Source: an uncultured bacterium (GTDB lineage: Bacteria; Acidobacteriota; Vicinamibacteria; Vicinamibacterales; UBA8438). Taken from it: a stretch of DNA of 64,000 nt. Positions 1-64,000 of this stretch are shown piece by piece. Made by a program: the position numbers and the translations under genes. The DNA lies in assembly GCA_963934795.1 (NCBI GenBank), contig CAWWAF010000006.1, positions 1,757 through 65,756 on the forward strand, in the 5' to 3' direction. How positions within the stretch are numbered: position 1 is the stretch's first letter; each line of letters starts with the position of its first letter. The notes under the pieces are model-generated. The model made no database searches. It had not been told where the DNA came from and saw only the letters and a list, made by a program, of their open reading frames with translations.

Positions 1-2
1 AC

Positions 3-899
3 GCACCTCCACCCGTGGAATTTCAGGAGTTCGGCGCCTGGACCATCGAGCCGGATCTCATTGTGACCTCTCCGCCGCACACCGTGCCGGCCGAGGCGGG
101 CGACTGGTGGGGCGACTACATTGTGCCCTCGGGGCTCGAGAGCGACCGATACATCCAGGCCATCCAGACGAAGGCTGGCGATCTCCGGGTCGTACATCAC
201 GCGTTGACCTACGCGGTGACGGACCCTGATGCACCGCTGGCAGACAGCTCTGGCGATGCGTTTCTGAACGAATACGCGGTGGGAAAGAACGGCGATGTCT
301 ATCCCGAGGGTACGGGCCGGCTGATCGAAGCGGATTCGCGGGTGCGATTCAGCTTTCACTACCACTCGGTGGGTGAGGAAGTCACCGATCAGACCGAGCT
401 GGGCTTCGTGCTCTACCCTGAGGACTACGAGCCGGACCATATCCTGTATTCTCGTCAACTCGGTGCGGCTGGCGAGCTCGACATCCCGGCCGGTCAGGTG
501 ACTCGTCACGACGGTTACCAGAAGATGTATCTGCCTGGGAAGCTCACGGCGTTCCAGCCGCACATGCATTTTCTTGGCACGCGTCAATGTGTCGAGATGA
601 TCTATCCAAACGGCTCGACGGAGATGGTCAACTGTGCCAACTTCGACTTCAACTGGCACATTGTCTACAACTACGAAGAGGACTCCGCTCCGGTGTATCC
701 GGCCGGCACGACGATGCACGTGATCAGCTACCACGACAACACGGCGGGGAATCGTGGCAACCACGATGCGAAGAACTGGACCGGTGGTGGTGCCCGGACG
801 GTCGACGAGATGGCGTTCTCCTGGCTCAGCTGGCACGATTTGACCGAAGAAGAGTATGCCGCCGAGATCGAAACTCGGAAGGCCGATGAAAACGACTGA
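3..899 (+). CDS. PHM/DBH-like (type-II copper monooxygenase ligand pattern) periplasmic protein, 5' end outside window; paralog of 58510..60066
   Basis: Frame is open from nt 3. Collinear with the C-terminal ~290 aa of the 518-aa ORF at 58510..60066. Shared motifs: DWWG, DRY, HH, FHYHS/VHLHS, PHMHFLG/PHLHAPG, NW..Y.YE, DNT.GN, NW.G.G. GC-rich third codon positions. Confidence 0.8.
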   Translation, partial: APPPVEFQEFGAWTIEPDLIVTSPPHTVPAEAGDWWGDYIVPSGLESDRYIQAIQTKAGDLRVVHHALTYAVTDPDAPLADSSGDAFLNEYAVGKNGDVYPEGTGRLIEADSRVRFSFHYHSVGEEVTDQTELGFVLYPEDYEPDHILYSRQLGAAGELDIPAGQVTRHDGYQKMYLPGKLTAFQPHMHFLGTRQCVEMIYPNGSTEMVNCANFDFNWHIVYNYEEDSAPVYPAGTTMHVISYHDNTAGNRGNHDAKNWTGGGARTVDEMAFSWLSWHDLTEEEYAAEIETRKADEND

Positions 900-927
900 G
901 CTGTGACCGCTCGGTTGGTAGGACAGG

Positions 928-967
928 CCCTCTGTGGGAGCCGGTATGGCTCCCACAGAGGGTTTTT
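928..967 (+). terminator. Rho-independent terminator between the two genes of cassette copy 1
   Basis: Perfect 15-bp inverted repeat CCCTCTGTGGGAGCC / GGCTCCCACAGAGGG with loop GGTAT, followed by TTTTT. Starts 29 nt after the stop at 899. Confidence 0.8.
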
Positions 968-1043
968 CGGTTGGGCCGATATGGGGAATACCGCGGTTCG
1001 CCACGACGTGTGGTCCGCTGAGTAGGGGAAGCGGGAGGTGAGC

Positions 1044-2018
1044 ATGAGAGTTGTCAATCGCCGGGTTCAGCAGACGACATTGGTTGGTGTGGTTGCGCTC
1101 TGTGCGCTGGGCTCCGCCGCGACGGTGGCGGCCCAAATCAATGCTCGCGATGTGCCCCTTGTGACCCAGCCTCAGCAACGCTTCCGTTCGGGGCAGGATA
1201 TTCAGCCGATCTTTGAGGGTTGGAGCGGGAACGATGACGGGAGTTATACGTTTCATTTCGGCTACCTGAACCGGAACTACGCCGAGCGGCCGACCGTGCC
1301 AATCGGGGCGGAGAACTTCTTTTCACCAGGCGAACCGGATCGTGGGCAGCCGGCCTATTTCTATCCGCGGATAAACCGCTATCAGTTTGAGGTGGTCGTG
1401 CCGGCCAGCTTTCCCCAGGACGGCGAACTGGTATGGGAGGTGACGACCCACGGCAGCACCCAATATGCGTATGGTTGGCTGCAATCAGAGTGGGAGATCG
1501 ACGTGAATACGATCACGTCGAACAATCGCACCTCGTTTGGCAGAGGGGTGGACCAACTCTATGGGAACGGATGGCCGTCGGTGACCGTCAAGGCCAGCCA
1601 TGCGTCAGTCAGCGTGGGCCAGCCGGTCACGTTGACCGCCATGATCACGGATGACGACCTCCCAGACCCCGTCGACGAGCCTGACCCGAACGCACCGCCG
1701 CGGCGCCGCGACCCGACGCTGGTCGCGCCCGAGGGCTCGCCAGAGATCCCGGACAACATCCCCCAGTACACGAAACCTGCTCCCCCTCGAAATCACCTGT
1801 CCGTGCGGTGGCTTGTGTATCGAGGCCCGGCTGACGCCACATTCGAGCCGAACGACTACAGGAAGTGGGAAGAGGGGATGGAGGGCGATGGCTGGACATC
1901 GGCGACGGTTGACTCGACGGTCACGTTCGACGAGCCGGGCACGTACATGGTACGTGCGTTCGCCAGCGATGCCATGCTCATCACGCACGGTAACGTCACG
2001 ATTACGGTGACCGAGTAG
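1044..2018 (+). CDS. Secreted beta-rich protein with C-terminal Ig/PKD-like domain; partner of the PHM-like gene; paralog of 57515..58513
   Basis: ATG 1044 lies 6 nt after GGGAGG. Signal peptide ends ...AATVAAQ. Alignable with 57515..58513 through FEGW..DGS..F.FGY.N.N, GQP..F.PR.NR..F.V.VP..F, W.VYRG..A.F.P and TFDEPGTY..R..ASD. Confidence 0.8.
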   Translation: MRVVNRRVQQTTLVGVVALCALGSAATVAAQINARDVPLVTQPQQRFRSGQDIQPIFEGWSGNDDGSYTFHFGYLNRNYAERPTVPIGAENFFSPGEPDRGQPAYFYPRINRYQFEVVVPASFPQDGELVWEVTTHGSTQYAYGWLQSEWEIDVNTITSNNRTSFGRGVDQLYGNGWPSVTVKASHASVSVGQPVTLTAMITDDDLPDPVDEPDPNAPPRRRDPTLVAPEGSPEIPDNIPQYTKPAPPRNHLSVRWLVYRGPADATFEPNDYRKWEEGMEGDGWTSATVDSTVTFDEPGTYMVRAFASDAMLITHGNVTITVTE

Positions 2019-2107
2019 GTCGCGCCCGGCCCCGGCTACCGAGAGACGTATCGAATGCTTCCCGCGGTCCAATCCCGCGTCATCCACGGTTGGGTGTGCA
2101 GACGGCC

Positions 2108-3190
2108 ATGTCAGACTCAGCGTTGACGATCCGAGCGTTACAGACCCGTGCGGTGGCCGCGCCATTGGCTCGACCGCTGCGCACCGCGTCCGGGACGATC
2201 CCCGAGTCCCCTCTGCTGCTGCTCGACGTCACATCCGAGCAAGGCCCGGTCGGCCGCGCCTACATCTTTGCCTACACCACGTTGACGCTGCGCGCGTTGA
2301 AGTCCTTCCTTGACGATCTGGCCGGGGTGGTTGCCGGGCAGCCGGCTCATCCTGCCTCGATGTACGACCATCTGGTGGAACGGTTCCGTCTCATGGGGCG
2401 CCAGGGACTGGTTGGGATGGCGCTGTCCGGCCTCGACATGGCGCTCTGGGATATGCAAGGCCGAGCGCAGAATCGACCAGTGGTCGAGCTCCTCGGTGGC
2501 CAGGCCACGCCGGTGCCCGCCTACGACAGTTTTGGGGTGGTTGATCCGGTCGCGGACGGTGACGCGCTACGGCGAAGCGTGGAGCAGGGCTTCCGTGCCA
2601 TCAAGATCAAAATAGGCGTGGGTGATCTGCCCTGGGATCTCGCGAACGTCGCATGGGTGCGCGACATCATCGGTCCAGACGTCCGGCTGATGGTGGACTA
2701 CAACCAGTCGCTGACGGCCACCGAGGCCGTCCGCCGCATCGACGCGCTGGCGCGATTCGACTTGGCCTGGATCGAGGAGCCGGTACCGGCGGAGGACCTG
2801 GCTGGACACGCGCGGGTTCGAGCCGGCTCTCGTGTGCCGATCCAGACCGGCGAGAACTGGTGGTTTGGACACGACATGGCGCATGCGCTGGACGCCGGCG
2901 CGTGCGATTGCTGCATGCCGGACCTGATGAAGATCGGCGGGGTGACCGGTTGGGTGCGCTCGATGGGGCAAGCCGAGGCAGCCTCGGTGCCGGTCTCGAG
3001 CCATCTGTTCATTGAAGCCAGTGCCCATGTGCTGCCAGTGACACCCGGGGCGCAGTATCTGGAGTACCTGGACCTGGCTGGTGCAGTGCTCGCCACGCCT
3101 TCGATGCCTGTCGATGGCACGGTCACGGCGCAGGGACCTGGGCTGGGCATGGCGTGGGACGAGGCGGCGGTGCGTCGCTACGCGTTCTAG
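2108..3190 (+). CDS. Mandelate racemase/muconate lactonizing enzyme family protein (enolase superfamily)
   Basis: Motifs KIKIG (KxK), MVDYNQ, WIEEP, GENW, DLMKIGG and SSHLF appear in the order expected for the MR subgroup. The track start 2090 is TTG; the in-frame ATG at 2108 is preferred. Confidence 0.85.
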   Translation: MSDSALTIRALQTRAVAAPLARPLRTASGTIPESPLLLLDVTSEQGPVGRAYIFAYTTLTLRALKSFLDDLAGVVAGQPAHPASMYDHLVERFRLMGRQGLVGMALSGLDMALWDMQGRAQNRPVVELLGGQATPVPAYDSFGVVDPVADGDALRRSVEQGFRAIKIKIGVGDLPWDLANVAWVRDIIGPDVRLMVDYNQSLTATEAVRRIDALARFDLAWIEEPVPAEDLAGHARVRAGSRVPIQTGENWWFGHDMAHALDAGACDCCMPDLMKIGGVTGWVRSMGQAEAASVPVSSHLFIEASAHVLPVTPGAQYLEYLDLAGAVLATPSMPVDGTVTAQGPGLGMAWDEAAVRRYAF

Positions 3191-3648
3191 TCTCGTCCGT
3201 CGCCTGGTGTGCGCGACACCTCGGCTGAGCCCGAGGCCCGCGCCGCGAGAAATACCGCAATCAGCAGACTGGTAGCCCCGATCGGCGCCAAGATGATGCC
3301 GGGACCAGGGTCACCGCCATAGACGCGGAGGCCACCGGCGAAGAACCCACCAGGGAGCAGCACGCTCGCGCCGATGAGGCACCACGAGGTTCGGAGCCTG
3401 CCCAGCGCGTCCAAGCTCGGCAGGTGCGGAAGGGACAGCGCGAACGCGATGTGGACGAGTCCCAACAACGCCCCGTGCGCATGCGCCAGGGTCCACATGA
3501 GCCGTCGCGTCTCGTTGTGCGCGTCGAGATAGAGGCCTGCTTTGAACCCGTGCAGCAGTTCCAACGCGAGACCGAGCATCAGGAAGCCGAAGAGCGACCA
3601 CCAGCCAAGCCGAAGGTGACGTCGGGTGTAGTTCATGGCGCGAGTCAC
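3187..3648 (-). CDS. His-rich four-TM membrane protein of unknown function, stop-start coupled to the octaheme cytochrome gene
   Basis: Four hydrophobic segments. His residues in TM1 (LLHGF) and TM2 (LAHAHGALLGLVH). GTG at 3648 lies 2 nt after the upstream stop; alternative ATG at 3636. GC-rich third positions. Confidence 0.65.
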   Translation of the reverse strand: MTRAMNYTRRHLRLGWWSLFGFLMLGLALELLHGFKAGLYLDAHNETRRLMWTLAHAHGALLGLVHIAFALSLPHLPSLDALGRLRTSWCLIGASVLLPGGFFAGGLRVYGGDPGPGIILAPIGATSLLIAVFLAARASGSAEVSRTPGDGRD

Positions 3649-3650
3649 GA

Positions 3651-5660
3651 CTACTCTCTGAGGAACAGGCCACGCTGATCCCGTTGATCGAAGAGTCGCC
3701 GCATGGCCTCCACTCGAGGCAGGCCTTCGGGGCCGACCAGCAGTTCGGGGTCGCGTCGTTGCCTGGCGCGTGGATCAGCACGCCAGGCCTGTATCAGGCG
3801 TACCGCGACGTCGACGCGCTCCGCTTCGGGGGCCACGAAATCATACGAAAGACCGGAGTACCCGGGCAAGCTCCGAAGTGAGCGCGCCGCAATAAACCGC
3901 ACCGCTTCGTACTGATCGCCCAGCGCCTCCGCCAGATGGGGCGTCATCCAGCTTGTTCCCGACGCGTCCTGGGCCGGGCCCCACCCCATCGCGTCTGCGG
4001 TGATCGCTCGCAGGCCGGCGTCGCCCCGCAGCATCCATAGCACGCCGGCGGCGACGGTACGGTCGTCGTCGTCCAGCGATGGCGCCGGTGTGTCATACCA
4101 CTCGTCGAGACGGTCCGCCGTCCACGCGACCGTCTTGTCCAGGTGGCAGAGGTTGCACGCGTTCGGGCGGCCCAATGCCACGGACTCCGTGGCGGACGGG
4201 CTGCTGACCGTGTGGCTCCGCATCGTCTTCAAGAGCCCGTAGCTGGTGTACGGCATGTGGCAGTTGTAGCAGCGACTCCCGGTCGAGCCGGTCGCGTGCC
4301 GGGTATGCGCGGTGACCTGGTCGGCCATCGGTTCGTGACACTGCAGGCACGCCTGGTCCCCTTGCCCGTTCGTCGACACCTGGTGGGTGTCCGCCCATTC
4401 CTCGATCGAGCGGGTATCTTCGCCCGGTTTGTGCATGTCGTGACAGGAGAAGCAACTCAGCGTGCGGTCCGCGTGCGTGGCGTCCCTGAAGCATGGGGAG
4501 TCCAGGAGTCCGTTGTACTCCCGTCCGGATACGCGAATCATGCCATCAGGCCAGAACGAACCTCGCACAAATTCAGGGTCCGCCTCGATAAGGGCGGACA
4601 TCGCCGCGGACGTACCGTCGAGCGAGGGTTGCGCGACGAACCGATTGTCTCGGAGCTCATCTCCCGGTCGGTACGGCAATCCGGCGACATTGGCACGTCG
4701 TTCGCCGGCCTGGTCGTAGAACTCCCACACGCTGTGACATTGCCCGCACACCTGCGACGATCGCTGTGGATCGAGTCTGGTCGGCAACACGATGGTCGGG
4801 TCGCCGTCCGGTTCGCCATCCTGCCGCTGACCAAGGTGCCTTGCATACCGCCGAAGAGGATTTCGGTTTGCTTCGACGTGAGCCTGTCCGGGGCCATGAC
4901 ACGACTCGCACGAGATGCCGAATTCGGCCACCGTGGTGTCCATGGTCTGGGAGTCGAACGGTTCAGAACGGTATGGTGTGTCAATCGCGGTCTTGCCCTG
5001 TGTGGTGTGACACGCGATACAAATCGCGTTCCAGTGGCCGTTCAACATTGCCAGTGTTTGTCCCGGCGGATGCAGCACCAACGCGCTGCGGGGGACCCAT
5101 CGCTGTTCCTTCAGCAGATAGGCCGCCGGCAGGACGTTGAGGGCTCGGTTTCGACCTGTCGCATACCAGTAGACGTTCTGGTGATGAGACCCCGTGATCA
5201 TGACCACCTGGCGCCTGATTCGCGGGCGGGCGTCCGGGGCACCCTCCCATCCGGGGTCGTCGAACTCAGCCCAGAAGTCGTTACCGTCACGGCTCAGGAG
5301 CATCGGGGCGCCATGGGCATCCTCGACTCGCACGTCGTCGAAGTCGGCCCGTACGGTCTCGGGGGTCGGCACCTGCGTCATCGTGCGATGGAACGAGCCG
5401 TACCAGCTCGCGTACTCCGTCGGATGGCACGCCTGGCACGTGTCTGAGGACACGTACCCGTCCGCGTCGAGCTCAACAGGGCGGTTGGTGATCTGGGACT
5501 CGGGAACCGGGCGGTCAAGCGAGAAGACGGCTGTGAGCCCCAGGGCGGCGGCGGCAGCCAGGAGCAGCAAGATTGGGAGGTCGGTCCGGATGCGATGCGC
5601 GAAGGTTGGGGCGGCGGGGTCGCGAGGCGACTCCTGTCGACGTCCGCGTCGTGCGGTCAT
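3651..5660 (-). CDS. Octaheme c-type cytochrome with C-terminal HEAT-like repeat region
   Basis: Eight CxxCH motifs: CQACH, CIACH, CESCH, CGQCH, CFSCH, CLQCH, CYNCH, CNLCH. N-terminal hydrophobic anchor LPILLLLAAAAALGL. C-terminal heme-free ...AVRFIAARSLRSLPG... repeats. Start moved to ATG 5660 (MTARRG...) because the longer track ORF overlaps gene 5794..6438. Confidence 0.85.
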   Translation of the reverse strand: MTARRGRRQESPRDPAAPTFAHRIRTDLPILLLLAAAAALGLTAVFSLDRPVPESQITNRPVELDADGYVSSDTCQACHPTEYASWYGSFHRTMTQVPTPETVRADFDDVRVEDAHGAPMLLSRDGNDFWAEFDDPGWEGAPDARPRIRRQVVMITGSHHQNVYWYATGRNRALNVLPAAYLLKEQRWVPRSALVLHPPGQTLAMLNGHWNAICIACHTTQGKTAIDTPYRSEPFDSQTMDTTVAEFGISCESCHGPGQAHVEANRNPLRRYARHLGQRQDGEPDGDPTIVLPTRLDPQRSSQVCGQCHSVWEFYDQAGERRANVAGLPYRPGDELRDNRFVAQPSLDGTSAAMSALIEADPEFVRGSFWPDGMIRVSGREYNGLLDSPCFRDATHADRTLSCFSCHDMHKPGEDTRSIEEWADTHQVSTNGQGDQACLQCHEPMADQVTAHTRHATGSTGSRCYNCHMPYTSYGLLKTMRSHTVSSPSATESVALGRPNACNLCHLDKTVAWTADRLDEWYDTPAPSLDDDDRTVAAGVLWMLRGDAGLRAITADAMGWGPAQDASGTSWMTPHLAEALGDQYEAVRFIAARSLRSLPGYSGLSYDFVAPEAERVDVAVRLIQAWRADPRARQRRDPELLVGPEGLPRVEAMRRLFDQRDQRGLFLRE

Positions 5661-5793
5661 GTCGTAAGGCCGGGAAGGGCACCTGGCTTGGGCCGCGACC
5701 GGGCGCGCAGACGCTGCGCCCGGTCGCGACACACGTATTTGGCTCGTCAGCAATGCAGTGCGCGGATCTGCTGACCTGGATGAGGCGGTGACG

Positions 5794-6438
5794 TTAGTTA
5801 CCCGCGAAGCAGTAGAAATAGCCGTTTCCGCCGGTCGCCTGGAGGTTCGCCTGGCTGCAGCCGCGCGAGCCGTGTGCCGAATTCCAGGAGGCCGGGTTGG
5901 CACCACCACCGGTCCGATCGAAATGTCCGACCAGTGCGCTGCCGGCGCCGTCTGCGTTCGACGTCCAGTTACTGCAGGTGCTGTCGTCGCTGCCCGAGAC
6001 CGCGGTCCCGTCCAAATAGGACCCCGTCAGAATATCGTGCTGGTTCGGGTCGTCACCCCGCCCGTTCGTCATGCCGCCCTTTTCATTCAGGACGCTTTCC
6101 TTCGTCAGCAGGTTCTCGAAGTGCAGCTGGTCGATGCTGCTGGCCACGACGTCGCCTGCGACGTTCTGCCACGGACCTGCGCCGATACGGTCACGCGCGT
6201 TGACGCCACCCGAACCGGTGGTGCTGAGATACGCGCGCCAGGTCTTGCCGCCGGCCCCGACCGCAGCCGCGAGTGACTGGCAGTGCGCGTCCGCGCCCGA
6301 AAGACCGCCGAGGTTGGCGCCGTCGCCGGATCCCACGCTACTGAGGAAGAAGGTCATGTCGGCGGCTTGTGCGAAGACCGGCGATACGCTCAGCCCAGAA
6401 ATCAGCGCGGCGGCGCCGACAAGTTGAAAAATTCTCAT
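5794..6438 (-). CDS. Secreted endostatin/DUF1554-like (C-type-lectin-fold-like) protein; paralog of 54652..55410
   Basis: AAGGAG lies 8 nt upstream of the ATG. Signal peptide ends ...PVFAQA. Motifs GGLSGADAHCQSLAAAVGAGGKTWRAYLST, DSTCSNWTS and C-terminal GYFYCFA resemble the collagen XVIII endostatin domain as I remember it. Confidence 0.7.
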   Translation of the reverse strand: MRIFQLVGAAALISGLSVSPVFAQAADMTFFLSSVGSGDGANLGGLSGADAHCQSLAAAVGAGGKTWRAYLSTTGSGGVNARDRIGAGPWQNVAGDVVASSIDQLHFENLLTKESVLNEKGGMTNGRGDDPNQHDILTGSYLDGTAVSGSDDSTCSNWTSNADGAGSALVGHFDRTGGGANPASWNSAHGSRGCSQANLQATGGNGYFYCFAGN

Positions 6439-6614
6439 GGTGGTGCTCCTTGGTCATGTGTCCCAAGCCAGGCGGTTCGGGGCGAAATTCACTAATTCGG
6501 AAGAGTATAGCGCGACGGCGGTGTCGACGGGGCTCGGGCGCCGACCGCCACCGGCGTTGCGTATACTGGTCCTCCGACCCGCGCACAGGTTGGCACAGGG
6601 AGGTCGTAGCCGGA

Positions 6615-7271
6615 ATGACTGCAGGAATCAGATACATCGTCACGTTGGTCGCACCGAAGGTATGCGCAGCTGGGCTCGTCCTGCTGGGCCTGGCGGCCTG
6701 CGCGCCGGCATCCGGGCAGACTCCCGGCGAACTCATGCGACAAGCGGAAACGGACTTTCTGGCTGGTCGTGTCGAAGAGTCGATGATCAACTTCGACCAG
6801 GTCGCGCAGCAGCGCCCTGACGTTGCGCCGCAGCTGTGGCAGCGCGGTATCGCGCTCTACTACACGGGGCGCTACCAAGAGTGCCGGGAGCAGTTCGAAT
6901 CCCATCGGTTGGTCAATCCCGCCGATGTCGAGAATGCCGCGTGGCACTTTCTCTGTGTGGCCCGGTCTGATGGTGCGGACGCGGCCCTCGCTGCGTTGCT
7001 CCCGGTCGGGAGGGATGGGCGCTCGCCGATGCCTGAGATCTACGAGATGTTCGGTGGCCGAATGAGCCAGGAGGACGTACTCGCCGCGGCAGGTGACAAT
7101 GCCCGGGGCCAGTTCTACGCCCACCTCTACCTGGGGCTGTATCAGGAAGCGCTCGGCCAGATTGCGGGTGCCCGCGAGTTCATACTACTGGCCGCCGACG
7201 ATCGGTTCGCCGCGGCCGGCGGGTACATGCACGGGGTCGCGGTCGTACATCGCGACCGACTGGAACCGTAG
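6615..7271 (+). CDS. TPR-like lipoprotein of unknown function
   Basis: Internal ATG 6615 gives a lipobox-type signal (LLGLAAC). Helical repeat content follows (GRYQECREQF, FYAHLYLGLYQEALG). The longer track ORF is an Arg-rich extension that overlaps the divergent gene. Confidence 0.7.
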   Translation: MTAGIRYIVTLVAPKVCAAGLVLLGLAACAPASGQTPGELMRQAETDFLAGRVEESMINFDQVAQQRPDVAPQLWQRGIALYYTGRYQECREQFESHRLVNPADVENAAWHFLCVARSDGADAALAALLPVGRDGRSPMPEIYEMFGGRMSQEDVLAAAGDNARGQFYAHLYLGLYQEALGQIAGAREFILLAADDRFAAAGGYMHGVAVVHRDRLEP

Positions 7272-7324
7272 CCCGGGGCGGCGTGTCCGACGCACCGCGG
7301 TGGGAGACGGGGCTCACGCCGCCG

Positions 7325-8446
7325 TCAACGCAATACTCGTATCCGGTGGGCTTCGCTATCGCCGACATACAATCCGCCGTCTGACGTGGCGAACACGCCG
7401 TGCGGCCGATTGAGTCGGCAGCGGAGCGGATCTGACTCCGGCCCGTCACCGCGTTCCCCGTTACCGAGTACGGTCGAAATGGTCCCGTCGGTGATGTCGA
7501 CCATCCGTATGACGTGATTCTCCGTATCGGCGACGTACAGGAAACCGTCACGATAGGCCAGCCCTTTGGGACCGCCTAGGGTGGCTTGCGTCGCTGGTCC
7601 GCCGTCGCCGGTGTGGCCCGGTTCCCCGGTACCTGCCACATGATGCAGCGTCTCGGTGTCGAGCGCGATCCGGTAGATGGCGTTGCCCTCTCGCAGGGCC
7701 AGATACAGGTTGCCAGCCGGGTCGAGCGCCATCGCTCGCGGTCCGTTGAGTGGCGTGCCCGCGAGCGGCGCCCCGTCGGGGGTCGGTTCCCGCTCGCCGG
7801 TGCCGGCCCAGGTCTCGATGACTCCCGTGGCCGGGTCGACGCGTCGAATCCGATGGTTCCCGATGTCGCAGATGAGCAGGCGCCCCGCAGGGTCGAATGC
7901 AATGCTGTGGGGTTGGCGCAGTTGTGCCTCGCGGGCCAGTCCGCCATCGCCAGAGAAGCCCGCCTCGCCAGTGCCGGCCACCGTCAAGATGAGGCCGGTG
8001 CTGGCGTCGACCCGTCGTACGACGTGGCTGTCCCGCTCAACAATGAACAGGTGCCCGTCGCGGTCGAACTGGATCTCGTGCGGCATGTTGAGCCGGGCCT
8101 CGGTCGCGGGACCACCGTCGCCGGCGTAGCCCCGCTGGCCATTGCCCGCGATGGTGGTCGTGCGCCCAGTGGTCAGGTCGAGTCGACGGATCCGCTGGTT
8201 GTCGAGATCGCAGAAATAGAGGGCACCATCCGGTCCGATGACGACGCCGTACGGATTGGCCACAGCGCCGTCCGAGAAGCCCGCCGTCCCGTTGCCGATG
8301 ACGGTGGTCACCGTGGCCGCTCCGACCGGTTGCGCGAAACACAGGAGCGTGCCGGCCAGGATGAGCCAGCGGGTCGGTTCCGGGGCAGGTCTCGGCTGAG
8401 TCCAGCGAGATGACGACGGCTTCACGATGTGCATGACGTGTCTCAC
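7325..8446 (-). CDS. NHL-repeat six-bladed beta-propeller protein (secreted)
   Basis: Repeated units of the form G.GFSGDGGPA..A.L..P..I.FD..G.L.I.D..NH.IRR.D. Signal peptide. GAGGA lies 6 nt upstream of GTG 8446. Confidence 0.85.
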   Translation of the reverse strand: MRHVMHIVKPSSSRWTQPRPAPEPTRWLILAGTLLCFAQPVGAATVTTVIGNGTAGFSDGAVANPYGVVIGPDGALYFCDLDNQRIRRLDLTTGRTTTIAGNGQRGYAGDGGPATEARLNMPHEIQFDRDGHLFIVERDSHVVRRVDASTGLILTVAGTGEAGFSGDGGLAREAQLRQPHSIAFDPAGRLLICDIGNHRIRRVDPATGVIETWAGTGEREPTPDGAPLAGTPLNGPRAMALDPAGNLYLALREGNAIYRIALDTETLHHVAGTGEPGHTGDGGPATQATLGGPKGLAYRDGFLYVADTENHVIRMVDITDGTISTVLGNGERGDGPESDPLRCRLNRPHGVFATSDGGLYVGDSEAHRIRVLR

Positions 8447-8554
8447 TTCAATCCTCGCCAGCGGCTCATACGCAGCGAACTTCTCGGGCGACGTGCGGCC
8501 TTGCAGGCCCCGTGTGCGAACGGACGGCCGGCGATCGACACCTCGCCGACGACT

Positions 8555-9310
8555 CTAGAGCGCGTCGCGGATCGCGCGCGCCCGGCCTTCGAGGGCCAGC
8601 GCGTCGTCCGGGCGATTCATCCCACGGAAGACGACGGCGTACTCCTGGAGGATGGTGAGCAGTTGGTCCTGATCGGGTTCTGCTTGATCCAACGTGAGGG
8701 CCAGCACCTCGCGGTACAGCGGCTCGGCGTCCCGGTGACGTCCTTCTCGCAGATACAAGCCCGCCAGCGCAGTCCGGAGAACCAGCACGTCCGGGTGACC
8801 CGGTCCGACCTCCCAGTCGAGGATACCGAGGGCTCGCTGAAATAGCGGTTCCGCATCTTCAGACTGGTCGAGTACCGCATAGAACACCGCCAGGTCGGCG
8901 GCGAAACGCGCCACGCGAGGCGACTCGGGTCCATCAATCCGTTCGAGGCGCGTCAGCGCCTCCTGATAGAGGGGTTCCGCCTCGGAATCTCGCGCCTGCG
9001 CGTGGTAGAAGTCGGCGAGGTTGCCCAGTGTGATGGCCAGACGCGGATCGGACGGCTCAAACTCGAGTGCGGCGTGTTCGGCGGCCACGAACCACTGCTC
9101 AGCGGCCTCGAAATCCTGGTCCTGGTACGCAAAGGCGGCCGCCTCCATGTACTGTTCCCAGCTTTGCGTTTGGCAACCGAGAACGCAGACCAGCAAGGTC
9201 ATGACGACGAGTCGTCGTGTGGGGAGTCCGGCTCGCGCGCTCAGTGGGACCCCGTCGCGTGCGCGACCGCGCGAATTGGACGTGACCGGTTGGCGCACCA
9301 TGACAGGCAC
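8555..9310 (-). CDS. Tetratricopeptide-repeat lipoprotein
   Basis: Lipobox LLVCVLGC, followed by TPR_10/12-like repeats (AEPLYQEAL, AEPLFQRAL, AEPLYREVL). Exact start uncertain: GTG 9310 or ATG 9301. Confidence 0.8.
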   Translation of the reverse strand: MPVMVRQPVTSNSRGRARDGVPLSARAGLPTRRLVVMTLLVCVLGCQTQSWEQYMEAAAFAYQDQDFEAAEQWFVAAEHAALEFEPSDPRLAITLGNLADFYHAQARDSEAEPLYQEALTRLERIDGPESPRVARFAADLAVFYAVLDQSEDAEPLFQRALGILDWEVGPGHPDVLVLRTALAGLYLREGRHRDAEPLYREVLALTLDQAEPDQDQLLTILQEYAVVFRGMNRPDDALALEGRARAIRDAL

Positions 9311-9412
9311 CGGATTATAGCGCGCAAGACCTGAGCCTTTCCCGATGGACGCCCCAGGTATAGACTGCGACCAGCGATTCGACGTCCACGGTGGAGCGTG
9401 GAGGAGGGGCCA

Positions 9413-9625
9413 ATGTCCAGTATCGCCTCACATGAATTGCAAGACGAATTTGCACTCCATTTCGACGTGGGTTTGATACCACTGGGCTCCGGTCGGACCG
9501 ATCGCGGCCGGGCAGTGCTGATGATGCGCGCGAAGAGCGTCATCACGCCGGGGCTCGATCTCGAAGCCCGGCTCGTCAATGACGCGGAAGCAATGCGGGA
9601 CCGGATCGCGGCCAGAGGAGCATGA
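9413..9625 (+). CDS. Candidate 70-aa protein of unknown function immediately upstream of the PQQ dehydrogenase
   Basis: GGAGGAGG lies ~6 nt upstream of ATG 9413. The stop TGA (9623-9625) sits between the two candidate ATGs of the next gene. No family recognised. Third-position GC is lower in the first third of the ORF. Confidence 0.4.
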   Translation: MSSIASHELQDEFALHFDVGLIPLGSGRTDRGRAVLMMRAKSVITPGLDLEARLVNDAEAMRDRIAARGA

Positions 9626-9627
9626 AG

Positions 9628-11583
9628 ATGACGTCAACCACAACGGCAGTGGCGGCCGTCGCGCTGTTAGGCGTCGGCGGTGTGGCCATGGCCCAGACGG
9701 GTGAGTGGCGCGCCTATAGCGCCGACCTGGCCGGAAGCAAGTACTCGGCCCTTGACCAGATCACGGCGGACAACGCGGGCAGTCTGCGGGTGGTGTGGCG
9801 GCAGCCGACCATTCCTGACGCGGTCCGGGAGGGCAGTGAGATTCGTCCGCCGGCGGTGGTGCAGAACACCCCGCTGATGGCGGACGGGCGGCTGTATGTC
9901 AGCACCGGTCTTGGCACGGTCGCCGCGCTGGACGCGATCACCGGCGAGGTGGTGTGGTTCGATCCGTTGCCCGAGGGCGTGACGAGCCGTGGGGGCGCCA
10001 GTCGTGGCGTGGCGTATTGGGACGACCCGGAGAGCGACGACGCCCGGGTCGTGGCGGTCATTGGTTCGACGCTCGTCGCACTGAACGCCGGCACGGGGGC
10101 CAGATATCCCGACTTCGGCACCGACGGCGAGGTGGACCTGACACAGGGCTACGATACGCGGCCCGTGACCGAGTTTCGGTGGCGGTCGGCTCCGCTCGTG
10201 GTCAACGGGGTGGTGATTATCGGCTCTTTTGGCACCGACTTCACCAATGACACCCAACCGGCGCGCAAAGCGATGCCGCCGGGTGATGTTCGCGGTTTCG
10301 ACGTGCGTACCGGCCAGCAGCGCTGGATCTTTCACACGGTGCCGCAGGAGGGCGAGGTGGGGAACGACACCTGGCTTACCGGTCCGAATGAGGATCAGGC
10401 GTCGTGGGAGTACACCGGCAACACGAATATGTGGGCCTGGCCCAGTGGGGACGAGGAACTCGGTCTGGTCTACCTCCCATTGTCGACCCCGACCAACGAC
10501 TACTATGGCGGCCACCGCCCGGGCGACAACCTGTTCGCCGAGAGCCTCGTGTGTCTCGACGCGCGAACCGGCGAGCTTGTATGGCACTTCCAGGCGGTGC
10601 ACCACGGCGTGTGGGACTACGACTTTCCGGCCGCGCCGAACCTGATCGATATTACGGTCGATGGTCGCGCCATCAAAGCCGTGGCGCTGGTCAGCAAGCA
10701 GGGATTTACCTATGTCTTTGATCGCGCCACAGGCGAACCGGTATGGCCGATCGAAGAGCGTGCGGTGCCCGTAGGGGACGTGCCCGGCGAATGGTACGCA
10801 GCCACCCAGCCGTTCCCGACCAAGCCGCCACCGTTCGAGCACCAAGGGGTGCTGGTGGATGATCTCATCGACTTCACGCCGGAGCTCCGCCGAGAGGCCG
10901 AGGAGATATTGGCGGGGTATGTTTCGGGTCCGCTGTTCACCCCGCCGACGGTGATCGATCCGCGTCCTGGTGGGACGCGCGGCACGATTCAGTCGCCAGG
11001 ATTGGTCGGCGGCGCTGACTGGAACGGAGCGGCCGTCGACCCCGAGACCGGTGTGTTGTATGTGCCGACGGCGCGCACGCCGGCCGTGGTTGGGTTGACC
11101 CGGTCGGAGCATCCGCGGTCGAACGTCGATTTCGTGATGCGGGCCCTTGAGATGGCCGAGGGGCCGCAAGGACTCCCGCTGCTGAAACCGCCGTATGGCG
11201 CCCTCGTGGCGATCGACCTCAACGAAGGAGAGATCAAGTGGAGCGTGGCTAACGGCGACGGTCCGCGAGACCATCCCGCGTTGCGCGACTTGGATCTGCC
11301 GCCGTTGGGACAATCGGGACGGGTGTCCCCGCTCGTGACGCGGACGCTGGTTTTTCTGGGTGAGGGGGTCGACCGGGGCATGGTGTTTCTGCCCGGGGGC
11401 GTCGGTGGCAAAGTGCTGCGTGCCTATGACAAGGAGTCAGGCGCGGTGGTGGCCGAGGTCGGGCTCCCCGGTGGGACGAGCGCGGCCCCGATGACCTACA
11501 TGGCCGGTGGCAAGCAGTACATCGTGGTCACCGTCGGCTGGACCGATATGGAGAGCGAGTGGGTCGCGCTCGCGCTCCCTTGA
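9628..11583 (+). CDS. PQQ-dependent dehydrogenase (glucose/quinate-type quinoprotein), secreted
   Basis: Signal peptide ends ...GGVAMAQ. Motifs GEWRAYSADLAGSKYSALDQI, HHGVWDYDFPAAP and C-terminal GGKQYIVVTVG are typical of 8-bladed PQQ enzymes. AGAGGAG lies 7 nt upstream of ATG 9628. Confidence 0.85.
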   Translation: MTSTTTAVAAVALLGVGGVAMAQTGEWRAYSADLAGSKYSALDQITADNAGSLRVVWRQPTIPDAVREGSEIRPPAVVQNTPLMADGRLYVSTGLGTVAALDAITGEVVWFDPLPEGVTSRGGASRGVAYWDDPESDDARVVAVIGSTLVALNAGTGARYPDFGTDGEVDLTQGYDTRPVTEFRWRSAPLVVNGVVIIGSFGTDFTNDTQPARKAMPPGDVRGFDVRTGQQRWIFHTVPQEGEVGNDTWLTGPNEDQASWEYTGNTNMWAWPSGDEELGLVYLPLSTPTNDYYGGHRPGDNLFAESLVCLDARTGELVWHFQAVHHGVWDYDFPAAPNLIDITVDGRAIKAVALVSKQGFTYVFDRATGEPVWPIEERAVPVGDVPGEWYAATQPFPTKPPPFEHQGVLVDDLIDFTPELRREAEEILAGYVSGPLFTPPTVIDPRPGGTRGTIQSPGLVGGADWNGAAVDPETGVLYVPTARTPAVVGLTRSEHPRSNVDFVMRALEMAEGPQGLPLLKPPYGALVAIDLNEGEIKWSVANGDGPRDHPALRDLDLPPLGQSGRVSPLVTRTLVFLGEGVDRGMVFLPGGVGGKVLRAYDKESGAVVAEVGLPGGTSAAPMTYMAGGKQYIVVTVGWTDMESEWVALALP

Positions 11584-11710
11584 CCCGTTGGCCCGGTAGC
11601 GCGGGTGCCGAGCAAGGTGGTGCGCAGCACAGGGGCGTCGGGCGGGTGATACGGAAGGCCGACAGCCGACACGGGCTCTGGGCCCTCTGAGACGCGACAG
11701 GAGACACACG

Positions 11711-13876
11711 ATGAACGTACGCAAGAAGATGGTGCTCGGGAGCGCCGCGGGCGGGGTGATGTTGGCGGCGCTGCTGGCGGCACCGGGGCTGATCGCGCGA
11801 CAGCCGGCGATCGCCATCGATGGCGACGACATCGGTGGGGTCGTCACAGGGCCGGACGGACCCGAAGCGGGTGTCTGGGTCATCGCCGAGACGACCGACC
11901 TGCCGACACGGTTCAATCGAACGGTGGTGACGGACGACCAGGGACGCTACGTGGTGCCGGACCTGCCCGACGCCACCTATGAGGTGTGGGTCCGGGGGTA
12001 CGGCCTTGTGGATTCGGTCAAGCAGCCGGCGTCGCCGGGCGCACGGCTGGACATGACCGCGGTGGTGGCGCCCGATGCCCATGCCGCGGCGCAGTACTTC
12101 CCGGCCGGCTACTGGTATTCGCTCCTCGAGGCGCCAGGTCCGGATGAATTTCCTGGCACCGGACCCGAGGGCAATGGCATTTCGCCGAGCATTCCGGATC
12201 AGTCCACCTGGCTTCGCGGATTGAAGTCCGGCGGGTGCACCGCGTGCCACGCTCTGGGGAACAAGGCCACCCGTGAAGTCCCGCCGCAGCTCGGCGAATT
12301 TGACTCGCTGGTCGACGCGTGGGACCGGCGAGTGCAGTCAGGGCAGGCCGGCGGCAGCATGAGCGGGGCGCTGGATCGAATGGGCCGCCGGCGCGCCCTC
12401 GAGATGTACGCCGACTGGACCGGACGCATCATGGCCGGCGAGCTTCCGCCGACGCCGCCACGGCCCCAGGGCATCGAGCGCAACGTCGTGATCACACAGT
12501 GGGATTGGGCCGACCAGCACGCCTATCTTCACGATGAGGTGTCGACCGACAAGCGCAATCCGACCGTCAACGCGAACGGGCCGATCTACGGGGCCCTCGA
12601 AGCCAGCGCCGACTACGTGCCAGTGCTCGACCCGACCAGCAACAGCATCCGGCAGCTGCGCGTGCCGGTGCGGGACCCCGACACCCCGTTGGCGGCCGGT
12701 CCGCCGATGGCGCCGTCGCCCTACTGGGGCGAGGAGGCGATCTGGGACAGCCGGGCGAACATTCACAACCCGATGCTTGACCAGGATTCCCGCGTCTGGC
12801 TGACCTCCCGCGTACGCGGGCCGGAGAACCCTCCGGACTGCCTGTCGGGGTCCGATCATCCGTCCGCGCAGGTGTTTCCCAACGCGCGGGCCAACCGGCA
12901 CCTGGCGGTGTACGACCCGGCGACCGACGACATGACGCTCATCGGTACCTGTTTCAGCACGCACCATCTGATTTTTGCTGAAGACGACAACAACACACTC
13001 TGGACCAGCGGCGGCGGACAGGTCCTCGGGTGGTTGAACACCAAGCAGTTCCTGGAGACGGGGGACGAGCTGGCGTCACAGGGCTGGAGCCCCCTGGTCC
13101 TGGACAACAATGGCAATGGTCGTCGCGACGCCTATACCGAGCCGGACGAGCCGGTTGTCGCGTCACAGGACCGGCGGATTCGGTCGGGGTTCTACGGCGT
13201 GTCTGTTGACCCGAATGACGGGTCTGTCTGGGGGTCATCCCTGGGGATGCCCGGAGCCCTCCTCCGGTTCGATCCGGGCGAGGATCCGTCGTCGACCGGG
13301 CTCACGGAACGATATGAGGTGCCCTACCAGAACCCACGGGCCGCGGTGCAGGGGTATTCGCCACGCGGCATGGACATCGACCGCCATGGCGTCGTATGGA
13401 CACCGCTGGCCAGTGGGCATCTCGCCAGTTTCGACCGCCGCAAGTGTGCTGGTCCGCTGAACGGACCGACCGCGACCGGACAACACTGCCCCGAAGGCTG
13501 GACCCTGTATGAAGAGCCGCTCCCGAAGATGAAGGGCATCACCGAGTCCGGTAGCTCCGAGGGTAGCTACTATGCCTGGGTCGACCAGTTCGATACGTCG
13601 GGTCTCGGAGCCAACACGCCCATCAGCACCGGGAACGCATCAGAGGCGCTGCTGGCCCTGACAGACGGCGAATGGGTGGTACTGCGGGTGCCCTATCCGC
13701 TAGGGTTCTACACCAAATGGATGGACGGGCGTATCGACGACGCCACCGCCGGTTGGAAGGGGAGAGGACTGTGGGCCACCTGGAGCACGCGTGCCCCGTT
13801 CCACGCTGAAACGGGCAAGGGCACGCCCAGCAAGGTGGTCAGGTTCCAGATGCGCCCCGACGGGCTCGCGAAGTAG
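11711..13876 (+). CDS. CarboxypepD_reg-like domain / single-heme cytochrome c / beta-propeller fusion protein
   Basis: AGGAGA lies 7 nt upstream of the ATG. Signal peptide present. N-terminal VVTGPDGPEAGVWV...DDQGRYVVPDLPDATYEVWVRGYG, then GGCTACHALGN (CxxCH), then a long beta-rich C-terminal region. Confidence 0.8.
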   Translation: MNVRKKMVLGSAAGGVMLAALLAAPGLIARQPAIAIDGDDIGGVVTGPDGPEAGVWVIAETTDLPTRFNRTVVTDDQGRYVVPDLPDATYEVWVRGYGLVDSVKQPASPGARLDMTAVVAPDAHAAAQYFPAGYWYSLLEAPGPDEFPGTGPEGNGISPSIPDQSTWLRGLKSGGCTACHALGNKATREVPPQLGEFDSLVDAWDRRVQSGQAGGSMSGALDRMGRRRALEMYADWTGRIMAGELPPTPPRPQGIERNVVITQWDWADQHAYLHDEVSTDKRNPTVNANGPIYGALEASADYVPVLDPTSNSIRQLRVPVRDPDTPLAAGPPMAPSPYWGEEAIWDSRANIHNPMLDQDSRVWLTSRVRGPENPPDCLSGSDHPSAQVFPNARANRHLAVYDPATDDMTLIGTCFSTHHLIFAEDDNNTLWTSGGGQVLGWLNTKQFLETGDELASQGWSPLVLDNNGNGRRDAYTEPDEPVVASQDRRIRSGFYGVSVDPNDGSVWGSSLGMPGALLRFDPGEDPSSTGLTERYEVPYQNPRAAVQGYSPRGMDIDRHGVVWTPLASGHLASFDRRKCAGPLNGPTATGQHCPEGWTLYEEPLPKMKGITESGSSEGSYYAWVDQFDTSGLGANTPISTGNASEALLALTDGEWVVLRVPYPLGFYTKWMDGRIDDATAGWKGRGLWATWSTRAPFHAETGKGTPSKVVRFQMRPDGLAK

Positions 13877-13898
13877 TGGCCGGGGGCAAACCCGTGGC

Positions 13899-14099
13899 CT
13901 AGATCGCCCGTGGGCCGCCGAGCACCCGGGCCGGAAACATGATGATGGCGCCCAGGAGGGCAAAGACGCCGCCCACGGCGATCCCTACCACCCGGAACGG
14001 GAGGAGGAGGACCCAGACAATCGTGTACACGATCAGGGCGATGAGGGCCAGCGGCCAGCACAGCACGAGTAGCAGGCACCAGAGCAGAAATTTGATCAT
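13899..14099 (-). CDS. Small (66 aa) two-TM membrane protein
   Basis: Strongly hydrophobic ORF (MIKFLLWCLLLVLCWPLALIALIVY...) with GC-rich third positions. No family recognised. Confidence 0.55.
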   Translation of the reverse strand: MIKFLLWCLLLVLCWPLALIALIVYTIVWVLLLPFRVVGIAVGGVFALLGAIIMFPARVLGGPRAI

Positions 14100-14189
14100 G
14101 CTGCCTACTCTGACGAACCCCGTGGCCTGACGGTTCCGCCCGTTCCCGTCCCCGCGCCCGCCACACCGAGCCGTCCTTTTTGTCGCGTC

Positions 14190-14990
14190 CTAACGTGCGC
14201 CTGGCTCCGTCTGGGGCGTCATGCCGGTGCGCGCGATGATCGGCGCTGCGCTGGGTGAGGCGAGGAACGCGATCAGGCGTCGTGCGGCGCCTGGGGCGAC
14301 GGCGTGCGTTGTCACCCCGGCCGAGAACATCGTGACCTTTTGCGCCTCGTCGGGAATCGGCCCGACGTAGGTGATCTCCTGAATAGGCAACAACTCGCTC
14401 ACTTGTTGGAACCCGATCGCCGCGTCGCCGCGTGCCACCACCGTGCCCACGCGCTCGCCCACGACGCGCATGCTCTTGAGAGCCATTTGTTCTGCGATGC
14501 CGAGGCGGGGAAAGAGGACGGTCGCCAGATACGTACCACTGGCGCTGGCTGAGAACGCGACCGACTCGGCCTCCAGGAGTGTGCGCGTGAAGTCGTCCAG
14601 CGTTCGGATGTCTGGCACCGTGGCGCCGTCACGCACGACCATCCCGACCAGCGATGCCGCCAAGTCGACCTGGCTGTCGGGAACGACTCGTCCTGTGCCC
14701 ACCAGCAGGTCGAGCCCTTCGCGAGCTAGGATAACCACGTCAGCGGCTTCTCCGCGGTCAATCCGGCTCGGGATGGAGGACGCTGCGCCACCCATGGAGG
14801 CGCCGTACGCCGTATTGAGGGCAATCCCCGTCTGGGCCGTGAACGTCGTCGACAGTGCCTCGTACGCGGCCGTGAAGCCACCTGAGCTCATGACGTCGAG
14901 TTGGACGACAGGCTGCGACGATGCTCCGAGCACGGCGGTGGCAGCCAGAATGGCTGCGAGTCTGAGGGGACGATACGTAGACACGCTCAC
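14190..14990 (-). CDS. Periplasmic substrate-binding protein (ModA-like / SBP_bac_11-type), orphan
   Basis: Signal peptide LAAILAATAVLGASS. Type-II PBP layout (SGGFTAAYEAL...AADVVILAR...VAFSASASGTYL...GDAAIGFQQVSE). Start uncertain: GTG 14990 chosen, track ORF extends to 15092. No permease or ATPase gene adjacent. Confidence 0.7.
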   Translation of the reverse strand: MSVSTYRPLRLAAILAATAVLGASSQPVVQLDVMSSGGFTAAYEALSTTFTAQTGIALNTAYGASMGGAASSIPSRIDRGEAADVVILAREGLDLLVGTGRVVPDSQVDLAASLVGMVVRDGATVPDIRTLDDFTRTLLEAESVAFSASASGTYLATVLFPRLGIAEQMALKSMRVVGERVGTVVARGDAAIGFQQVSELLPIQEITYVGPIPDEAQKVTMFSAGVTTHAVAPGAARRLIAFLASPSAAPIIARTGMTPQTEPGAR

Positions 14991-15189
14991 AGTGGATCGA
15001 TTATCTCCCGCGTGGCCCGCCACGCGCACGCCTCGCTGACCGTGGGGCGTCGGCGGTAGGCAGCGTCGTGCGTGCCGCATCTTCAGGTACACTCGCTTCT
15101 ACTTTGTGCGTCGCCGACGCGTCGGATCGATTGAACTAGCGGGCGTGGCTGTCCGTACTGGAACGAATGCCCATCGCGGGCCAGGGAGA

Positions 15190-16503
15190 ATGTTGATGAA
15201 CGTTTCGACAACGAAATGGGCCGGACTGGTCGTGCTCGCGGCCGCGGTGGCGACCGCTGGACTTCGCGGGGCAGAGGCCGATCTCCCGGTGATGGATGGC
15301 GTCCCGACCGCGGAAGCGGAGACCGTGGGGATGTCGTCGGAGCGCCTCGCCCGGATCGACGAGGTGATGCAGGCGTATATCGACCGGAACGAGACGGCCG
15401 GCGTCGTGACGCTGGTGGCGCGGAAGGGGAAGGTCGTGCACTTCTCCGCTCTGGGTGAGCGCGACGCTGAAAACAACGCGCCGATGACCCATGACAGCAT
15501 CTTCCGCATCGCGTCGATGACCAAGCCAATCGCGTCCCTCGCTTTGATGATGATGTACGAGGAGGGACACTTCCAGCTGCGCGACCCAATCTCGAAGTGG
15601 CTGCCTGAGTTTGCCGACATGCAGGTGGCTATTCCCTCGCCGTCGCAGGAACGCGTGACCGGGCGCTACAAGACCGTACCGGCGGAGACGCAGATTACGG
15701 TGCAGCAGATCCTGACGCATACGGCGGGCCTGCCGAACAGCTACCGCGGCATCACGCAACCAGAATTTTTGCGCATGTCGGCCGAGACGAAGCCAGGCGA
15801 TACGGTCGGCGACATGGTGAAGCGGTTGGCGATGCTGCCGCTCAATTTCCAGCCTGGTGAGCACTGGGAATATGGTCGCGCCACCGATATCGCCGGTCGG
15901 CTGGTCGAAGTGATGTCCGGGCAGACGCTCGACGAGTTCTTCACCGAGCGAATCTTCGAGCCGCTCGACATGCCCGACACGCACTTCTTTCTGCCCGAGT
16001 CGAAGCTGGACCGATTCACCGCGCTGTATGGCCCGGCCGCCAGCGGCCAGATTGCGCTGTCGGAGGCCCCGACGGCGGACAGCCGATACGTCGCTGAGCC
16101 GCATACCTACTACAGTGGCGCCGGCGGTCTCGTCTCGACCGCCCGCGACTACTTCCGGTTCCAGCAGATGATGCTGAACGGTGGGGAACTGGAGGGTACT
16201 CGTCTTGTCAGTCGGAAGACGGTGGAAATGATGACCGCCAATCACACCGGCGAGAAGGGGATCTGGTTGGCCGGACCTGGCTACGGGTTCGGACTGGGCT
16301 ACGCGGTGGTGACAGATCTCGGCCCGGCGGCGACCCCGCGCTCGGAAGGGTCCTTCTACTGGAGCGGCGCCTTCGGGACCATTTTCTGGGTTGACCCGGT
16401 CGAGGAGATCATCGGCATCGTGATGCAGCAATTACGCCCCTACACGCACATCAACGTGCGGCCCGACATGGCTTCGATGACCTATCAGGCGCTCATCGAC
16501 TAG
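15190..16503 (+). CDS. Serine hydrolase (beta-lactamase/PBP4* family), secreted; paralog of 45014..46315
   Basis: SxxK motif FRIASMTKPIAS, plus YSGAGGL and WSGAFGT. Signal peptide. AGGGAGA upstream of ATG 15190. Confidence 0.85.
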   Translation: MLMNVSTTKWAGLVVLAAAVATAGLRGAEADLPVMDGVPTAEAETVGMSSERLARIDEVMQAYIDRNETAGVVTLVARKGKVVHFSALGERDAENNAPMTHDSIFRIASMTKPIASLALMMMYEEGHFQLRDPISKWLPEFADMQVAIPSPSQERVTGRYKTVPAETQITVQQILTHTAGLPNSYRGITQPEFLRMSAETKPGDTVGDMVKRLAMLPLNFQPGEHWEYGRATDIAGRLVEVMSGQTLDEFFTERIFEPLDMPDTHFFLPESKLDRFTALYGPAASGQIALSEAPTADSRYVAEPHTYYSGAGGLVSTARDYFRFQQMMLNGGELEGTRLVSRKTVEMMTANHTGEKGIWLAGPGYGFGLGYAVVTDLGPAATPRSEGSFYWSGAFGTIFWVDPVEEIIGIVMQQLRPYTHINVRPDMASMTYQALID

Positions 16504-17837
16504 TCGTTGGCGGCGAGCGAGGCTGAAATGATCTCCTCGTCGTTTCTCGCGATGATGTGCTGATTGGCGTAGGCGGGGTGTGACCAGTTCACGTACGTCA
16601 GTTCTCGACGGTTGCCGGGGCGTGACGTTGGCGCAATCAACGCGGTCCGGCTGATCTCCTCGTAGCCCTCTGGCGACAGCTTGGCGATGATGAGGTCGCC
16701 GCGGTCGTTGTTGATGAAGACCCGGTCTTCGTGCGTGACCATGAAGGCGGTCGTCCACCGGGCGCGCTCACCGGTGGCCTCCTGCGTCTCCCAGACACGC
16801 TCGCCCGTGGCTGCCACAAGGCATCGGAGCTGTCCGTAGCTGCCGAACCCGTAGATGTGGTCGCCCTCGATGATCGGCGTGCCAATCACCCCGTGCAGGC
16901 CATCGGTCAGAATCTCGCTGCTACTGCTGCCGCGCCAGCGCATCGTGGCGTCGGGTCGGTCGTTGTCGAGTGCCAGCATCATCGGACCGTCATAGAACGT
17001 GGTGACAAATAGATCCGAGTTGCGACGCACGGGTGTGGCGACCGTCATGTCGTAGCCGACCTCGAACGGCTGCTCCCAGAAGACGTCGCCAGTGGCGGGG
17101 TCGAGGGAGGAGACGGCCAGGGGGTGCCAGATGATGAGCTGTCGTTCGCCGCCTGCCTCGATGAAGAGGGGTTGCGCCACCCCGGCTCCGGCCTCAACCG
17201 AGGAGAGTGCGCGCCAGACCTCGGCCCCTGTCGTGCGGTCGAACGCGACCACTTTCGCGTCGGGCGTGCCGCCAACGAGGGTAATCACGCGGTCGCCGTC
17301 GACAATGGGCGCGCTGCTGAACCCCCATTGTGGAATCTCCGCTGCGAAGTCCTCTACAAAGTCGGTACGCCACAGCACCTCGCCGGTGTCGACTGTGAGC
17401 GCCGTCATGATGCCGCTGGCGCCCACCGCGTACACCCGATCGCCATCGACGGTCGGGGTGGCGCGAGGACCCTCGTCCCACGCGACACCGAGGTAACTGA
17501 CGTCCCAGCTATGGGTCCAGAGAATCTCGCCGGTCTCTTCGTCCAAACAGAGAATGCGTTCCGTTCCGTCGAGCCCCCGTGTTCGCTCGAAGTCGGTGAT
17601 GAAGATACGTCCATCCGCCACGGAGGGGCCGGAGAAGCCATGGTGAATCGGTGTGCGCCAGCGCACCGCGAGCCCCTCCTCCGGGAAGGTCTCAAGGATG
17701 CCGTCCTCCGTCCAGACACCGATGCGACCCTCGCCGCGGAATTCCGGCCAGTCATTGGCTGACGGCGCGGCAAGACTCAGCGTGAACGCCGCAGTGACGG
17801 CCAGTAGATACGGTGCGATGCGGCTAGGTGTTTTCAT
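16500..17837 (-). CDS. PQQ-like (BamB-type) beta-propeller repeat protein, secreted
   Basis: N-terminal SANDWPEFRGEGRIG, followed by repeated ...DG.IY..... A.D..TGE.LW... blades. Confidence 0.8.
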   Translation of the reverse strand: MKTPSRIAPYLLAVTAAFTLSLAAPSANDWPEFRGEGRIGVWTEDGILETFPEEGLAVRWRTPIHHGFSGPSVADGRIFITDFERTRGLDGTERILCLDEETGEILWTHSWDVSYLGVAWDEGPRATPTVDGDRVYAVGASGIMTALTVDTGEVLWRTDFVEDFAAEIPQWGFSSAPIVDGDRVITLVGGTPDAKVVAFDRTTGAEVWRALSSVEAGAGVAQPLFIEAGGERQLIIWHPLAVSSLDPATGDVFWEQPFEVGYDMTVATPVRRNSDLFVTTFYDGPMMLALDNDRPDATMRWRGSSSSEILTDGLHGVIGTPIIEGDHIYGFGSYGQLRCLVAATGERVWETQEATGERARWTTAFMVTHEDRVFINNDRGDLIIAKLSPEGYEEISRTALIAPTSRPGNRRELTYVNWSHPAYANQHIIARNDEEIISASLAAND

Positions 17838-17933
17838 GTGTCCTCACAACGTGGTCTCGCCCTTGCAGCTAGGCCGCACGTCACGGCCGAGCGCCCTGGA
17901 GCGCCGTGCCTTCTACTCCTGGCGGCCGGCTGT

Positions 17934-18842
17934 CTACTGCGCGTCCAACTCGTCATAGATCGCCTTCGCATTCGCGGCCGCGCGGTCCATGGCATGGTCG
18001 GGGTAGCGGGTTTGAAGGTCCAGCGCGACGACCGCCTCGTCAACCGTTCGACCCGCCTCCTTCGAGGCGCGTACCGAGTCGAGGAAGTGGCGGTTGAATC
18101 GCGCGTATTCCTCGACATGGTCCCACGTGATCCAGGCCGGCATCGGGCTCCCGGTGGGTGGCGGAATGTGGCCTGGAATCACACGACGGATACCATCGAT
18201 GGAGGCGACGACACGGTCGAGCGTGTCGGGATAGGCGACACCGCTTCCTCCATTGTTCACGTCGATGTACGGCGTCCCCATGAATGCGAACAGGTCGCCC
18301 AGGTGGGCCATCCCGAGAGCCGGGAACACGACGACGACGTCGCCGTCTGTGTGGCCCGCGCCGAAGTGATAGAGATCGATTTGGTCCCGTCCCTGCAGGA
18401 GGGTCATTTTGTCGGTAAACGTGCGGTCCGGTAGCCCGTCCGCTCCCTGGCCGGCAAAGACCTCCATCTCCTGCATCCGAGCCGACGCCCTCTCGTGGGC
18501 GACGATCTCGACGCTAGCCGGGAAGTCGATATTCCCGCCGACGTGGTCACCATGCGTGTGCGTGTTGATGATGGTGGTTACCGGCTGGTCGCTGATCAAT
18601 CGCATCGTGTCCAGTATCGACTGTCCCCAACCGGCCAGCTTGGTATCGACCAGCACGACGCCATCGTTTTCAGTGACCAGGGCCGCCGTATGTCCTCCGC
18701 CACCGCTGATGACATACAGGTTCTCGCGGACGTCCAACGACTGAATGGCGACCGGCCGCTCCTCCTGCGCGGTGCTGCCAGCGGCGGCGATCGAGAGAAG
18801 TGCGAGGGTCGTTAATCCGCCGAGGGCCATCGTTCGTAGCAT
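17934..18842 (-). CDS. MBL-fold metallo-hydrolase, secreted; paralog of 52278..53246
   Basis: INTHTHGDHVGGN (HxHxDH), GAGHTDGD, and a signal peptide. The start lies 14 nt after the formamidase stop, with GGAGG in the spacer. Confidence 0.85.
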   Translation of the reverse strand: MLRTMALGGLTTLALLSIAAAGSTAQEERPVAIQSLDVRENLYVISGGGGHTAALVTENDGVVLVDTKLAGWGQSILDTMRLISDQPVTTIINTHTHGDHVGGNIDFPASVEIVAHERASARMQEMEVFAGQGADGLPDRTFTDKMTLLQGRDQIDLYHFGAGHTDGDVVVVFPALGMAHLGDLFAFMGTPYIDVNNGGSGVAYPDTLDRVVASIDGIRRVIPGHIPPPTGSPMPAWITWDHVEEYARFNRHFLDSVRASKEAGRTVDEAVVALDLQTRYPDHAMDRAAANAKAIYDELDAQ

Positions 18843-18856
18843 GTCGCAGGGGCCTC

Positions 18857-19981
18857 CTACCGAAAAATGCTCTTGGGTATCTTGCCGGTGACCAGTTGGG
18901 TGAAGTCAACCGCTTCGGCGATGTGGAAGTCGACAGCAATGCTTGCTAGCGACACCGCCTTGGTCGGTGTTAGACCTTTTTCCGCCACCAGGAACGCCAC
19001 GACCGCGTCCACCGCTTTTTGCAGGGCGCGGTCGAGGTCCAGGTCGATGCCCATCATGATGTAGTGCGTCTCGTTCTCGGCGCGCGGTCCGGCGATTGGC
19101 GTGTTCTTGTGCAGAACGAACCGGAATCGGCCGGCCAACGACTGCTCGATGGCCGTCCCGCTGACCTCACCGTCGCCTTGCGCAGAATGCGGGTCGCCCA
19201 CGTAGAACAGCGCCTCTTGATGCAGGACAGGCAGAAAAAGTGTGCTCCCGACCGTGAGCTCCTTCACATCCATGTTGCCGCCGAAGTCACCGGGCGGGCG
19301 TGAGGCCTGCACACCGGGAATGTCGACGCCAGGCTGGCCGAGCACCGGGACTGGCGCCACCGCCATGATGCCCATGAACGGCGCCAGCGGCACGTGGATA
19401 TCGTCCGAAAACAGCGCGACTTCTCGGCCGTCGACCATGCCCGTATGGATGGCATGTCGGGTGGTCTCGATGTCGCGGATGGCATCGTCCGGCCGAGAGC
19501 CTGGATAGCCAGCCCCGAAGACCCCAGCACGTGACCCTGTGTTGTTGATGCCATACGGGGCCCGTGTGGTCAATTCGAGAATCTGGACTTCGAGCATGTC
19601 GCCAGGTCGGGCGCCGGTGATCGCAATCGGTCCGGTGATGACGTGGCCGCTTCGACCTTCCCGGGGGCGTCCGTCGCGCGACGCCCAGAAGTCGAGGACG
19701 TCGGGGAGGATGTGCTCTGGGGCCACGCCGAGATCGCGGAGCAATGTGGCCGGATGTTCACGCTGTGTCGAGCCGGCGTGACTCAGTGTGTCTATCCGCA
19801 CGGTGTCGCCAGACTCGATCGTCAGCACCGGTGGTTTGTCGACCGGGTACCAGCCCCAGCTGAGGGTCTCGGGCCGTGACGGGACGAAATGCTCCGGAGG
19901 CTGCGCCTGCAGTGTCGCTGAGCAGAGCCAGGTGCTGGCTATCACGCTCGCCGCTGTCGAAGTGAAAATCCGTCTGGTCAT
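18857..19981 (-). CDS. Acetamidase/formamidase family protein, secreted
   Basis: GPIAITGARPGDMLEVQILEL, GGNMDVKELTVGSTLFLPV, GDPHSAQGDGEVSGTAIE. Start moved to ATG 19981 (MTRRIFTSTAASVIAS...). Confidence 0.85.
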   Translation of the reverse strand: MTRRIFTSTAASVIASTWLCSATLQAQPPEHFVPSRPETLSWGWYPVDKPPVLTIESGDTVRIDTLSHAGSTQREHPATLLRDLGVAPEHILPDVLDFWASRDGRPREGRSGHVITGPIAITGARPGDMLEVQILELTTRAPYGINNTGSRAGVFGAGYPGSRPDDAIRDIETTRHAIHTGMVDGREVALFSDDIHVPLAPFMGIMAVAPVPVLGQPGVDIPGVQASRPPGDFGGNMDVKELTVGSTLFLPVLHQEALFYVGDPHSAQGDGEVSGTAIEQSLAGRFRFVLHKNTPIAGPRAENETHYIMMGIDLDLDRALQKAVDAVVAFLVAEKGLTPTKAVSLASIAVDFHIAEAVDFTQLVTGKIPKSIFR

Positions 19982-20140
19982 AGTCAGTGGGCTCGACGTG
20001 TCTACGGTCGTCTCGCGCAGCCGGCGAACCTCGCAGCGAATGCGCGACCGGCGATGCGCGCTAGAATACCGCCAAACCGCGCGGTATGCAGGAATCGAGG
20101 GAACTGGACGACGCAGAGGCCAAGGTCGGGACCCGGTACG

Positions 20141-20218
20141 GTGCGGCTGGTATTGACCGACACCGGTGTCGCGGCCCAGGACAACTGGCCCCAGTTCAGG
20201 GGAGAGTCGGCGGGGTCG
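20141..20218 (+). pseudogene. Possible stub of the N-terminus of a PQQ-like beta-propeller gene, in the divergent intergenic region
   Basis: The frame reads ...VRLVLTDTGVAAQDNWPQFRGESAGS. DNWPQFRG matches the signature that follows the signal peptide in BamB-like propeller proteins (compare SANDWPEFRGEG in 16500..17837). No propeller sequence follows. Confidence 0.3.
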
Positions 20219-20253
20219 TGGCGGACAACCTGGCCCATTGGAGAACGTAAGAC

Positions 20254-21327
20254 ATGGCAGAGTATCGACGTGACGACGGATCATCCGCGTGGACACGCCG
20301 CGCATTTCTCGGGGCTGCGTTCACGGCTACCGCCGCGGCCCCGGCATGGGCCCGGCAACAGGCGCCGACTGTGCCACCCTACGAGGCGCGAGACTGGTCG
20401 GGCGGGAGTCCGCTGCGATATCCGGACCCAGACCTCATCGCCCTCGACCCGCGATTCAATCGCTACATCCTGTTCAACACGCCAATCAAGCGGCTGCACA
20501 TGGGCACGATGTGGGCCGAGGGGCCCGCCTGGAACGGGGTCGGACGGTATCTGGTCTGGAGCGACATTCCCAACAATGTGCAGCACCGTTGGGTCCAGGA
20601 GGACGAACGCGTCACCGTGTTTCGCAGCCCATCGGGGCATAGCAACGGCAACACGTTCGATCGCGAGGGGCGCCAGTTGTCGTGCGAGCATGGCGGCCGG
20701 CGGGTCGCGCGGTACGAACAGAACGGCGATGTCACCATGATCGCCGATCGCTACGACGGCAAGCGGCTGAACTCGCCGAACGACGCCGTCGTCGCACCCG
20801 ACGGCGGTATCTGGTTCACGGACCCGCCGTATGGCATTCGAGGCGACTACGAGGGGTTCCGCGCGGAGTCGGAGACCCCGCCGGCGGTATACCGAGTCGA
20901 TCCGCAGGACGGTCGCGTGGTGCTGGTCACCGATGAACCCGGCGGGCCGAACGGTCTCTGTTTTTCGCCGGATTACCGCCGTCTGTACGTCGCCGACACC
21001 GGGTCGGGGCGCGAGATCCGGGTCTTCGACGTGGACGGGACGCGTCTGACGAACGGCCGTCGGTTTGTCGAGCTGCGCGCGCCAGATACGGACAACCTGG
21101 TGGCGGCCGATGGAATCCGGTGTGACGCGGATGGCAACGTGTGGGCGGGCGCGGGTGACGGCGTCCTGGTGACTGCGCCCGATGGCGTGACGATTGGTGC
21201 CATTCGTTTGCCTGAACGGTGCGCGAACGTCTGTTTTGGCGGCACCCGGCGCAACCGCCTGTTCATGTGTGCCAGTCAGTCCCTCTATTCCGTCTATGTG
21301 GGCGTGTTGGGCGCCGGCATCGCCTAG
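20254..21327 (+). CDS. SMP-30/gluconolactonase/LRE family protein with Tat-type signal
   Basis: RRAFLGAAFTATAAAPAWA, NSPNDAVVAPDGGIWFTDP, PNGLCFSPDYRRLYVADT. GGAGAA lies 9 nt upstream of the ATG. Confidence 0.85.
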   Translation: MAEYRRDDGSSAWTRRAFLGAAFTATAAAPAWARQQAPTVPPYEARDWSGGSPLRYPDPDLIALDPRFNRYILFNTPIKRLHMGTMWAEGPAWNGVGRYLVWSDIPNNVQHRWVQEDERVTVFRSPSGHSNGNTFDREGRQLSCEHGGRRVARYEQNGDVTMIADRYDGKRLNSPNDAVVAPDGGIWFTDPPYGIRGDYEGFRAESETPPAVYRVDPQDGRVVLVTDEPGGPNGLCFSPDYRRLYVADTGSGREIRVFDVDGTRLTNGRRFVELRAPDTDNLVAADGIRCDADGNVWAGAGDGVLVTAPDGVTIGAIRLPERCANVCFGGTRRNRLFMCASQSLYSVYVGVLGAGIA

Positions 21328-21395
21328 ACTCCGGCCGGAACCGGACATGCCAGGGCGATACCGATCCCTCCGCTTTGGTCCGCCGCGCTCGCGCG

Positions 21396-21791
21396 TCAGC
21401 GAATGTGTGTCGATTGAGTCGAGATGCGGGTCATGTAGCCGGCGATGACCCACTCGGCGTCGACATCGAGCGGCTCGGCGATCTGTCTGAGGTATCCACG
21501 CAAGTAGACGGGGGCGGGTAGTGCGTCGAGGTCGTCCGCTTCGATGAACCGGAGGTTCGAGAGCGAGATCTTTGTGGTGAGATTGATCTGGCCCAGGCTC
21601 ACGTCGCGCGCCTCGCGCAACCGTTGGATGGTCGGCCCGTCGCACTGGGTTACGGTGGTCAGAAGGTCGTCCACACGCTGGTCGTCGCTCGTGACCGGCG
21701 CGTCCGGTCTCTCGCGTGGCCTGGTGACCGGACCTGCGAGATGAGGCGGTGGGGCTTCCTTGAGCAACGTGGGCGAATGTGAGATCTGCAT
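21396..21791 (-). CDS. Helix-turn-helix (RodZ/HTH_25-like) domain protein
   Basis: IQRLREARDVSLGQINLTTKISLSNLRFIEADDLDALPAPVYLRGYLRQIAEPLDVD matches the RodZ-type N-terminal HTH pattern. Confidence 0.65.
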   Translation of the reverse strand: MQISHSPTLLKEAPPPHLAGPVTRPRERPDAPVTSDDQRVDDLLTTVTQCDGPTIQRLREARDVSLGQINLTTKISLSNLRFIEADDLDALPAPVYLRGYLRQIAEPLDVDAEWVIAGYMTRISTQSTHIR

Positions 21792-22006
21792 ATGGTTTGC
21801 GCAGTTGTCCGTCTGCTGCTCCCTACGTCGGCTCGGATTCTGGAGCCGAAACTTTAGAGGTGACCGGTCTGGTCATCCTCGCGCTATTTCGTAATTGACC
21901 CTAGCCTGAGTCAGAATCCTCCTGGCCTGAGCGCATATCTTGGCGGTTTCGATTGAGGGATGCGGCCTCCCAGGCGCCGCGCCGGAACGCTGCCAAAGGA
22001 GCCCTG

Positions 22007-23311
22007 ATGTCACTGCATCGTAGGAACGAGACAGACCTAAGGTTGAGACGGACGTGGACGCCGCGCCGTCCGGTGGGGAGTGCGCTGATGGCGCTGGTCT
22101 GCTGCGTTGTGGTCGAGACGGGCGTCTGGGCACAATCCAGCGACGAGAGCGAGACTGCTATTCGCGCTCTGGTCCGTCGCCTCGATCTCGAGCAGTATAA
22201 GGCGGCGATTCGTGGACTAGTGCGGTTTGGCGACCGACGTCAGGGGACGACGCGCAATCGAGAGGCTGTGGACTGGATCGAGACACGCCTTCAGACGGGC
22301 GGGTGTACGAACACCGAGCGACTCGTGTACACCTTCGACCCGCCACCGCGTCCGGTAGGGCGTCGAAGCGGCGGAACTCGTCCGCCGTTGAACCCCGTCG
22401 ACCCCACGCCCACCGGAGGCCTCGTGGGACGCAACGGTTCGGGACCAGGCGGCAGCTCGATATTCGGCTATCGACGCCGCACCGGCGTTGTGCGCGCCCC
22501 GTTGGCGCAGCCGAATGAGACGCTCCGGGCCCTGAACCTGGAAGAGCCGCGTAACGGGGAGCGATCGGAGGTGTTCTGTACCAAGGTCGGTACGACCAAC
22601 CCAGATGAGATGTACATCATCGGGGCGCATATGGACGGTCATGGATTCGGCGAAGCAGCCAACGATAACGGGTCAGGCACCGCGATTGTCATGGAGCTGG
22701 CCCGTATCTTCAGTGCGCCCGATGTGCAGACCGGGCGGTCGATACGTTTTGTCCTCTGGAACAACGAGGAGACCGGGCTCAACGGCAGCGCCGCGTATGT
22801 GGAGCAGCGGCGCGAACGTCAGGGGCTCGAAGACCCGCCGGGCTCCGGTCGTTACCCCGAGCCTCGATGGCTGGGCATGATTCAGCACGACATGATGTTG
22901 TTCGATCATGGCGCCCCCGGTCCGGACGGGCGAGTCAGTCGCGATCAGCGACCGGAGGCTGATGTGAACATCGAATTCCAAACGGACTCTGCGCTGGCGC
23001 TCGAGTCTCGCGATCTCGCCTTTTTCTTCAAATCGGCCAATGACGCCTACGCGACGGACTATCCGGCAGCGGTCGGTCCCCATATGACCAACACCGATTC
23101 CACGCCGTTCATGAATGTGACGCCAGCCATCAGTCTTCGCGAAAACGAGCGGGGCATGCATATTGGGGCGGGCTGGGACCCACATTGGCACCAACCGACA
23201 GATCTTTACGTCACCTTCACGGATGACGACTTTCGCCTCGGGCTCAATGCGGCGCAGACAACGTTGGCCGCCATCGCGCAGTTGGTGGACGCCACCGTCA
23301 GTGCGCCCTGA
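22007..23311 (+). CDS. M28 family metallopeptidase, secreted
   Basis: IIGAHMDGHGFGEAANDNGSGTAIVMELARIF and VLWNNEETGLNGSAAY. AAGGAG lies 6 nt upstream of ATG 22007. Confidence 0.85.
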   Translation: MSLHRRNETDLRLRRTWTPRRPVGSALMALVCCVVVETGVWAQSSDESETAIRALVRRLDLEQYKAAIRGLVRFGDRRQGTTRNREAVDWIETRLQTGGCTNTERLVYTFDPPPRPVGRRSGGTRPPLNPVDPTPTGGLVGRNGSGPGGSSIFGYRRRTGVVRAPLAQPNETLRALNLEEPRNGERSEVFCTKVGTTNPDEMYIIGAHMDGHGFGEAANDNGSGTAIVMELARIFSAPDVQTGRSIRFVLWNNEETGLNGSAAYVEQRRERQGLEDPPGSGRYPEPRWLGMIQHDMMLFDHGAPGPDGRVSRDQRPEADVNIEFQTDSALALESRDLAFFFKSANDAYATDYPAAVGPHMTNTDSTPFMNVTPAISLRENERGMHIGAGWDPHWHQPTDLYVTFTDDDFRLGLNAAQTTLAAIAQLVDATVSAP

Positions 23312-23324
23312 CCGCTGACGAGGT

Positions 23325-24230
23325 TCATGACCTTCCCGCGTCACGCAGCCTGCCGGCTGCGTGTCGGTACGCATAGAGGCCTTCCACCCCGAAAATCGCG
23401 ACGGCGACCCACACGAACGCGTACCCCACCAGCTGAGTCTGACCAAACTGCTCTCCGTAGACCAGGACTCCAAACAGGAACTGCAACGTCGGCGCAAGGT
23501 ATTGAATGATGCCCACGTGCGACAGCGGTATCCGACGGACCGAGGCCCCGAACAGGAGCAGCGGTCCGACGGTGATCACCCCGGACGCCGCCAGCAACGT
23601 CTGATGCAGCCACGGATCCCCAGCCTGTGAGCCCCCACCCGGGGCAGTCATCACCGGACCGAGCAGCAGCAAGAGAGCCGTGGGAACGGAGAGCAGGCTG
23701 ATCTCCAATGTGAGTCCCTGCATCGCTCCCAACGCCGCCTGCTTCTTGAGGAGTCCGTACAGGCCGAAGGTCGACGCCAGCAGGAGGGCGATCCAGGGCA
23801 GTGTGCCGAGCGAGACGCTCAGATACACCACGCCCGCCGCGGCCAGGCCCACCGCGACCCACTGGCCGGACCGCAGACGCTCGCCCAGCACGAGGACCCC
23901 CAAGCCCACCGTCACCAGCGGCGACAAGAAATATCCCAGGCTGGCCTCGACGATGACACCGGTCGTGACCGCCCAGATGAACGTGAACCAGTTGGCATAC
24001 AGCAGCGCTCCCGCGGCGGTGTAGGTTGCGAGGACCCGTGCGGTAAACTGCCCACGTGTGAACCGATCCTGTGGTCGGAGGGCGAGGAGGGCGACGAGAA
24101 TCAGAAGCGACCAGAACACGCGGTACCCGACCAGACTTGTCGGCGGTACGCGGTCCAGCTGTTTCCAATAGATGGGGCTGACGCCCCACCAGACATACGC
24201 CGTGATGCCGTACCAGAGGCCCGCTCTCAC
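23325..24230 (-). CDS. rarD: EamA-family transporter RarD
   Basis: Ten-TM profile. N-terminal GLWYGITAYVWWGVSPIYWKQL is characteristic of RarD. GTG start. Confidence 0.8.
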   Translation of the reverse strand: MRAGLWYGITAYVWWGVSPIYWKQLDRVPPTSLVGYRVFWSLLILVALLALRPQDRFTRGQFTARVLATYTAAGALLYANWFTFIWAVTTGVIVEASLGYFLSPLVTVGLGVLVLGERLRSGQWVAVGLAAAGVVYLSVSLGTLPWIALLLASTFGLYGLLKKQAALGAMQGLTLEISLLSVPTALLLLLGPVMTAPGGGSQAGDPWLHQTLLAASGVITVGPLLLFGASVRRIPLSHVGIIQYLAPTLQFLFGVLVYGEQFGQTQLVGYAFVWVAVAIFGVEGLYAYRHAAGRLRDAGRS

Positions 24231-24279
24231 CGGGCGCCGATCGGGGAAGTTCGCATCGGGCGCGTGGGCTGCATCACTG

Positions 24280-26145
24280 TCAGGGGAGGTCCGGCGTGAC
24301 GCACACCACGCGATGGGTCAGGCGCCGGGCCGAGGCGTCGCGTACTGCCGATGACCACGCCGGTGCGTAGAGCGGTGAATTGGTGACCCACAGTCGATTG
24401 GACTCGCCGAATTCGCGGTCGCTACTCCAGAGCGTCACGCCCCAGGGGTACCGCGTCGGATCGAGCCGCTGCAGGACCGAATCGAGTTCGGGTTGCGTCG
24501 GGAGGCGCCAGGAGGCGGTCCCGCCCAGCGCCAACCCTTCGCAATAGGTGTTGGCGGCGGTCCACAAGAGCCCGTCTGTGCCTTGACGGGGGGTGCCGGT
24601 CGCCGTCCACCGCATGCCGATCTGGCGATCCAGAAAGGTCCCGTCGCTGAGATCGGGAAACGGGTCGTCGGTGTCGGCAGCGCTGGAGATCGGCGTGCGC
24701 TCAGGCTCGGCGCCCCCTGCCCCGGTGAACCGGCCGCTGCCAGCCAATGGCAACGAACGGGCCAGGAGTGGGTTCTCCTTGACCGCCGGTGGCCTGTCGG
24801 ACACCGAGGCGGGAACGATCGCCGAGGCTGCGGTCGCGATGCCGGCGAGGCCGTCCTGCACGACGCCGGCTGACTCATTGGTGTTGGCCGACCCCGTCGC
24901 CGCAGTCGAGTTGGTCGCGACGCTGGCCTGGCCTTGGGGCCCTTCAGTCCGCCCCGCAGGAGCCGCGCCCGGGTTCGGCTCTGGCGTCGTGCCCACTGGA
25001 TGCGCCGGCTCCACCGGGTCCGCCATTGACCCCGGCCGCTCGACTCCCAGCGACGCGAGAGGCACGGGCGTGTCGTGAGCCCCCCGGTCGGGCTCTGGGA
25101 GGCGGAACCACAGGAGCAGGATAAGGATGACGGCGGCCGCCGCCAGTGCACTGGTACGCCACCGGCGGCGTGAGGTCGCGTGGTCGGTTGGCGCTGCAAC
25201 CGTGGTCGCCGCGTCCGGGGGGGACACGCCCGAGACGCCTCCCGCCGGTAGCGGAGGGAGGCCCGCCTGCAGCGGAGGGAGGCCCGCCTGCAGCGTCGTC
25301 GCATCCCCTGTATCGGGAGTCTTGGTAGGCGCCAGCGCCTTGATCGCCTCGACCATGGCCGCCGCAGAGCCGAATCGCCCCGAGGGTTCCTTGTGTATCG
25401 AGCGCAGAATGACGCGTTCGAGCGCCTCGGACATGTCGGGGTTGATGGCGCGCGGGAGCGGTAGCGGATCGCGGATGTGTTTGAGTACGACGGCGATCGG
25501 GGTCTCCGCCTCGTAGGGGACGAGGCCCGTCGCCATTTCATAGAGCACGACACCCAATGAATACAGGTCGCTTCGGCCGTCTATCGCCTGGCCCATTCCC
25601 TGCTCTGGCGACATGTACTTCGGGGTGCCGATTAATCCTCCGGTCGCGGTGAGCTTGTCGGCGCCCTCAAGGATCTTGGCGATGCCGAAGTCCGCCAACA
25701 GGCAGTTGCCTCGCTCGTCGATCAAGATGTTGCTGGGCTTGACGTCACGGTGGACAAGGCCTCTGGCGTGGGCGTAGTCGAGGGCATCGCCCACCTGGGT
25801 GATCACGCGGGTGATCTGCTCCAGTGGCAGCGGGTGCTCGTCGATGGCATCTGCGAGCGTGCCGGTCTTGATGAAGGGCATCACGATAAACGTGAACCCG
25901 TCCGAGTCGCCGTAGTCGTGGACCGGCAGAATGTGGGGATGTTGCAGGCTGGCGAGAATCGTCGCTTCCTGTTCGAAGCGTGCCAGGAATTCGCGGTCTT
26001 GAGCGAAATGCCGAGGGAGAACCTTCAGCGCGACGTGTCGGTCGACGGCGGGTTGATAGGCTTTGTAGACGGCGGCCATGCCGCCGGCCCCCAACGGGCC
26101 GACAATGCGATATGGTCCGAAGGACCGCCCGGAGAGGTCTTCCAT
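24280..26145 (-). CDS. Ser/Thr protein kinase with one TM helix and an extracytoplasmic C-terminal DUF1566 (Lcl-C-like) domain
   Basis: GPLGAGGMAAVYKA, HRDVKPSNIL, DFGIAK, GTPKYMSPEQ. TM segment ALAAAAVILILLLWF. C-terminus FLDRQIGMRWT...WTAANTYCEGLALGGTASWRLPTQPELDSV...LWSSD...VVCV. Confidence 0.85.
   Translation of the reverse strand: MEDLSGRSFGPYRIVGPLGAGGMAAVYKAYQPAVDRHVALKVLPRHFAQDREFLARFEQEATILASLQHPHILPVHDYGDSDGFTFIVMPFIKTGTLADAIDEHPLPLEQITRVITQVGDALDYAHARGLVHRDVKPSNILIDERGNCLLADFGIAKILEGADKLTATGGLIGTPKYMSPEQGMGQAIDGRSDLYSLGVVLYEMATGLVPYEAETPIAVVLKHIRDPLPLPRAINPDMSEALERVILRSIHKEPSGRFGSAAAMVEAIKALAPTKTPDTGDATTLQAGLPPLQAGLPPLPAGGVSGVSPPDAATTVAAPTDHATSRRRWRTSALAAAAVILILLLWFRLPEPDRGAHDTPVPLASLGVERPGSMADPVEPAHPVGTTPEPNPGAAPAGRTEGPQGQASVATNSTAATGSANTNESAGVVQDGLAGIATAASAIVPASVSDRPPAVKENPLLARSLPLAGSGRFTGAGGAEPERTPISSAADTDDPFPDLSDGTFLDRQIGMRWTATGTPRQGTDGLLWTAANTYCEGLALGGTASWRLPTQPELDSVLQRLDPTRYPWGVTLWSSDREFGESNRLWVTNSPLYAPAWSSAVRDASARRLTHRVVCVTPDLP
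25251..25292. repeat. Perfect 21-bp tandem duplication inside the kinase linker
   Basis: GCGGAGGGAGGCCCGCCTGCA occurs twice in tandem (25251-25271 and 25272-25292). It encodes the in-frame LQAGLPP LQAGLPP on the minus strand. Confidence 0.9.
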
Positions 26146-26286
26146 GAGTCGTGTCTATGGACGGCGACTCCGTCATTGAGTGGCCGCCCAATCCGGTAAC
26201 CGGCAGCGAAACCGAATTACAATCACGAGACCGGACCTGAGACACCGGTTTCGCGATCGGAGTCATCATATCCTTGGAGTGTGACC

Positions 26287-27174
26287 ATGCGTACAGAACA
26301 TAAGTGCAGATTCGCGGCCGCCATGCTCGGTCTCGCGGTGTGGCTGATGGCCCCCGCGATGGTGCTGGCACAGCCCCGTGTAGCGGTGATGAATTTTGAG
26401 AACAACAGCACCTGGTCCTACTGGGGAGACCGGCTCGGGGAAGCCGCGGCCGATGAGTTGGTCACACAGCTTCTCAAGACCGGGTCCTACAGGATGATTG
26501 AGCGCTCGCAGCTGGCGGCGGTGCTGGCCGAGCAAGATCTCGGCGCGAGTGGGTCGGTCGACGCATCGACTGCGGCCAACATCGGCAGATTGCTGGGGGC
26601 GCAGTTGATCTTGACGGGATCCATCACCCAGTTTTCCATCGAGACTGTCTCCGGCAGGTTTCGCGGTATCGGCGGATCCAGGTCCAAAGCGCAAACCATC
26701 CTTGATGTCAGGCTGGTCGACACGACGACCGGCGAGATCCTGGTGGCGGAGAGCGGCCAGGGGGAGAAGACCTGGGGCGGCGGATTCTTCCGTGGCGCCA
26801 GTCTGGAGCGCGATTTTGACGCTGGCGTAGCGCAGGAAGCGCTCCGTCCGGCCATTGAGCAGGTCACACAGACCCTGGCCGATCAGTCCGATCGGTTCGC
26901 GACGATGGAGCCAGTGGCGCCGGTCGCCCAGATTGTCGGGGTCAGGGACGGGTCCTTCTACATCAACCAGGGAGAGAATTTCAACGTCGTGGTCGGACAG
27001 CGTTTCGACGTCATCCGTGTCGTAGATGAAATCACGGATGCGAATGGCAACGTCCTTGATCGCATCACTGATACGGTGGGTGTGATCGAGGTGACCCGGG
27101 TGTTATCGCAGTCGGCTATTTGTTCCGTCGTTGAAGGGGACGCGAGGGAAGGCGACAGCATTCAACCGTTGTGA
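26287..27174 (+). CDS. CsgG/LpoB-like periplasmic lipoprotein-family protein
   Basis: Signal peptide, then RVAVMNFENNS...AADELVTQLLKTGSYRMIERSQLAAVLAEQDL...AQLILTGSITQFS, which is typical of the CsgG family. GGAG lies 8 nt upstream of ATG 26287. Confidence 0.7.
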   Translation: MRTEHKCRFAAAMLGLAVWLMAPAMVLAQPRVAVMNFENNSTWSYWGDRLGEAAADELVTQLLKTGSYRMIERSQLAAVLAEQDLGASGSVDASTAANIGRLLGAQLILTGSITQFSIETVSGRFRGIGGSRSKAQTILDVRLVDTTTGEILVAESGQGEKTWGGGFFRGASLERDFDAGVAQEALRPAIEQVTQTLADQSDRFATMEPVAPVAQIVGVRDGSFYINQGENFNVVVGQRFDVIRVVDEITDANGNVLDRITDTVGVIEVTRVLSQSAICSVVEGDAREGDSIQPL

Positions 27175-27208
27175 TCACCTTCAGGCAGGGGCCCCTGTCG
27201 AGAATAGT

Positions 27209-28933
27209 TCAATAGACTCGCAGATTGTCGATCCAGATGGTGCCACCGGTCCCGGGTGGGACCGCCCCGATGTCGACCAGGAAGACAATCGCCTGGGTGT
27301 CTCCCAGCTCGAGCGTGCCGCGCGGGTCGTCGATGACGTTTCTCATGGGCGCGAAAGGTACGGTCACGTCCTGCCACGTGGTGGACGATCGGACTGACCC
27401 CTGCCAGGTGTCGGCGCCTTCTGGTTCTCCGGGGTTGAGATCGCGGACCTGCACCCAGAACCGATAGGGAACGTCGCTCCGAACGGAAAACAGGAGACCG
27501 GCGCGACCAGTGAGGTCCCGCGTTGCGTAGCTGCCAAGCGACGCGAACGGGGACGGGTGGTCCGCTGTCGGGGTCCCCAGTTGGAATGTGATGCGGGCGG
27601 CGTTCGACCCGTCCGGCCCGGCCCCGGGTGCGATGAACTGCGGGTCCATCGTCGTCGTGTTGTCCGCGACCGCCACGAATGTCGAGCGGGTCTCGAATCG
27701 TTCGAGTTCCACGGTGTTTCCGACCACGAGCGGATCTGGCAGCGCGGCCGCCCTGCGTCGCCGAGCGCCGTCCGCCTCCGACACCACGTAGATCGGGTTC
27801 GACACGATCCAAGGCACCGGCCATCCAGGAAGATGGACCTCGACTCGATAGACCCCAGGGTCCGACACCCGTTGGTCGAGAACCCTGTCAGTCGACGCGA
27901 GCGCCATCCCGTTGCGCAACAGCGTCAGCGTCGCGTGTGCCGGGAGCGCCCCGCCAGCGCGCAGTCGGACCGGGCCTGCCGCTGGGACGTCATCGCCCAT
28001 CGTCCATCGCTCGTCGTCCCGTTCCGCGTGAAAAAAGAACTGGTCTGCCGGCGCGAGCGCGCCGAGACCCACGTAGAGCCGGCCCCTCGCCAGCGCGTCC
28101 AGGAGCGCCGCGCTGTCCGCAGCGGCGTTGCCGCCCAGCGGCTCGTCCAGAAGGACATAGTTCTGGGCAATGCGGAAGACGGCCTCATAGGAGGGAAAGG
28201 GAAGCGCGGGGGACAGCGTGGTGAGCGCTCCGTGCGCGTCAGCGCCGGTGATGCCGGTGGCGCGGCGACGGGAGAGCACCTCGTCCCACCGGTCGAGTGT
28301 GGCCGGGCGTTGCAAGAGGCGCAGCAACGCGTAGTCAGCGTTCAAGGGATATCTGGCGAGCGCGCCCAAGAGCCCGACCCAGCCGGCGGCCCGCCACTGT
28401 GAGTCGCCGTTGAGGAGCTCGACACCCCAGTTTCCAGGCAACTCCCAGTCGCGCCAGCGAAGATCCTCACGGTCGCTCTCGGGATGGGCCGCGAAGCTCA
28501 GACCGCCCAGGTCCGCCAGGTCGAGCAGTGCCTCGGTGGCGTCGCCTGAGAATCGATAGGTAAGCTCGGGGAGGCCCATGGCCAGGAGATGCCCTTGCCG
28601 GTTAGAAATCTCAGTGCCTACCAGGGTCAGCACCCCCGCGGGGCCGTAGCCTTCGTTGGGCTTGGCCGCCAGCGAGTTGTGGTCGGTCACGATGACGAAG
28701 TCGAGCCCGGCGGCCGCGGCCGCCGCCTCCACGTCCTCCACTTGACCACTCCCGTCAGAGTGCGCGGTATGCACGTGCGCAACGCCCGACACCCGCACAA
28801 AGTCATCGGGCAGGTCTGTCGGAACGATCGGCTGCGGGCGCCAGGCCGCGACACGCCAGACGATCACGAGGGCTACGAGCAGGATGCTGGCGGCGATCAC
28901 CCTCCGGAACGCCGGTCGGGCCGCAACGGTCAT
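27209..28933 (-). CDS. PHP-domain (CehA/McbA-like) metallo-phosphoesterase with C-terminal CBM11/CIA30-like beta-sandwich
   Basis: N-terminal TM anchor. GVAHVHTAHSDGSG, FVIVTDHN, ITGADAHG. C-terminus ...AIVFLVDIG...GTIWIDNLRVY. Confidence 0.75.
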   Translation of the reverse strand: MTVAARPAFRRVIAASILLVALVIVWRVAAWRPQPIVPTDLPDDFVRVSGVAHVHTAHSDGSGQVEDVEAAAAAAGLDFVIVTDHNSLAAKPNEGYGPAGVLTLVGTEISNRQGHLLAMGLPELTYRFSGDATEALLDLADLGGLSFAAHPESDREDLRWRDWELPGNWGVELLNGDSQWRAAGWVGLLGALARYPLNADYALLRLLQRPATLDRWDEVLSRRRATGITGADAHGALTTLSPALPFPSYEAVFRIAQNYVLLDEPLGGNAAADSAALLDALARGRLYVGLGALAPADQFFFHAERDDERWTMGDDVPAAGPVRLRAGGALPAHATLTLLRNGMALASTDRVLDQRVSDPGVYRVEVHLPGWPVPWIVSNPIYVVSEADGARRRRAAALPDPLVVGNTVELERFETRSTFVAVADNTTTMDPQFIAPGAGPDGSNAARITFQLGTPTADHPSPFASLGSYATRDLTGRAGLLFSVRSDVPYRFWVQVRDLNPGEPEGADTWQGSVRSSTTWQDVTVPFAPMRNVIDDPRGTLELGDTQAIVFLVDIGAVPPGTGGTIWIDNLRVY

Positions 28934-29856
28934 CGTGTTGGTACTGCGGTCCCCGGCCGGTCAGACCTTGGCGGCGGTGGTGAGGACGATGTGCGCGCCT
29001 GCAGCAGCGAGAGATCCTGCGGGGGGTTGCCCCGTGCGCCCCGTGTGACGTGTTCACGTAGAAGAAATCGAGGTGCGAGGTGCCGACGAAGATAGGCTGC
29101 CGAGAAGAACACGCCGCACCGGTTGCTGCCGGCCGCGTCGGCGTCGCGCACCACGAGCTCAGCCGCGTGGAACCGGTCTCGTTCGGAGGCTGACAGTGTG
29201 TCCAGATACGCCTCACCATGGGTCGAGATGATCAGGTGCCCACCGGGACGAAGAACCCGAGCCAACTCGGCGACCCATCGGCTGTGCAACGGCTCCGGCA
29301 GATGCGTGAACACGGACAGGGCGTAGATGAGGTCGAAGCTTGCGGTCGGGTACGGAAGTGGCGGTTCCAGGCCGTTGGTTGCGAACTGCGCGAACGGCAG
29401 GCGCTGCCGACACCACCGGATCAGCACGGGATTGTAGTCGCACCCGTGAACCTCAGCCGACAGGTTGGCCCAGTGTCGAAGCACGCGCCCGCATCCGCAT
29501 CCAAAGTCGAGGATGGTCCTGACGTCCGAGACAGGGGTGTCGTGTCGGGCGAGCTGCGCGCGGATGCTGTCGGCGCCGGCGCGGCCGCTCTGCACGAACC
29601 ACTCGATCGACGGCGACGCCGTCGTCAACATCAAGAGCCGCGCGGGTGGGATCGGCAGGCTATCGCCACCGCCGGCACGTAGGAATCGACGATTGTGTGC
29701 TACCCAGCTCAGCGCCGTGACCGCGTCACGGATGCGGCGGGCACCATCTAGCATCCGGAGTCGTGCGAGTGCGGCCTTCAGCACCGCTCTCGCGGAAAGC
29801 CGCGGCACGTAGGCGCTCAGCGGGTCTTCAGGGGGCCAAAGGCGGTTGCGAGCCAC
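28930..29856 (-). CDS. Class I SAM-dependent methyltransferase
   Basis: ILDFGCGCGRVLRH (motif I) and LRPGGHLIIS. ATGA overlap with the downstream PHP gene. Start uncertain: GTG 29856 overlaps the upstream small gene by 40 nt; alternative ATG at 29754. Confidence 0.8.
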   Translation of the reverse strand: MARNRLWPPEDPLSAYVPRLSARAVLKAALARLRMLDGARRIRDAVTALSWVAHNRRFLRAGGGDSLPIPPARLLMLTTASPSIEWFVQSGRAGADSIRAQLARHDTPVSDVRTILDFGCGCGRVLRHWANLSAEVHGCDYNPVLIRWCRQRLPFAQFATNGLEPPLPYPTASFDLIYALSVFTHLPEPLHSRWVAELARVLRPGGHLIISTHGEAYLDTLSASERDRFHAAELVVRDADAAGSNRCGVFFSAAYLRRHLAPRFLLREHVTRGARGNPPQDLSLLQARTSSSPPPPRSDRPGTAVPTR

Positions 29857-30029
29857 AGGCCTACAGCCAGGACTGCCGTGCAGGCGCCGACCACCATGTA
29901 CACCGTCGAGTCGGGTGCGTAGTCCATATACAGGTAGTAGGGCAGGATCGCGATATCGAGGAAGATGGCGACCAGGAAGAAGGTGAGCGTGAGCTTCCCG
30001 GCCGGTCCCAATTCTTGTGTGTTGGTCAT
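29817..30029 (-). CDS. Small (70 aa) two-TM membrane protein heading the methyltransferase/PHP operon
   Basis: Two hydrophobic helices (LTLTFFLVAIFLDIAILPYY and VVGACTAVLAVGLWLATAF). GC-rich third positions. No clear SD. Confidence 0.55.
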   Translation of the reverse strand: MTNTQELGPAGKLTLTFFLVAIFLDIAILPYYLYMDYAPDSTVYMVVGACTAVLAVGLWLATAFGPLKTR

Positions 30030-30149
30030 GAAATACCTAGAGAAATGAGGCCCTTAGTCTCGCCGCTGAGCGCCGCGCTGTCAACGGCTGGGCTCGTGTA
30101 AACTCTGCTCACTGTCACGCGAAGGCTATTGAGGAAGGGAGACCCACGC

Positions 30150-30212
30150 ATGGTGGACGGCACTCAATACATTGTCGTTGCGGTGAGTGACGGGGTGTAT
30201 TCGGGGGAATAG
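30150..30212 (+). other. 20-codon mini-ORF resembling the last beta-strand of PQQ dehydrogenases (gene stub or leader peptide)
   Basis: GAGGAAGGGAG lies ~8 nt upstream of the ATG. It encodes MVDGTQYIVVAVSDGVYSGE. Compare GGKQYIVVTVG (gene 9628..11583) and AGRQYLAVIVGSGGY (gene 41673..43823). Confidence 0.35.
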
Positions 30213-30406
30213 AGGGCCTACAGGGTCTCGCCCGAGTAGTGTGCCGATGACGTCTGGCCCCCGGACCTGGGCTGGTCGGAACGTGTGGCGGGTGGCGCGG
30301 TCGCCGCGAACTGACTAAAATTGATGGGCTCGCTCAAAGGAGCCGGTGCTGGCCAGGTTCAACGACCGCGCCGGAGCACCGATAGATTCTCAAGGAGATT
30401 CGACGA

Positions 30407-31417
30407 ATGCGTCAGACATGTGTGACGACCCTGCGTTGCGCCGCGGTCCTCTTGGTCAGCGGGCTCCTAGTGCCATCCCTTGCCGTGGGGCAGACGCCCG
30501 AGGGCGCCTGGACGCTCCCACGGACGGCGGATGGCCATCCGGACCTCCAAGGAGTCTGGGCCAACAACAACGCGACCCCACTTGAGCGGCCTGACGTGTG
30601 GTCTGACAAGGACACGTTGTCCGCCGAGGAGTTGGCAGCGCTCGAGGTCGCGGCCGCGACCGCCGTCGGCGACGGCGATGCGCTGTTCGGTGACCAACTG
30701 GTGCTCGCCGCGATCGAGGGGATCGAGGCCACGTCCTACGACCCGACCACGGGGAACTACAACCAATTTTGGATTGCCGAGCGGGATTTCACCAGTCAGA
30801 CCTCTCTGGTGATCGACCCGCCCAACGGTCGGATTCCTGATGTGACCGCGGCCGCGCGCGAGCGCGGACAGCAGGCCGTCGCCTACTCCCGCGATCACCC
30901 GGCCGATAGTTATACCGACCGACCCCTGTCGGAGCGTTGCGTCAGCTACGGAGTGCCACGGCTCGGCGCAGGTTACAACAGCTATAACCAGTTGTTCCAG
31001 AGTGCGAGCCACGTCGTGTTCATGAACGAGATGATTCACGACGCGCGAGTGATTCCGCTTACCGGGTTGCCCCATGCTCCCGATGCGGTTCGGCAGCTTC
31101 ATGGTGATTCCCGCGGCCGTTGGGACGGTGACACGTTGGTGGTGGAGACGACCAACTATTCATCGGACGCGACGTTTCGCGGCTCATCGGACGGTTTGCA
31201 CATGGTCGAGCGATTTACGCTGGCTGGACCCAGGACGCTCAACTACGAAGTAACGCTGACCGACCCGACCGTGTGGTCCAGACCGTGGACGGTCTTGATT
31301 CCATTGAGTCGGAGCGACGAACCGATGTTCGAGTACGCCTGTCACGAGGGCAACATCGGTATGGACGGTATTTTGTCCGGCCACCGCGCAGAGGAGCGTG
31401 CGGCGGCGTCCAAATAG
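30407..31417 (+). CDS. Secreted conserved protein of unknown function ('PDLQGVW ... YACHEGN' family); paralog of 46325..47299
   Basis: AAGGAG lies 9 nt upstream. Signal peptide present. Shared with the paralog: PDLQGVW..ATPLERP, WDGDTLVVET/WEGETLVVET and the C-terminal FEYACHEGN.GM..#L.G.RA.E. Confidence 0.8.
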   Translation: MRQTCVTTLRCAAVLLVSGLLVPSLAVGQTPEGAWTLPRTADGHPDLQGVWANNNATPLERPDVWSDKDTLSAEELAALEVAAATAVGDGDALFGDQLVLAAIEGIEATSYDPTTGNYNQFWIAERDFTSQTSLVIDPPNGRIPDVTAAARERGQQAVAYSRDHPADSYTDRPLSERCVSYGVPRLGAGYNSYNQLFQSASHVVFMNEMIHDARVIPLTGLPHAPDAVRQLHGDSRGRWDGDTLVVETTNYSSDATFRGSSDGLHMVERFTLAGPRTLNYEVTLTDPTVWSRPWTVLIPLSRSDEPMFEYACHEGNIGMDGILSGHRAEERAAASK

Positions 31418-31489
31418 ACTCTCCGGTTGCGTCGCGCGGCGAGTTCCGCGTGGCGCGCCGGTGTGTGTGTCCTGCGCGCGAACCCAGCC

Positions 31490-32779
31490 ATGAATCTTCC
31501 GGCACGACTCTTGGGAGTCGGCGCGATCGTGTGCGCGTCCACAGCCACCGCGGCGTTTGCGCAACGAGACGTGGATCCGGTCGCGGTCGTTCGACAGCTG
31601 GCCGCCCGGTCGGAGATCCGTCTGGCCCTCGAGCTCGCTCGAGTCCTCGAGGCTGACGCGGAGTCCGACCTCATCGAGCTCACCGAGATTCCCGCACCGC
31701 CGTTTGAGGAGTCCGCTCGGGCGTCGCGGTTCGCCGAGATGCTGAAGGCAACGGGTCTGCCCGAGGTGACGATCGACGAGGTCGGCAATGTGCTCGCCCG
31801 TCGGACCGGGTCTGGCGCCGGAGAGACGGTTGCGATCGTGGCCCATCTCGACACCGTCTTTCCTGCGGGGACAGACGTGACGGTCCGTCGTCGCGGTGAT
31901 CGGCTGTACGCGCCCGGCATCGGCGACAACACCCGCGGTCTGGTGCTGCTCCTCAATGTGGCGACGGCGCTGGAGCGCGCAGGCGTACGGACGAGCGCGG
32001 ACATTTTGTTTGTCGGGAGCGTCGGTGAAGAAGGGCTCGGGGACTTGCGCGGCATTCGCCACTTGCTCCGGCGCGGTGGCCCCCGCGTCGACCAGATGAT
32101 TGCCATTGACGGCGGCAGTGATAGCCGGGTGGTCAATCGGGCCCTCGGTTCGCGCCGATATCGTGTCACGGTGACCGGCCCGGGTGGCCACTCGTGGGGT
32201 GACTTCGGTCTGGCGAATCCGGTTCACGCACTGGGACGTGCCACCTTTTACTTTGACGAGGCCGCGGCAGCGGTCGTCAATACGGGGTCGCCGGCCAGCT
32301 ACAACGTCGGGCGTGTCGGGGGGGGGACGTCGGTCAATGCGGTGCCGCACGACAGTTGGGCCGAGATTGACATGCGTTCCGTGGACCCGGACCAAGTCGA
32401 CCGGCTTGAGCGCGTATTGCGTGAATCGGTCGCGCGAGGCATCGACGAGCAGAACCGGGCCAGGGACCGGGGCGAGTCGCTCGAGGCCGATTTCGAGTTG
32501 ATCGGGGATCGTCCCTCAGGCACCGTTGCGGAGGACACGCCACTCGTGCAACAGGCGATGGCGGTGACCCGTTTTCTCGGGAGGCAGCCCAGGCTGGGTG
32601 CCGCGTCGACGGATGCGAATGTGCCGATCGCCAACGGGCTTCCGGCCGTCACGCTGGGGCGGGGTGGGAATGGCGGCGGCGCCCATGCGCTCCAGGAATG
32701 GTGGGCCCCGCGTGACGCGCACATCGCGGTACAGCGTGCGTTGCTCGTGCTCGTCGCGTCCGCCGGACTGGCTGACTGA
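31490..32779 (+). CDS. M20 family metallopeptidase (peptidase T-like), secreted
   Basis: IVAHLDTVFP, PGIGDNTRG, VGSVGEEGLGDLRG. Signal peptide after internal ATG 31490. Confidence 0.85.
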   Translation: MNLPARLLGVGAIVCASTATAAFAQRDVDPVAVVRQLAARSEIRLALELARVLEADAESDLIELTEIPAPPFEESARASRFAEMLKATGLPEVTIDEVGNVLARRTGSGAGETVAIVAHLDTVFPAGTDVTVRRRGDRLYAPGIGDNTRGLVLLLNVATALERAGVRTSADILFVGSVGEEGLGDLRGIRHLLRRGGPRVDQMIAIDGGSDSRVVNRALGSRRYRVTVTGPGGHSWGDFGLANPVHALGRATFYFDEAAAAVVNTGSPASYNVGRVGGGTSVNAVPHDSWAEIDMRSVDPDQVDRLERVLRESVARGIDEQNRARDRGESLEADFELIGDRPSGTVAEDTPLVQQAMAVTRFLGRQPRLGAASTDANVPIANGLPAVTLGRGGNGGGAHALQEWWAPRDAHIAVQRALLVLVASAGLAD

Positions 32780-32819
32780 CTGACCGACTGACGAGCCCGA
32801 TCGGGTTCCCGCTTCCCTC

Positions 32820-32862
32820 AAAAAAAAAGACGCCGGCCGGGAGTGTCCTCCCAGCCGACGCC
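32820..32862 (-). terminator. Rho-independent terminator of the FAH-family gene
   Basis: Read on the minus strand: GGCGTCGGCTGGGAG-GACA-CTCCCGGCCGGCGTC, a 15-bp stem with three G.U pairs that become A.C mismatches on the plus strand, followed by T9. Lies 32 nt after the minus-strand stop. Confidence 0.8.
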
Positions 32863-32893
32863 TGTCTGTTACCCGAAGGGTCTCGCCGCCGCG

Positions 32894-34039
32894 CTAGCGA
32901 TACGACTGGACCGGCGGGAGCTGCGAGCCCGACAGGTCGTCGGGAACGCCCTCCTCGGCGACGACCGTGTGGGTCAGCGTGCCGATGCCTTCGATGCTGG
33001 CGCTGATGGTCTCGCCCGCCTGCAGGTAGCCAGAGCCTGTTGCGCGCTCGACGCGGCCTGCGCCGGTGCCGCCAGACGTCCCGCTCTGCAGCACGTCACC
33101 AGGGTATATGGTGATGAGCGACGACGCGTATTCGATCAGCTCCGGGATGTTGTGAATCATGTCCCCCGCCCTGGCCTCCTGGACGGTCACCCCGTCGATG
33201 ACCAGGCTCTGGTGCAGGCGCTCCATCGGATCGCCGTAGAACTCCTTGGGCACGATCCACGGCCCATGGGGCGCGAACGTGTCATGGCCCTTACCGACGA
33301 ACCAGTCTGAACCGGAGCCGTACCCGCCCGGCGGCCGTCCGCCTCGGTCGGAGACATCCATGGCGACCATGTAGCCGAACACGTGGTCGTAGGCGCGATT
33401 GGCGGAGATGTACTTGCCGGTGCGGCCGAAGACGATCGCCATCTCGACTTCCCATTCGATCCGATCACGGCCGAAGGGCATCACGATGTCGTCGCCGCTC
33501 CCGATGACCGCGCCGCGGGTGGGCTTCAAGAAGAGGTAGGGCACGCCGCGGTCCTCTTTCCGCTCCTGGGTCCGCGCTTGGAGGTCCTCTTCCGTGCAGC
33601 CCTCACACGCGTGCGTGTAGAAGTTGACCGCCGCATTCATGAGCTTGCCCGGATACATGATGGGAGGTCGGGCGCGCAATTCTGACACGTCGTAGACGTA
33701 GTCGGCCCGACTGCCGCCGGAGAGTGCGTTCTGTGCGATCGCGTGATTGACGATCTCATACAACCGGTACTTGAGGCCGTACTCATAGCGGCCGATGAGT
33801 TCCATCATGTCCTCCGGCATCGGCACCGTGGCGTACTCTGGGCCCGCTTCGAGCACCATGTTCGCGACTTCGATGTCGATTACCAGGGAGTCCCGGAGGA
33901 TCAGCACTACATGTGGCACACCGTGGATGTCGAAGGTGCCCACTTTGAACGGCTCAGCCGGGGTGACGTCCGTCTGGGCCGTGGCCGTGCCGACGCTGGC
34001 GAGCGCCACGATCAGGCCTAACATCAATGTTCGTCGCAT
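32894..34039 (-). CDS. Fumarylacetoacetate hydrolase (FAH) family protein with signal peptide
   Basis: DRIEWEVEMAIVFGRTGKYI...GYMVAMDVSDRG, GKGHDTFAPHGPWIV, PGDVLQSGTSGGTG. GAGGAG upstream of ATG 34039. Confidence 0.85.
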   Translation of the reverse strand: MRRTLMLGLIVALASVGTATAQTDVTPAEPFKVGTFDIHGVPHVVLILRDSLVIDIEVANMVLEAGPEYATVPMPEDMMELIGRYEYGLKYRLYEIVNHAIAQNALSGGSRADYVYDVSELRARPPIMYPGKLMNAAVNFYTHACEGCTEEDLQARTQERKEDRGVPYLFLKPTRGAVIGSGDDIVMPFGRDRIEWEVEMAIVFGRTGKYISANRAYDHVFGYMVAMDVSDRGGRPPGGYGSGSDWFVGKGHDTFAPHGPWIVPKEFYGDPMERLHQSLVIDGVTVQEARAGDMIHNIPELIEYASSLITIYPGDVLQSGTSGGTGAGRVERATGSGYLQAGETISASIEGIGTLTHTVVAEEGVPDDLSGSQLPPVQSYR

Positions 34040-34216
34040 AGAACTCCTCGTTTTGCAGAAATTTGGTTCACTAAGAGAGGTTCGTTGTACCTCCCTGACC
34101 TTCGGGGTGTCAAGGACGGCTGAGGGGTTCGCACGCCTACAGGGTTGCGCTCGCGATCGGCGGGCTTCCGTTGCCGGTCCCGCGCCGGCCGTCCGGCGAG
34201 ACCGTATACTGAGCGG

Positions 34217-35473
34217 ATGCGTAGCGCATTGGTCACCGTGCCATGGGTGCTGGCCGCCGCCGCCATCGCGTGGGGTGGGGGTACGACCCCCGAAGCTCGC
34301 CAGACGACCCCGGCGCGGAACGCTATCGTGTTCATCGGAGACGGTGTCGACGACCATCAGTTGACCATCGCTCGGAACTACTTGTTTGGCGCGAGCGGCG
34401 GGACCGCCATTGCAGCGGGTGTTGTGACCAGCCGCGGCCGTATCGCGACCCAGGCGGGACACGGGCGTCCGGTGCCGACACTGCTCGAATGGGCCTCAGC
34501 GGCCGGCAAGTGGACCGGCATCTTCACGACGTCGAGCATTACCGATGCGACGCCAGCCAGCTTTGTGGCCCACATCAATCGGCGGTTCTGTCAGGGACCG
34601 CGAGACATGCAACCCACGCCGACTGACTCTCGGTGTCTGGGGGCCCTGAAAGCGAACGGGGGGCCGGGGTCGATTGCCGCCTCAGGTGTCGATCTGCTGC
34701 TTGGAGGCGGGTATCGACACTTCGACCAGCCGGACGAGGCTGGTGTGTCCGTGCTCCGCCAGGCACAAGACGCTGGGTATCGCGTGGTTCGGGATGCGGC
34801 CGGGCTGAGCGCGGCGTCGGCACGGCCGGGCAAATTACTGGGGTTGTTCGGCGACGACACGTTGCCGGTGGAATGGACCGGTGAGCGCGATGGCCGCGCG
34901 AGGTCGGTGGCGTTTGAGGCAGACGGGTCAGTGAGCGACCCCGCGCCGTTTGGGTGCATCGACAACCCGAGGTTCGGGACCCGACCCACGCTCGAGGCGA
35001 TGACGGCTTTTGCGCTGGAGCGCCTGGGGGATGCACCTGACGGGTTCGTGATGATGGTCGAGAGTGCTTCGATCGACAAGCAGGCGCATCAAGGGCGACC
35101 ATGCGGCCAGATTGGTGAAACCCGCGCGCTCGACGATGCGGTTCGCGTCGCGGCGGCATTTCAGGTGCGACACGCGGACACGCTGATCGTCGTGGCTTCG
35201 GACCACGGGCATGCGGCACAGATTATTCCCTGGCCAAGCTTGTTCGCGTCTCGTGCGGAGCCTCAGTATCCGCCCGGTAAGGTGGCGCGCGTACGGACCC
35301 TCGAGGGAGGGATCATGGCGGTGTCGTACGGGACGAACGTGACCTATCTGGAAGAGCACACCGGGACTCAAGTGCCGGTGTGCGGCCAAGGCCCCGAGGC
35401 GGCGGGGGTGCAGGGCCTCATTCAACAGGCTGATCTGTTCGGCATTGTCCAGCGGGCCCTTGGACTGGACTGA
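34217..35473 (+). CDS. phoA: PhoA-type alkaline phosphatase homolog with an apparent in-frame deletion next to the nucleophile segment
   Basis: Collinear with E. coli PhoA as I remember it: IGDGVDD, DATPASFVAH..RR, VESASIDKQAHQGRPCGQIGET, ASDHGH, EHTGTQ. ARNYLFGASGGTAIAAG replaces [12 protein letters not shown]...(about 30 aa)...[15 protein letters not shown]. Confidence 0.8.
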   Translation: MRSALVTVPWVLAAAAIAWGGGTTPEARQTTPARNAIVFIGDGVDDHQLTIARNYLFGASGGTAIAAGVVTSRGRIATQAGHGRPVPTLLEWASAAGKWTGIFTTSSITDATPASFVAHINRRFCQGPRDMQPTPTDSRCLGALKANGGPGSIAASGVDLLLGGGYRHFDQPDEAGVSVLRQAQDAGYRVVRDAAGLSAASARPGKLLGLFGDDTLPVEWTGERDGRARSVAFEADGSVSDPAPFGCIDNPRFGTRPTLEAMTAFALERLGDAPDGFVMMVESASIDKQAHQGRPCGQIGETRALDDAVRVAAAFQVRHADTLIVVASDHGHAAQIIPWPSLFASRAEPQYPPGKVARVRTLEGGIMAVSYGTNVTYLEEHTGTQVPVCGQGPEAAGVQGLIQQADLFGIVQRALGLD

Positions 35474-35504
35474 GCGGGCGGTGCGGAAGTGTGACCAGGG
35501 ATTG

Positions 35505-36791
35505 ATGAGACGCAACAGCGATCTGTTCGCCGGACTGGTGTGGGTGGTGCTGACGTGCGGAGCGGCGACCGCGTCGTGGGGGGCGCCGGCCGAGCAAGAC
35601 CGACCAGCGGCCGATGGTCCGACAGGCCTGCGGGTGTTCCTGGATTGCGGGCGGCGGGCCTGTGACCGTGACTACCTCCGCCGGGAGATCACCTTCATCG
35701 ACTACGTGCGCGATCGCCGAGTCGCCGAGGTGCACGTCCTGGTCACGACGCAGGGTAGTGGCGGCGGCACGCAGTACACGTTTGATTTTATCGGTCTCGA
35801 CCGGTTCGATGGAAACGACGTGAGACACGCGTATTCCGAGAGCCGGACCGACACCTACAACGAGACCCGCGCCGGGATTGCCCAGGTGCTGCGGGTAGGA
35901 TTTCTGCACTACATCATCGAGACGCCGCTGGCCACGCAGATTGAAATCGGCACGGCTCGGCAGCAGAGCGGGGCTCGCTCGGTCATGGTGCAGCCTGAGG
36001 ACGATCCATGGGACTTCTGGGTCTACCGAGTGTCGGGGAATGTGCGGGCCTCGGGCGAGGACATCCGTACTGACCGAAACTTCAACGGGTCAGTCTCCGC
36101 AAACAGGACAACCGCAGACTGGATCATCCGTACCGAATTCGACGGGTCCTACAACGAGTCTATTACCGAATTGAGTACCGGCGATTTCACCAACATTCGC
36201 ACTCGGTATAACCTCGACGGGCAGCTGGTAAAGAGTCTCGGAGAGCATTGGGGTGCATCCATCGCGGGGCGGGTGGGCGCCACCACGTTTCTGAACCAGG
36301 ACCGGTACATGAGGGTGCAACCGGGGATAGAGTTCAACGTGTTTCCTTACTCCGAGTCGTCCCGTCGTAGCCTGACTGTCTCGTACGAGGCGGGGATCGA
36401 GTCGTTCGACTACGAAGAGGTGACCATCTTCGACAGGCTCGAAGAGACGGTGCCATCGCAGGAGATCCAGGCGACGCTCGACGTCGAGCAGCCGTGGGGC
36501 GATAGCCGCATCCGGGCTCGCTACAACAGCTTGCTGAACGACCTCGATACCTACAGCGCCTCCGTGTCCGGGAATCTCTCCTTTCGCATCGCCCGCGGGC
36601 TGTCGCTGAATGTCAGTGCCAGCACCTCGTTGGTGCGCGATCAGATCTATCTAGTCAAGGAGGACCTCTCGGATGAGGAGATATTGCTCCAACGCCGGCA
36701 ACTCGCGACCGACTCCCGGTATCGCGTGTCGTTCGGATTCAGCTACACCTTTGGGTCGATCTTCAACAACGTCGTGAACCCGCGGTTCTGA
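35505..36791 (+). CDS. Predicted outer-membrane beta-barrel protein
   Basis: Signal peptide. Alternating hydrophobic beta-strand pattern throughout. C-terminal ...SFGFSYTFGSIFNNVVNPRF with a terminal Phe. Confidence 0.6.
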   Translation: MRRNSDLFAGLVWVVLTCGAATASWGAPAEQDRPAADGPTGLRVFLDCGRRACDRDYLRREITFIDYVRDRRVAEVHVLVTTQGSGGGTQYTFDFIGLDRFDGNDVRHAYSESRTDTYNETRAGIAQVLRVGFLHYIIETPLATQIEIGTARQQSGARSVMVQPEDDPWDFWVYRVSGNVRASGEDIRTDRNFNGSVSANRTTADWIIRTEFDGSYNESITELSTGDFTNIRTRYNLDGQLVKSLGEHWGASIAGRVGATTFLNQDRYMRVQPGIEFNVFPYSESSRRSLTVSYEAGIESFDYEEVTIFDRLEETVPSQEIQATLDVEQPWGDSRIRARYNSLLNDLDTYSASVSGNLSFRIARGLSLNVSASTSLVRDQIYLVKEDLSDEEILLQRRQLATDSRYRVSFGFSYTFGSIFNNVVNPRF

Positions 36792-36809
36792 CACGCCAGC
36801 GTTCGCAGC

Positions 36810-36962
36810 ATGAAGCACAACTACGCCCTGCGCGAGAACGACGAGTGGGTCACGCCGCTTCGCGAAGCCTTGGCGGCGCGCGAACTGCCGTTCGATGAGT
36901 GGATTCCCGACACCGGTGTCGTGGATCTCGCAGCGGGGCCGCCGGAGACGGGTCGGGAGTAG
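36810..36962 (+). pseudogene. 50-codon ORF resembling the N-terminus of an ATP-grasp (RimK-like) enzyme; probable gene stub
   Basis: MKHNYALRENDEWVTPLREALAARELPFDEWIPDTGVVDLAAGPPE then stop. Remembered homologs continue ...PPEGVFYNRMSAS... for more than 250 aa. GC-rich third positions. Ends 4 nt before the PepSY gene. Confidence 0.4.
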
Positions 36963-36966
36963 ACAG

Positions 36967-37869
36967 ATGGCAGGCACAAGCAGTTGGCGACGGCAGCCGC
37001 AGGGGATGTGGCTTCGGAAAGCGCTCTTTCAGGTGCATCTCTGGACGGGCCTCGGCGTTGGCCTCTACGTGGTGGTCATCAGCCTGACCGGCAGCATTCT
37101 GGTCTACCGCAGCGAGCTACGGCAGTACTTCAATCCACAGCCGCAGACCGTGGCCGTGGAGGGGACCCGCCTGAGCGCTGATGCGCTGGTGGCCGCGACC
37201 CGGCAGGTCTTTCCTGATACCGAGATCGAGGTTTGGACCGACCCCGATGAGCCGGATCTGGCGGTGACGATGTCGGTTGAGGCTGAGGGCAGCGGTCGGG
37301 ATCTGCTCCTGTTCGACCCCTACAGTGGCGAGTACCTGGGGAATTCGCTGCCAGCCGGCTGGCGCCTCACCACCTGGATGCTGGATCTGCACGACAACTT
37401 GCTTGGGGGGGACACGGGCCGCGAGATCAATGGTGTCGGCGCCGCGTTGTTGGGGATCTTGACGCTGACCGGTCTGGTCATCTGGTGGCCCGGGATCGGG
37501 GGATGGAAGCGGGCGCTGCTGGTTGACTGGCGCGCAAACTGGCGGCGCGTGAACTGGAGTGTGCACAGCTCGTTTGGGTTCTGGACCCTGCTCTTCCTCG
37601 GCATGTGGGCGTTCACCGGGGTCTATCTGGCATTCCCGGAACCGTTCATCGCCATCGTCGACTACCTGGAACCGTTCGAGGAGGACAACTTTGATCCCCG
37701 CACCGGCGACCAGATTCTGTACTGGTTCTCGCTCATGCACTTTGGCCGGTTCGGCTGGGCGACGAAAGCGGCCTGGGCAGCGATCGGCTTGGTGCCGCCG
37801 GTGATGTTCGTGACCGGGGCCATCATGTGGTGGAACCGCGTGGTCCGCCCCTGGTTGGCGCGGCGATAG
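36967..37869 (+). CDS. PepSY-associated TM helix (PiuB-like) membrane protein
   Basis: LRKALFQVHLWTGLGVGLYVVVISLTGSILVY, MLDLHDNLLGG, FSLMHFGRFGW. GGGAG upstream of ATG 36967. Confidence 0.8.
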   Translation: MAGTSSWRRQPQGMWLRKALFQVHLWTGLGVGLYVVVISLTGSILVYRSELRQYFNPQPQTVAVEGTRLSADALVAATRQVFPDTEIEVWTDPDEPDLAVTMSVEAEGSGRDLLLFDPYSGEYLGNSLPAGWRLTTWMLDLHDNLLGGDTGREINGVGAALLGILTLTGLVIWWPGIGGWKRALLVDWRANWRRVNWSVHSSFGFWTLLFLGMWAFTGVYLAFPEPFIAIVDYLEPFEEDNFDPRTGDQILYWFSLMHFGRFGWATKAAWAAIGLVPPVMFVTGAIMWWNRVVRPWLARR

Positions 37870-37972
37870 CCCAGGGAGCGTCGGCTGTCGCCACGGCGGG
37901 ACCGCGTGTGAACCGTTGTAGAATCAGCGGATCCGTGAGCGCGCCGCTACGTCCGGCGTGGAGGAGAAATAG

Positions 37973-38764
37973 ATGAGTCTGATGGGTTTCCGCACCACAC
38001 GTTGGTCCGAACAACCTCTGTTGCCGGCACGGGCGTGCGCGCCGTGGCTCGTACGCACGATGGCGACCGCGATCACCGTGGCCGTGATGGTTGCCCCGGC
38101 GTTCGCGCAAGCGGGTGCTGACGAGGTGGCGGTGCCTGACCTCGCTGGTGTGTGGGACGGCGGTTTTCGGGCGAGACCCGTCAATGGGCCGAACATGCCG
38201 TGGGTGCCGGGCGAGAATTTTCCGGTCCTGAACGAGCGGGGACTCGCGTACCAGGCCGCCTTCGATGAAGCGATTGCGCCGAAGTACGACTGTGTGCCTT
38301 CGGCGTCACCGGCGATCCAATACGACCCCTACATGATGGAAGTCACGCAGTGGCCGGACCGGGTGCTCGTTCGCTACGAGAAAGACGATCAGATCAGGAC
38401 GTTCTGGCTCGACGGCCGAGAGACGCCAGTCAACGATTTTACGGTCCAGGGCTTTTCGGCCGGTCGTTACGAGGGTGGCGCCTTGATCGTCGAGACCACC
38501 AAGTTCGTGTTTGATATCGCCGGCTTTGACGATTACAACGGCATTCCGTCGTCTCAGCAGAAAAAAGTCACCGAGCGGTATTGGCGCGAGGGCGAGGAGT
38601 TGCGCATGACGCTGACGGTCGAGGACCCGATGTTCCTGCGCGAGCCCGTGGCCTACACGACGCGCTGGCTTGCGGGACCGGAGGGCTACAAGCTGCAGGG
38701 CTACGACTGCGACCCGTTCGAGGCCGGGCATCCGCGCAAGTTCCTGGTGCCGAAGTATCGTTAG
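37973..38764 (+). CDS. Secreted conserved protein of unknown function (upstream partner of the DUF6152-like gene)
   Basis: GGAGGAG lies 7 nt upstream. Signal peptide ends ...APAFAQA. Its N-terminal PDLAGVWDG and ...YEGGALIVETTKF echo the 30407/46325 family, but it lacks the ACHEGN motif. Confidence 0.75.
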   Translation: MSLMGFRTTRWSEQPLLPARACAPWLVRTMATAITVAVMVAPAFAQAGADEVAVPDLAGVWDGGFRARPVNGPNMPWVPGENFPVLNERGLAYQAAFDEAIAPKYDCVPSASPAIQYDPYMMEVTQWPDRVLVRYEKDDQIRTFWLDGRETPVNDFTVQGFSAGRYEGGALIVETTKFVFDIAGFDDYNGIPSSQQKKVTERYWREGEELRMTLTVEDPMFLREPVAYTTRWLAGPEGYKLQGYDCDPFEAGHPRKFLVPKYR

Positions 38765-38813
38765 ACGTGTCGGCGCTGGCGTCGTGTGGAGTGGGGAAAC
38801 CAAGGAGGACGTT

Positions 38814-39191
38814 GTGAAAGCTCTGTTGTGGATCTCTGGGGTGGTGTTGGTCGGGACGGTAATGGTGACGAGCGTGGGTGCGCATCACGCGAGCGGGCCG
38901 TTCTACGATCCGGAGAAGAGCGTCGAAGCGGTCGGCACCGTGACGGAGTTTGTCTTCAGGAACCCGCACTCGTTTGTCTATGTCGATGGGGTGAACGCGG
39001 ATGGCACGACCACCGCGTGGGAGGTCGAAATGGGCGCGTCGGTCTCGATGAGCCGCCGTGGCTGGACCCCCGAAACGATCAAGGCGGGCGATCAGATTAA
39101 GGTCGTCGGGCAGCCGTCGCGGGCTCCCGGCACGTTCGGCATCTGCTGCGCCGAGTTGACCAAGCCGGACGGCAGCCCGTTGCGCCCATAG
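38814..39191 (+). CDS. DUF6152-like small secreted protein
   Basis: AAGGAGG lies 5 nt upstream of GTG 38814. Signal peptide, then AHHASGPFYDPEKSVEAVGTVTEFVFRNPHSFVYV. Confidence 0.7.
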   Translation: MKALLWISGVVLVGTVMVTSVGAHHASGPFYDPEKSVEAVGTVTEFVFRNPHSFVYVDGVNADGTTTAWEVEMGASVSMSRRGWTPETIKAGDQIKVVGQPSRAPGTFGICCAELTKPDGSPLRP

Positions 39192-39269
39192 CGGTGTGAG
39201 ATGGAGCCCGGTGCGCCGCCGCCGGGCTGGCTCACGGGGCGGGGCTTCCGGACGTGCGCAACGCCCGCG

Positions 39270-39881
39270 TCACGGGTCACTCGGATACCAGAAGCGCGAG
39301 TGGCAGTTCTCGCACGTCGCGTCGAGTCGATCACCACCCGCCAACAACGCCTCCACGTTGCGGGCCCGTACGGCCTCCAGCATCACGACGCCGACGTCAT
39401 GCAGCTCTCGGGCCGAGCGTTGCCATGCATCGGGGCTCGCGACGATACGCGCTGCAATGTCGGCCGGTTCCAGGTCGACGCCAGGCAATTGCGACACTGA
39501 ATCCGGTGCGGCGACGGGGCGGTGCTCAATCTGAAGAAGATTGCCGGCCTCGAGGAGCAGAATCGCGTCCCGTTCCAGCGCGAGCCATTCGTCGTCCGTT
39601 TCGGGCCGCTGTTCTTCGAGCCCATCCAGGGTGGACGTCACCACAACCGCATCCCACATGGCGTCGGCGGCGGGGTCGATCATCACCCGCATCAGGTCTT
39701 CAACCGTCGCGGTCGGTTGGAAGTCTGCCGTGGGTGGCGGAGGTGCGACCGGCCGGCGGTCTTCGCATGCCGCGACCACGAGCGTCGTCGCTATGAGCAC
39801 GAGCAGTGAGAGACACGGGGCTACTGGCCGCGTTCCCGAACCGATTCGGTCGTTTACTCGATGATGACGCTCTGGCAACAT
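39270..39881 (-). CDS. Class II (cytochrome c'/c556-like) c-type cytochrome lipoprotein
   Basis: Lipobox LVVAAC. Helical body. Single heme motif CENCH a few residues from the C-terminus, as in four-helix-bundle class II cytochromes c. Confidence 0.65.
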   Translation of the reverse strand: MLPERHHRVNDRIGSGTRPVAPCLSLLVLIATTLVVAACEDRRPVAPPPPTADFQPTATVEDLMRVMIDPAADAMWDAVVVTSTLDGLEEQRPETDDEWLALERDAILLLEAGNLLQIEHRPVAAPDSVSQLPGVDLEPADIAARIVASPDAWQRSARELHDVGVVMLEAVRARNVEALLAGGDRLDATCENCHSRFWYPSDP

Positions 39882-39914
39882 GGCTCGTCTCGGCGCCTGC
39901 GGCCAGCAGACGAA

Positions 39915-40310
39915 TCAGGGGCAGCGGTAGGTGTTCTCCAGCGCGCGGAGGACCAGATCCGAGTCCTCGTCCGGAAGGGCGATGGGATTGTTTTCCAGAT
40001 ACTGGACCACCACCCACACCGCCTGCGCTGTCGTCGCTTGAGGTGGGAGGCAGACACGGTCTGGCATGAAGGTCTCGGCCATATCGACGACGCCGTGCAC
40101 CAGGCCGGCGCAGTAGCCCATCCCGAATGGATTCCGCTCCAACGTCTCGTCCCGGCCGGCGCCCGTGCGGCCGAGATACTCGAAGTACAGTCGACACGTC
40201 TGCACCAGTTGGATACCGGAGCCGGCGGTGGTCTGGCTGGCCTGCCCGGTGTCGCCCGGGTGCGCCGAGGCGACCAGCAGGATGACGAACAGAAGGCCCA
40301 CGCGTTTCAT
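39915..40310 (-). CDS. Rap1a/Tai4-like small periplasmic protein (immunity-protein fold family)
   Basis: Signal peptide MKRVGLLFVILLVASA. The pattern GYCAGLVHGVVD...VCLPPQATTAQAVWVVVQYLENNP...LVLRALENTYRCP matches the remembered Rap1a family consensus. Confidence 0.6.
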   Translation of the reverse strand: MKRVGLLFVILLVASAHPGDTGQASQTTAGSGIQLVQTCRLYFEYLGRTGAGRDETLERNPFGMGYCAGLVHGVVDMAETFMPDRVCLPPQATTAQAVWVVVQYLENNPIALPDEDSDLVLRALENTYRCP

Positions 40311-40468
40311 GGTCTGTACCGGAACGAACACCCGATTGGTGGGCATCGCGAGGCCAGTATAGCTGGGTCGGGGTTCCTGCGGCGTGTGTGACCCGCGCGC
40401 CGGGGACGATCTGGCCATAGCGGGTCTCGCGTCACCCGCGTTTCGGGCCTGGCTCCGCGCGGATTCCA

Positions 40469-40474
40469 TATAAT
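40469..40474 (+). promoter_or_regulatory. Candidate -10 box (TATAAT) 6 nt upstream of the GTG of the ABC-2 permease pseudogene (possible leaderless transcript)
   Basis: Exact TATAAT at 40469-40474. No convincing -35 hexamer at 16-18 nt. No SD before GTG 40481. Confidence 0.25.
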
Positions 40475-40480
40475 CGCGCA

Positions 40481-41604
40481 GTGCAGACCGACCAACCGCC
40501 ACCGTGGCACCGAGTCGTCCGGCATTCCGCGTGGGCCCCGTGTCTTGCGCTGATGCTGGTGGCCGTCGCAGGATGCCAGTCAGGGGGGCCCACGCCGCAA
40601 CCGGCGAGCGTGGCGTTGGCGCCTGGTCTGATGCCGTGGATCGCACGCGCTGACCACGAGGTCGTGGAAACGGACGGCGATCTGTTCGCGCGGGTGCGGT
40701 CTGGTGAACTGGAATTGGCCGTGCTGGTCGACCCGGACTACGCCGTAGATTTCGCGGCTGGTGCGCCCGCTCGGGTGCGCCTGATCGTCGACGGTTCGAA
40801 GAACGAACTGTCGCCGCTGGTGCGCCGCGCCCGCCGCGTCCTCGGCAGCTACGGAACCCAGGTCAGCACGCTGCGGCTGATTGCCAGAGGGGTGTCGACC
40901 GATCTGCGCACGCCGGTTCGGCTCGAGGAGTTGGACATCGCCACAAGTCAGCAGCGTTTCGCCAATTTTCTGAGCTTCATCCCGCTCTTCATCATCACGG
41001 CGGCATTCGTGTCGGGGATGAACGTGGCGATTGACACGACCGCGGGTGAGCGTGAGCGCGGCTCGCTCGAGCCCCTTCTGATGAACCCCGTGTCGCGGAA
41101 CGCGATCGTCATAGGGAAATGGCTGGTCACAGTAGTGTTCGCGAGCGCCGGCATCGTGCTGGTGCTGGCGGGTACCTTGACGATGTTGCGACGCATGTCG
41201 CTTGAGGACCTGGTATCCGGCTGGATATTGGCCCCATGCAGGTTGTCGCAATTCTCGCCGGTACGGTACCGCTCGCATTTCTGGCCGCCGGCGTCCAGTT
41301 GCTGGTGTCCACCTTTGCTCGATCGTTTAAGGAAGCGCAGACCTACGTGAGCACGCTCATCTTTGTGCCGATGATCCCCGGCATGATTGCGGCCGTGTCG
41401 TCCCTCCCGAACGTGCCATGGATGGCCGAGGTGCCGTCGCTTGGACAGCAGGTGCTGCTGACACGGGTGTTGGGTGGCGACGACCCAGGGCTGGCCCTAT
41501 TGCTGGTGGCGGGTGGATCGTCGCTGCTATTGGGACTCTTGTGCGTGATGTTGACCGCGTGGCTGTTTCGCCACGAGCGGATTGTGTTCGGCGTGGAGAA
41601 TTGA
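40481..41604 (+). pseudogene. NatB-like ABC-2 family permease, disrupted by a -1 frameshift near 41211
   Basis: ORFs 40481..41350 and 41236..41604 are two pieces of one permease (TAGERERGSLEPLL...; ...FARSFKEAQTYVSTLIFVPMIP...). Adding one G to the CTGG at 41210-41213 restores ...SLEDLGIRLDIGPMQVVAIL.... No ATPase gene is adjacent. Confidence 0.75.
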
Positions 41605-41672
41605 CACCACCCAGCAGGACTGGCGGCCCACGTGGGGGACGCTGCCCCGGTTTGTGGTCATCTGGAGAGCCT

Positions 41673-43823
41673 ATGTTCCTGAATCCGAGGGTCGTGTGCC
41701 GGAACCGCGGTGTCGCCGCTGTGGACGCCAGGTGGATCGTCTGGACCGCAGCGGCACTGGTGCTGACCGTTGTCGCGACGCCTGCGCGAGGACAAACGCC
41801 GCTCGGATTTACCGAGGAGCAGGCTGAGGCGGGGAGTGCCGTCTACGCCGAGCGCTGTGCGTCATGCCATGGGGACACGCTCGACGATGGCGAGGTAGCC
41901 CCGCCGCTGAAGGGCGCGGCCTTCCGTGAGCGTTGGCGAGCGGAGACGCCCGACACCCTGTTCAACCTGACCGCCGACACCATGCCGCAGGATCAGCCGG
42001 GCGTGCTCGACGACGCGTCGTACGCGGCGGTGCTCGCGTTCATGTACCGCGAAAACGGGTCCGCGGCCGGGGCGGACGCGCTGCCCGCTGATCCGGACAT
42101 CCTGGCGGGGTTCACGCCGCCACGGTGGCCACGCGGGCAAGGCGGCGGGCTGGCCCCGGGCGCGGCGCTGCCACCGTATCCGGTGTCGGCGAATCCACTG
42201 CCAGGCCTCCGTCCGGTGACCGACCAGATGCTCGAGCAACCGGACCCGGGCGATTGGTTGCTCTGGCGCCGAACCTACGACGCCTATGGCTTCAGTCCAC
42301 TCGAGGCGATTAACCGCACCAATGTCGACGACCTGCGCGTGGCGTGGAGCTGGTCCCTGCCGGCAGGACCGAATGAGTCAACACCGATCGTGCATGACGG
42401 CGTGCTGTTCATCCACGGGTACGGGGACGAAGTACAGGCGCTCGATGCGGTCACCGGAGATCTCCTCTGGCAGTACTCGCGTCGACTGCCACGCGGGACC
42501 GCCCCGAGCGTGAAGCGCGGGATGTCGCTGTACGGCGAGCGGCTCTATGTGCCGACGTCCGATGCGCACATCGTGGCGCTAGACGCACGCACCGGCCGAG
42601 TGGTCTGGGATAAGCCTGCGGCGGATCGGGAGGACGGCTACCGCATGACCGGCGGCACACTGGTGGCGCGGGGCAAGGTGATGGTTGGGACCACCGGGCG
42701 CGTCGGCGGCGGCAACTATATCGTGGCGCTCGATGCTGAGACCGGCGACGTCGCCTGGCGTTTCGCCACCATCGCGCAGCCTGATGCGCCGGGTGGTAAC
42801 AGTTGGAACGGGTTGCCGGTCGAGGCTCGCAACGGCGGCTCCGTCTGGATACCGGGTAGCTACGATCCGGTCAACAACCTCGCGTTCTTTGCGCCCGGCA
42901 ACACGTATGACACGGGGCCGCTGCGGGATCCCGTCTCCATCCCCGGGGTGACCAACGATGCGCTGTACCTCGACACTACTCTGGCGTTGAATCCCGATAC
43001 CGGCCAGTTGGTCTGGCACTTTCAGCATCAAGCCAACGGACAGTGGGACCTCGACTGGGCATTCGAACGACAAATCGTGGATCTGACAGTGGGCGGAGAG
43101 AGCAGGCGGCTGGTGGTCACGACCGGCAAGCAGGCCATCTTCGACTTCTTGGACGCGGAGACAGGTGCCTATGTGTCGTCGATCGATCTGGGCCTACAAA
43201 ACCTGGTGACCGCCATCGATCCGGTCACGGGCGCCAAGACGACCGACCCGGCGCTCTTGCCCGGCGACGGCGAGACCAAGATGGTCTGTCCCCACGTAAG
43301 TGGCGGGCGCGGATGGATGCCGACCTCCTACGATGCGCGTACGAAGGTCGTCTATGTGCCGATGGTCGAAGCCTGCATGGACCTCGTGCCGGTGCCGGAC
43401 GGTGAGCGCGGCAGCCTGTCGAGCGGCGTCCGATGGACGGTGCGCCCGCGGCCGGAGAGCGACGGCAACTACGGCCGCTTGGAGGCCGTCAACCTGGAGA
43501 CCGGCGACACGACCTGGATCGCGCGCCAACGCGCCCCCCAAACGACCGGCACATTGGTCACCGGCGGCGGGCTCGTGTTCGCGGGCGCCCTGGATCGGCG
43601 CATTGCCGCCTACGACTCCGGCACCGGGGAGCAGCTATGGGAGACCCGCCTCAATGAAGTCCCGAGTGCGGCGCCCATCACCTACGCCGTCGCCGGCCGG
43701 CAATACCTGGCCGTCATCGTGGGAAGCGGCGGATACCAGTCCGGTAGCTACGGGGTGATGGTGCCGGAGATCAAGAATCCGCCCGGCCGCGGCGCCTCTC
43801 TCTGGGTATTCGAAGTGAAATAG
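41673..43823 (+). CDS. Quinohemoprotein: N-terminal class I cytochrome c domain fused to a PQQ-dependent dehydrogenase propeller
   Basis: GGAGAG upstream of ATG 41673. Signal peptide. YAERCASCHGD...TMPQ, then RVAWSWSLP...STPIVHDGVLFI, NGGSVWIPGSYDPVNNLAFFAPGN and C-terminal AGRQYLAVIVGSGGY. Confidence 0.85.
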   Translation: MFLNPRVVCRNRGVAAVDARWIVWTAAALVLTVVATPARGQTPLGFTEEQAEAGSAVYAERCASCHGDTLDDGEVAPPLKGAAFRERWRAETPDTLFNLTADTMPQDQPGVLDDASYAAVLAFMYRENGSAAGADALPADPDILAGFTPPRWPRGQGGGLAPGAALPPYPVSANPLPGLRPVTDQMLEQPDPGDWLLWRRTYDAYGFSPLEAINRTNVDDLRVAWSWSLPAGPNESTPIVHDGVLFIHGYGDEVQALDAVTGDLLWQYSRRLPRGTAPSVKRGMSLYGERLYVPTSDAHIVALDARTGRVVWDKPAADREDGYRMTGGTLVARGKVMVGTTGRVGGGNYIVALDAETGDVAWRFATIAQPDAPGGNSWNGLPVEARNGGSVWIPGSYDPVNNLAFFAPGNTYDTGPLRDPVSIPGVTNDALYLDTTLALNPDTGQLVWHFQHQANGQWDLDWAFERQIVDLTVGGESRRLVVTTGKQAIFDFLDAETGAYVSSIDLGLQNLVTAIDPVTGAKTTDPALLPGDGETKMVCPHVSGGRGWMPTSYDARTKVVYVPMVEACMDLVPVPDGERGSLSSGVRWTVRPRPESDGNYGRLEAVNLETGDTTWIARQRAPQTTGTLVTGGGLVFAGALDRRIAAYDSGTGEQLWETRLNEVPSAAPITYAVAGRQYLAVIVGSGGYQSGSYGVMVPEIKNPPGRGASLWVFEVK

Positions 43824-43893
43824 TTGTCGGTGGCGTGTAGGAGCGGGAACGGGACCCTGTGGACCGCGCAATTGACGGCCGAGGCTCGACATC

Positions 43894-44691
43894 ATGATCA
43901 GCACACCGATGTATTTCCCCGACGGGTTCGATTTGGAGCTGGCCAAGCTGTGTGCCCGGCTCTCGTCCTATGCGTATGACATGTATACGCAGTGGACGAA
44001 GCAGGGCAAGCCTCGGAAGGAACGCGGTTTCCGCTGGACGCCGCCGTCAGACGCCGGTCTGACCTTTTCCGCCCCGTTCTGGAGCGCTGAGGAGGTGCTC
44101 TGGGTGTTCAACGAGGCGGAACCGTTCGGTTTCTGCGCTCGCGACCGGGCCGGCACGGGGTATCTGGTATTCCGGAGAACCTCGTCGAACAGCGATTGGG
44201 CCGACGACGCCGATGTAGACCAGCGGCCCTACGACCTCGTGCCCAACTACGGACAGGTCCACGACGGATTTCTGAAGCTCTATACCTCGATGCGAGCGGA
44301 TGTCCTGGACGAACTCGACAGCGTGGGCCCGATCAGTGATCTGAGGGTGACAGGCCACAGTCTCGGATGCGGCCTGGCCACGCTCGCCGTTCCAGAGCTG
44401 GTCGGTCGGCCCGGAGCCGGTTCGATCACGCAGTACAACTTCGCGAGCCCGCGTGTCGGCAACCCCGACTTCGCAGCCGCCTACAATAGCAACGGCGTCC
44501 CAACCTTTCGGGTCGTCAATACCTGCGATCTGGTCCCTGAAGTGCCACCCAGCGTCCTCGCGAAGCTCGTCTTCAAGCACGTGGGCGCGCCCATAGACTT
44601 CACCGCCCAGTATGGGGCAGTTGGCGGCGACCACAGTCTGGACGGCGCATATCGATACGCGCTGGACAATCCTGGCGCTCCGCAGTCATAG
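43894..44691 (+). CDS. Class 3 lipase family protein (no signal peptide)
   Basis: VTGHSLGCGLATL (GxSxG) and VHDGF; typical alpha/beta-hydrolase order. Confidence 0.85.
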   Translation: MISTPMYFPDGFDLELAKLCARLSSYAYDMYTQWTKQGKPRKERGFRWTPPSDAGLTFSAPFWSAEEVLWVFNEAEPFGFCARDRAGTGYLVFRRTSSNSDWADDADVDQRPYDLVPNYGQVHDGFLKLYTSMRADVLDELDSVGPISDLRVTGHSLGCGLATLAVPELVGRPGAGSITQYNFASPRVGNPDFAAAYNSNGVPTFRVVNTCDLVPEVPPSVLAKLVFKHVGAPIDFTAQYGAVGGDHSLDGAYRYALDNPGAPQS

Positions 44692-44747
44692 CGGTCTTGC
44701 CCACGCGACGTGAGACGGCGCTGTGTCAGAGCTGGCCACCAACCGGC

Positions 44748-44870
44748 CATGACGTGGACCTCGACGACGGCCGGTTCCGAACGATCGGATATCCATCCTG
44801 GCAAGAAAAGTTGCTGCCGGTGGTGCTGAACTGGTTCGACGAACTCGAGCGCTTCGTACCGACTCCCTAG
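44748..44870 (+). pseudogene. Stub of the C-terminus of a TolB/PD40-like beta-propeller protein
   Basis: A frame with no start codon reads HDVDLDDGRFRTIGYPSWQEKLLPVVLNWFDELERFVPTP then stop. ...DG.RF... and ...VVLNWFEEL.R.VP are the typical last strand and tail of acidobacterial TolB-like or kinase-associated propellers. Confidence 0.5.
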
Positions 44871-45013
44871 GTCGACGAGTGGAGCATCCACTACTGGATC
44901 TTGTGCAGACCGGGGTGTCTAATAGCCTGTATCGCTTGCCGGTCTTCCGTCATTGGGGGTGCACAGTGGTCCCGACCGCCCGGGCGTCGACGCCCCAGAA
45001 CAAGGAGTTCCAG

Positions 45014-46315
45014 GTGCTCACACGACGCGTACCCCATGTACTTGCCGCGCTTTCGTTTACCACGCTCCTGATCGTTGGGGTCGGAGATTCGCTTATTGGT
45101 GCCGGTGCCGCTGCTGACGTGCCCCGGGGGACGCCGGAGGAAGTCGGTCTATCGGCGGAACGGCTGACCAGAATCAACGACGTCGTCCAGCGGGCGATGG
45201 ACGACGAGGCGATCTCGGGCGCGGTGACCATCGTGGCTCGTCACGGGAAAATCGCGCATTTCGAAGCACAGGGGCTGATGGACATCGAGGATGGCACCCC
45301 GATGCGTACCGACACCATCTTCCCGATCGCGTCGATGACGAAGCCTGTCACGGGGGTCGCGATTCTGATGATGGTGGAAGAAGGACTGGTGCGGCTGACT
45401 GATCCGGTTTCGCGGTTCGTCCCGGAGTTTACTGATCCGGCGGTGGCAGTCTGGCAGAACGGCACGCGGCCTCGGCGCGGCGCAGATGCCCCCGAGGCAT
45501 ACACGATTCCCGCCGCTCGCGAGATCACCATCCGGGACCTGATGACCCACACCTCTGGGCTGGGCAGCGGCGGGGCCGGGGCCATCGCGACCCAGCGGGT
45601 CGCGCCGCGGCGGTCGACCGACACCCTGAAGACCTATGTAGCCGAGTTGGGCGACGCACCGCTCGACTTCCAGCCTGGCACCCACTGGGCCTACAGCGGC
45701 CTCAACGGCATCGACACGCTCGGTCGGGTAGTCGAGGTGGTCTCGGGCCTGACGTTCGACCAGTTCCTCGCGCAGCGCATCTTCGAGCCGCTGGGCATGG
45801 ACGACACAGCATTCGTCCCGGCCACCGCCAGCGCCTCGCGCGTGGTCACGCTGTATCGCCGGTCACCGGACGGACTCGGACGGGTCGACGTGCCAGCCTG
45901 GGTAGACACGAAGACCCTCTTCTCCGGTGGCGGCGGTCTCTGGTCGACCGCCGAGGACTATCTCCAGTTTGCCCAGATGCTCCTCAACCGGGGTGAGCTG
46001 GGCGGTGTCCGTCTGCTCGGGTCGCGAACGGTTGAGCTGATGGCCTCCAACCACGTTGGCGAGCTGTATGCGGAAGGCGGCACGACCGGCGGACGCCCGG
46101 GGATGGGCTTCGGGCTGACAGTGCGGGTAGTCGAGAACGCCGTCGAGGCGCAGCAGTCTATGTCGAATGGAAGTTTCGGGTGGGGCGGCGCCTTCGGCAC
46201 CAACTTCTGGGTCGACCCGAAGGAAGACCTCACTGCGGTGCTGATGGTGCAAACCCCGGGCGGCACCCTGCGTGGCGACTTTGCGAACGCGGTGCTGCAG
46301 TCGATCGTCGATTGA
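45014..46315 (+). CDS. Serine hydrolase (beta-lactamase/PBP4* family), secreted; paralog of 15190..16503
   Basis: FPIASMTKPVTG (SxxK), FSGGGGLWST, GWGGAFGTNFWVDP. AAGGAG lies 7 nt upstream of GTG 45014. Confidence 0.85.
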   Translation: MLTRRVPHVLAALSFTTLLIVGVGDSLIGAGAAADVPRGTPEEVGLSAERLTRINDVVQRAMDDEAISGAVTIVARHGKIAHFEAQGLMDIEDGTPMRTDTIFPIASMTKPVTGVAILMMVEEGLVRLTDPVSRFVPEFTDPAVAVWQNGTRPRRGADAPEAYTIPAAREITIRDLMTHTSGLGSGGAGAIATQRVAPRRSTDTLKTYVAELGDAPLDFQPGTHWAYSGLNGIDTLGRVVEVVSGLTFDQFLAQRIFEPLGMDDTAFVPATASASRVVTLYRRSPDGLGRVDVPAWVDTKTLFSGGGGLWSTAEDYLQFAQMLLNRGELGGVRLLGSRTVELMASNHVGELYAEGGTTGGRPGMGFGLTVRVVENAVEAQQSMSNGSFGWGGAFGTNFWVDPKEDLTAVLMVQTPGGTLRGDFANAVLQSIVD

Positions 46316-46324
46316 GTTCGACGC

Positions 46325-47299
46325 TTATTGCAGCGCTTCACGCTCGAGCGCTCGTGCGCCCTTGAGCAAGTTCTCCATGCCGTAGTTTCGTTCGTGGCAG
46401 GCGTACTCGTAGATCAGGCCTTCGGTCTTCGGCATATCAAGCGTCGCGGTCCAGTCGGCGGCCCAGGTCGTCGGGTCGGAGAAGGTGACCTCGTAGCTCA
46501 GGATGTTGGCCTCTGGCCGTGAGAAGCGCTCGACCAGGGTGAGGTTTTCGGCCGAACCACGCCAGGGCGCTTGTCCCGTGAAGTGGCTCGTCTCGACCAC
46601 CAAGGTCTCGCCTTCCCAGTGCCCGCGCGAGCGGCCCAGCCATTGGCTTGGCGTCTCATCTGGTTCCGAGCCGCCACTCAGCGGGATGATGCGCAGTTCG
46701 TGCACCATCTCCAGCAGGATCCCCACATGGGTTTCGCTCTGGAAGATCTGAAAGTTGTTGTTGTAGACCCCACCGAGCCGAACGGTGCCGCGTGACAGAC
46801 AGCGCTCCCACAGCCCGCGGTCTTCTGGGTTTTCTGAATTCTCGCGTCGGGACCGCGCCGCTCGTGCCACGTCCGCTCGCGCGATTGCACCGGCGGTGCG
46901 CTCGGGGATCTTGCCGTCGGGCGGATCTATGATCAGCGACGTCCGCCCGTCGGACATTCCCCGGTCCCACCAGAACTGGTTGTACGCGAGGCCCACGTCC
47001 CGTTCGGCAGTCAGTTCGCCCCGGCGCTCTGAGGTGGCGAACGTGGTGGCGTTGATGTTGGCCTCGGCGACCTCCTCCGAGGTGAGGAACTCGCGGCCCT
47101 CGTAGCGATCCGGTCTCTCCAATGGGGTCGCGGTGCCGTGGTCCCACACGCCTTGCAGGTCGGGCGTGCCCCATGGCATTCGGGGCGCCGGAGAGCCGTC
47201 CGGTGCGCGCCCGGCAGAGGCAGGTTGAGCTGCGGCGATTGGGGCCACCGCCACTAGCGCAAATAGTACCGACAGGACGTTGAGCATGCGGAGCGTCAT
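46325..47299 (-). CDS. Secreted conserved protein of unknown function ('PDLQGVW ... YACHE.N' family); paralog of 30407..31417
   Basis: AGAGGA upstream of ATG 47299. Signal peptide ends ...APIAAAQ. TPDLQGVWDHGTATPLERP, HWEGETLVVETSHF, YEYACHERNYGMENLLKGARALE. Confidence 0.8.
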   Translation of the reverse strand: MTLRMLNVLSVLFALVAVAPIAAAQPASAGRAPDGSPAPRMPWGTPDLQGVWDHGTATPLERPDRYEGREFLTSEEVAEANINATTFATSERRGELTAERDVGLAYNQFWWDRGMSDGRTSLIIDPPDGKIPERTAGAIARADVARAARSRRENSENPEDRGLWERCLSRGTVRLGGVYNNNFQIFQSETHVGILLEMVHELRIIPLSGGSEPDETPSQWLGRSRGHWEGETLVVETSHFTGQAPWRGSAENLTLVERFSRPEANILSYEVTFSDPTTWAADWTATLDMPKTEGLIYEYACHERNYGMENLLKGARALEREALQ

Positions 47300-47421
47300 T
47301 GGTCCTCTTTCGTCTCGGGTGCAGGCCATAGACAGAACGACGGCGCGGTATGACGGCCAGTCCATAGATATGCTGGCTGCCGGCATCCTATCTGTCGGTC
47401 GTCTCTGTGGCAATATGTCGG

Positions 47422-48429
47422 TCAATTGACGAGCGCGGCGTTGGTCGCCCAAGAGAGCGCCAGGGTCCGCGATGCGCTCGTGGCCACGGGCCTCACTACC
47501 TGCCTTGGCAAAGTCGATCGCATTGCTTCGCGATGGCGGCTCAGGTTATGCGCCGCATCCTGGTTGACGAGGCACGGGCTCGGCAGTCCGAGAAGTGAGG
47601 CGTTGGTCTGGTGCCACCGGACCAGTTCGCGACTGACGGTTGCGAGGGTCTCTTGAAACGTCGAGAAGGGGAGGATAAGCCCCCGGTCTATGAACTGCCG
47701 CCGCTGTCGGTCGTAGGTCTCAAGTTCGCGTCTGGCCTGCCCGTTGATCTCGTCCAGGTCGGTCGGCCCAGACGGATGTAACCCGTCGTGCAGAAAGATC
47801 GAGTCGCCGACCCGTACGACCACCGGCTTCGAGCGCAGCCAGCGGCCATACCGCCCGTCTGGACCGAACGCGTCGATGTACTCCAGGAACCCGGGGGGAT
47901 GGGTATCCATCCAGGCGCTGCGCGACTGCGGTTGGGGCGCGATCGGACCGAGCGCGTCAGATTGAGCCGCGACCAAGGCCAGGTAGTCCGCGTAGCCCTC
48001 CTCCCGGCGGGACTCCGACTCAGCGTCCGCGAACGCGGCGAGCAGTCCGGGCGTCGTATCGCGCAGGTTCGCCATCAGGCTCATGGTGTCGTGATTGCCC
48101 AACACGACGAGCACTCGGCCACCGGCCTCGGCCGCATCCGTCTCCAGTCGCATCATCAGGTCGAGGACCGCCCTGACGCCCGCTCCCCGGTCCGTGAGGT
48201 CGCCCGTTTGGATCAGGGTGTTGCTCCCGCGAGTCCATTGCTGATCGCGGTCGGTCAACTCGGTAGCTTCGAGGAGGGCACGAAGCTCGTCGATGGCGCC
48301 ATGCACGTCGCCGATGGCCACAACCCGACCCGGCTGCGCGGCAGGCGCCGTGACCGCGACCAGCAGGAGGATGCCCAGACACAGTCGCACGACCGCGGGC
48401 AGGCGACGAATGTCCTGTGTGGGGGCCAC
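47422..48429 (-). CDS. Calcineurin-like metallophosphoesterase (Shelph-like), probably C-terminally truncated or rearranged
   Basis: GGAGGG upstream of GTG 48429. Signal peptide. VAIGDVHG, GDLTDRG, LGNHD, IFLHDGLHP. The last ~80-100 codons lack the downstream motifs I expect and run antisense across the ECF-sigma-like stub. Confidence 0.7.
   Translation of the reverse strand: MAPTQDIRRLPAVVRLCLGILLLVAVTAPAAQPGRVVAIGDVHGAIDELRALLEATELTDRDQQWTRGSNTLIQTGDLTDRGAGVRAVLDLMMRLETDAAEAGGRVLVVLGNHDTMSLMANLRDTTPGLLAAFADAESESRREEGYADYLALVAAQSDALGPIAPQPQSRSAWMDTHPPGFLEYIDAFGPDGRYGRWLRSKPVVVRVGDSIFLHDGLHPSGPTDLDEINGQARRELETYDRQRRQFIDRGLILPFSTFQETLATVSRELVRWHQTNASLLGLPSPCLVNQDAAHNLSRHREAMRSTLPRQVVRPVATSASRTLALSWATNAALVN
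47497..47598 (+). pseudogene. Fragment of a PF07638-type ECF sigma-70 factor
   Basis: Reads YLPWQSRSHCFAMAAQVMRRILVDEARARQSEK then stop. Remembered family consensus is ...W.NRAHFFA.AA..MRRILVDHARAR.A.KRGG.... No N-terminal region 2 or C-terminal region 4 can be traced in frame. Confidence 0.5.
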
Positions 48430-48537
48430 CGTCCCTCCAGCTTACCGCGGTGGGATGACCGGCGCACTATGATGAAGCGGTTCAGCCACAGGCGTGGTTG
48501 TGCCCGGGTTCATGCAGGCCGGAAAGGTGTTGACGAC

Positions 48538-49329
48538 ATGCGATTCGCGTTGCCGTTTGCAATGGTGGGCTTGGCCGCTTCGCTGATGGCCCAAGCGCCC
48601 GATACGGTGTTCCTCGAGGACTTCACCTGGACCGAGTTGCGGGACGCGGTGGACGCCGGGACGACGACCATCATTATCCCGACTGGAGGGACGGAGCAGA
48701 ACGGACCGCACATGGTCCTAGGCAAGCACAACTACCTCGTGCGCCACAAAGCCGGGGAGATCGCGAGACGACTCGGGGCCGCGCTCGTCGCTCCCGTGAT
48801 GGCCTACGTGCCGGAAGGCGACGTGGAGCCGCCGACGAGTCACATGCGATTTCCAGGGACCATCACGACGCCGCCTGAGGTGTTCGAGCAGGTGCTGGAA
48901 TATGCGGCGCGGAGCCTGAAGCAGCATGGGTTCGTCGACATCGCGCTGCTGGGTGACAGTGGTGGCAATCAGGCGTCGCAGGCCGTGGTAGCTCAGCGGC
49001 TCAACGCGGAGTGGGCCGCGACGCCGGTACGCGTCCACCACCTGACCGACTACTATCCGGGGCGTGGTGACGACTGGCTGGTCGAGCAGGGCGTTCCGGC
49101 CGCGGACGTCGGATCCCACGCCGGCATGCACGACACCGCGAGCTTGCTCTTCCTCGACCCGTCGAAGCTTCGGCTCGATCGGATGGAGCGGGGCACCGGT
49201 CCGACCGGCAACGGCGTGGTGGGGAACCCCGGCCGATCGACCGCCGCCTTCGGCGAACGGATACTCGAGATGCAGATTGCGGCGGCGGTGCGGCAGATAC
49301 ACCGACTCCGGATAGGTAGTCGGCCCTAG
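48538..49329 (+). CDS. Creatininase (creatinine amidohydrolase/FAPy formamide hydrolase) family protein with signal peptide
   Basis: IIIPTGGTEQNGPHMVLGKHN, GDSGGNQ, SHAGMHDTAS. The long track ORF 47788..49329 is an antisense extension; ATG 48538 was chosen. Confidence 0.8.
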   Translation: MRFALPFAMVGLAASLMAQAPDTVFLEDFTWTELRDAVDAGTTTIIIPTGGTEQNGPHMVLGKHNYLVRHKAGEIARRLGAALVAPVMAYVPEGDVEPPTSHMRFPGTITTPPEVFEQVLEYAARSLKQHGFVDIALLGDSGGNQASQAVVAQRLNAEWAATPVRVHHLTDYYPGRGDDWLVEQGVPAADVGSHAGMHDTASLLFLDPSKLRLDRMERGTGPTGNGVVGNPGRSTAAFGERILEMQIAAAVRQIHRLRIGSRP

Positions 49330-49336
49330 CAGCGGG

Positions 49337-49356
49337 CAGGGAGGCGCGCCTCCCTG
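49337..49356. promoter_or_regulatory. Perfect 20-nt palindrome between the creatininase and M20 genes (hairpin or operator)
   Basis: CAGGGAGGCG/CGCCTCCCTG, 8 nt after the stop at 49329. No following T-tract. Confidence 0.4.
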
Positions 49357-49427
49357 ATGTGAAGGGCGCCCGGTCGGTAGTCTGGTTACGGAAGCGGCAG
49401 CGGTTGGCAACTGAAGATGCGGACATC

Positions 49428-50975
49428 ATGACAACAGTCTTGCTTCGTCTCACTCTCCTGTGTGGCTGTGTAGTGGGGCTCGCCGTGGCCGCTGCGGCGC
49501 AAACGGGCGCCGAGGTGGCACGAGCCTACCGTGAAGCTCATGCGCCGGCGATCGTCCGGGACTATGCGGAGATGCTGGCCTACCCGAACCGGGCGCGCGA
49601 TCTCGACGACGTGGCGCGCGCAGCGGCGTACATCCGCGACGAGCTCCGCGACGCTGGCATCGACACGCGACTGCTCACGCTCGACGGCGTGCCACCGCTC
49701 ATCTTCGGCGAGCTGCGCGTACCGGGTGCCCAGCGGACGCTCGGACTCTATGCCCACTACGATGGCCAACCGGTGGATCCCTCGAACTGGACCCATCCGC
49801 CGTTCGAACCGACGTTATACACCTCAGCGATGGACATCGGTGGTCGGCCGCGCGGTCTGCCGGCTGACACCGAGGCGGTCGATCCGGAGTGGCGCATCTA
49901 CGCCCGGTCGGCCGGCGATGACAAGGCGCCGATCCAGGCATTGCTGTCCGTCATCCGTGCGTTCCAGGATGGCGACGTGACGCCGACCTCCAACCTGATC
50001 TTCTTCTTCGATGGTCAAGAGGAGGCTGGCTCTCCGCGTTTGGGCGACTACATGGAGTTGGTCCGTGAACGCGTCGAGGGGGTCGATGTCTGGCTGTTCT
50101 GCGACGGGCCGGCGCATCAAAGCGGTCGTCCGCTTCTGGCGCTCGGGGCCCGGGGGGCGATGGGGATGGAGGTCACCGTCTACGGCGCCACACGCAATCT
50201 GCACTCGGGGCACTATGGGAACTGGGCACCGGATACGGGGATGATCCTCGCCCGCCTGTTGTCGTCAATGAAGGGCGAGGCCGGGCGCGTCTTGATTGAT
50301 GGCTGGTACGACACCGCGGAGCCACTGAGCCAGGAAGCGGCCGCGGCACTGCGAGCGATGCCTGATTGGGATAGCCAGCTGAAGCAGGAACTGGGTCTTG
50401 CGCGCACGGAAGGGGAACCGCAGACGTTGCCTGAGCGGCTGATGGTGCCGGCGCTCAACGTGCGCGGGATGACCAGCGGGAATACCGGGTCGCTGGCGCG
50501 CAACATCATTCCGAATACCGCGGTGGCGGCACTGGGGATACGACTCGTGCAGGGCAACGACCCGGCTCATCTGCGCCGGCTGGTTGTCGCCCACATCGAG
50601 CGCCAGGGGTTTCACGTCGTGGCTGAGGAGCCGGATCTCGACACCCGACTGCGCCACCCGCTCATCGCGAAAGTGACAGGTGGCGGTGGTTCGGTGGCCG
50701 CCCGCACGTCCATCTCCGATCCCTTCGTCATGCAGGTGATTGCGGCGGCGACCGACGCGGCGGACCGCGCGTTCGTCGAGGGGGCCTTGGTGATCTCACC
50801 GGGACTGGGTGGGACGCTGCCTATTGCCCTGTTCACTGATGTATGGCATAAGCCGGCGCTTGTCGTCCCGATCGCGAACCACGACAACAATCAGCACGCA
50901 CCAGATGAGAACCTCCGGCTGGCCAACCTCTGGTACGGCATCGACCTGTTCGCCGAAATTCTGACCATGCCCTGA
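49428..50975 (+). CDS. M20/M25/M40 family dipeptidase-like metallopeptidase, secreted
   Basis: YAHYDGQPVD, ARSAGDDKAPIQAL, FFFDGQEEAGSP, HAPDENL. Signal peptide after ATG 49428. Confidence 0.85.
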   Translation: MTTVLLRLTLLCGCVVGLAVAAAAQTGAEVARAYREAHAPAIVRDYAEMLAYPNRARDLDDVARAAAYIRDELRDAGIDTRLLTLDGVPPLIFGELRVPGAQRTLGLYAHYDGQPVDPSNWTHPPFEPTLYTSAMDIGGRPRGLPADTEAVDPEWRIYARSAGDDKAPIQALLSVIRAFQDGDVTPTSNLIFFFDGQEEAGSPRLGDYMELVRERVEGVDVWLFCDGPAHQSGRPLLALGARGAMGMEVTVYGATRNLHSGHYGNWAPDTGMILARLLSSMKGEAGRVLIDGWYDTAEPLSQEAAAALRAMPDWDSQLKQELGLARTEGEPQTLPERLMVPALNVRGMTSGNTGSLARNIIPNTAVAALGIRLVQGNDPAHLRRLVVAHIERQGFHVVAEEPDLDTRLRHPLIAKVTGGGGSVAARTSISDPFVMQVIAAATDAADRAFVEGALVISPGLGGTLPIALFTDVWHKPALVVPIANHDNNQHAPDENLRLANLWYGIDLFAEILTMP

Positions 50976-51165
50976 CGAGCCAGGGCGGCTGGTGTCTTCC
51001 CGTTGTTCCTGCTGCACCCACTGGCCGGCCCCGTTGATCATGTGGACGTCCCGCATGTCCGTGCAGGGCTGGCGTTGCGCCCGTTCCAGCGCGCCTGTCT
51101 CGCAATAGCGCCGCCGTCGCTCCAATCGGCGATGAACAGCCAAGGCTGCGATACCATAAGCCCGT

Positions 51166-52281
51166 ATGCTGCGGCACTTTCGCGACGGTTTCAGAGCACT
51201 CAGGACGGCATTCGTCGTGCTCATGCTCGTGGGTATGAGCACGACGGTACTGGCGCATCCGGCGCCGTTCAGCTTCGTCGACATTCGCATCGATACCACC
51301 ACCGTCGATCTCGAAGTCGTGATGCATGTGTTCGACGCCGCGTATGAACTTGGCATCGATACGCCGAACGAGGCATTGGACCCGGCTGTGCTCCGTCGTG
51401 GCGCCGGGCGTCTAGCCGAGTTGCTGCGCGAGCGTCTGCACTTCAGGGTCGACGGACGTCCGCTGAGCGTTGATGTGTCCAGTTGGTCTGCTCCCGCGCC
51501 ATTGGCCGAGCGACAGTCGGTGAGCATGCGGGCGCGCGTGGATCTCGGGCGGGGACCCGGTGTGGTCGAGGTGACCGCCGTGATGTTTCCATACGATCCG
51601 GCCCACCAGACGTTTCTCAACTTCTACGATGCGGGGGAACTGACCTCGCAGGCGATTCTCGGTGGCGACGACACCAGCTTCGAGTACTTTGTCGGGAGTC
51701 GCCAGGGGACACTGGCGGTCATTCAAAAATTCGTGCCACAAGGCGCGTATCACATCCTCATCGGGCCGGACCATCTCCTGTTCTTGATTGGACTGCTCCT
51801 GCTGGGCGGTCCGGTGCGACGGTTGTTGCTCGTTATTACAGGGTTCACGGTGGCGCACAGCGTGACGTTGGCGCTCGCAGTGCTCGGGGTGGTGTCGCCC
51901 CCTGGCGGCGTGGTCGAGCCGGTCATCGCCCTCAGCATCGTCTACGTCGGGGCGGATAATCTTCTGGTGCGAGAGGGGCGAGACATGCGAGTCTGGATCG
52001 CCTTGGTGTTCGGGCTGATCCACGGATTCGGGTTCGCGAGCGTGTTGCGTGAGATGGGTTTGCCGACCGGTGCCCTCGGCTGGTCACTGTTCTCGTTCAA
52101 TCTCGGGGTGGAAATAGGGCAGGTGGCGGTCGCGGTGGTGGTCGCTGCGGCGTTGATGGCAATTCGGCGGCGGAGCGATGTGGCGGGTCGGCGAGTGGCA
52201 CTCGTCGGCTCCATCGGCGTGATCGCCGCCGGTGTATTCTGGTTTGTCCAGCGGGTCTTTTTTTCGGGAGGCATGGCATGA
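51166..52281 (+). CDS. HupE/UreJ family membrane protein with ~190-aa N-terminal periplasmic domain
   Basis: HILIGPDHLLFLIGLLLLGG, GFTVAHSVTLALAVLG, GLIHGFGFASVL. Signal peptide present. Confidence 0.8.
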   Translation: MLRHFRDGFRALRTAFVVLMLVGMSTTVLAHPAPFSFVDIRIDTTTVDLEVVMHVFDAAYELGIDTPNEALDPAVLRRGAGRLAELLRERLHFRVDGRPLSVDVSSWSAPAPLAERQSVSMRARVDLGRGPGVVEVTAVMFPYDPAHQTFLNFYDAGELTSQAILGGDDTSFEYFVGSRQGTLAVIQKFVPQGAYHILIGPDHLLFLIGLLLLGGPVRRLLLVITGFTVAHSVTLALAVLGVVSPPGGVVEPVIALSIVYVGADNLLVREGRDMRVWIALVFGLIHGFGFASVLREMGLPTGALGWSLFSFNLGVEIGQVAVAVVVAAALMAIRRRSDVAGRRVALVGSIGVIAAGVFWFVQRVFFSGGMA

Positions 52282-53246
52282 AGAGGGAAGTTGCACTTGG
52301 TATGTTGGTACTCGGCGGCGGGCTGGTGATGGCCTGTGCCGGGGGCGCGGATAGCGAGCCGCCGTCCGAGGCACCGGTTGAGACGGAGGCCCCGGAAGCC
52401 GCCGAAGCGCCGCCCGAGAATGTGGTCGAGGTCGAGCGGCTCGAGGACAATCTGTTCGTGCTTCGGGGGGGTGGGGGGAACTCGGCCGCGTTCATCACGA
52501 GCGATGGTGTGGTCCTGGTCGACACCAAACTGGCCGGTTGGGGACAACCGCTGATCGACGCCATCGGTGAGCTGACGTCAAACCCGATCACGACCATTAT
52601 CAACACGCACGCGCACTTCGACCATGTCGACGGGAACGTCGAATTTCCAGCCACGGTCGAGTTCGTGGCCCACGAGAACACGCAGCGGTTGATGCGGGAG
52701 AACAACCCGGTGCACGCCATCCAGGATGAGCCGCGGCCAAGTCCGTTCGCCGGCGACGACGGCGTAGGGATCCCCGAGACGACCTTTACTGACACGCTGA
52801 CGCTAGGGAGTGACGCCGACACCGTCGAACTGCACTATTTTGGCCGCGCGCACACCGGTGGTGACACCTGGGTCGTGTTTCCGGCGTTGCGCACCGTGCA
52901 CGCCGGCGATGCGTTCCCGAACACCATGGTACCGGTCATGGACATGAACAACGGTGGAAGTGGCGTCGACTTCCCGGAGACGCTCCGGAAGGCGTCTGAG
53001 GGCCTCACCGATATCGACCGGGTCATCACTGGCCATGGCGCCGTCGTGACGCCTGATGACCTGAACGCGTTTGCGGACTTCGTGGCCGGGTTCGTGACGG
53101 CGGCGCAGGAGGCGAAGGCGGCGGGGACGTCAGCCGCCGACTTCACGGAAACCTGGGAACCTTCGGGTGACTACGCGGACTACACCAAAGGCCCGGTCGA
53201 GCGGCTGTCGGTATACGTACAGGATATCTACGACGCCACGGAGTAG
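52278..53246 (+). CDS. MBL-fold metallo-hydrolase lipoprotein/secreted; paralog of 17934..18842
   Basis: ATGA overlap with the HupE gene. INTHAHFDHVDGN, GRAHTGGD. Long collinear identity runs with 17934..18842 (GVVLVDTKLAGWGQ, MNNGGSGV). Confidence 0.85.
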   Translation: MKREVALGMLVLGGGLVMACAGGADSEPPSEAPVETEAPEAAEAPPENVVEVERLEDNLFVLRGGGGNSAAFITSDGVVLVDTKLAGWGQPLIDAIGELTSNPITTIINTHAHFDHVDGNVEFPATVEFVAHENTQRLMRENNPVHAIQDEPRPSPFAGDDGVGIPETTFTDTLTLGSDADTVELHYFGRAHTGGDTWVVFPALRTVHAGDAFPNTMVPVMDMNNGGSGVDFPETLRKASEGLTDIDRVITGHGAVVTPDDLNAFADFVAGFVTAAQEAKAAGTSAADFTETWEPSGDYADYTKGPVERLSVYVQDIYDATE

Positions 53247-53357
53247 CGTTTGAGGCCCGGTCGCGACAAAAGGGTGACCGCGGGACGCCAAATCGGGATA
53301 ATCGCCTGAGAATATGAGCGGTCGCGTGTCCGGGGCCGCGTAAGAAAGGGATCGACC

Positions 53358-54521
53358 ATGTCGAAGCAGACCACCCGTCGTGAAGTGCTCAAGGGCGGCG
53401 CCGCCATCGCTGGGCTCGGGGCGCTCGGTTTTCCTCAATGGGGGCTGCCGGCGTTGGCCCAGGGAGAGATGCTCGTCGAGTTCACCGACTTGCCTGACGA
53501 GATCGTCCTGGAGCGGACCCCGGACCGGCGGATCATCGAGGTTCGGGACATCGATGGACCCATTACACCGGCGAACAAGTGGTTTACGACACAGCACTAT
53601 GGGCACCCGGTCATCGACCGTGCCACCTACAGGTTGCGCGTGTCCGGCTTGGTCGACTCGCCGCTCGAGCTGTCGCTGGCTGATCTCCGGGCGATGCCCA
53701 GTCGGGAATTGGTCTTTGGCTTCGAGTGTTCAGGGAACCGAGGTCCGCAGAACGGTCTGTCGAGTAACGGTCGATGGACCGGCGTGTCGCTGCGCACCGT
53801 CCTCGAGCGTGCGGGTATCCAGGACCCCGCCAGCGAGTTCGTCTTCTTCGGGGCTGACCGCGGCGAGGAAGAGGTTGATTTTCGCGGTCGTACCACGACG
53901 GTGGAGCAGCAGTACGGCCGGAGTCTCAGGCGGCACGTCGCCCTGTCCGACGAGCCGATGCTGGCCTACGCGCTGAATGGCGATCCGCTGACCATACATC
54001 AGGGGAGTCCGCTACGACTGCTGGTGCCCGGCTGGTATGGCGCGCCGAACGTCAAGTTCCTCTCTGAGATTCATGTTCAGGAAGATCAGTATCTTGGGAA
54101 GTTCCAGGCGCGGCACTATCGAACGCTGAAGGGCGAAATGGTCAACGGCGAGATGAAGTGGAAAGAGACCGGCATCTCCAAGATGAGGTTGAAGTCCTAC
54201 ATCGCCCGGGTGACCAAGATGGGGAACCAACACAAGGTGTTCGGCGTGATCATGCACGACGGGACACCGATTCAGTCCGTCGAGGTGCGTATCGACGACG
54301 GTCCCTGGCAGCCGGCGACACTTGACCCGTCCACGAGCGAAAAGTACTCGTGGAAGTTCTTCAGCTACGACTGGAACGGCGCGACTCCTGGCGAGCACAC
54401 CGTGACGTCGCGGGCTACCGATACCAGTGGCTATGTGCAGCCGACATCTGAGGAACTCGAGGTCAAGAAGACCTTCCTCGAGCAGAACAATCAGCATCCG
54501 CGCACGCTGATCATCGCGTAG
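53358..54521 (+). CDS. Sulfite-oxidase-family molybdopterin oxidoreductase (SorA-like) with Tat signal
   Basis: TRREVLKGGAAIAGLGALG, FGFECSGNRG (Mo-ligand Cys context), LLVPGWYGAPNVKFL, and a C-terminal dimerisation-type beta domain. Confidence 0.8.
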   Translation: MSKQTTRREVLKGGAAIAGLGALGFPQWGLPALAQGEMLVEFTDLPDEIVLERTPDRRIIEVRDIDGPITPANKWFTTQHYGHPVIDRATYRLRVSGLVDSPLELSLADLRAMPSRELVFGFECSGNRGPQNGLSSNGRWTGVSLRTVLERAGIQDPASEFVFFGADRGEEEVDFRGRTTTVEQQYGRSLRRHVALSDEPMLAYALNGDPLTIHQGSPLRLLVPGWYGAPNVKFLSEIHVQEDQYLGKFQARHYRTLKGEMVNGEMKWKETGISKMRLKSYIARVTKMGNQHKVFGVIMHDGTPIQSVEVRIDDGPWQPATLDPSTSEKYSWKFFSYDWNGATPGEHTVTSRATDTSGYVQPTSEELEVKKTFLEQNNQHPRTLIIA

Positions 54522-54547
54522 TTCGGGCTCCACAGGTACACGGCGGC

Positions 54548-54582
54548 GGCCCGGCAGACACTGCGTCTGGCGGGCCGTTTGT
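54548..54582 (+). terminator. Probable terminator hairpin after the sulfite-oxidase-like gene
   Basis: GGCCCGGCAGAC-ACTGC-GTCTGGCGGGCC, a 12-bp stem with one mismatch, followed by GTTTGT. Confidence 0.5.
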
Positions 54583-54651
54583 CGTGTACGGGGCGCGTGG
54601 CAACGAGGTGGGCGACGGTGGCAGCCCGTTCAGGGGCGCCGCCGCACCAGA

Positions 54652-55410
54652 TCAGTCAATCGCAAAGCAATAGAAGAGCCCGGCGCCGCCGGTCGCAATG
54701 AGATCTTCCTGTCCGCAGCCGCGGGAGGGATGCTCCGAGTTCCACGAGTTGATGCCGTCACCGCGGCCGATCCGGTCGTGGTGTCCGACCATGGCGCTGC
54801 CCTCGCCGCCAGACGTCCAGTTCCCACAGGTGCGGTCCTCGCCGAGTGGGAACGCCGTCCCGTCCGGTTGTGACCCGGTCAGGATATCGTGCCGATTCGG
54901 GTCGTCGCCCACGCCGTTCACCGGGTCAAGGCGCTCGGTCGTCGCCCGCTCCTTGTTCACATTGTTGTCGTCGCTGTGCAGGGCGTCGACATTGGCCGCG
55001 ATGAGCAGCGCCTCGGCGTTGTACCAGGGTCCGGCGCCAATGCGGTCGCGTGCGTGCACCGCTGATTCGGTCTCCGTCGCCGAGGTGCTCAGATACGCCC
55101 GCCACGTATGGTCACCGGCATATTCCGCCTGAGCGAGCGCCTGGCAGTGGGCGTCTGCTCCCGCAAGTCCCCCCAGTTCACCGCCGGTTCCCGGGCCGAC
55201 GCTGGTAATGAAGAAGGTGGTGACCGACTTGGCGCCACCCATCTCGATCATGTCCGGCACGGTTGGTTCGGGATCCGTGTCTGGCATCGCGGCCTGAGCC
55301 TGAGCCGCGGACTCGGGGGGCGGAGCCTCGGCCCCCGCGCACGCGACGGCACCAACGGATAGCAAGCAGGCGAGACCGACGAGGGCCGGTCTACGTGTGA
55401 GGTGTCTCAT
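54652..55410 (-). CDS. Secreted endostatin/DUF1554-like protein; paralog of 5794..6438
   Basis: AGGAGA upstream of ATG 55410. Lipoprotein-like signal LSVGAVAC. GGLAGADAHCQALAQAEYAGDHTWRAYLST, DRTCGNWTS, LFYCFA. Confidence 0.75.
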   Translation of the reverse strand: MRHLTRRPALVGLACLLSVGAVACAGAEAPPPESAAQAQAAMPDTDPEPTVPDMIEMGGAKSVTTFFITSVGPGTGGELGGLAGADAHCQALAQAEYAGDHTWRAYLSTSATETESAVHARDRIGAGPWYNAEALLIAANVDALHSDDNNVNKERATTERLDPVNGVGDDPNRHDILTGSQPDGTAFPLGEDRTCGNWTSGGEGSAMVGHHDRIGRGDGINSWNSEHPSRGCGQEDLIATGGAGLFYCFAID

Positions 55411-55548
55411 CTGAGTTCTCCTGTCCGGTATGGTGCCCGTGGCCTGCGGTCGCGTCAACCCTCACTCGTGGCTCGCGGGGTCAGACGTATAATCGCATCA
55501 CTCTTCATCTTGTCGAGGCAGGATTCGGAACGGCAGAGGAACCAGCGA

Positions 55549-56247
55549 ATGGAACCGAAACGATTCTTGATTACCGGGGGCAGCCAAGGCATCGGAGCGG
55601 CGCTGGTAGGCTTGGCACGCCGTGAGGGGCACACCGTGGTCTTTACGGGCCGACACGAGGAGACCATCGCGCCGGTGGCCAGCGAGACGGGCGCCGTCGG
55701 GGTGACGGCCGACAGTCGCGTCGAGGCTGACAACGCGCGCGTCATCGAGATCTGCCAACGACAGATGAGCGGCATCGACGTCCTGGTGAACAATGCCGCC
55801 TCCTGGTATGACGCGGCCATCGGCGAGTTGGACATGGACGCCATGCGCCGCCTGTTCGACAGCAACGTCTTTGGCATGGTGGACTTGACCAACCGTGTCG
55901 TGCCTCTCATGAAGGCGCAGCAGCGAGGCGACATCGTCAACCTCTCGTCAACGTCAGGGACGAAAGGACGCAAGCTCGGCACCGCCTACGCGGCCAGCAA
56001 GTGGGCGGTGCGCGGCATCACCCAATGCTGGCAGGCTGAGCTGCGCCCACACAGTATTCGCGTGGTGAGCATCTGTCCCTCCGAGGTCCAGACCCGGTGG
56101 GGGGGCCGTGACGGGCGAGACAATCCGAACAAGCTCTACGCGGTCGACGTCGCCCAGACGATCATGGCGGCGCTTGCTATGCATCCCCGGGCGTTCTGGC
56201 CGGAGTTGTCGGTGTTTGCGACGAACCCGTGGAAAGAAGAGTCATGA
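55549..56247 (+). CDS. SDR family oxidoreductase
   Basis: ITGGSQGIGAAL, NNAA, YAASKWAV. AGAGGA upstream of ATG 55549. Confidence 0.85.
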   Translation: MEPKRFLITGGSQGIGAALVGLARREGHTVVFTGRHEETIAPVASETGAVGVTADSRVEADNARVIEICQRQMSGIDVLVNNAASWYDAAIGELDMDAMRRLFDSNVFGMVDLTNRVVPLMKAQQRGDIVNLSSTSGTKGRKLGTAYAASKWAVRGITQCWQAELRPHSIRVVSICPSEVQTRWGGRDGRDNPNKLYAVDVAQTIMAALAMHPRAFWPELSVFATNPWKEES

Positions 56248-57470
56248 CAGCGAGACCCAGACCTGACGCCAGTGCGTGCCTGGCCACACTCGGGGTGTGG
56301 TTGGCTGTGACCGGGACCGCCATCGCGCAGCCGCCCCCCGGACTACCGCCGCTACCGTTGCCAGACGGGCCCCGCGTGTTCGATACCGCGGAGCATCCCC
56401 AGGTGCGGCTCGTGGTCGTGACGCGTGGCCTGTCACACCCGTGGGGGCTCGCGTTTCTGCCAGACGGGCGTCTGCTCGTGACCGAGCGTGACGGCCGCCT
56501 GCGTGTCATACGGGACGGCGTGCTGGACCCCCAGCCGGTGTCAGGCGTGCCGGACGTGCACACGCGCGGGCTGGCTGGCCTGATGGACGTGGCCATCCAT
56601 CCGCAATTTGCTGAGAATGCCTGGGTATACCTCACGTACTCCAAGCCGATGAGGCCGTCTGAGAATGACGAGGTGCGGGTGGCGCTCGCGCGCGGCCGAC
56701 TCGAGGGGTCGGCGCTTCGGGACGTCCGCGATCTCTTCGTCTCGGATCCAGTTGGCGGGGGGGGCACCGCCGCCTCCCGCGTGGTTTTCGGCCGGGACGG
56801 CACGTTGTTCATGACCGTGGGTGGAGCGTTTGGCGCCAGCGCCGGGGGCAGGCGCGCGCAGGATCCTGCCAACACGATTGGCAAGCTCGTGCGGCTGGAC
56901 GACGATGGGGGCATCCCTGACGACAACCCTTTCGTCGGGCAAGACGGCTTTCGCCCCGAGGTCTTTTCGTCGGGCCATCGGAATCAGCTGGGTTTGACCG
57001 TCCACCCCGACACTGGAGCGATCTGGGCCCACGAGAACGGGCCGCAGGGGGGCGATGAGGTGAACCTGATTCGCGCCGGTGCCAACTACGGCTGGCCCGT
57101 GGTGTCCCACAGCCGCGAATACTCGGGTGGGAGGGTGGCGGCGCGAACCTACGCGGAGGGGATGGCACCGCCAGAGATCGTCTGGCTGCCGGCCATCGCG
57201 CCGTCGGGCATGGTGTTCTACGACGGTGACCGCTTTCCAGGATGGAAGGGCAATTTGTTCGTCGGGGCGCTCAGGATCGGCAGCATCCGAAACACCGGGC
57301 ATTTGCAGAGGATCGTGTTCAACGAGGAGGGACAGGAAGCCCGGCGCGAGTCCCTCCTGACGGAGCTGCGACAGCGGATTCGTGACGTCCGCCAGGGACC
57401 GGACGGCCTGCTCTATGTGTTGACAGACGCGGACGAGGCCGCGCTGCTACGGCTGGAGCCGGTCGACTAG
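56244..57470 (+). CDS. PQQ-dependent sugar dehydrogenase (soluble aldose/sorbosone dehydrogenase family)
   Basis: ATGA overlap with the SDR gene. Signal peptide. LSHPWGLAFLPDGRLLVTERDGRLRVI, SGHRNQLGL, HENGPQGGDEVN, NYGWP. Confidence 0.85.
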   Translation: MTARPRPDASACLATLGVWLAVTGTAIAQPPPGLPPLPLPDGPRVFDTAEHPQVRLVVVTRGLSHPWGLAFLPDGRLLVTERDGRLRVIRDGVLDPQPVSGVPDVHTRGLAGLMDVAIHPQFAENAWVYLTYSKPMRPSENDEVRVALARGRLEGSALRDVRDLFVSDPVGGGGTAASRVVFGRDGTLFMTVGGAFGASAGGRRAQDPANTIGKLVRLDDDGGIPDDNPFVGQDGFRPEVFSSGHRNQLGLTVHPDTGAIWAHENGPQGGDEVNLIRAGANYGWPVVSHSREYSGGRVAARTYAEGMAPPEIVWLPAIAPSGMVFYDGDRFPGWKGNLFVGALRIGSIRNTGHLQRIVFNEEGQEARRESLLTELRQRIRDVRQGPDGLLYVLTDADEAALLRLEPVD

Positions 57471-57514
57471 TCGAGGAAGCGCTCGCGGCACCGGGTGCCG
57501 ACGCCCCCAGACGA

Positions 57515-58513
57515 CTATGGGGTGACGATCACCGTGACGTCACCGTCCACGCCCAAGGCGCCGTCAGACGCGAGACAGCGCAACACGTAGGTGCCGGGTT
57601 CATCGAAGGTCACCTCGACGTCCCAGGTGTCGTCGTCGGGAAGTGGCGGTGGGTACCAGTAGTTGGCCCAGGGCGAGTTCGCATGCACCCGGGTGTCTTC
57701 CCATACTTTGATCTGTTCTGGCGAGAAGGTGACTGCGCCTTCGCCGCGATAGACGTACCACGACACACGCAGTCCGGTCGCGCTGCCAACGGTGATCTGG
57801 CGTGGTTTCATCCACCCGGCCGGAACGTCAGCTGCAGCTCGACCAAATGGGCTGGTGCTTCGGCGCGGCTCCGTGGCCTTGGGCACGCCATCGTCGGTGG
57901 CGACGGCCGTCAGGCGCACCGGCTCGCCCACTCGGACGGTGCGGCGGTCGACGGGGCCTTCAACCCGCAGCGTTGGCGCCAGGTTGGCCCGAATGGCCGG
58001 GTTGGTCGTGCCGGCTCCGATAGCGCCCTGCTCGGAGGCTTTGATCAGTCCATCAACCCGGTAGTCGAGCCTGAGCGAGGCGTAGGCACTGACCGTGGTT
58101 CCGTTCGCGGTCAACGTCCAGATGACCTCGTCCGCTTCTCTGAAGTCCTCGGGTACGGGGACCCGGAACACGAATCGGTTGCGGCGGGGGAGGAAACGGG
58201 TCGGCTGTCCCTGGTCAGCGACGGCGGCGTCAAAGGCCGCTGGGTCCGCGCCCCCGCTGCCAGCGGCGCCCAGGACAAAGTAGTTGTTCGGGCCGACCGG
58301 CACATTCGGCTCCTGCTCCCAGTTCGCGTTCATGTAGCCGAACAGGAAGTATAGGGAGCCGTCCTCCTCCTCCTCCCACCCTTCAAAGGCGGTCGACACT
58401 GGTTGTTCGGAGCGGTAGCTCAGCTGGGCATCGGCGTCGGGCGCACAGAGCGCTATCGCCGCCAGGATGCCAAGCGCCGCAGTCAGTGTGGGCCGATTGG
58501 TCGCGTAGCTCAC
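57515..58513 (-). CDS. Secreted beta-rich protein with C-terminal Ig/PKD-like domain; partner gene of cassette copy 2
   Basis: GTGA overlap with the upstream gene. Signal peptide ends ...APDADAQ. Collinear with 1044..2018. Confidence 0.8.
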   Translation of the reverse strand: MSYATNRPTLTAALGILAAIALCAPDADAQLSYRSEQPVSTAFEGWEEEEDGSLYFLFGYMNANWEQEPNVPVGPNNYFVLGAAGSGGADPAAFDAAVADQGQPTRFLPRRNRFVFRVPVPEDFREADEVIWTLTANGTTVSAYASLRLDYRVDGLIKASEQGAIGAGTTNPAIRANLAPTLRVEGPVDRRTVRVGEPVRLTAVATDDGVPKATEPRRSTSPFGRAAADVPAGWMKPRQITVGSATGLRVSWYVYRGEGAVTFSPEQIKVWEDTRVHANSPWANYWYPPPLPDDDTWDVEVTFDEPGTYVLRCLASDGALGVDGDVTVIVTP

Positions 58514-60066
58514 TGTTGCTGCCCGCCCTGTTCTTGCCCACCCTGCGCGTCGGCCTCAGCTCTGGCTTCCGCGGCCGCTTCCTCGGCTTTGTCGAGCGAA
58601 ATCTGGGCGGCCGCCAGCTTTTTCTCGGCCGCCGCGGCCTTGGCATCGGCGGTCAGTTCTTCAGGAATGACTTGGCAGAGCGGGCACCCGATGATGTGGT
58701 CGTTGCGCGTGACATTGTGCAGCTCGCGGCGCTCGTTCATCGCCTCCTGAAACTGCTCGTCCGACATCGAGACGCCATTGCCCAGGTCGATGAACATGTT
58801 CGACACAGACCGGTTGCCGGAGCCTTGCCAGTTGCGTGGGTCGGGGATGTTCTTGTTGCCTTCGGTGTTGTCCATCTCCCCGGTGATGTGGAGGATGGTG
58901 CCCTTTGGCAACAGCGGCTCATAGCCGTGCTCATACTGGTAGCCACGCACCCAGTTGTGGTCGTATCCCGCGCACGTCAGCGTTTCAACGTTGATCCCCC
59001 AGATCGCTTCCAGGCACATCCGCGCGCCTGGGGCGTGCAGATGCGGCTCGAATGTGGTGATCTTGGTGTTTTCAGGCAGCACATAGTAGGCGTGCAGTTC
59101 CTGGTTTTTCTTGTTCGCCTGAATGTCGATATCCACGCCGTTGCCGAGAGGTCGTAGCGACCACCGGAACTTCGGCTCGTAGCCCTCCGGCTGGAAACGC
59201 CACCCGATTTCCAGGTGCGACTTGGTGTCCTTGCCGTTCGAGTGCAAGTGGACCGAGTCGGATACCACCTTGGCGTTGGCGTGCAGTAGCGGGGAGCCAT
59301 CTGGATCGAACACATCCGCGTTGCGGCCGACCTCGTGGACGGGCCAGAACGACGCCGCGCTCGGGCGACCGTCGTCGCCAATGACCTGGGTGCTCCAGAT
59401 CATGTGGTGGAAGACGAACCGTCCACCGACTGTCTCGCGCGAGTCCTCGGTGTCCAGGACGTCGTTGACCTCTCGAATTTCTACCGACGCGACATACCGA
59501 TCGGTCGGGATGCCCACGTCAACCGGCGCGATTTCGCCCCACCAGTCGGGGGCGTCGCCGGCCATGATGAGATCTTCTGTCACGGTGATGAGATCGGGCT
59601 CGCCAGCCGTCCAGAGTCCCGCGCCGCCAACCGGTTTCAGTGGCGGCATGTCGGCGGGATTACCCCGCGGGGCGCCGTTGTCGGCCCAGGCCGCCATTTT
59701 CGCCACTTCCTCGTTACTCAACGACGGATCAAATTGATATGCCTGGATGCCGATGTTCTTCTCGACATACCACGGGGGCATGACGCCGGCCACCGGGCCC
59801 ATCCCCGTCCGCATCTTCATGGCGCGGGCCCAGGGGCGTGCATCTTCATAGGTGATCAGCGACATGGGCGCCACGGAGTCGGGCTGGTGGCAGTGCTGGC
59901 AGCTGCGCTGCAAGATCGGCGCGATGTCCTTCGTGAAGGTCACCTCGTCGTGATCGGCCGGTGCGCTTTGCCCGGCCGAACCGGTGGCAGGGAGCGCCAG
60001 GCTCACGGCCACCAACAGTGCTCCGAACAGACTCGACTTCACGTGATAAAACTGGTGCGATCTCAT
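58510..60066 (-). CDS. Cytochrome c (PSCyt1-like) fused to a PHM/DBH-like copper-monooxygenase-pattern domain, with C-terminal CxxC and Ala/Glu/Gln-rich tail
   Basis: Signal peptide. FTKDIAPILQRSCQHCHQP ... MPPW. Then FHHM, VHLHSNG, PHLHAPGARMC and SNMF in the order HH..HxH..HxH..M. Tail CPLC...AAAEKKLAAAQISLDKAEEAAAEARAEADAQGGQEQGGQQQ. Confidence 0.8.
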   Translation of the reverse strand: MRSHQFYHVKSSLFGALLVAVSLALPATGSAGQSAPADHDEVTFTKDIAPILQRSCQHCHQPDSVAPMSLITYEDARPWARAMKMRTGMGPVAGVMPPWYVEKNIGIQAYQFDPSLSNEEVAKMAAWADNGAPRGNPADMPPLKPVGGAGLWTAGEPDLITVTEDLIMAGDAPDWWGEIAPVDVGIPTDRYVASVEIREVNDVLDTEDSRETVGGRFVFHHMIWSTQVIGDDGRPSAASFWPVHEVGRNADVFDPDGSPLLHANAKVVSDSVHLHSNGKDTKSHLEIGWRFQPEGYEPKFRWSLRPLGNGVDIDIQANKKNQELHAYYVLPENTKITTFEPHLHAPGARMCLEAIWGINVETLTCAGYDHNWVRGYQYEHGYEPLLPKGTILHITGEMDNTEGNKNIPDPRNWQGSGNRSVSNMFIDLGNGVSMSDEQFQEAMNERRELHNVTRNDHIIGCPLCQVIPEELTADAKAAAAEKKLAAAQISLDKAEEAAAEARAEADAQGGQEQGGQQQ

Positions 60067-60236
60067 GAAAACCCCTTCGTTGCCAAGACACGCCGTGGTC
60101 TGGACCAGGTACTAAGGGAAGACTACGCCGCCATTCGTGCGATGTCTATGGGACCTAAGAAGTAGATGTTGAGCATGGGCGGATGGCGGATGCGAATTGG
60201 GGCGTAGTTGCCCGAATCTGATACAGATACAGACCG

Positions 60237-60893
60237 ATGCCGAAACGACCGACTGCGCAGTCACGACTCGACACGCACGTGCGTGCGTTGCTCCGCTGTA
60301 CAACGTGTCCGAAGATGCACCGGCCCGCGGTCAGCGGCGGGGCGGTGAGGAGCCGGGTGTTGCTCGTTGGGCAAGCGCCTGGCGACAAGGAACCGGTGTT
60401 GGGGCGACCGTTCGCGTGGACCGCGGGGCGAACCCTCTTTCGTTGGTTCGAGGAGAGCTGCGGGATGGACGAAGCCGCGTTCCGCGCCTCCGTCTACATG
60501 GCCGCGGTATGCCGGTGTTTTCCGGGCAAGAAAGCCACAGGGGGCGATCGGGTGCCCTCACGAGAGGAAATCGCCAACTGCGCGGTCTGGCTGGAGGCGG
60601 AATTCGACTTGCTCAAGCCGCAGTTAGTGATTCCGGTGGGCAAACTCGCGATTGCGCAGTTCATCCCGTGCCCTTCGCTCGTCGAGATTATCGGGACGTC
60701 ACAGCGCGTGCGGCGTGCGGGGCGTGCGATCGACGTGATTCCGCTGCCGCATCCTTCAGGCGCCTCTCCCTGGCCCCGTATGGAGCCGGGCAAGACACTG
60801 CTCGGGCACGCAATGCGGCTGATCACTGCGCACCCCGCGTTCGTGGCGGCAAAAAAAAGAGCGCCGCACCCGGTCGGGCGCGACGCTCTCTAG
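60237..60893 (+). CDS. Uracil-DNA glycosylase superfamily protein (family 4/5-like)
   Basis: LLVGQAPG, F.WTAGRTLF, IPLPHPSGASPW. Cys residues (CTTC, CRC, C) are compatible with an Fe-S cluster. Confidence 0.8.
   Translation: MPKRPTAQSRLDTHVRALLRCTTCPKMHRPAVSGGAVRSRVLLVGQAPGDKEPVLGRPFAWTAGRTLFRWFEESCGMDEAAFRASVYMAAVCRCFPGKKATGGDRVPSREEIANCAVWLEAEFDLLKPQLVIPVGKLAIAQFIPCPSLVEIIGTSQRVRRAGRAIDVIPLPHPSGASPWPRMEPGKTLLGHAMRLITAHPAFVAAKKRAPHPVGRDAL
60851..60889 (-). terminator. Rho-independent terminator of the NIPSNAP gene, embedded in the 3' end of the convergent UDG gene
   Basis: Read on the minus strand: AGAGCGUCGCGCCC-GACC-GGGUGCGGCGCUCU, where G.U pairs replace plus-strand A.C mismatches, followed by U8 (A8 at 60851-60858 on the plus strand). 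Confidence 0.7.
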
Positions 60894-60963
60894 CGGATGG
60901 GCATGGTCCACTCGGCCCGGTTGGGTCGCCACGGGACGACCCCCCCCAAGGTAGTACGCCTTC

Positions 60964-61422
60964 CTACTTCAGATTCGAGTAGTCGGTGGGACTCATCCAG
61001 TAGACCTCGGCGCTGATCGGCACCGGGTATTTCGCTAGTAGGGCATCCCACGCCGGATCAGCCGCGAATTTCGCCCAGACGTCCTGCCGCTGCTCGAGAT
61101 CATCGTAGGCCAACATCCAGACCAGTGTGTTCGGATCGTCAAGACGCTGCCAGACCGCGATCACCTCAGCCCCATGCTTCTCGAAGATGGAGACCTCTTC
61201 CTCGCGGAAGCGCTGATGCAGGGTGTCGATATCACCGCCTTCGGCGACGTTTGCGGTGTACATCCGGATTTCAAAACACCGTGCGCTTGAGTCGACGTTT
61301 TTCGAAAAGTCGGCTGGTAGCTGGCCCTTTGGACCGCACGGCGGCGGCCCTGGACGCTGGGCCTGCGCTGTTCCGGTAAACGCGAAGCCGATGACCACGG
61401 CGGCGAGAATCGCTCTTTTCAT
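60964..61422 (-). CDS. NIPSNAP family protein with signal peptide
   Basis: GAGGGAGA upstream of the ATG. CFEIRMYTA...HGAEVIAVWQ...LVWMLAYDDLEQRQDVWAKFAADPAW. Confidence 0.75.
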   Translation of the reverse strand: MKRAILAAVVIGFAFTGTAQAQRPGPPPCGPKGQLPADFSKNVDSSARCFEIRMYTANVAEGGDIDTLHQRFREEEVSIFEKHGAEVIAVWQRLDDPNTLVWMLAYDDLEQRQDVWAKFAADPAWDALLAKYPVPISAEVYWMSPTDYSNLK

Positions 61423-61711
61423 GCCTGTCTCCCTCTCAAATGGTTGGCGGCCTCCGTGACGTGTCGGTTGTTGCCATCGGGACCGGTGCCAGAATATTTC
61501 TTCGACACCGCATTATAGGGAACTCCTTCGAGTCTCGGAAGCCGGGGGCACGCCGCCTGGACTATTGGTCGCCTCGAATGATGACGGGACGCGGCCCCTC
61601 GGTGCCTCGGCAGACATCCCCGCGCGACCCTGGCCCAAGCCACACCAGCTCCTCCGTTGTCGCCCTGCGGCGGTGTTCCATGGGATGCATCCTGCATCTC
61701 AGTTGCCATCC

Positions 61712-61834
61712 TCAACCGTAGACCAGGTCGAGCCGGCCCGGACAGTTCGCGACCGGGCATGCGTCCCCCAGCTGGTCGGTGGCGGACAAGATCTCGTGAA
61801 ACGGCGTGTCCGTGCTCTCCGGTTCCGCGTCCAT
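61712..61834 (-). CDS. Candidate 40-aa protein (below the ORF-track length cutoff)
   Basis: GGAGGA lies 6 nt upstream of the ATG. MDAEPESTDTPFHEILSATDQLGDACPVANCPGRLDLVYG. About 35 of 39 codons end in G or C. Starts 27 nt after the stop of the 150-aa gene. Confidence 0.4.
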   Translation of the reverse strand: MDAEPESTDTPFHEILSATDQLGDACPVANCPGRLDLVYG

Positions 61835-61861
61835 CTCTGTTCCTCCAGTCGGCTCATGGAT

Positions 61862-62314
61862 TCATGCTTGGGCGCGGCGCGCTTGGCGCACCCGACCTCT
61901 GGCAAGCTCGCGCAGCCGCTGTTCCAGCTCGTCCAATCCCTCGACACCGGGGCACGTCTCGGCCACGTATTGGATCCAATTCTCTACATAGCGGTCGAGC
62001 CAGCGCTCGAAATCACGACACGCGTCTTCGGTCGAGATGACCGCCAGGCTTCGGTCGGTCCAGATGGCGAAGCGTCCCGCCGCCAGATCAAACAGTTGGG
62101 CACGGTACACGACCTGATCGAGCGTGATCTGCGCCGAGTCGATCATCGCGGCGTCCATCGCGCGAAGCCGGTCGCGGGCCGCGTCCGTGGCCGTCGTCCA
62201 GATCGCGTGCCCCGGGGCACCGGGAGGAAACAGATTGTGTCCCTCCAGTGGGTCGCGATGCGACCAGCGCGGTTGGGCCGCCTCGAGAGTCGACAGTCGA
62301 GGCTCATCAGGCAT
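61862..62314 (-). CDS. Hypothetical cytoplasmic protein (150 aa)
   Basis: Natural-looking acidic/helical sequence with GC-rich third positions. The overlapping plus-strand ORF 61565..62422 is Arg-rich shadow sequence. No SD before the ATG and no family recognised. Confidence 0.5.
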   Translation of the reverse strand: MPDEPRLSTLEAAQPRWSHRDPLEGHNLFPPGAPGHAIWTTATDAARDRLRAMDAAMIDSAQITLDQVVYRAQLFDLAAGRFAIWTDRSLAVISTEDACRDFERWLDRYVENWIQYVAETCPGVEGLDELEQRLRELARGRVRQARRAQA

Positions 62315-62455
62315 CAGAGGAGTATAGTGGCCCCGAACCGGTCCGTCCGCGCGAGCGGGATGAACCGCAACATATGGTGCGTGGTTGGTTTACAATGTGC
62401 GCTCAATAGTTGTGGCGGGTAGGCCGACGTCTCGCATCATTCGTGTCTGGTGCCT

Positions 62456-63961
62456 ATGAGAAAAATGGTAGCCCTCCTAGGGCTAATATCGGCGCTCGCG
62501 TTGGTGCTCCCGTCGTCGCAGGGGACCCTGCCGGCGGTGGCCGCACAGGCCCCGACGGAGCCCCAGTTGCCCCCGGTTGAGTCGCCGTCCCGATCAGCGC
62601 TCCTGCCGGCGCAGGAGCACGTGTATGCGCGGTATCAAGCCGACATTGCGGCCGTGCAGCGATTCCGCCCCACCCATCACTTCTGGCGGCACATTTTTAC
62701 GATTCCTGATGGCAGTATCATTTTCGGCAGCGCCGAAGATGGCCGGTTGCTTGCGACCTTTCCGACCCAGGGCAATTGGGGCAGCGAGGGTGTCTGGGAA
62801 GATGAGGCGCTGGCGAACACGCTCGAAGGGGTGCGCCTTCAGTCTCGTCTGACCCGCCGCCGAGACCAGGTGGAAGCACTGCTGACCCCGATGGTTGGTG
62901 AGGTCGTGCACAACCCGACGCGAGGGCGATTCTTGTCGCCCAATGCCGCGCGATACGGCGGGTTTCTCGACCAGTGGGGGCAGATCTACGAACGGTTCGG
63001 GGTCCCGGCCGAGATCGGATTGGCGCAGGCGGTGGTGGAGTCCGGCCTGAATGGACGGGCTCGTTCAGGCGCATCGGCCTTGGGGTTCTGCCAGTTCTTG
63101 CGGCGGAACTGGAACCATCTGAACCGGCTGGCGCCGAACGTCATCGAGGCCTTCAACCAGACAACGCAGGCACCCTACTGTGCCGCGTATCTGAGTATTC
63201 TGGCGACGATGTATGGCAGTTTCATTCCGGCCCTTTCGGAGCATCATGCCGGGGGCGTGAATGTCGGGCGCACCCTCATCAACGGGGAACGGCTGGGGGG
63301 AGCCAATACTCGCGAGCAGTATCTGATGGGGTCGGAGTTTGCGCGCGACTTGCGGCGCATCTCGATCCAACGCTACAAGAACTTGTTTCGGACTTACGGG
63401 CCACGTTCGTTCCGGTACGCCGAGATGGTGTTCGGCAACACGGTCAACGTGCAGCAGATGAGTCTTGAGCGGCCGCAAGTCCCGATTTTTGCGATGCGTA
63501 CATCGCGCGCCCTGTCCATGAGCGAGCTCCGACGCACGACTGGGATGGACACCAGCGAACTCAAGCGGTTCAACCCGGCGCTGGTCAAGCAGGTTCCGGC
63601 GCGCGCGAATCTCTATCTACCTAGATATGTGGAGGCGTTTGGTGAAGACGTGTCGTTTTGGCATCGCCCGCCGAACCCTACGTTTGCCGAGGTTCTCGAC
63701 AGGTTTGTGCGCCTCGAAGACGGCGTGGAGCGGTGGCATGAGGCGTCCTTTGAACCGACGTTGCGCGAATTTCAACGGCGGTTCGAGGAGACCGACAGCG
63801 AGGAAGGGGCCGTGATGGCGACGACGTTGCGTTACGTCATCGGCGATCTCCGCACCAGTCGCCGCGCAGCCATCTTGTCGGACTTTCGAACCGATGGACG
63901 CATTCTGGAGTTGTTCCAGCGCGGACTCCGAGAACTGCGTGCGGCGATCCCCGGCGCGTAG
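62456..63961 (+). CDS. Lytic transglycosylase (SLT-domain) protein, secreted
   Basis: Signal peptide MRKMVALLGLISALALVL. GLAQAVVESGLNGRARSGASALGFCQF (catalytic E-S ... G.CQF pattern). Confidence 0.7.
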   Translation: MRKMVALLGLISALALVLPSSQGTLPAVAAQAPTEPQLPPVESPSRSALLPAQEHVYARYQADIAAVQRFRPTHHFWRHIFTIPDGSIIFGSAEDGRLLATFPTQGNWGSEGVWEDEALANTLEGVRLQSRLTRRRDQVEALLTPMVGEVVHNPTRGRFLSPNAARYGGFLDQWGQIYERFGVPAEIGLAQAVVESGLNGRARSGASALGFCQFLRRNWNHLNRLAPNVIEAFNQTTQAPYCAAYLSILATMYGSFIPALSEHHAGGVNVGRTLINGERLGGANTREQYLMGSEFARDLRRISIQRYKNLFRTYGPRSFRYAEMVFGNTVNVQQMSLERPQVPIFAMRTSRALSMSELRRTTGMDTSELKRFNPALVKQVPARANLYLPRYVEAFGEDVSFWHRPPNPTFAEVLDRFVRLEDGVERWHEASFEPTLREFQRRFEETDSEEGAVMATTLRYVIGDLRTSRRAAILSDFRTDGRILELFQRGLRELRAAIPGA

Positions 63962-64000
63962 GGCCACCTGCTGGTAGACGAGGCTGAACCCCGAAATCCG

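Follow-up and report, generated by a model that had tools for sequence, protein, structure and literature searches.

The locus described here raises the question whether a bacterium encodes a secreted copper monooxygenase of the PHM/DBH type that is supplied with electrons by a haem c domain of its own. PHM, DBH and TBH, the noncoupled binuclear copper monooxygenases, belong to the textbook enzymes of animals, which make noradrenaline and amidated hormones with enzymes of this kind, and the literature generally describes the class as eukaryotic in essence and dependent on ascorbate. Its mechanism is debated regarding the crossing of electrons over the ~11 Å between the coppers and regarding domain opening and closing. 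For a pair of genes found in the window, i.e., the whole stretch of 64,000 nucleotides that was analysed, we give a slightly better than even chance to a two-gene operon for a secreted two-subunit, haem-c-fed copper oxygenase or monooxygenase, most likely periplasmic, which would act on a substrate other than a peptidylglycine.

The enzyme gene (58510..60066, minus strand) encodes 518 aa with a signal peptide, a haem c domain, a copper module of two PHM/DBH-like domains and a helical tail, as assigned from the open reading frame, homologs at E=0 and an AF2 model compared by Foldseek. The partner gene (57515..58513, minus strand) encodes a secreted protein of 332 aa, in agreement with the secreted protein of ~330 aa given in the preliminary description, and is assigned from its open reading frame, its homologs and its position directly downstream of the enzyme. 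As read from the sequence, the enzyme frame ends in ...CAG CAA CAG TGA and the GTG start codon of the partner overlaps this stop codon by 4 nt (GTGA, 58510..58513, minus strand), which bears out the two-gene cassette that had been proposed. A Shine-Dalgarno-like AAGGGG is located 6 nt ahead of the enzyme ATG. Promoter and terminator scans at the locus as well as tRNA and Rfam scans of the window yielded no match. The best genome match, 97% identical, is a marine Vicinamibacterales MAG (Acidobacteriota). Within the window the neighbours are GSDH, SDR, UDG and NIPSNAP genes, which are oriented convergently or divergently to the pair and for which no functional link to it was found.

The pair occurs twice in the 64 kb, as had been claimed. 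The diverged copy consists of a paralogous enzyme gene (3/15..899, plus strand; 31% identity to the enzyme, E 1e-44), the 5' part of which, with signal peptide and haem domain, lies beyond the window edge, and of a paralogous partner gene (1038..2018, plus strand; 326 aa; 32% identity to the partner, E 2e-47). All motifs that had been listed for the paralogous enzyme (VHHA, FHYHS, PHMHFLG and DEMA) are present, as are FTKDIAPILQRSCQHCHQP, MPPW, FHHM, VHLHSNG, PHLHAPG and SNMF in the 518-aa enzyme. The closest full-length relative of the paralogous enzyme, P0255 (53% identity), contains a CxxCH motif, from which we infer that the truncated N-terminus probably carried a haem domain as well.

Next to the gene arrangement, the N-terminal part of the enzyme bears on the question of the electron supply. 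By eye, a candidate Sec signal peptide can be recognised at aa 1–31 (59974..60066, minus strand), with a basic N-terminus, a hydrophobic core and an AxA-type cleavage site GSA|GQ; the pLDDT is below 50 over aa 1–36. It is followed by a monohaem c-type cytochrome domain at aa ~40–135 (59662..59949, minus strand) with CxxCH at aa 56–60 (C56, C59, H60; 59887..59901, minus strand) and the candidate axial Met96 in MPPW (59779..59781, minus strand), both of which are kept in 233 of 234 full-length relatives. The CxxCH motif, the distal methionine and the signal peptide seen by inspection are the features of class I c-type cytochromes, suggesting that the domain binds haem in this manner, and these parts of the preliminary description stand. 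Its assignment as a planctomycete-type PSCyt1 module was rejected, as PF07635 gave no match at E≤1 in a Pfam scan of the window proteins; the likeness exists at the motif level only (FxKDIxPIL...CxxCH...MPP). The Pfam matches of this domain are weak ones to Cytochrome_CBB3 (16.1 bits versus a 27-bit cut-off) and PccH, and for the relative P0317 Cytochrome_CBB3 is above threshold with 37.1 bits. At the opposite end, an Ala/Glu/Gln-rich tail at aa 465–518 (58513..58674, minus strand) varies between homologs, has no consensus in the family alignment and is predicted as a single long helix (473–509).

The central part of the enzyme comprises a CuH-like beta-sandwich domain at aa ~150–295 (59182..59619, minus strand) and a CuM-like beta-sandwich domain at aa ~296–450 (58717..59181, minus strand). 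When the AF2 model (pLDDT 78, pTM 0.75) was compared with the PDB by Foldseek, all of the top 27 matches were DBH or PHM at a probability of 1.00 and E-values from 3e-8 to ~2e-4, the best being DBH 4zel (E 3e-8) and ~25 of the 27 being PHM entries, so that the structural comparison to PHM came out in favour of the proposed relationship. The model confidence is lower at the CuM loops (pLDDT 49–71 at aa 341–350 and 411–430). PNGase F, which shares the fold, gave far weaker matches (E 2e-3 to 6e-3). The shared fold, together with the lack of a direct Cu2_monoox Pfam match for the window enzyme, might suggest that the module is a beta-sandwich without catalytic function or without copper, e.g., a PNGase F-like glycan binder, placed on a cytochrome. 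We regard this as highly improbable, as the PHM/DBH matches are better by several orders of magnitude and six ligand positions align to those of PHM and are kept across 31–98% identity.

These positions were obtained by profile–profile alignment. A 44-sequence family profile aligned by hhalign to PHM plus DBH, the sequences of which were checked against PDB entries, over 243 columns at E 7e-5 with a score of 39.7, compared to 14.2 ± 2.3 (maximum 19.9) for 40 column-shuffled controls. A low-diversity profile of close homologs found nothing against PHM alone, its best local match (probability 0.09) mis-pairing VHLHSNG with the CuM HxH of PHM; the diverse 44-sequence profile gave a weak local match to PHM alone in the correct CuM register, and addition of DBH to the target resulted in the full-length alignment. 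In this register, H220/H221 correspond to PHM H107/H108 and H273 to PHM H172 at CuH, and H342/H344 correspond to PHM H242/H244 and M424 to PHM M314 at CuM. The ligand order HH plus H, then HxH plus M, that had been read by eye is thereby recovered, with the exception that the third CuH candidate is H273 instead of H275. Among the 234 full-length relatives (31–98% identity) all six positions are kept together in 226, with individual counts of 229 (H220), 230 (H221), 231 (H273), 233 (H342), 232 (H344) and 231 (M424), which is the conservation across homologs that the preliminary description had called for. Three additional histidines are conserved, namely H275 (224/234), H393 (223/234) and H244 (211/234), and may indicate metal sites unlike those of PHM. 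Other conserved features of the CuM-like domain, next to H393, are a C351/C365 pair and an NWxGxGxR loop.

At the level of single sequences the relationship is more distant. PF01082 and PF03712 gave no match at E≤1 in the Pfam scan of the window proteins, none of the copper-monooxygenase models matched any of the four window proteins in direct Pfam and NCBIfam scans, and a sequence search of the PDB with the single enzyme and with a close-homolog profile returned noise only (an HSP90 low-complexity tail and a weak cytochrome match). The homolog P0472 (36% identity, E 3e-79) does match PF03712 (Cu2_monoox_C) in the region homologous to the CuM-like domain with 24.2 bits, above the 23-bit gathering cut-off, and further relatives show sub-threshold matches to PF01082 and PF03712. 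As the window enzyme has no Pfam match of its own, its link to PHM/DBH by this route is transitive via P0472. The HMM check thus failed for the window proteins themselves and succeeded for the family, through P0472 and by the hhalign alignment. Taken together, structure prediction, profile–profile alignment and the transitive match support a PHM/DBH relationship of the predicted module, and all comparisons that had been fixed beforehand as able to refute this reading were run and none did so.

The protein encoded next to the enzyme appears to be an obligate companion. In 75 of 77 genome loci its gene follows immediately after that of the enzyme, and natural fusions exist in both orders, with the partner N-domain ahead of the enzyme in P0261, P0268 and P0375 and the partner behind it in P0259 (19 members) and P0262 (6 members), each of these two clusters originating from more than one data source. 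In a sister subfamily a partner homolog adjoins the enzyme in all four loci checked, with varying gene order, and each enzyme paralog in the window has its own diverged partner. The co-occurrence of the two genes that had been proposed for examination is therefore confirmed. The conserved core of the partner is an N-terminal beta-sandwich domain at aa ~33–165 (58019..58417, minus strand), which is the sole domain of the 160–168-aa partners of the sister subfamily and the part that is fused to the enzyme. According to the family alignment it contains the invariant motifs EGW, FGYxNxN and DxGQPxxFxPRxNR and no invariant His, Cys or Met. The C-terminal Ig/PKD-like region at aa ~178–332 (57518..57982, minus strand) is missing from the short sister-subfamily partners. 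It has sub-threshold PKD/Big Pfam matches, PKD reaching 21.8 bits versus a 23.5-bit cut-off in the paralogous partner and matching weakly in 15 of 56 partner homologs. Foldseek with the whole partner returned only generic tandem Ig-like folds (probability ~1.0, low TM-scores), and no recognisable functional fold emerged from Foldseek, PDB sequence and Pfam searches. A DOMON-like accessory role, which had been suggested, was rejected: there is no Pfam match to DOMON in the 56 homologs scanned, no PDB sequence match and no fold signal in the Foldseek comparison of the whole partner. The co-inherited domain of ~130 aa constitutes a new, unnamed protein family.

Regarding the substrate, the residue that binds the substrate carboxylate in PHM, R240, is replaced by Glu340 in the enzyme, and this position is E in 210, Q in 17 and R in 3 of the 234 relatives. 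Since Glu stands at the position of the substrate arginine, the enzyme is not peptide-amidating and its substrate not a glycine-extended peptide. The same residue bears on the proposal that the partner itself is the substrate, with the copper enzyme hydroxylating or cross-linking a residue in the conserved N-domain of the partner. The strict one-to-one pairing, the co-divergence of the paralogs and the action of PHM family members on peptides are in line with this proposal; it is nevertheless very improbable in our view, given Glu340 in place of the carboxylate-binding arginine, stable fusions in both orders, which fit a permanent complex better, and a partner C-terminus that ends in ...VTP and not in Gly.

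The gene neighbourhood was analysed by all-against-all ORF clustering of 81 loci, which revealed no conserved third gene near the pair and no conserved substrate-supply, copper-chaperone or dedicated redox-partner gene. The most frequent non-pair cluster, a TonB-receptor-like outer-membrane barrel, was found in 11 of 81 loci, and PQQ dehydrogenases occur in ~8 of 81 loci; both serve as leads and are not counted as components of the system. The PQQ dehydrogenases, together with a multihaem cytochrome near some loci and in the window, would fit a reversed electron flow, in which the copper module acts as a dehydrogenase or oxidase and the haem c delivers electrons to the respiratory chain as part of an energy-conserving periplasmic oxidoreductase, and periplasmic dehydrogenases with a fused cytochrome c are common. 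We hold this to be improbable, as no PHM-fold enzyme is known to act in this way, a His2Met CuM site is geared to activating O2 and the PQQ neighbours are confined to so few loci.

Moreover, the copper sites might pass haem c electrons to a small inorganic oxidant such as O2, H2O2, superoxide, nitrite or NO, making the enzyme a terminal reductase or detoxifying oxidase on a PHM scaffold that performs no organic hydroxylation. This resembles cytochrome-fused NirK in the layout of haem c and two coppers; PDB entries exist in which PHM binds nitrite, azide, CO or dioxygen, and substrate-supply genes are not conserved near the pair. Furthermore, in relatives such as P0317 the module is joined to AhpC/TSA peroxiredoxin and thioredoxin-like domains, a hint of redox chemistry on peroxides or thiols instead of hydroxylation. 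We consider this explanation unlikely, though it merits more weight than reversed flow. The PHM-type His3/His2Met set is complete and the two-domain cleft preserved, the strictly conserved accessory subunit with its many invariant polar and aromatic residues and the long invariant loop beside M424 suggest a larger ligand, and several diverged paralog pairs per genome fit substrate diversification better.

The favoured reading, a haem-fed copper oxygenase, would work as follows. The large subunit would be exported by its Sec signal peptide and carry one covalent haem c, bound by C56-x-x-C59-H60 with Met96 as sixth ligand, ahead of a core of two PHM/DBH-type beta-sandwich domains with one mononuclear copper each. 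CuH (H220, H221, H273) would be the electron-transfer site and CuM (H342, H344, M424) the O2-activating site. Electrons would pass from respiratory-chain carriers in the periplasm via the haem to CuH and on to CuM, where O2 would be activated and a C–H bond of the substrate hydroxylated. The fused, conserved haem c suggests a protein-based donor that may take over the role of ascorbate. Since the potential of His/Met c-type haems is close to that of the one-electron ascorbate couple, a haem c is a plausible reductant of a CuH-type site. Precedents are the electron transfer from the CDH cytochrome to the copper oxygenase LPMO and cytochrome c-fused NirK, in which a haem c is wired to a two-copper enzyme. 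The small subunit would bind the enzyme via its N-terminal beta-sandwich of ~130 aa and probably contribute to substrate binding or active-site architecture, its Ig/PKD-like C-terminal part being an optional add-on.

The family is large. More than 7,800 relatives of the enzyme were found among 90%-identity clusters, and among 50%-identity representatives there are 14,005 at E≤0.001, the weakest of which may in part match the cytochrome domain only, 8,044 at 1e-10 and 1,567 at 1e-30; the partner has more than 4,800 relatives. The large numbers of both argue that the two open reading frames are real genes. Genomes of Vicinamibacterales and related groups, which are common in soils and oceans, often contain several copies of the enzyme family, and its members are named only "hypothetical protein" or "cytochrome c" in the source databases. 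No literature on bacterial PHM-like or haem-fused members was found, with subscription journals thinly covered, in line with the earlier remark that no characterised bacterial system of this architecture was known. As the family is large and multi-copy in common soil and ocean groups, yet named only in this way, its substrate could point to a step of oxidation in environmental carbon or nutrient cycling that has gone unrecognised. In a bacterial version, the built-in haem donor would make it possible to trigger the injection of electrons and to trace it by spectroscopy. If true, such a version would mean that ascorbate is not intrinsic to PHM/DBH chemistry and would move the origin of the copper chemistry of this fold back into bacteria. 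More tentatively, and as a possibility that we would not yet bet on, the family may constitute a large ancient bacterial PHM/DBH branch, haem-wired to the respiratory pool and forming an obligate heterodimer with the ~130-aa subunit, that oxidises imported organic compounds inside the periplasm of Acidobacteriota and Gemmatimonadota, which are abundant in soils and oceans. A conceivable substrate would be a glycan or peptide imported via the TonB-type receptor that is encoded beside the pair in ~9–12 of 81 loci. On this view the pair would represent a novel type of oxidative enzyme system in the periplasm, with relevance to carbon turnover.

Among known systems, PHM, the catalytic core of PAM (PDB 1PHM, 1SDW), shares the two-domain beta-sandwich fold with the window enzyme, and its six ligand positions recur there in identical order on the corresponding domains (HH...H then HxH...M). 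PHM is secreted into an oxidising compartment, as is predicted for the window enzyme. The identity is ~12% and the window enzyme is without a Pfam match; PHM is an animal enzyme that uses soluble ascorbate, whereas the bacterial enzyme has a fused N-terminal haem c domain instead, an obligate accessory subunit, Glu340 for R240 and the added conserved His275 and His393. DBH, grouped with tyramine beta-hydroxylase and MOXD1 (PDB 4ZEL), is the best structural match and shows the same copper-ligand pattern. Its core likewise has an added beta-sandwich module, the DOMON, corresponding to the partner N-domain here. However, the DOMON is N-terminally fused and belongs to a defined family, whereas the partner is usually a separate polypeptide, for which sequence searches and the fold search with the whole protein showed no similarity to DOMON, and DBH has no haem, in contrast to the window enzyme with its haem c motif. 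The sister subfamily of bacterial "cytochrome c + Cu2_monoox_C" proteins (e.g., P0472, and AhpC/TSA-fused forms such as P0317) consists of clear homologs that likewise combine haem c with a PHM-like module, keep the ligands and have an adjacent partner-domain gene; they are all uncharacterised and named "cytochrome c", "thiol-disulfide isomerase" or "hypothetical". Some of them match PF03712, unlike the window subfamily, and their partners are shorter (160–281 aa) and located upstream or downstream of the enzyme. For LPMOs, which receive electrons from the cytochrome domain of cellobiose dehydrogenase or from bacterial c-type cytochromes, the likeness is a functional analogy only: the copper oxygenase is fed by a protein haem instead of by a small reducing molecule, but the folds are unrelated, the copper is a single histidine-brace site and donor and oxygenase are separate proteins. 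Similarly, three-domain NirK has a haem c covalently fused to an enzyme with an electron-transfer and a catalytic copper, as proposed for the window enzyme, but is a trimer of cupredoxin fold with T1/T2 copper sites, unrelated to the fold of PHM.

The enzyme (518 aa, 58510..60066, minus strand) and its partner (332 aa, 57515..58513, minus strand) are encoded by two open reading frames joined at CAG-CAA-CAG-TGA, where the GTG start of the partner overlaps the enzyme stop by 4 nt (GTGA), and an AAGGGG Shine-Dalgarno-like motif is located 6 nt 5' of the enzyme ATG. Reading of the sequence thereby bore out the overlapping gene arrangement of the preliminary description, and all the motifs quoted there were found. 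A second, diverged copy of the pair, also reported there, is indeed present in the window at 3/15..899 and 1038..2018 on the plus strand, its first gene being cut by the window edge. The enzyme paralogs share 31% identity (E 1e-44) and the partner paralogs 32% identity (E 2e-47); judged by their sequences, the two pairs are old paralogs rather than the result of a recent duplication. The haem domain is almost certainly also carried by the truncated enzyme copy, because a signal peptide and CxxCH are both present in P0255, its closest full-length relative (53% identity). Among genomes, a marine Arctic MAG of Vicinamibacterales (Acidobacteriota) matches best, with 97% identity.

The proposed relationship of the enzyme to the copper monooxygenases PHM and DBH was not detectable by direct profile searches. 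The Pfam scan gave no Cu2_monoox match at E<=1 and only weak matches to Cytochrome_CBB3 (E 0.015) and PccH (E 0.16), the NCBIfam scan gave no useful match, and PDB sequence searches with the enzyme or a close-homolog profile gave no relevant match. The Pfam connection holds transitively: the enzyme is 36% identical (E 3e-79) to P0472, a member of a sister subfamily of bacterial cytochrome c and Cu2_monoox_C proteins, which at 24.2 bits exceeds the 23-bit gathering cut-off of Pfam for Cu2_monoox_C, and further relatives have sub-threshold matches to both the N- and the C-terminal Cu2_monoox models. Structure prediction was decisive for the fold. With an AF2 model calculated from a 60-sequence alignment (pLDDT 78, pTM 0.75), the top 27 Foldseek matches in the PDB were all DBH or PHM, each with a probability of 1.00, the best being human dopamine beta-hydroxylase (4ZEL, E 3e-8) followed by rat PHM structures (E 8e-6 to about 2e-4), so that the predicted fold of the enzyme is that of PHM/DBH, as anticipated. 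PNGase F, a non-copper member of the PHM/DBH fold superfamily, trails with E 2e-3 to 6e-3.

The copper ligands were placed in register by hhalign, using a diverse family profile of 44 sequences from 50%-identity representatives as query and the catalytic cores of PHM (identical to 4E4Z) and DBH (checked against 4ZEL) as target. The alignment spans 243 columns over both domains (E 7e-5, probability 63%) and its score of 39.7 compares with 14.2 +/- 2.3 (maximum 19.9, at most 41 aligned columns) for 40 column-shuffled targets and 15.5 for the reversed target. All six ligand positions fall on the correct domains: at the three-His site CuH, H220/H221 correspond to PHM H107/H108 and H273 to H172, and at the HxH plus Met site CuM, H342/H344 correspond to H242/H244 and M424 to M314, which is the ligand order that had been read from the sequence. 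Among 234 full-length relatives (31–98% identity to the enzyme), these six positions are kept together in 226, and CxxCH as well as Met96 of the MPPW motif are each kept in 233, so the expected conservation across homologs was found. That the module serves for binding and contains no copper, as the fold shared with PNGase F would allow, is highly improbable. Among the most divergent sequences, H273 is better kept than H275 and thus the better candidate for the third ligand of CuH. Additional conserved histidines without PHM counterpart are H275 (224/234), H393 (223/234) and H244 (211/234, otherwise Tyr); these, together with the conserved Cys351/Cys365 pair and an NWxGxGxR loop directly before M424, suggest that the metal sites may be elaborated relative to PHM. 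H275 makes the motif of the CuH domain a second HxH. In PHM, Arg240 binds the carboxylate of glycine-extended peptides; the corresponding position is Glu340 in the enzyme, with E in 210 and Q in 17 of the 234 relatives. Judged from these residues, peptide amidation is not the activity of the enzyme.

The association of enzyme and partner is among the strongest results. A partner homolog lies directly downstream on the same strand for 75 of 77 enzyme genes from GTDB representative genomes, each with a 3' flank of 1.1 kb or more, confirming the synteny in other genomes. Moreover, fusions occur in both orders: enzyme plus partner in P0259 (19-member cluster) and P0262 (6-member cluster), each from more than one data source, and partner N-domain plus enzyme in P0261, P0268 and P0375, an order that reverses the usual operon order and therefore is no read-through artefact. 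In P0261 (L082 8001..10094) the enzyme sits between the partner N-domain and the PKD-like C-terminal part. In the sister subfamily, a partner homolog of 160–281 aa adjoins the enzyme upstream or downstream in all four loci examined, in two of them upstream with a 4-nt overlap, and the shortest of these partners amount to no more than the N-terminal domain (hhalign probability 98.7%, E 2.9e-16). Pairing, fusions and N-domain-only partners together indicate that the N-domain of about 130 aa is the conserved accessory unit and the Ig/PKD part is optional.

The partner comprises a signal peptide, an N-terminal beta-sandwich (aa ~33–165) and an Ig/PKD-like C-terminal region. Its description as a secreted protein with such a C-terminus gained tandem Ig-like folds, the only and generic Foldseek matches of its AF2 model (pLDDT 75), while its PKD/Big matches in Pfam are sub-threshold; a PDB profile search gave no match. 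The suggestion of a DOMON-like role was rejected, with no signal for DOMON in Pfam scans of 56 partner homologs, the PDB profile search or Foldseek with the whole-partner model. Invariant motifs of the N-domain are EGW, FGYxNxN and DxGQPxxFxPRxNR, with no invariant His, Cys or Met; the polar and aromatic character of the invariant residues suggests binding of a ligand or protein rather than of metal. An obligate partner might also be the substrate of the enzyme, which we consider quite improbable.

Clustering of ORFs over 81 loci revealed no conserved third gene beside the pair. Its neighbours in the window are a convergent gene for a PQQ-type glucose/sorbosone dehydrogenase (GSDH, E 2e-121; 56229..57470, plus strand), 44 nt from the partner gene, and a divergent gene for a uracil-DNA glycosylase; therefore the pair is a stand-alone bicistronic unit. 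The same GSDH neighbour is seen at L002, the locus of the 97% identical MAG. At about 8 of the 81 loci a PQQ dehydrogenase gene is found no more than 6 kb from the pair, and the fused form P0261 has one immediately upstream (L082 5840..7744). The commonest non-pair neighbour is a TonB-receptor-like outer-membrane barrel (~1,000 aa, CarboxypepD_reg and OMP_b-brl_4), found within 6 kb in 11/81 loci by clustering and 12/81 by BLAST (e.g., L057 4898..7915; L034 2765..5806; L063 2639..5710); it directly adjoins the pair in about 9/81, in varying orientation, and may hint at substrate import. The unit also forms tandem arrays, with three pairs in L072 (1..10216) and two in L003 (1520..8618); in L049 (3335..7326) a diverged pair precedes an unpartnered enzyme gene, and L039 (5866..9376) has an additional, apparently frameshifted partner copy.

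Elsewhere in the window, a 752-aa multihaem c-type cytochrome (3651..5909, minus strand; Cytochrom_C552, MtrC/MtrF-like, Cytochrome_C7 and Paired_CXXCH matches) is encoded 1.6 kb from the paralogous pair and could be a periplasmic electron carrier, although no evidence ties it to the pair. A sulfite-oxidase-like molybdopterin-binding oxidoreductase (Oxidored_molyb, 53358..54521, plus strand) lies 3 kb from the pair and adjoins a DUF1554-like secreted protein (54652..55458, minus strand). No tRNA/tmRNA genes or Rfam families at gathering threshold were found in the whole 64-kb window (1..64000).

Some relatives have unusual architectures or contexts. In P0317 (1251 aa, L083 4171..7926), two PHM-like modules are joined to AhpC/TSA peroxiredoxin, thioredoxin-like and cytochrome c domains, and its neighbours include a PSCyt1/PSCyt2/PSD1 protein and additional AhpC/TSA proteins; P0321 (1064 aa) has two PHM-like modules and EF-hands. 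An AbgT-family transporter gene (PF03806) is immediately upstream of small-partner and enzyme genes at L084 (3916..5481) and L085 (1925..3496), which may be a single event, the genomes being related.

A mechanism can be proposed from the secretion signal (found by inspection), the haem c motif with distal Met, the PHM/DBH fold, the full CuH/CuM ligand set and the obligate partner. The haem would take electrons from periplasmic carriers and reduce the CuH-like site, the role of ascorbate in PHM and DBH, CuM would activate O2 and hydroxylate a C-H bond of a substrate held in the interdomain cleft, and the partner N-domain would contribute to binding. The potentials of c-type haems with His/Met ligation are similar to that of the ascorbyl/ascorbate couple, and haem in place of ascorbate is therefore chemically reasonable. 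We give this haem-fed monooxygenase mechanism somewhat better than an even chance. The main rival, a small-molecule reductase or oxidase on a PHM scaffold, is suggested by analogy to NirK and by the AhpC/TSA-fused relatives and appears rather unlikely; an electron flow in the reverse direction is improbable and, like the partner as substrate and the non-copper module, less likely than this rival.

In our reading, the enzyme is remotely homologous to the type II copper monooxygenases and would work as they do. It stays below the Pfam threshold, yet has the fold and the ligands of this superfamily, to which it can be assigned with good support; no such support exists for placing it in the functional families of PHM or DBH. 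None of this very large enzyme family has been characterised, its proteins being publicly named 'hypothetical protein', 'mono/diheme cytochrome c family protein', 'cytochrome c' or 'thiol-disulfide isomerase'. Some sister-subfamily proteins are already annotated with PF03712 and PF13442, thus the architecture can already be seen in databases, where it has passed without comment; full-text literature searches, with few subscription journals covered, turned up no paper on PHM-like members from bacteria or with a fused haem. Compared with PHM, the enzyme lacks Arg240; compared with DBH, neither the enzyme nor the partner shows a DOMON domain; and in contrast to both, the electron donor would be haem c rather than ascorbate. 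The catalytic core is known; the novelty lies in the built-in electron input through haem and in the obligate accessory subunit.
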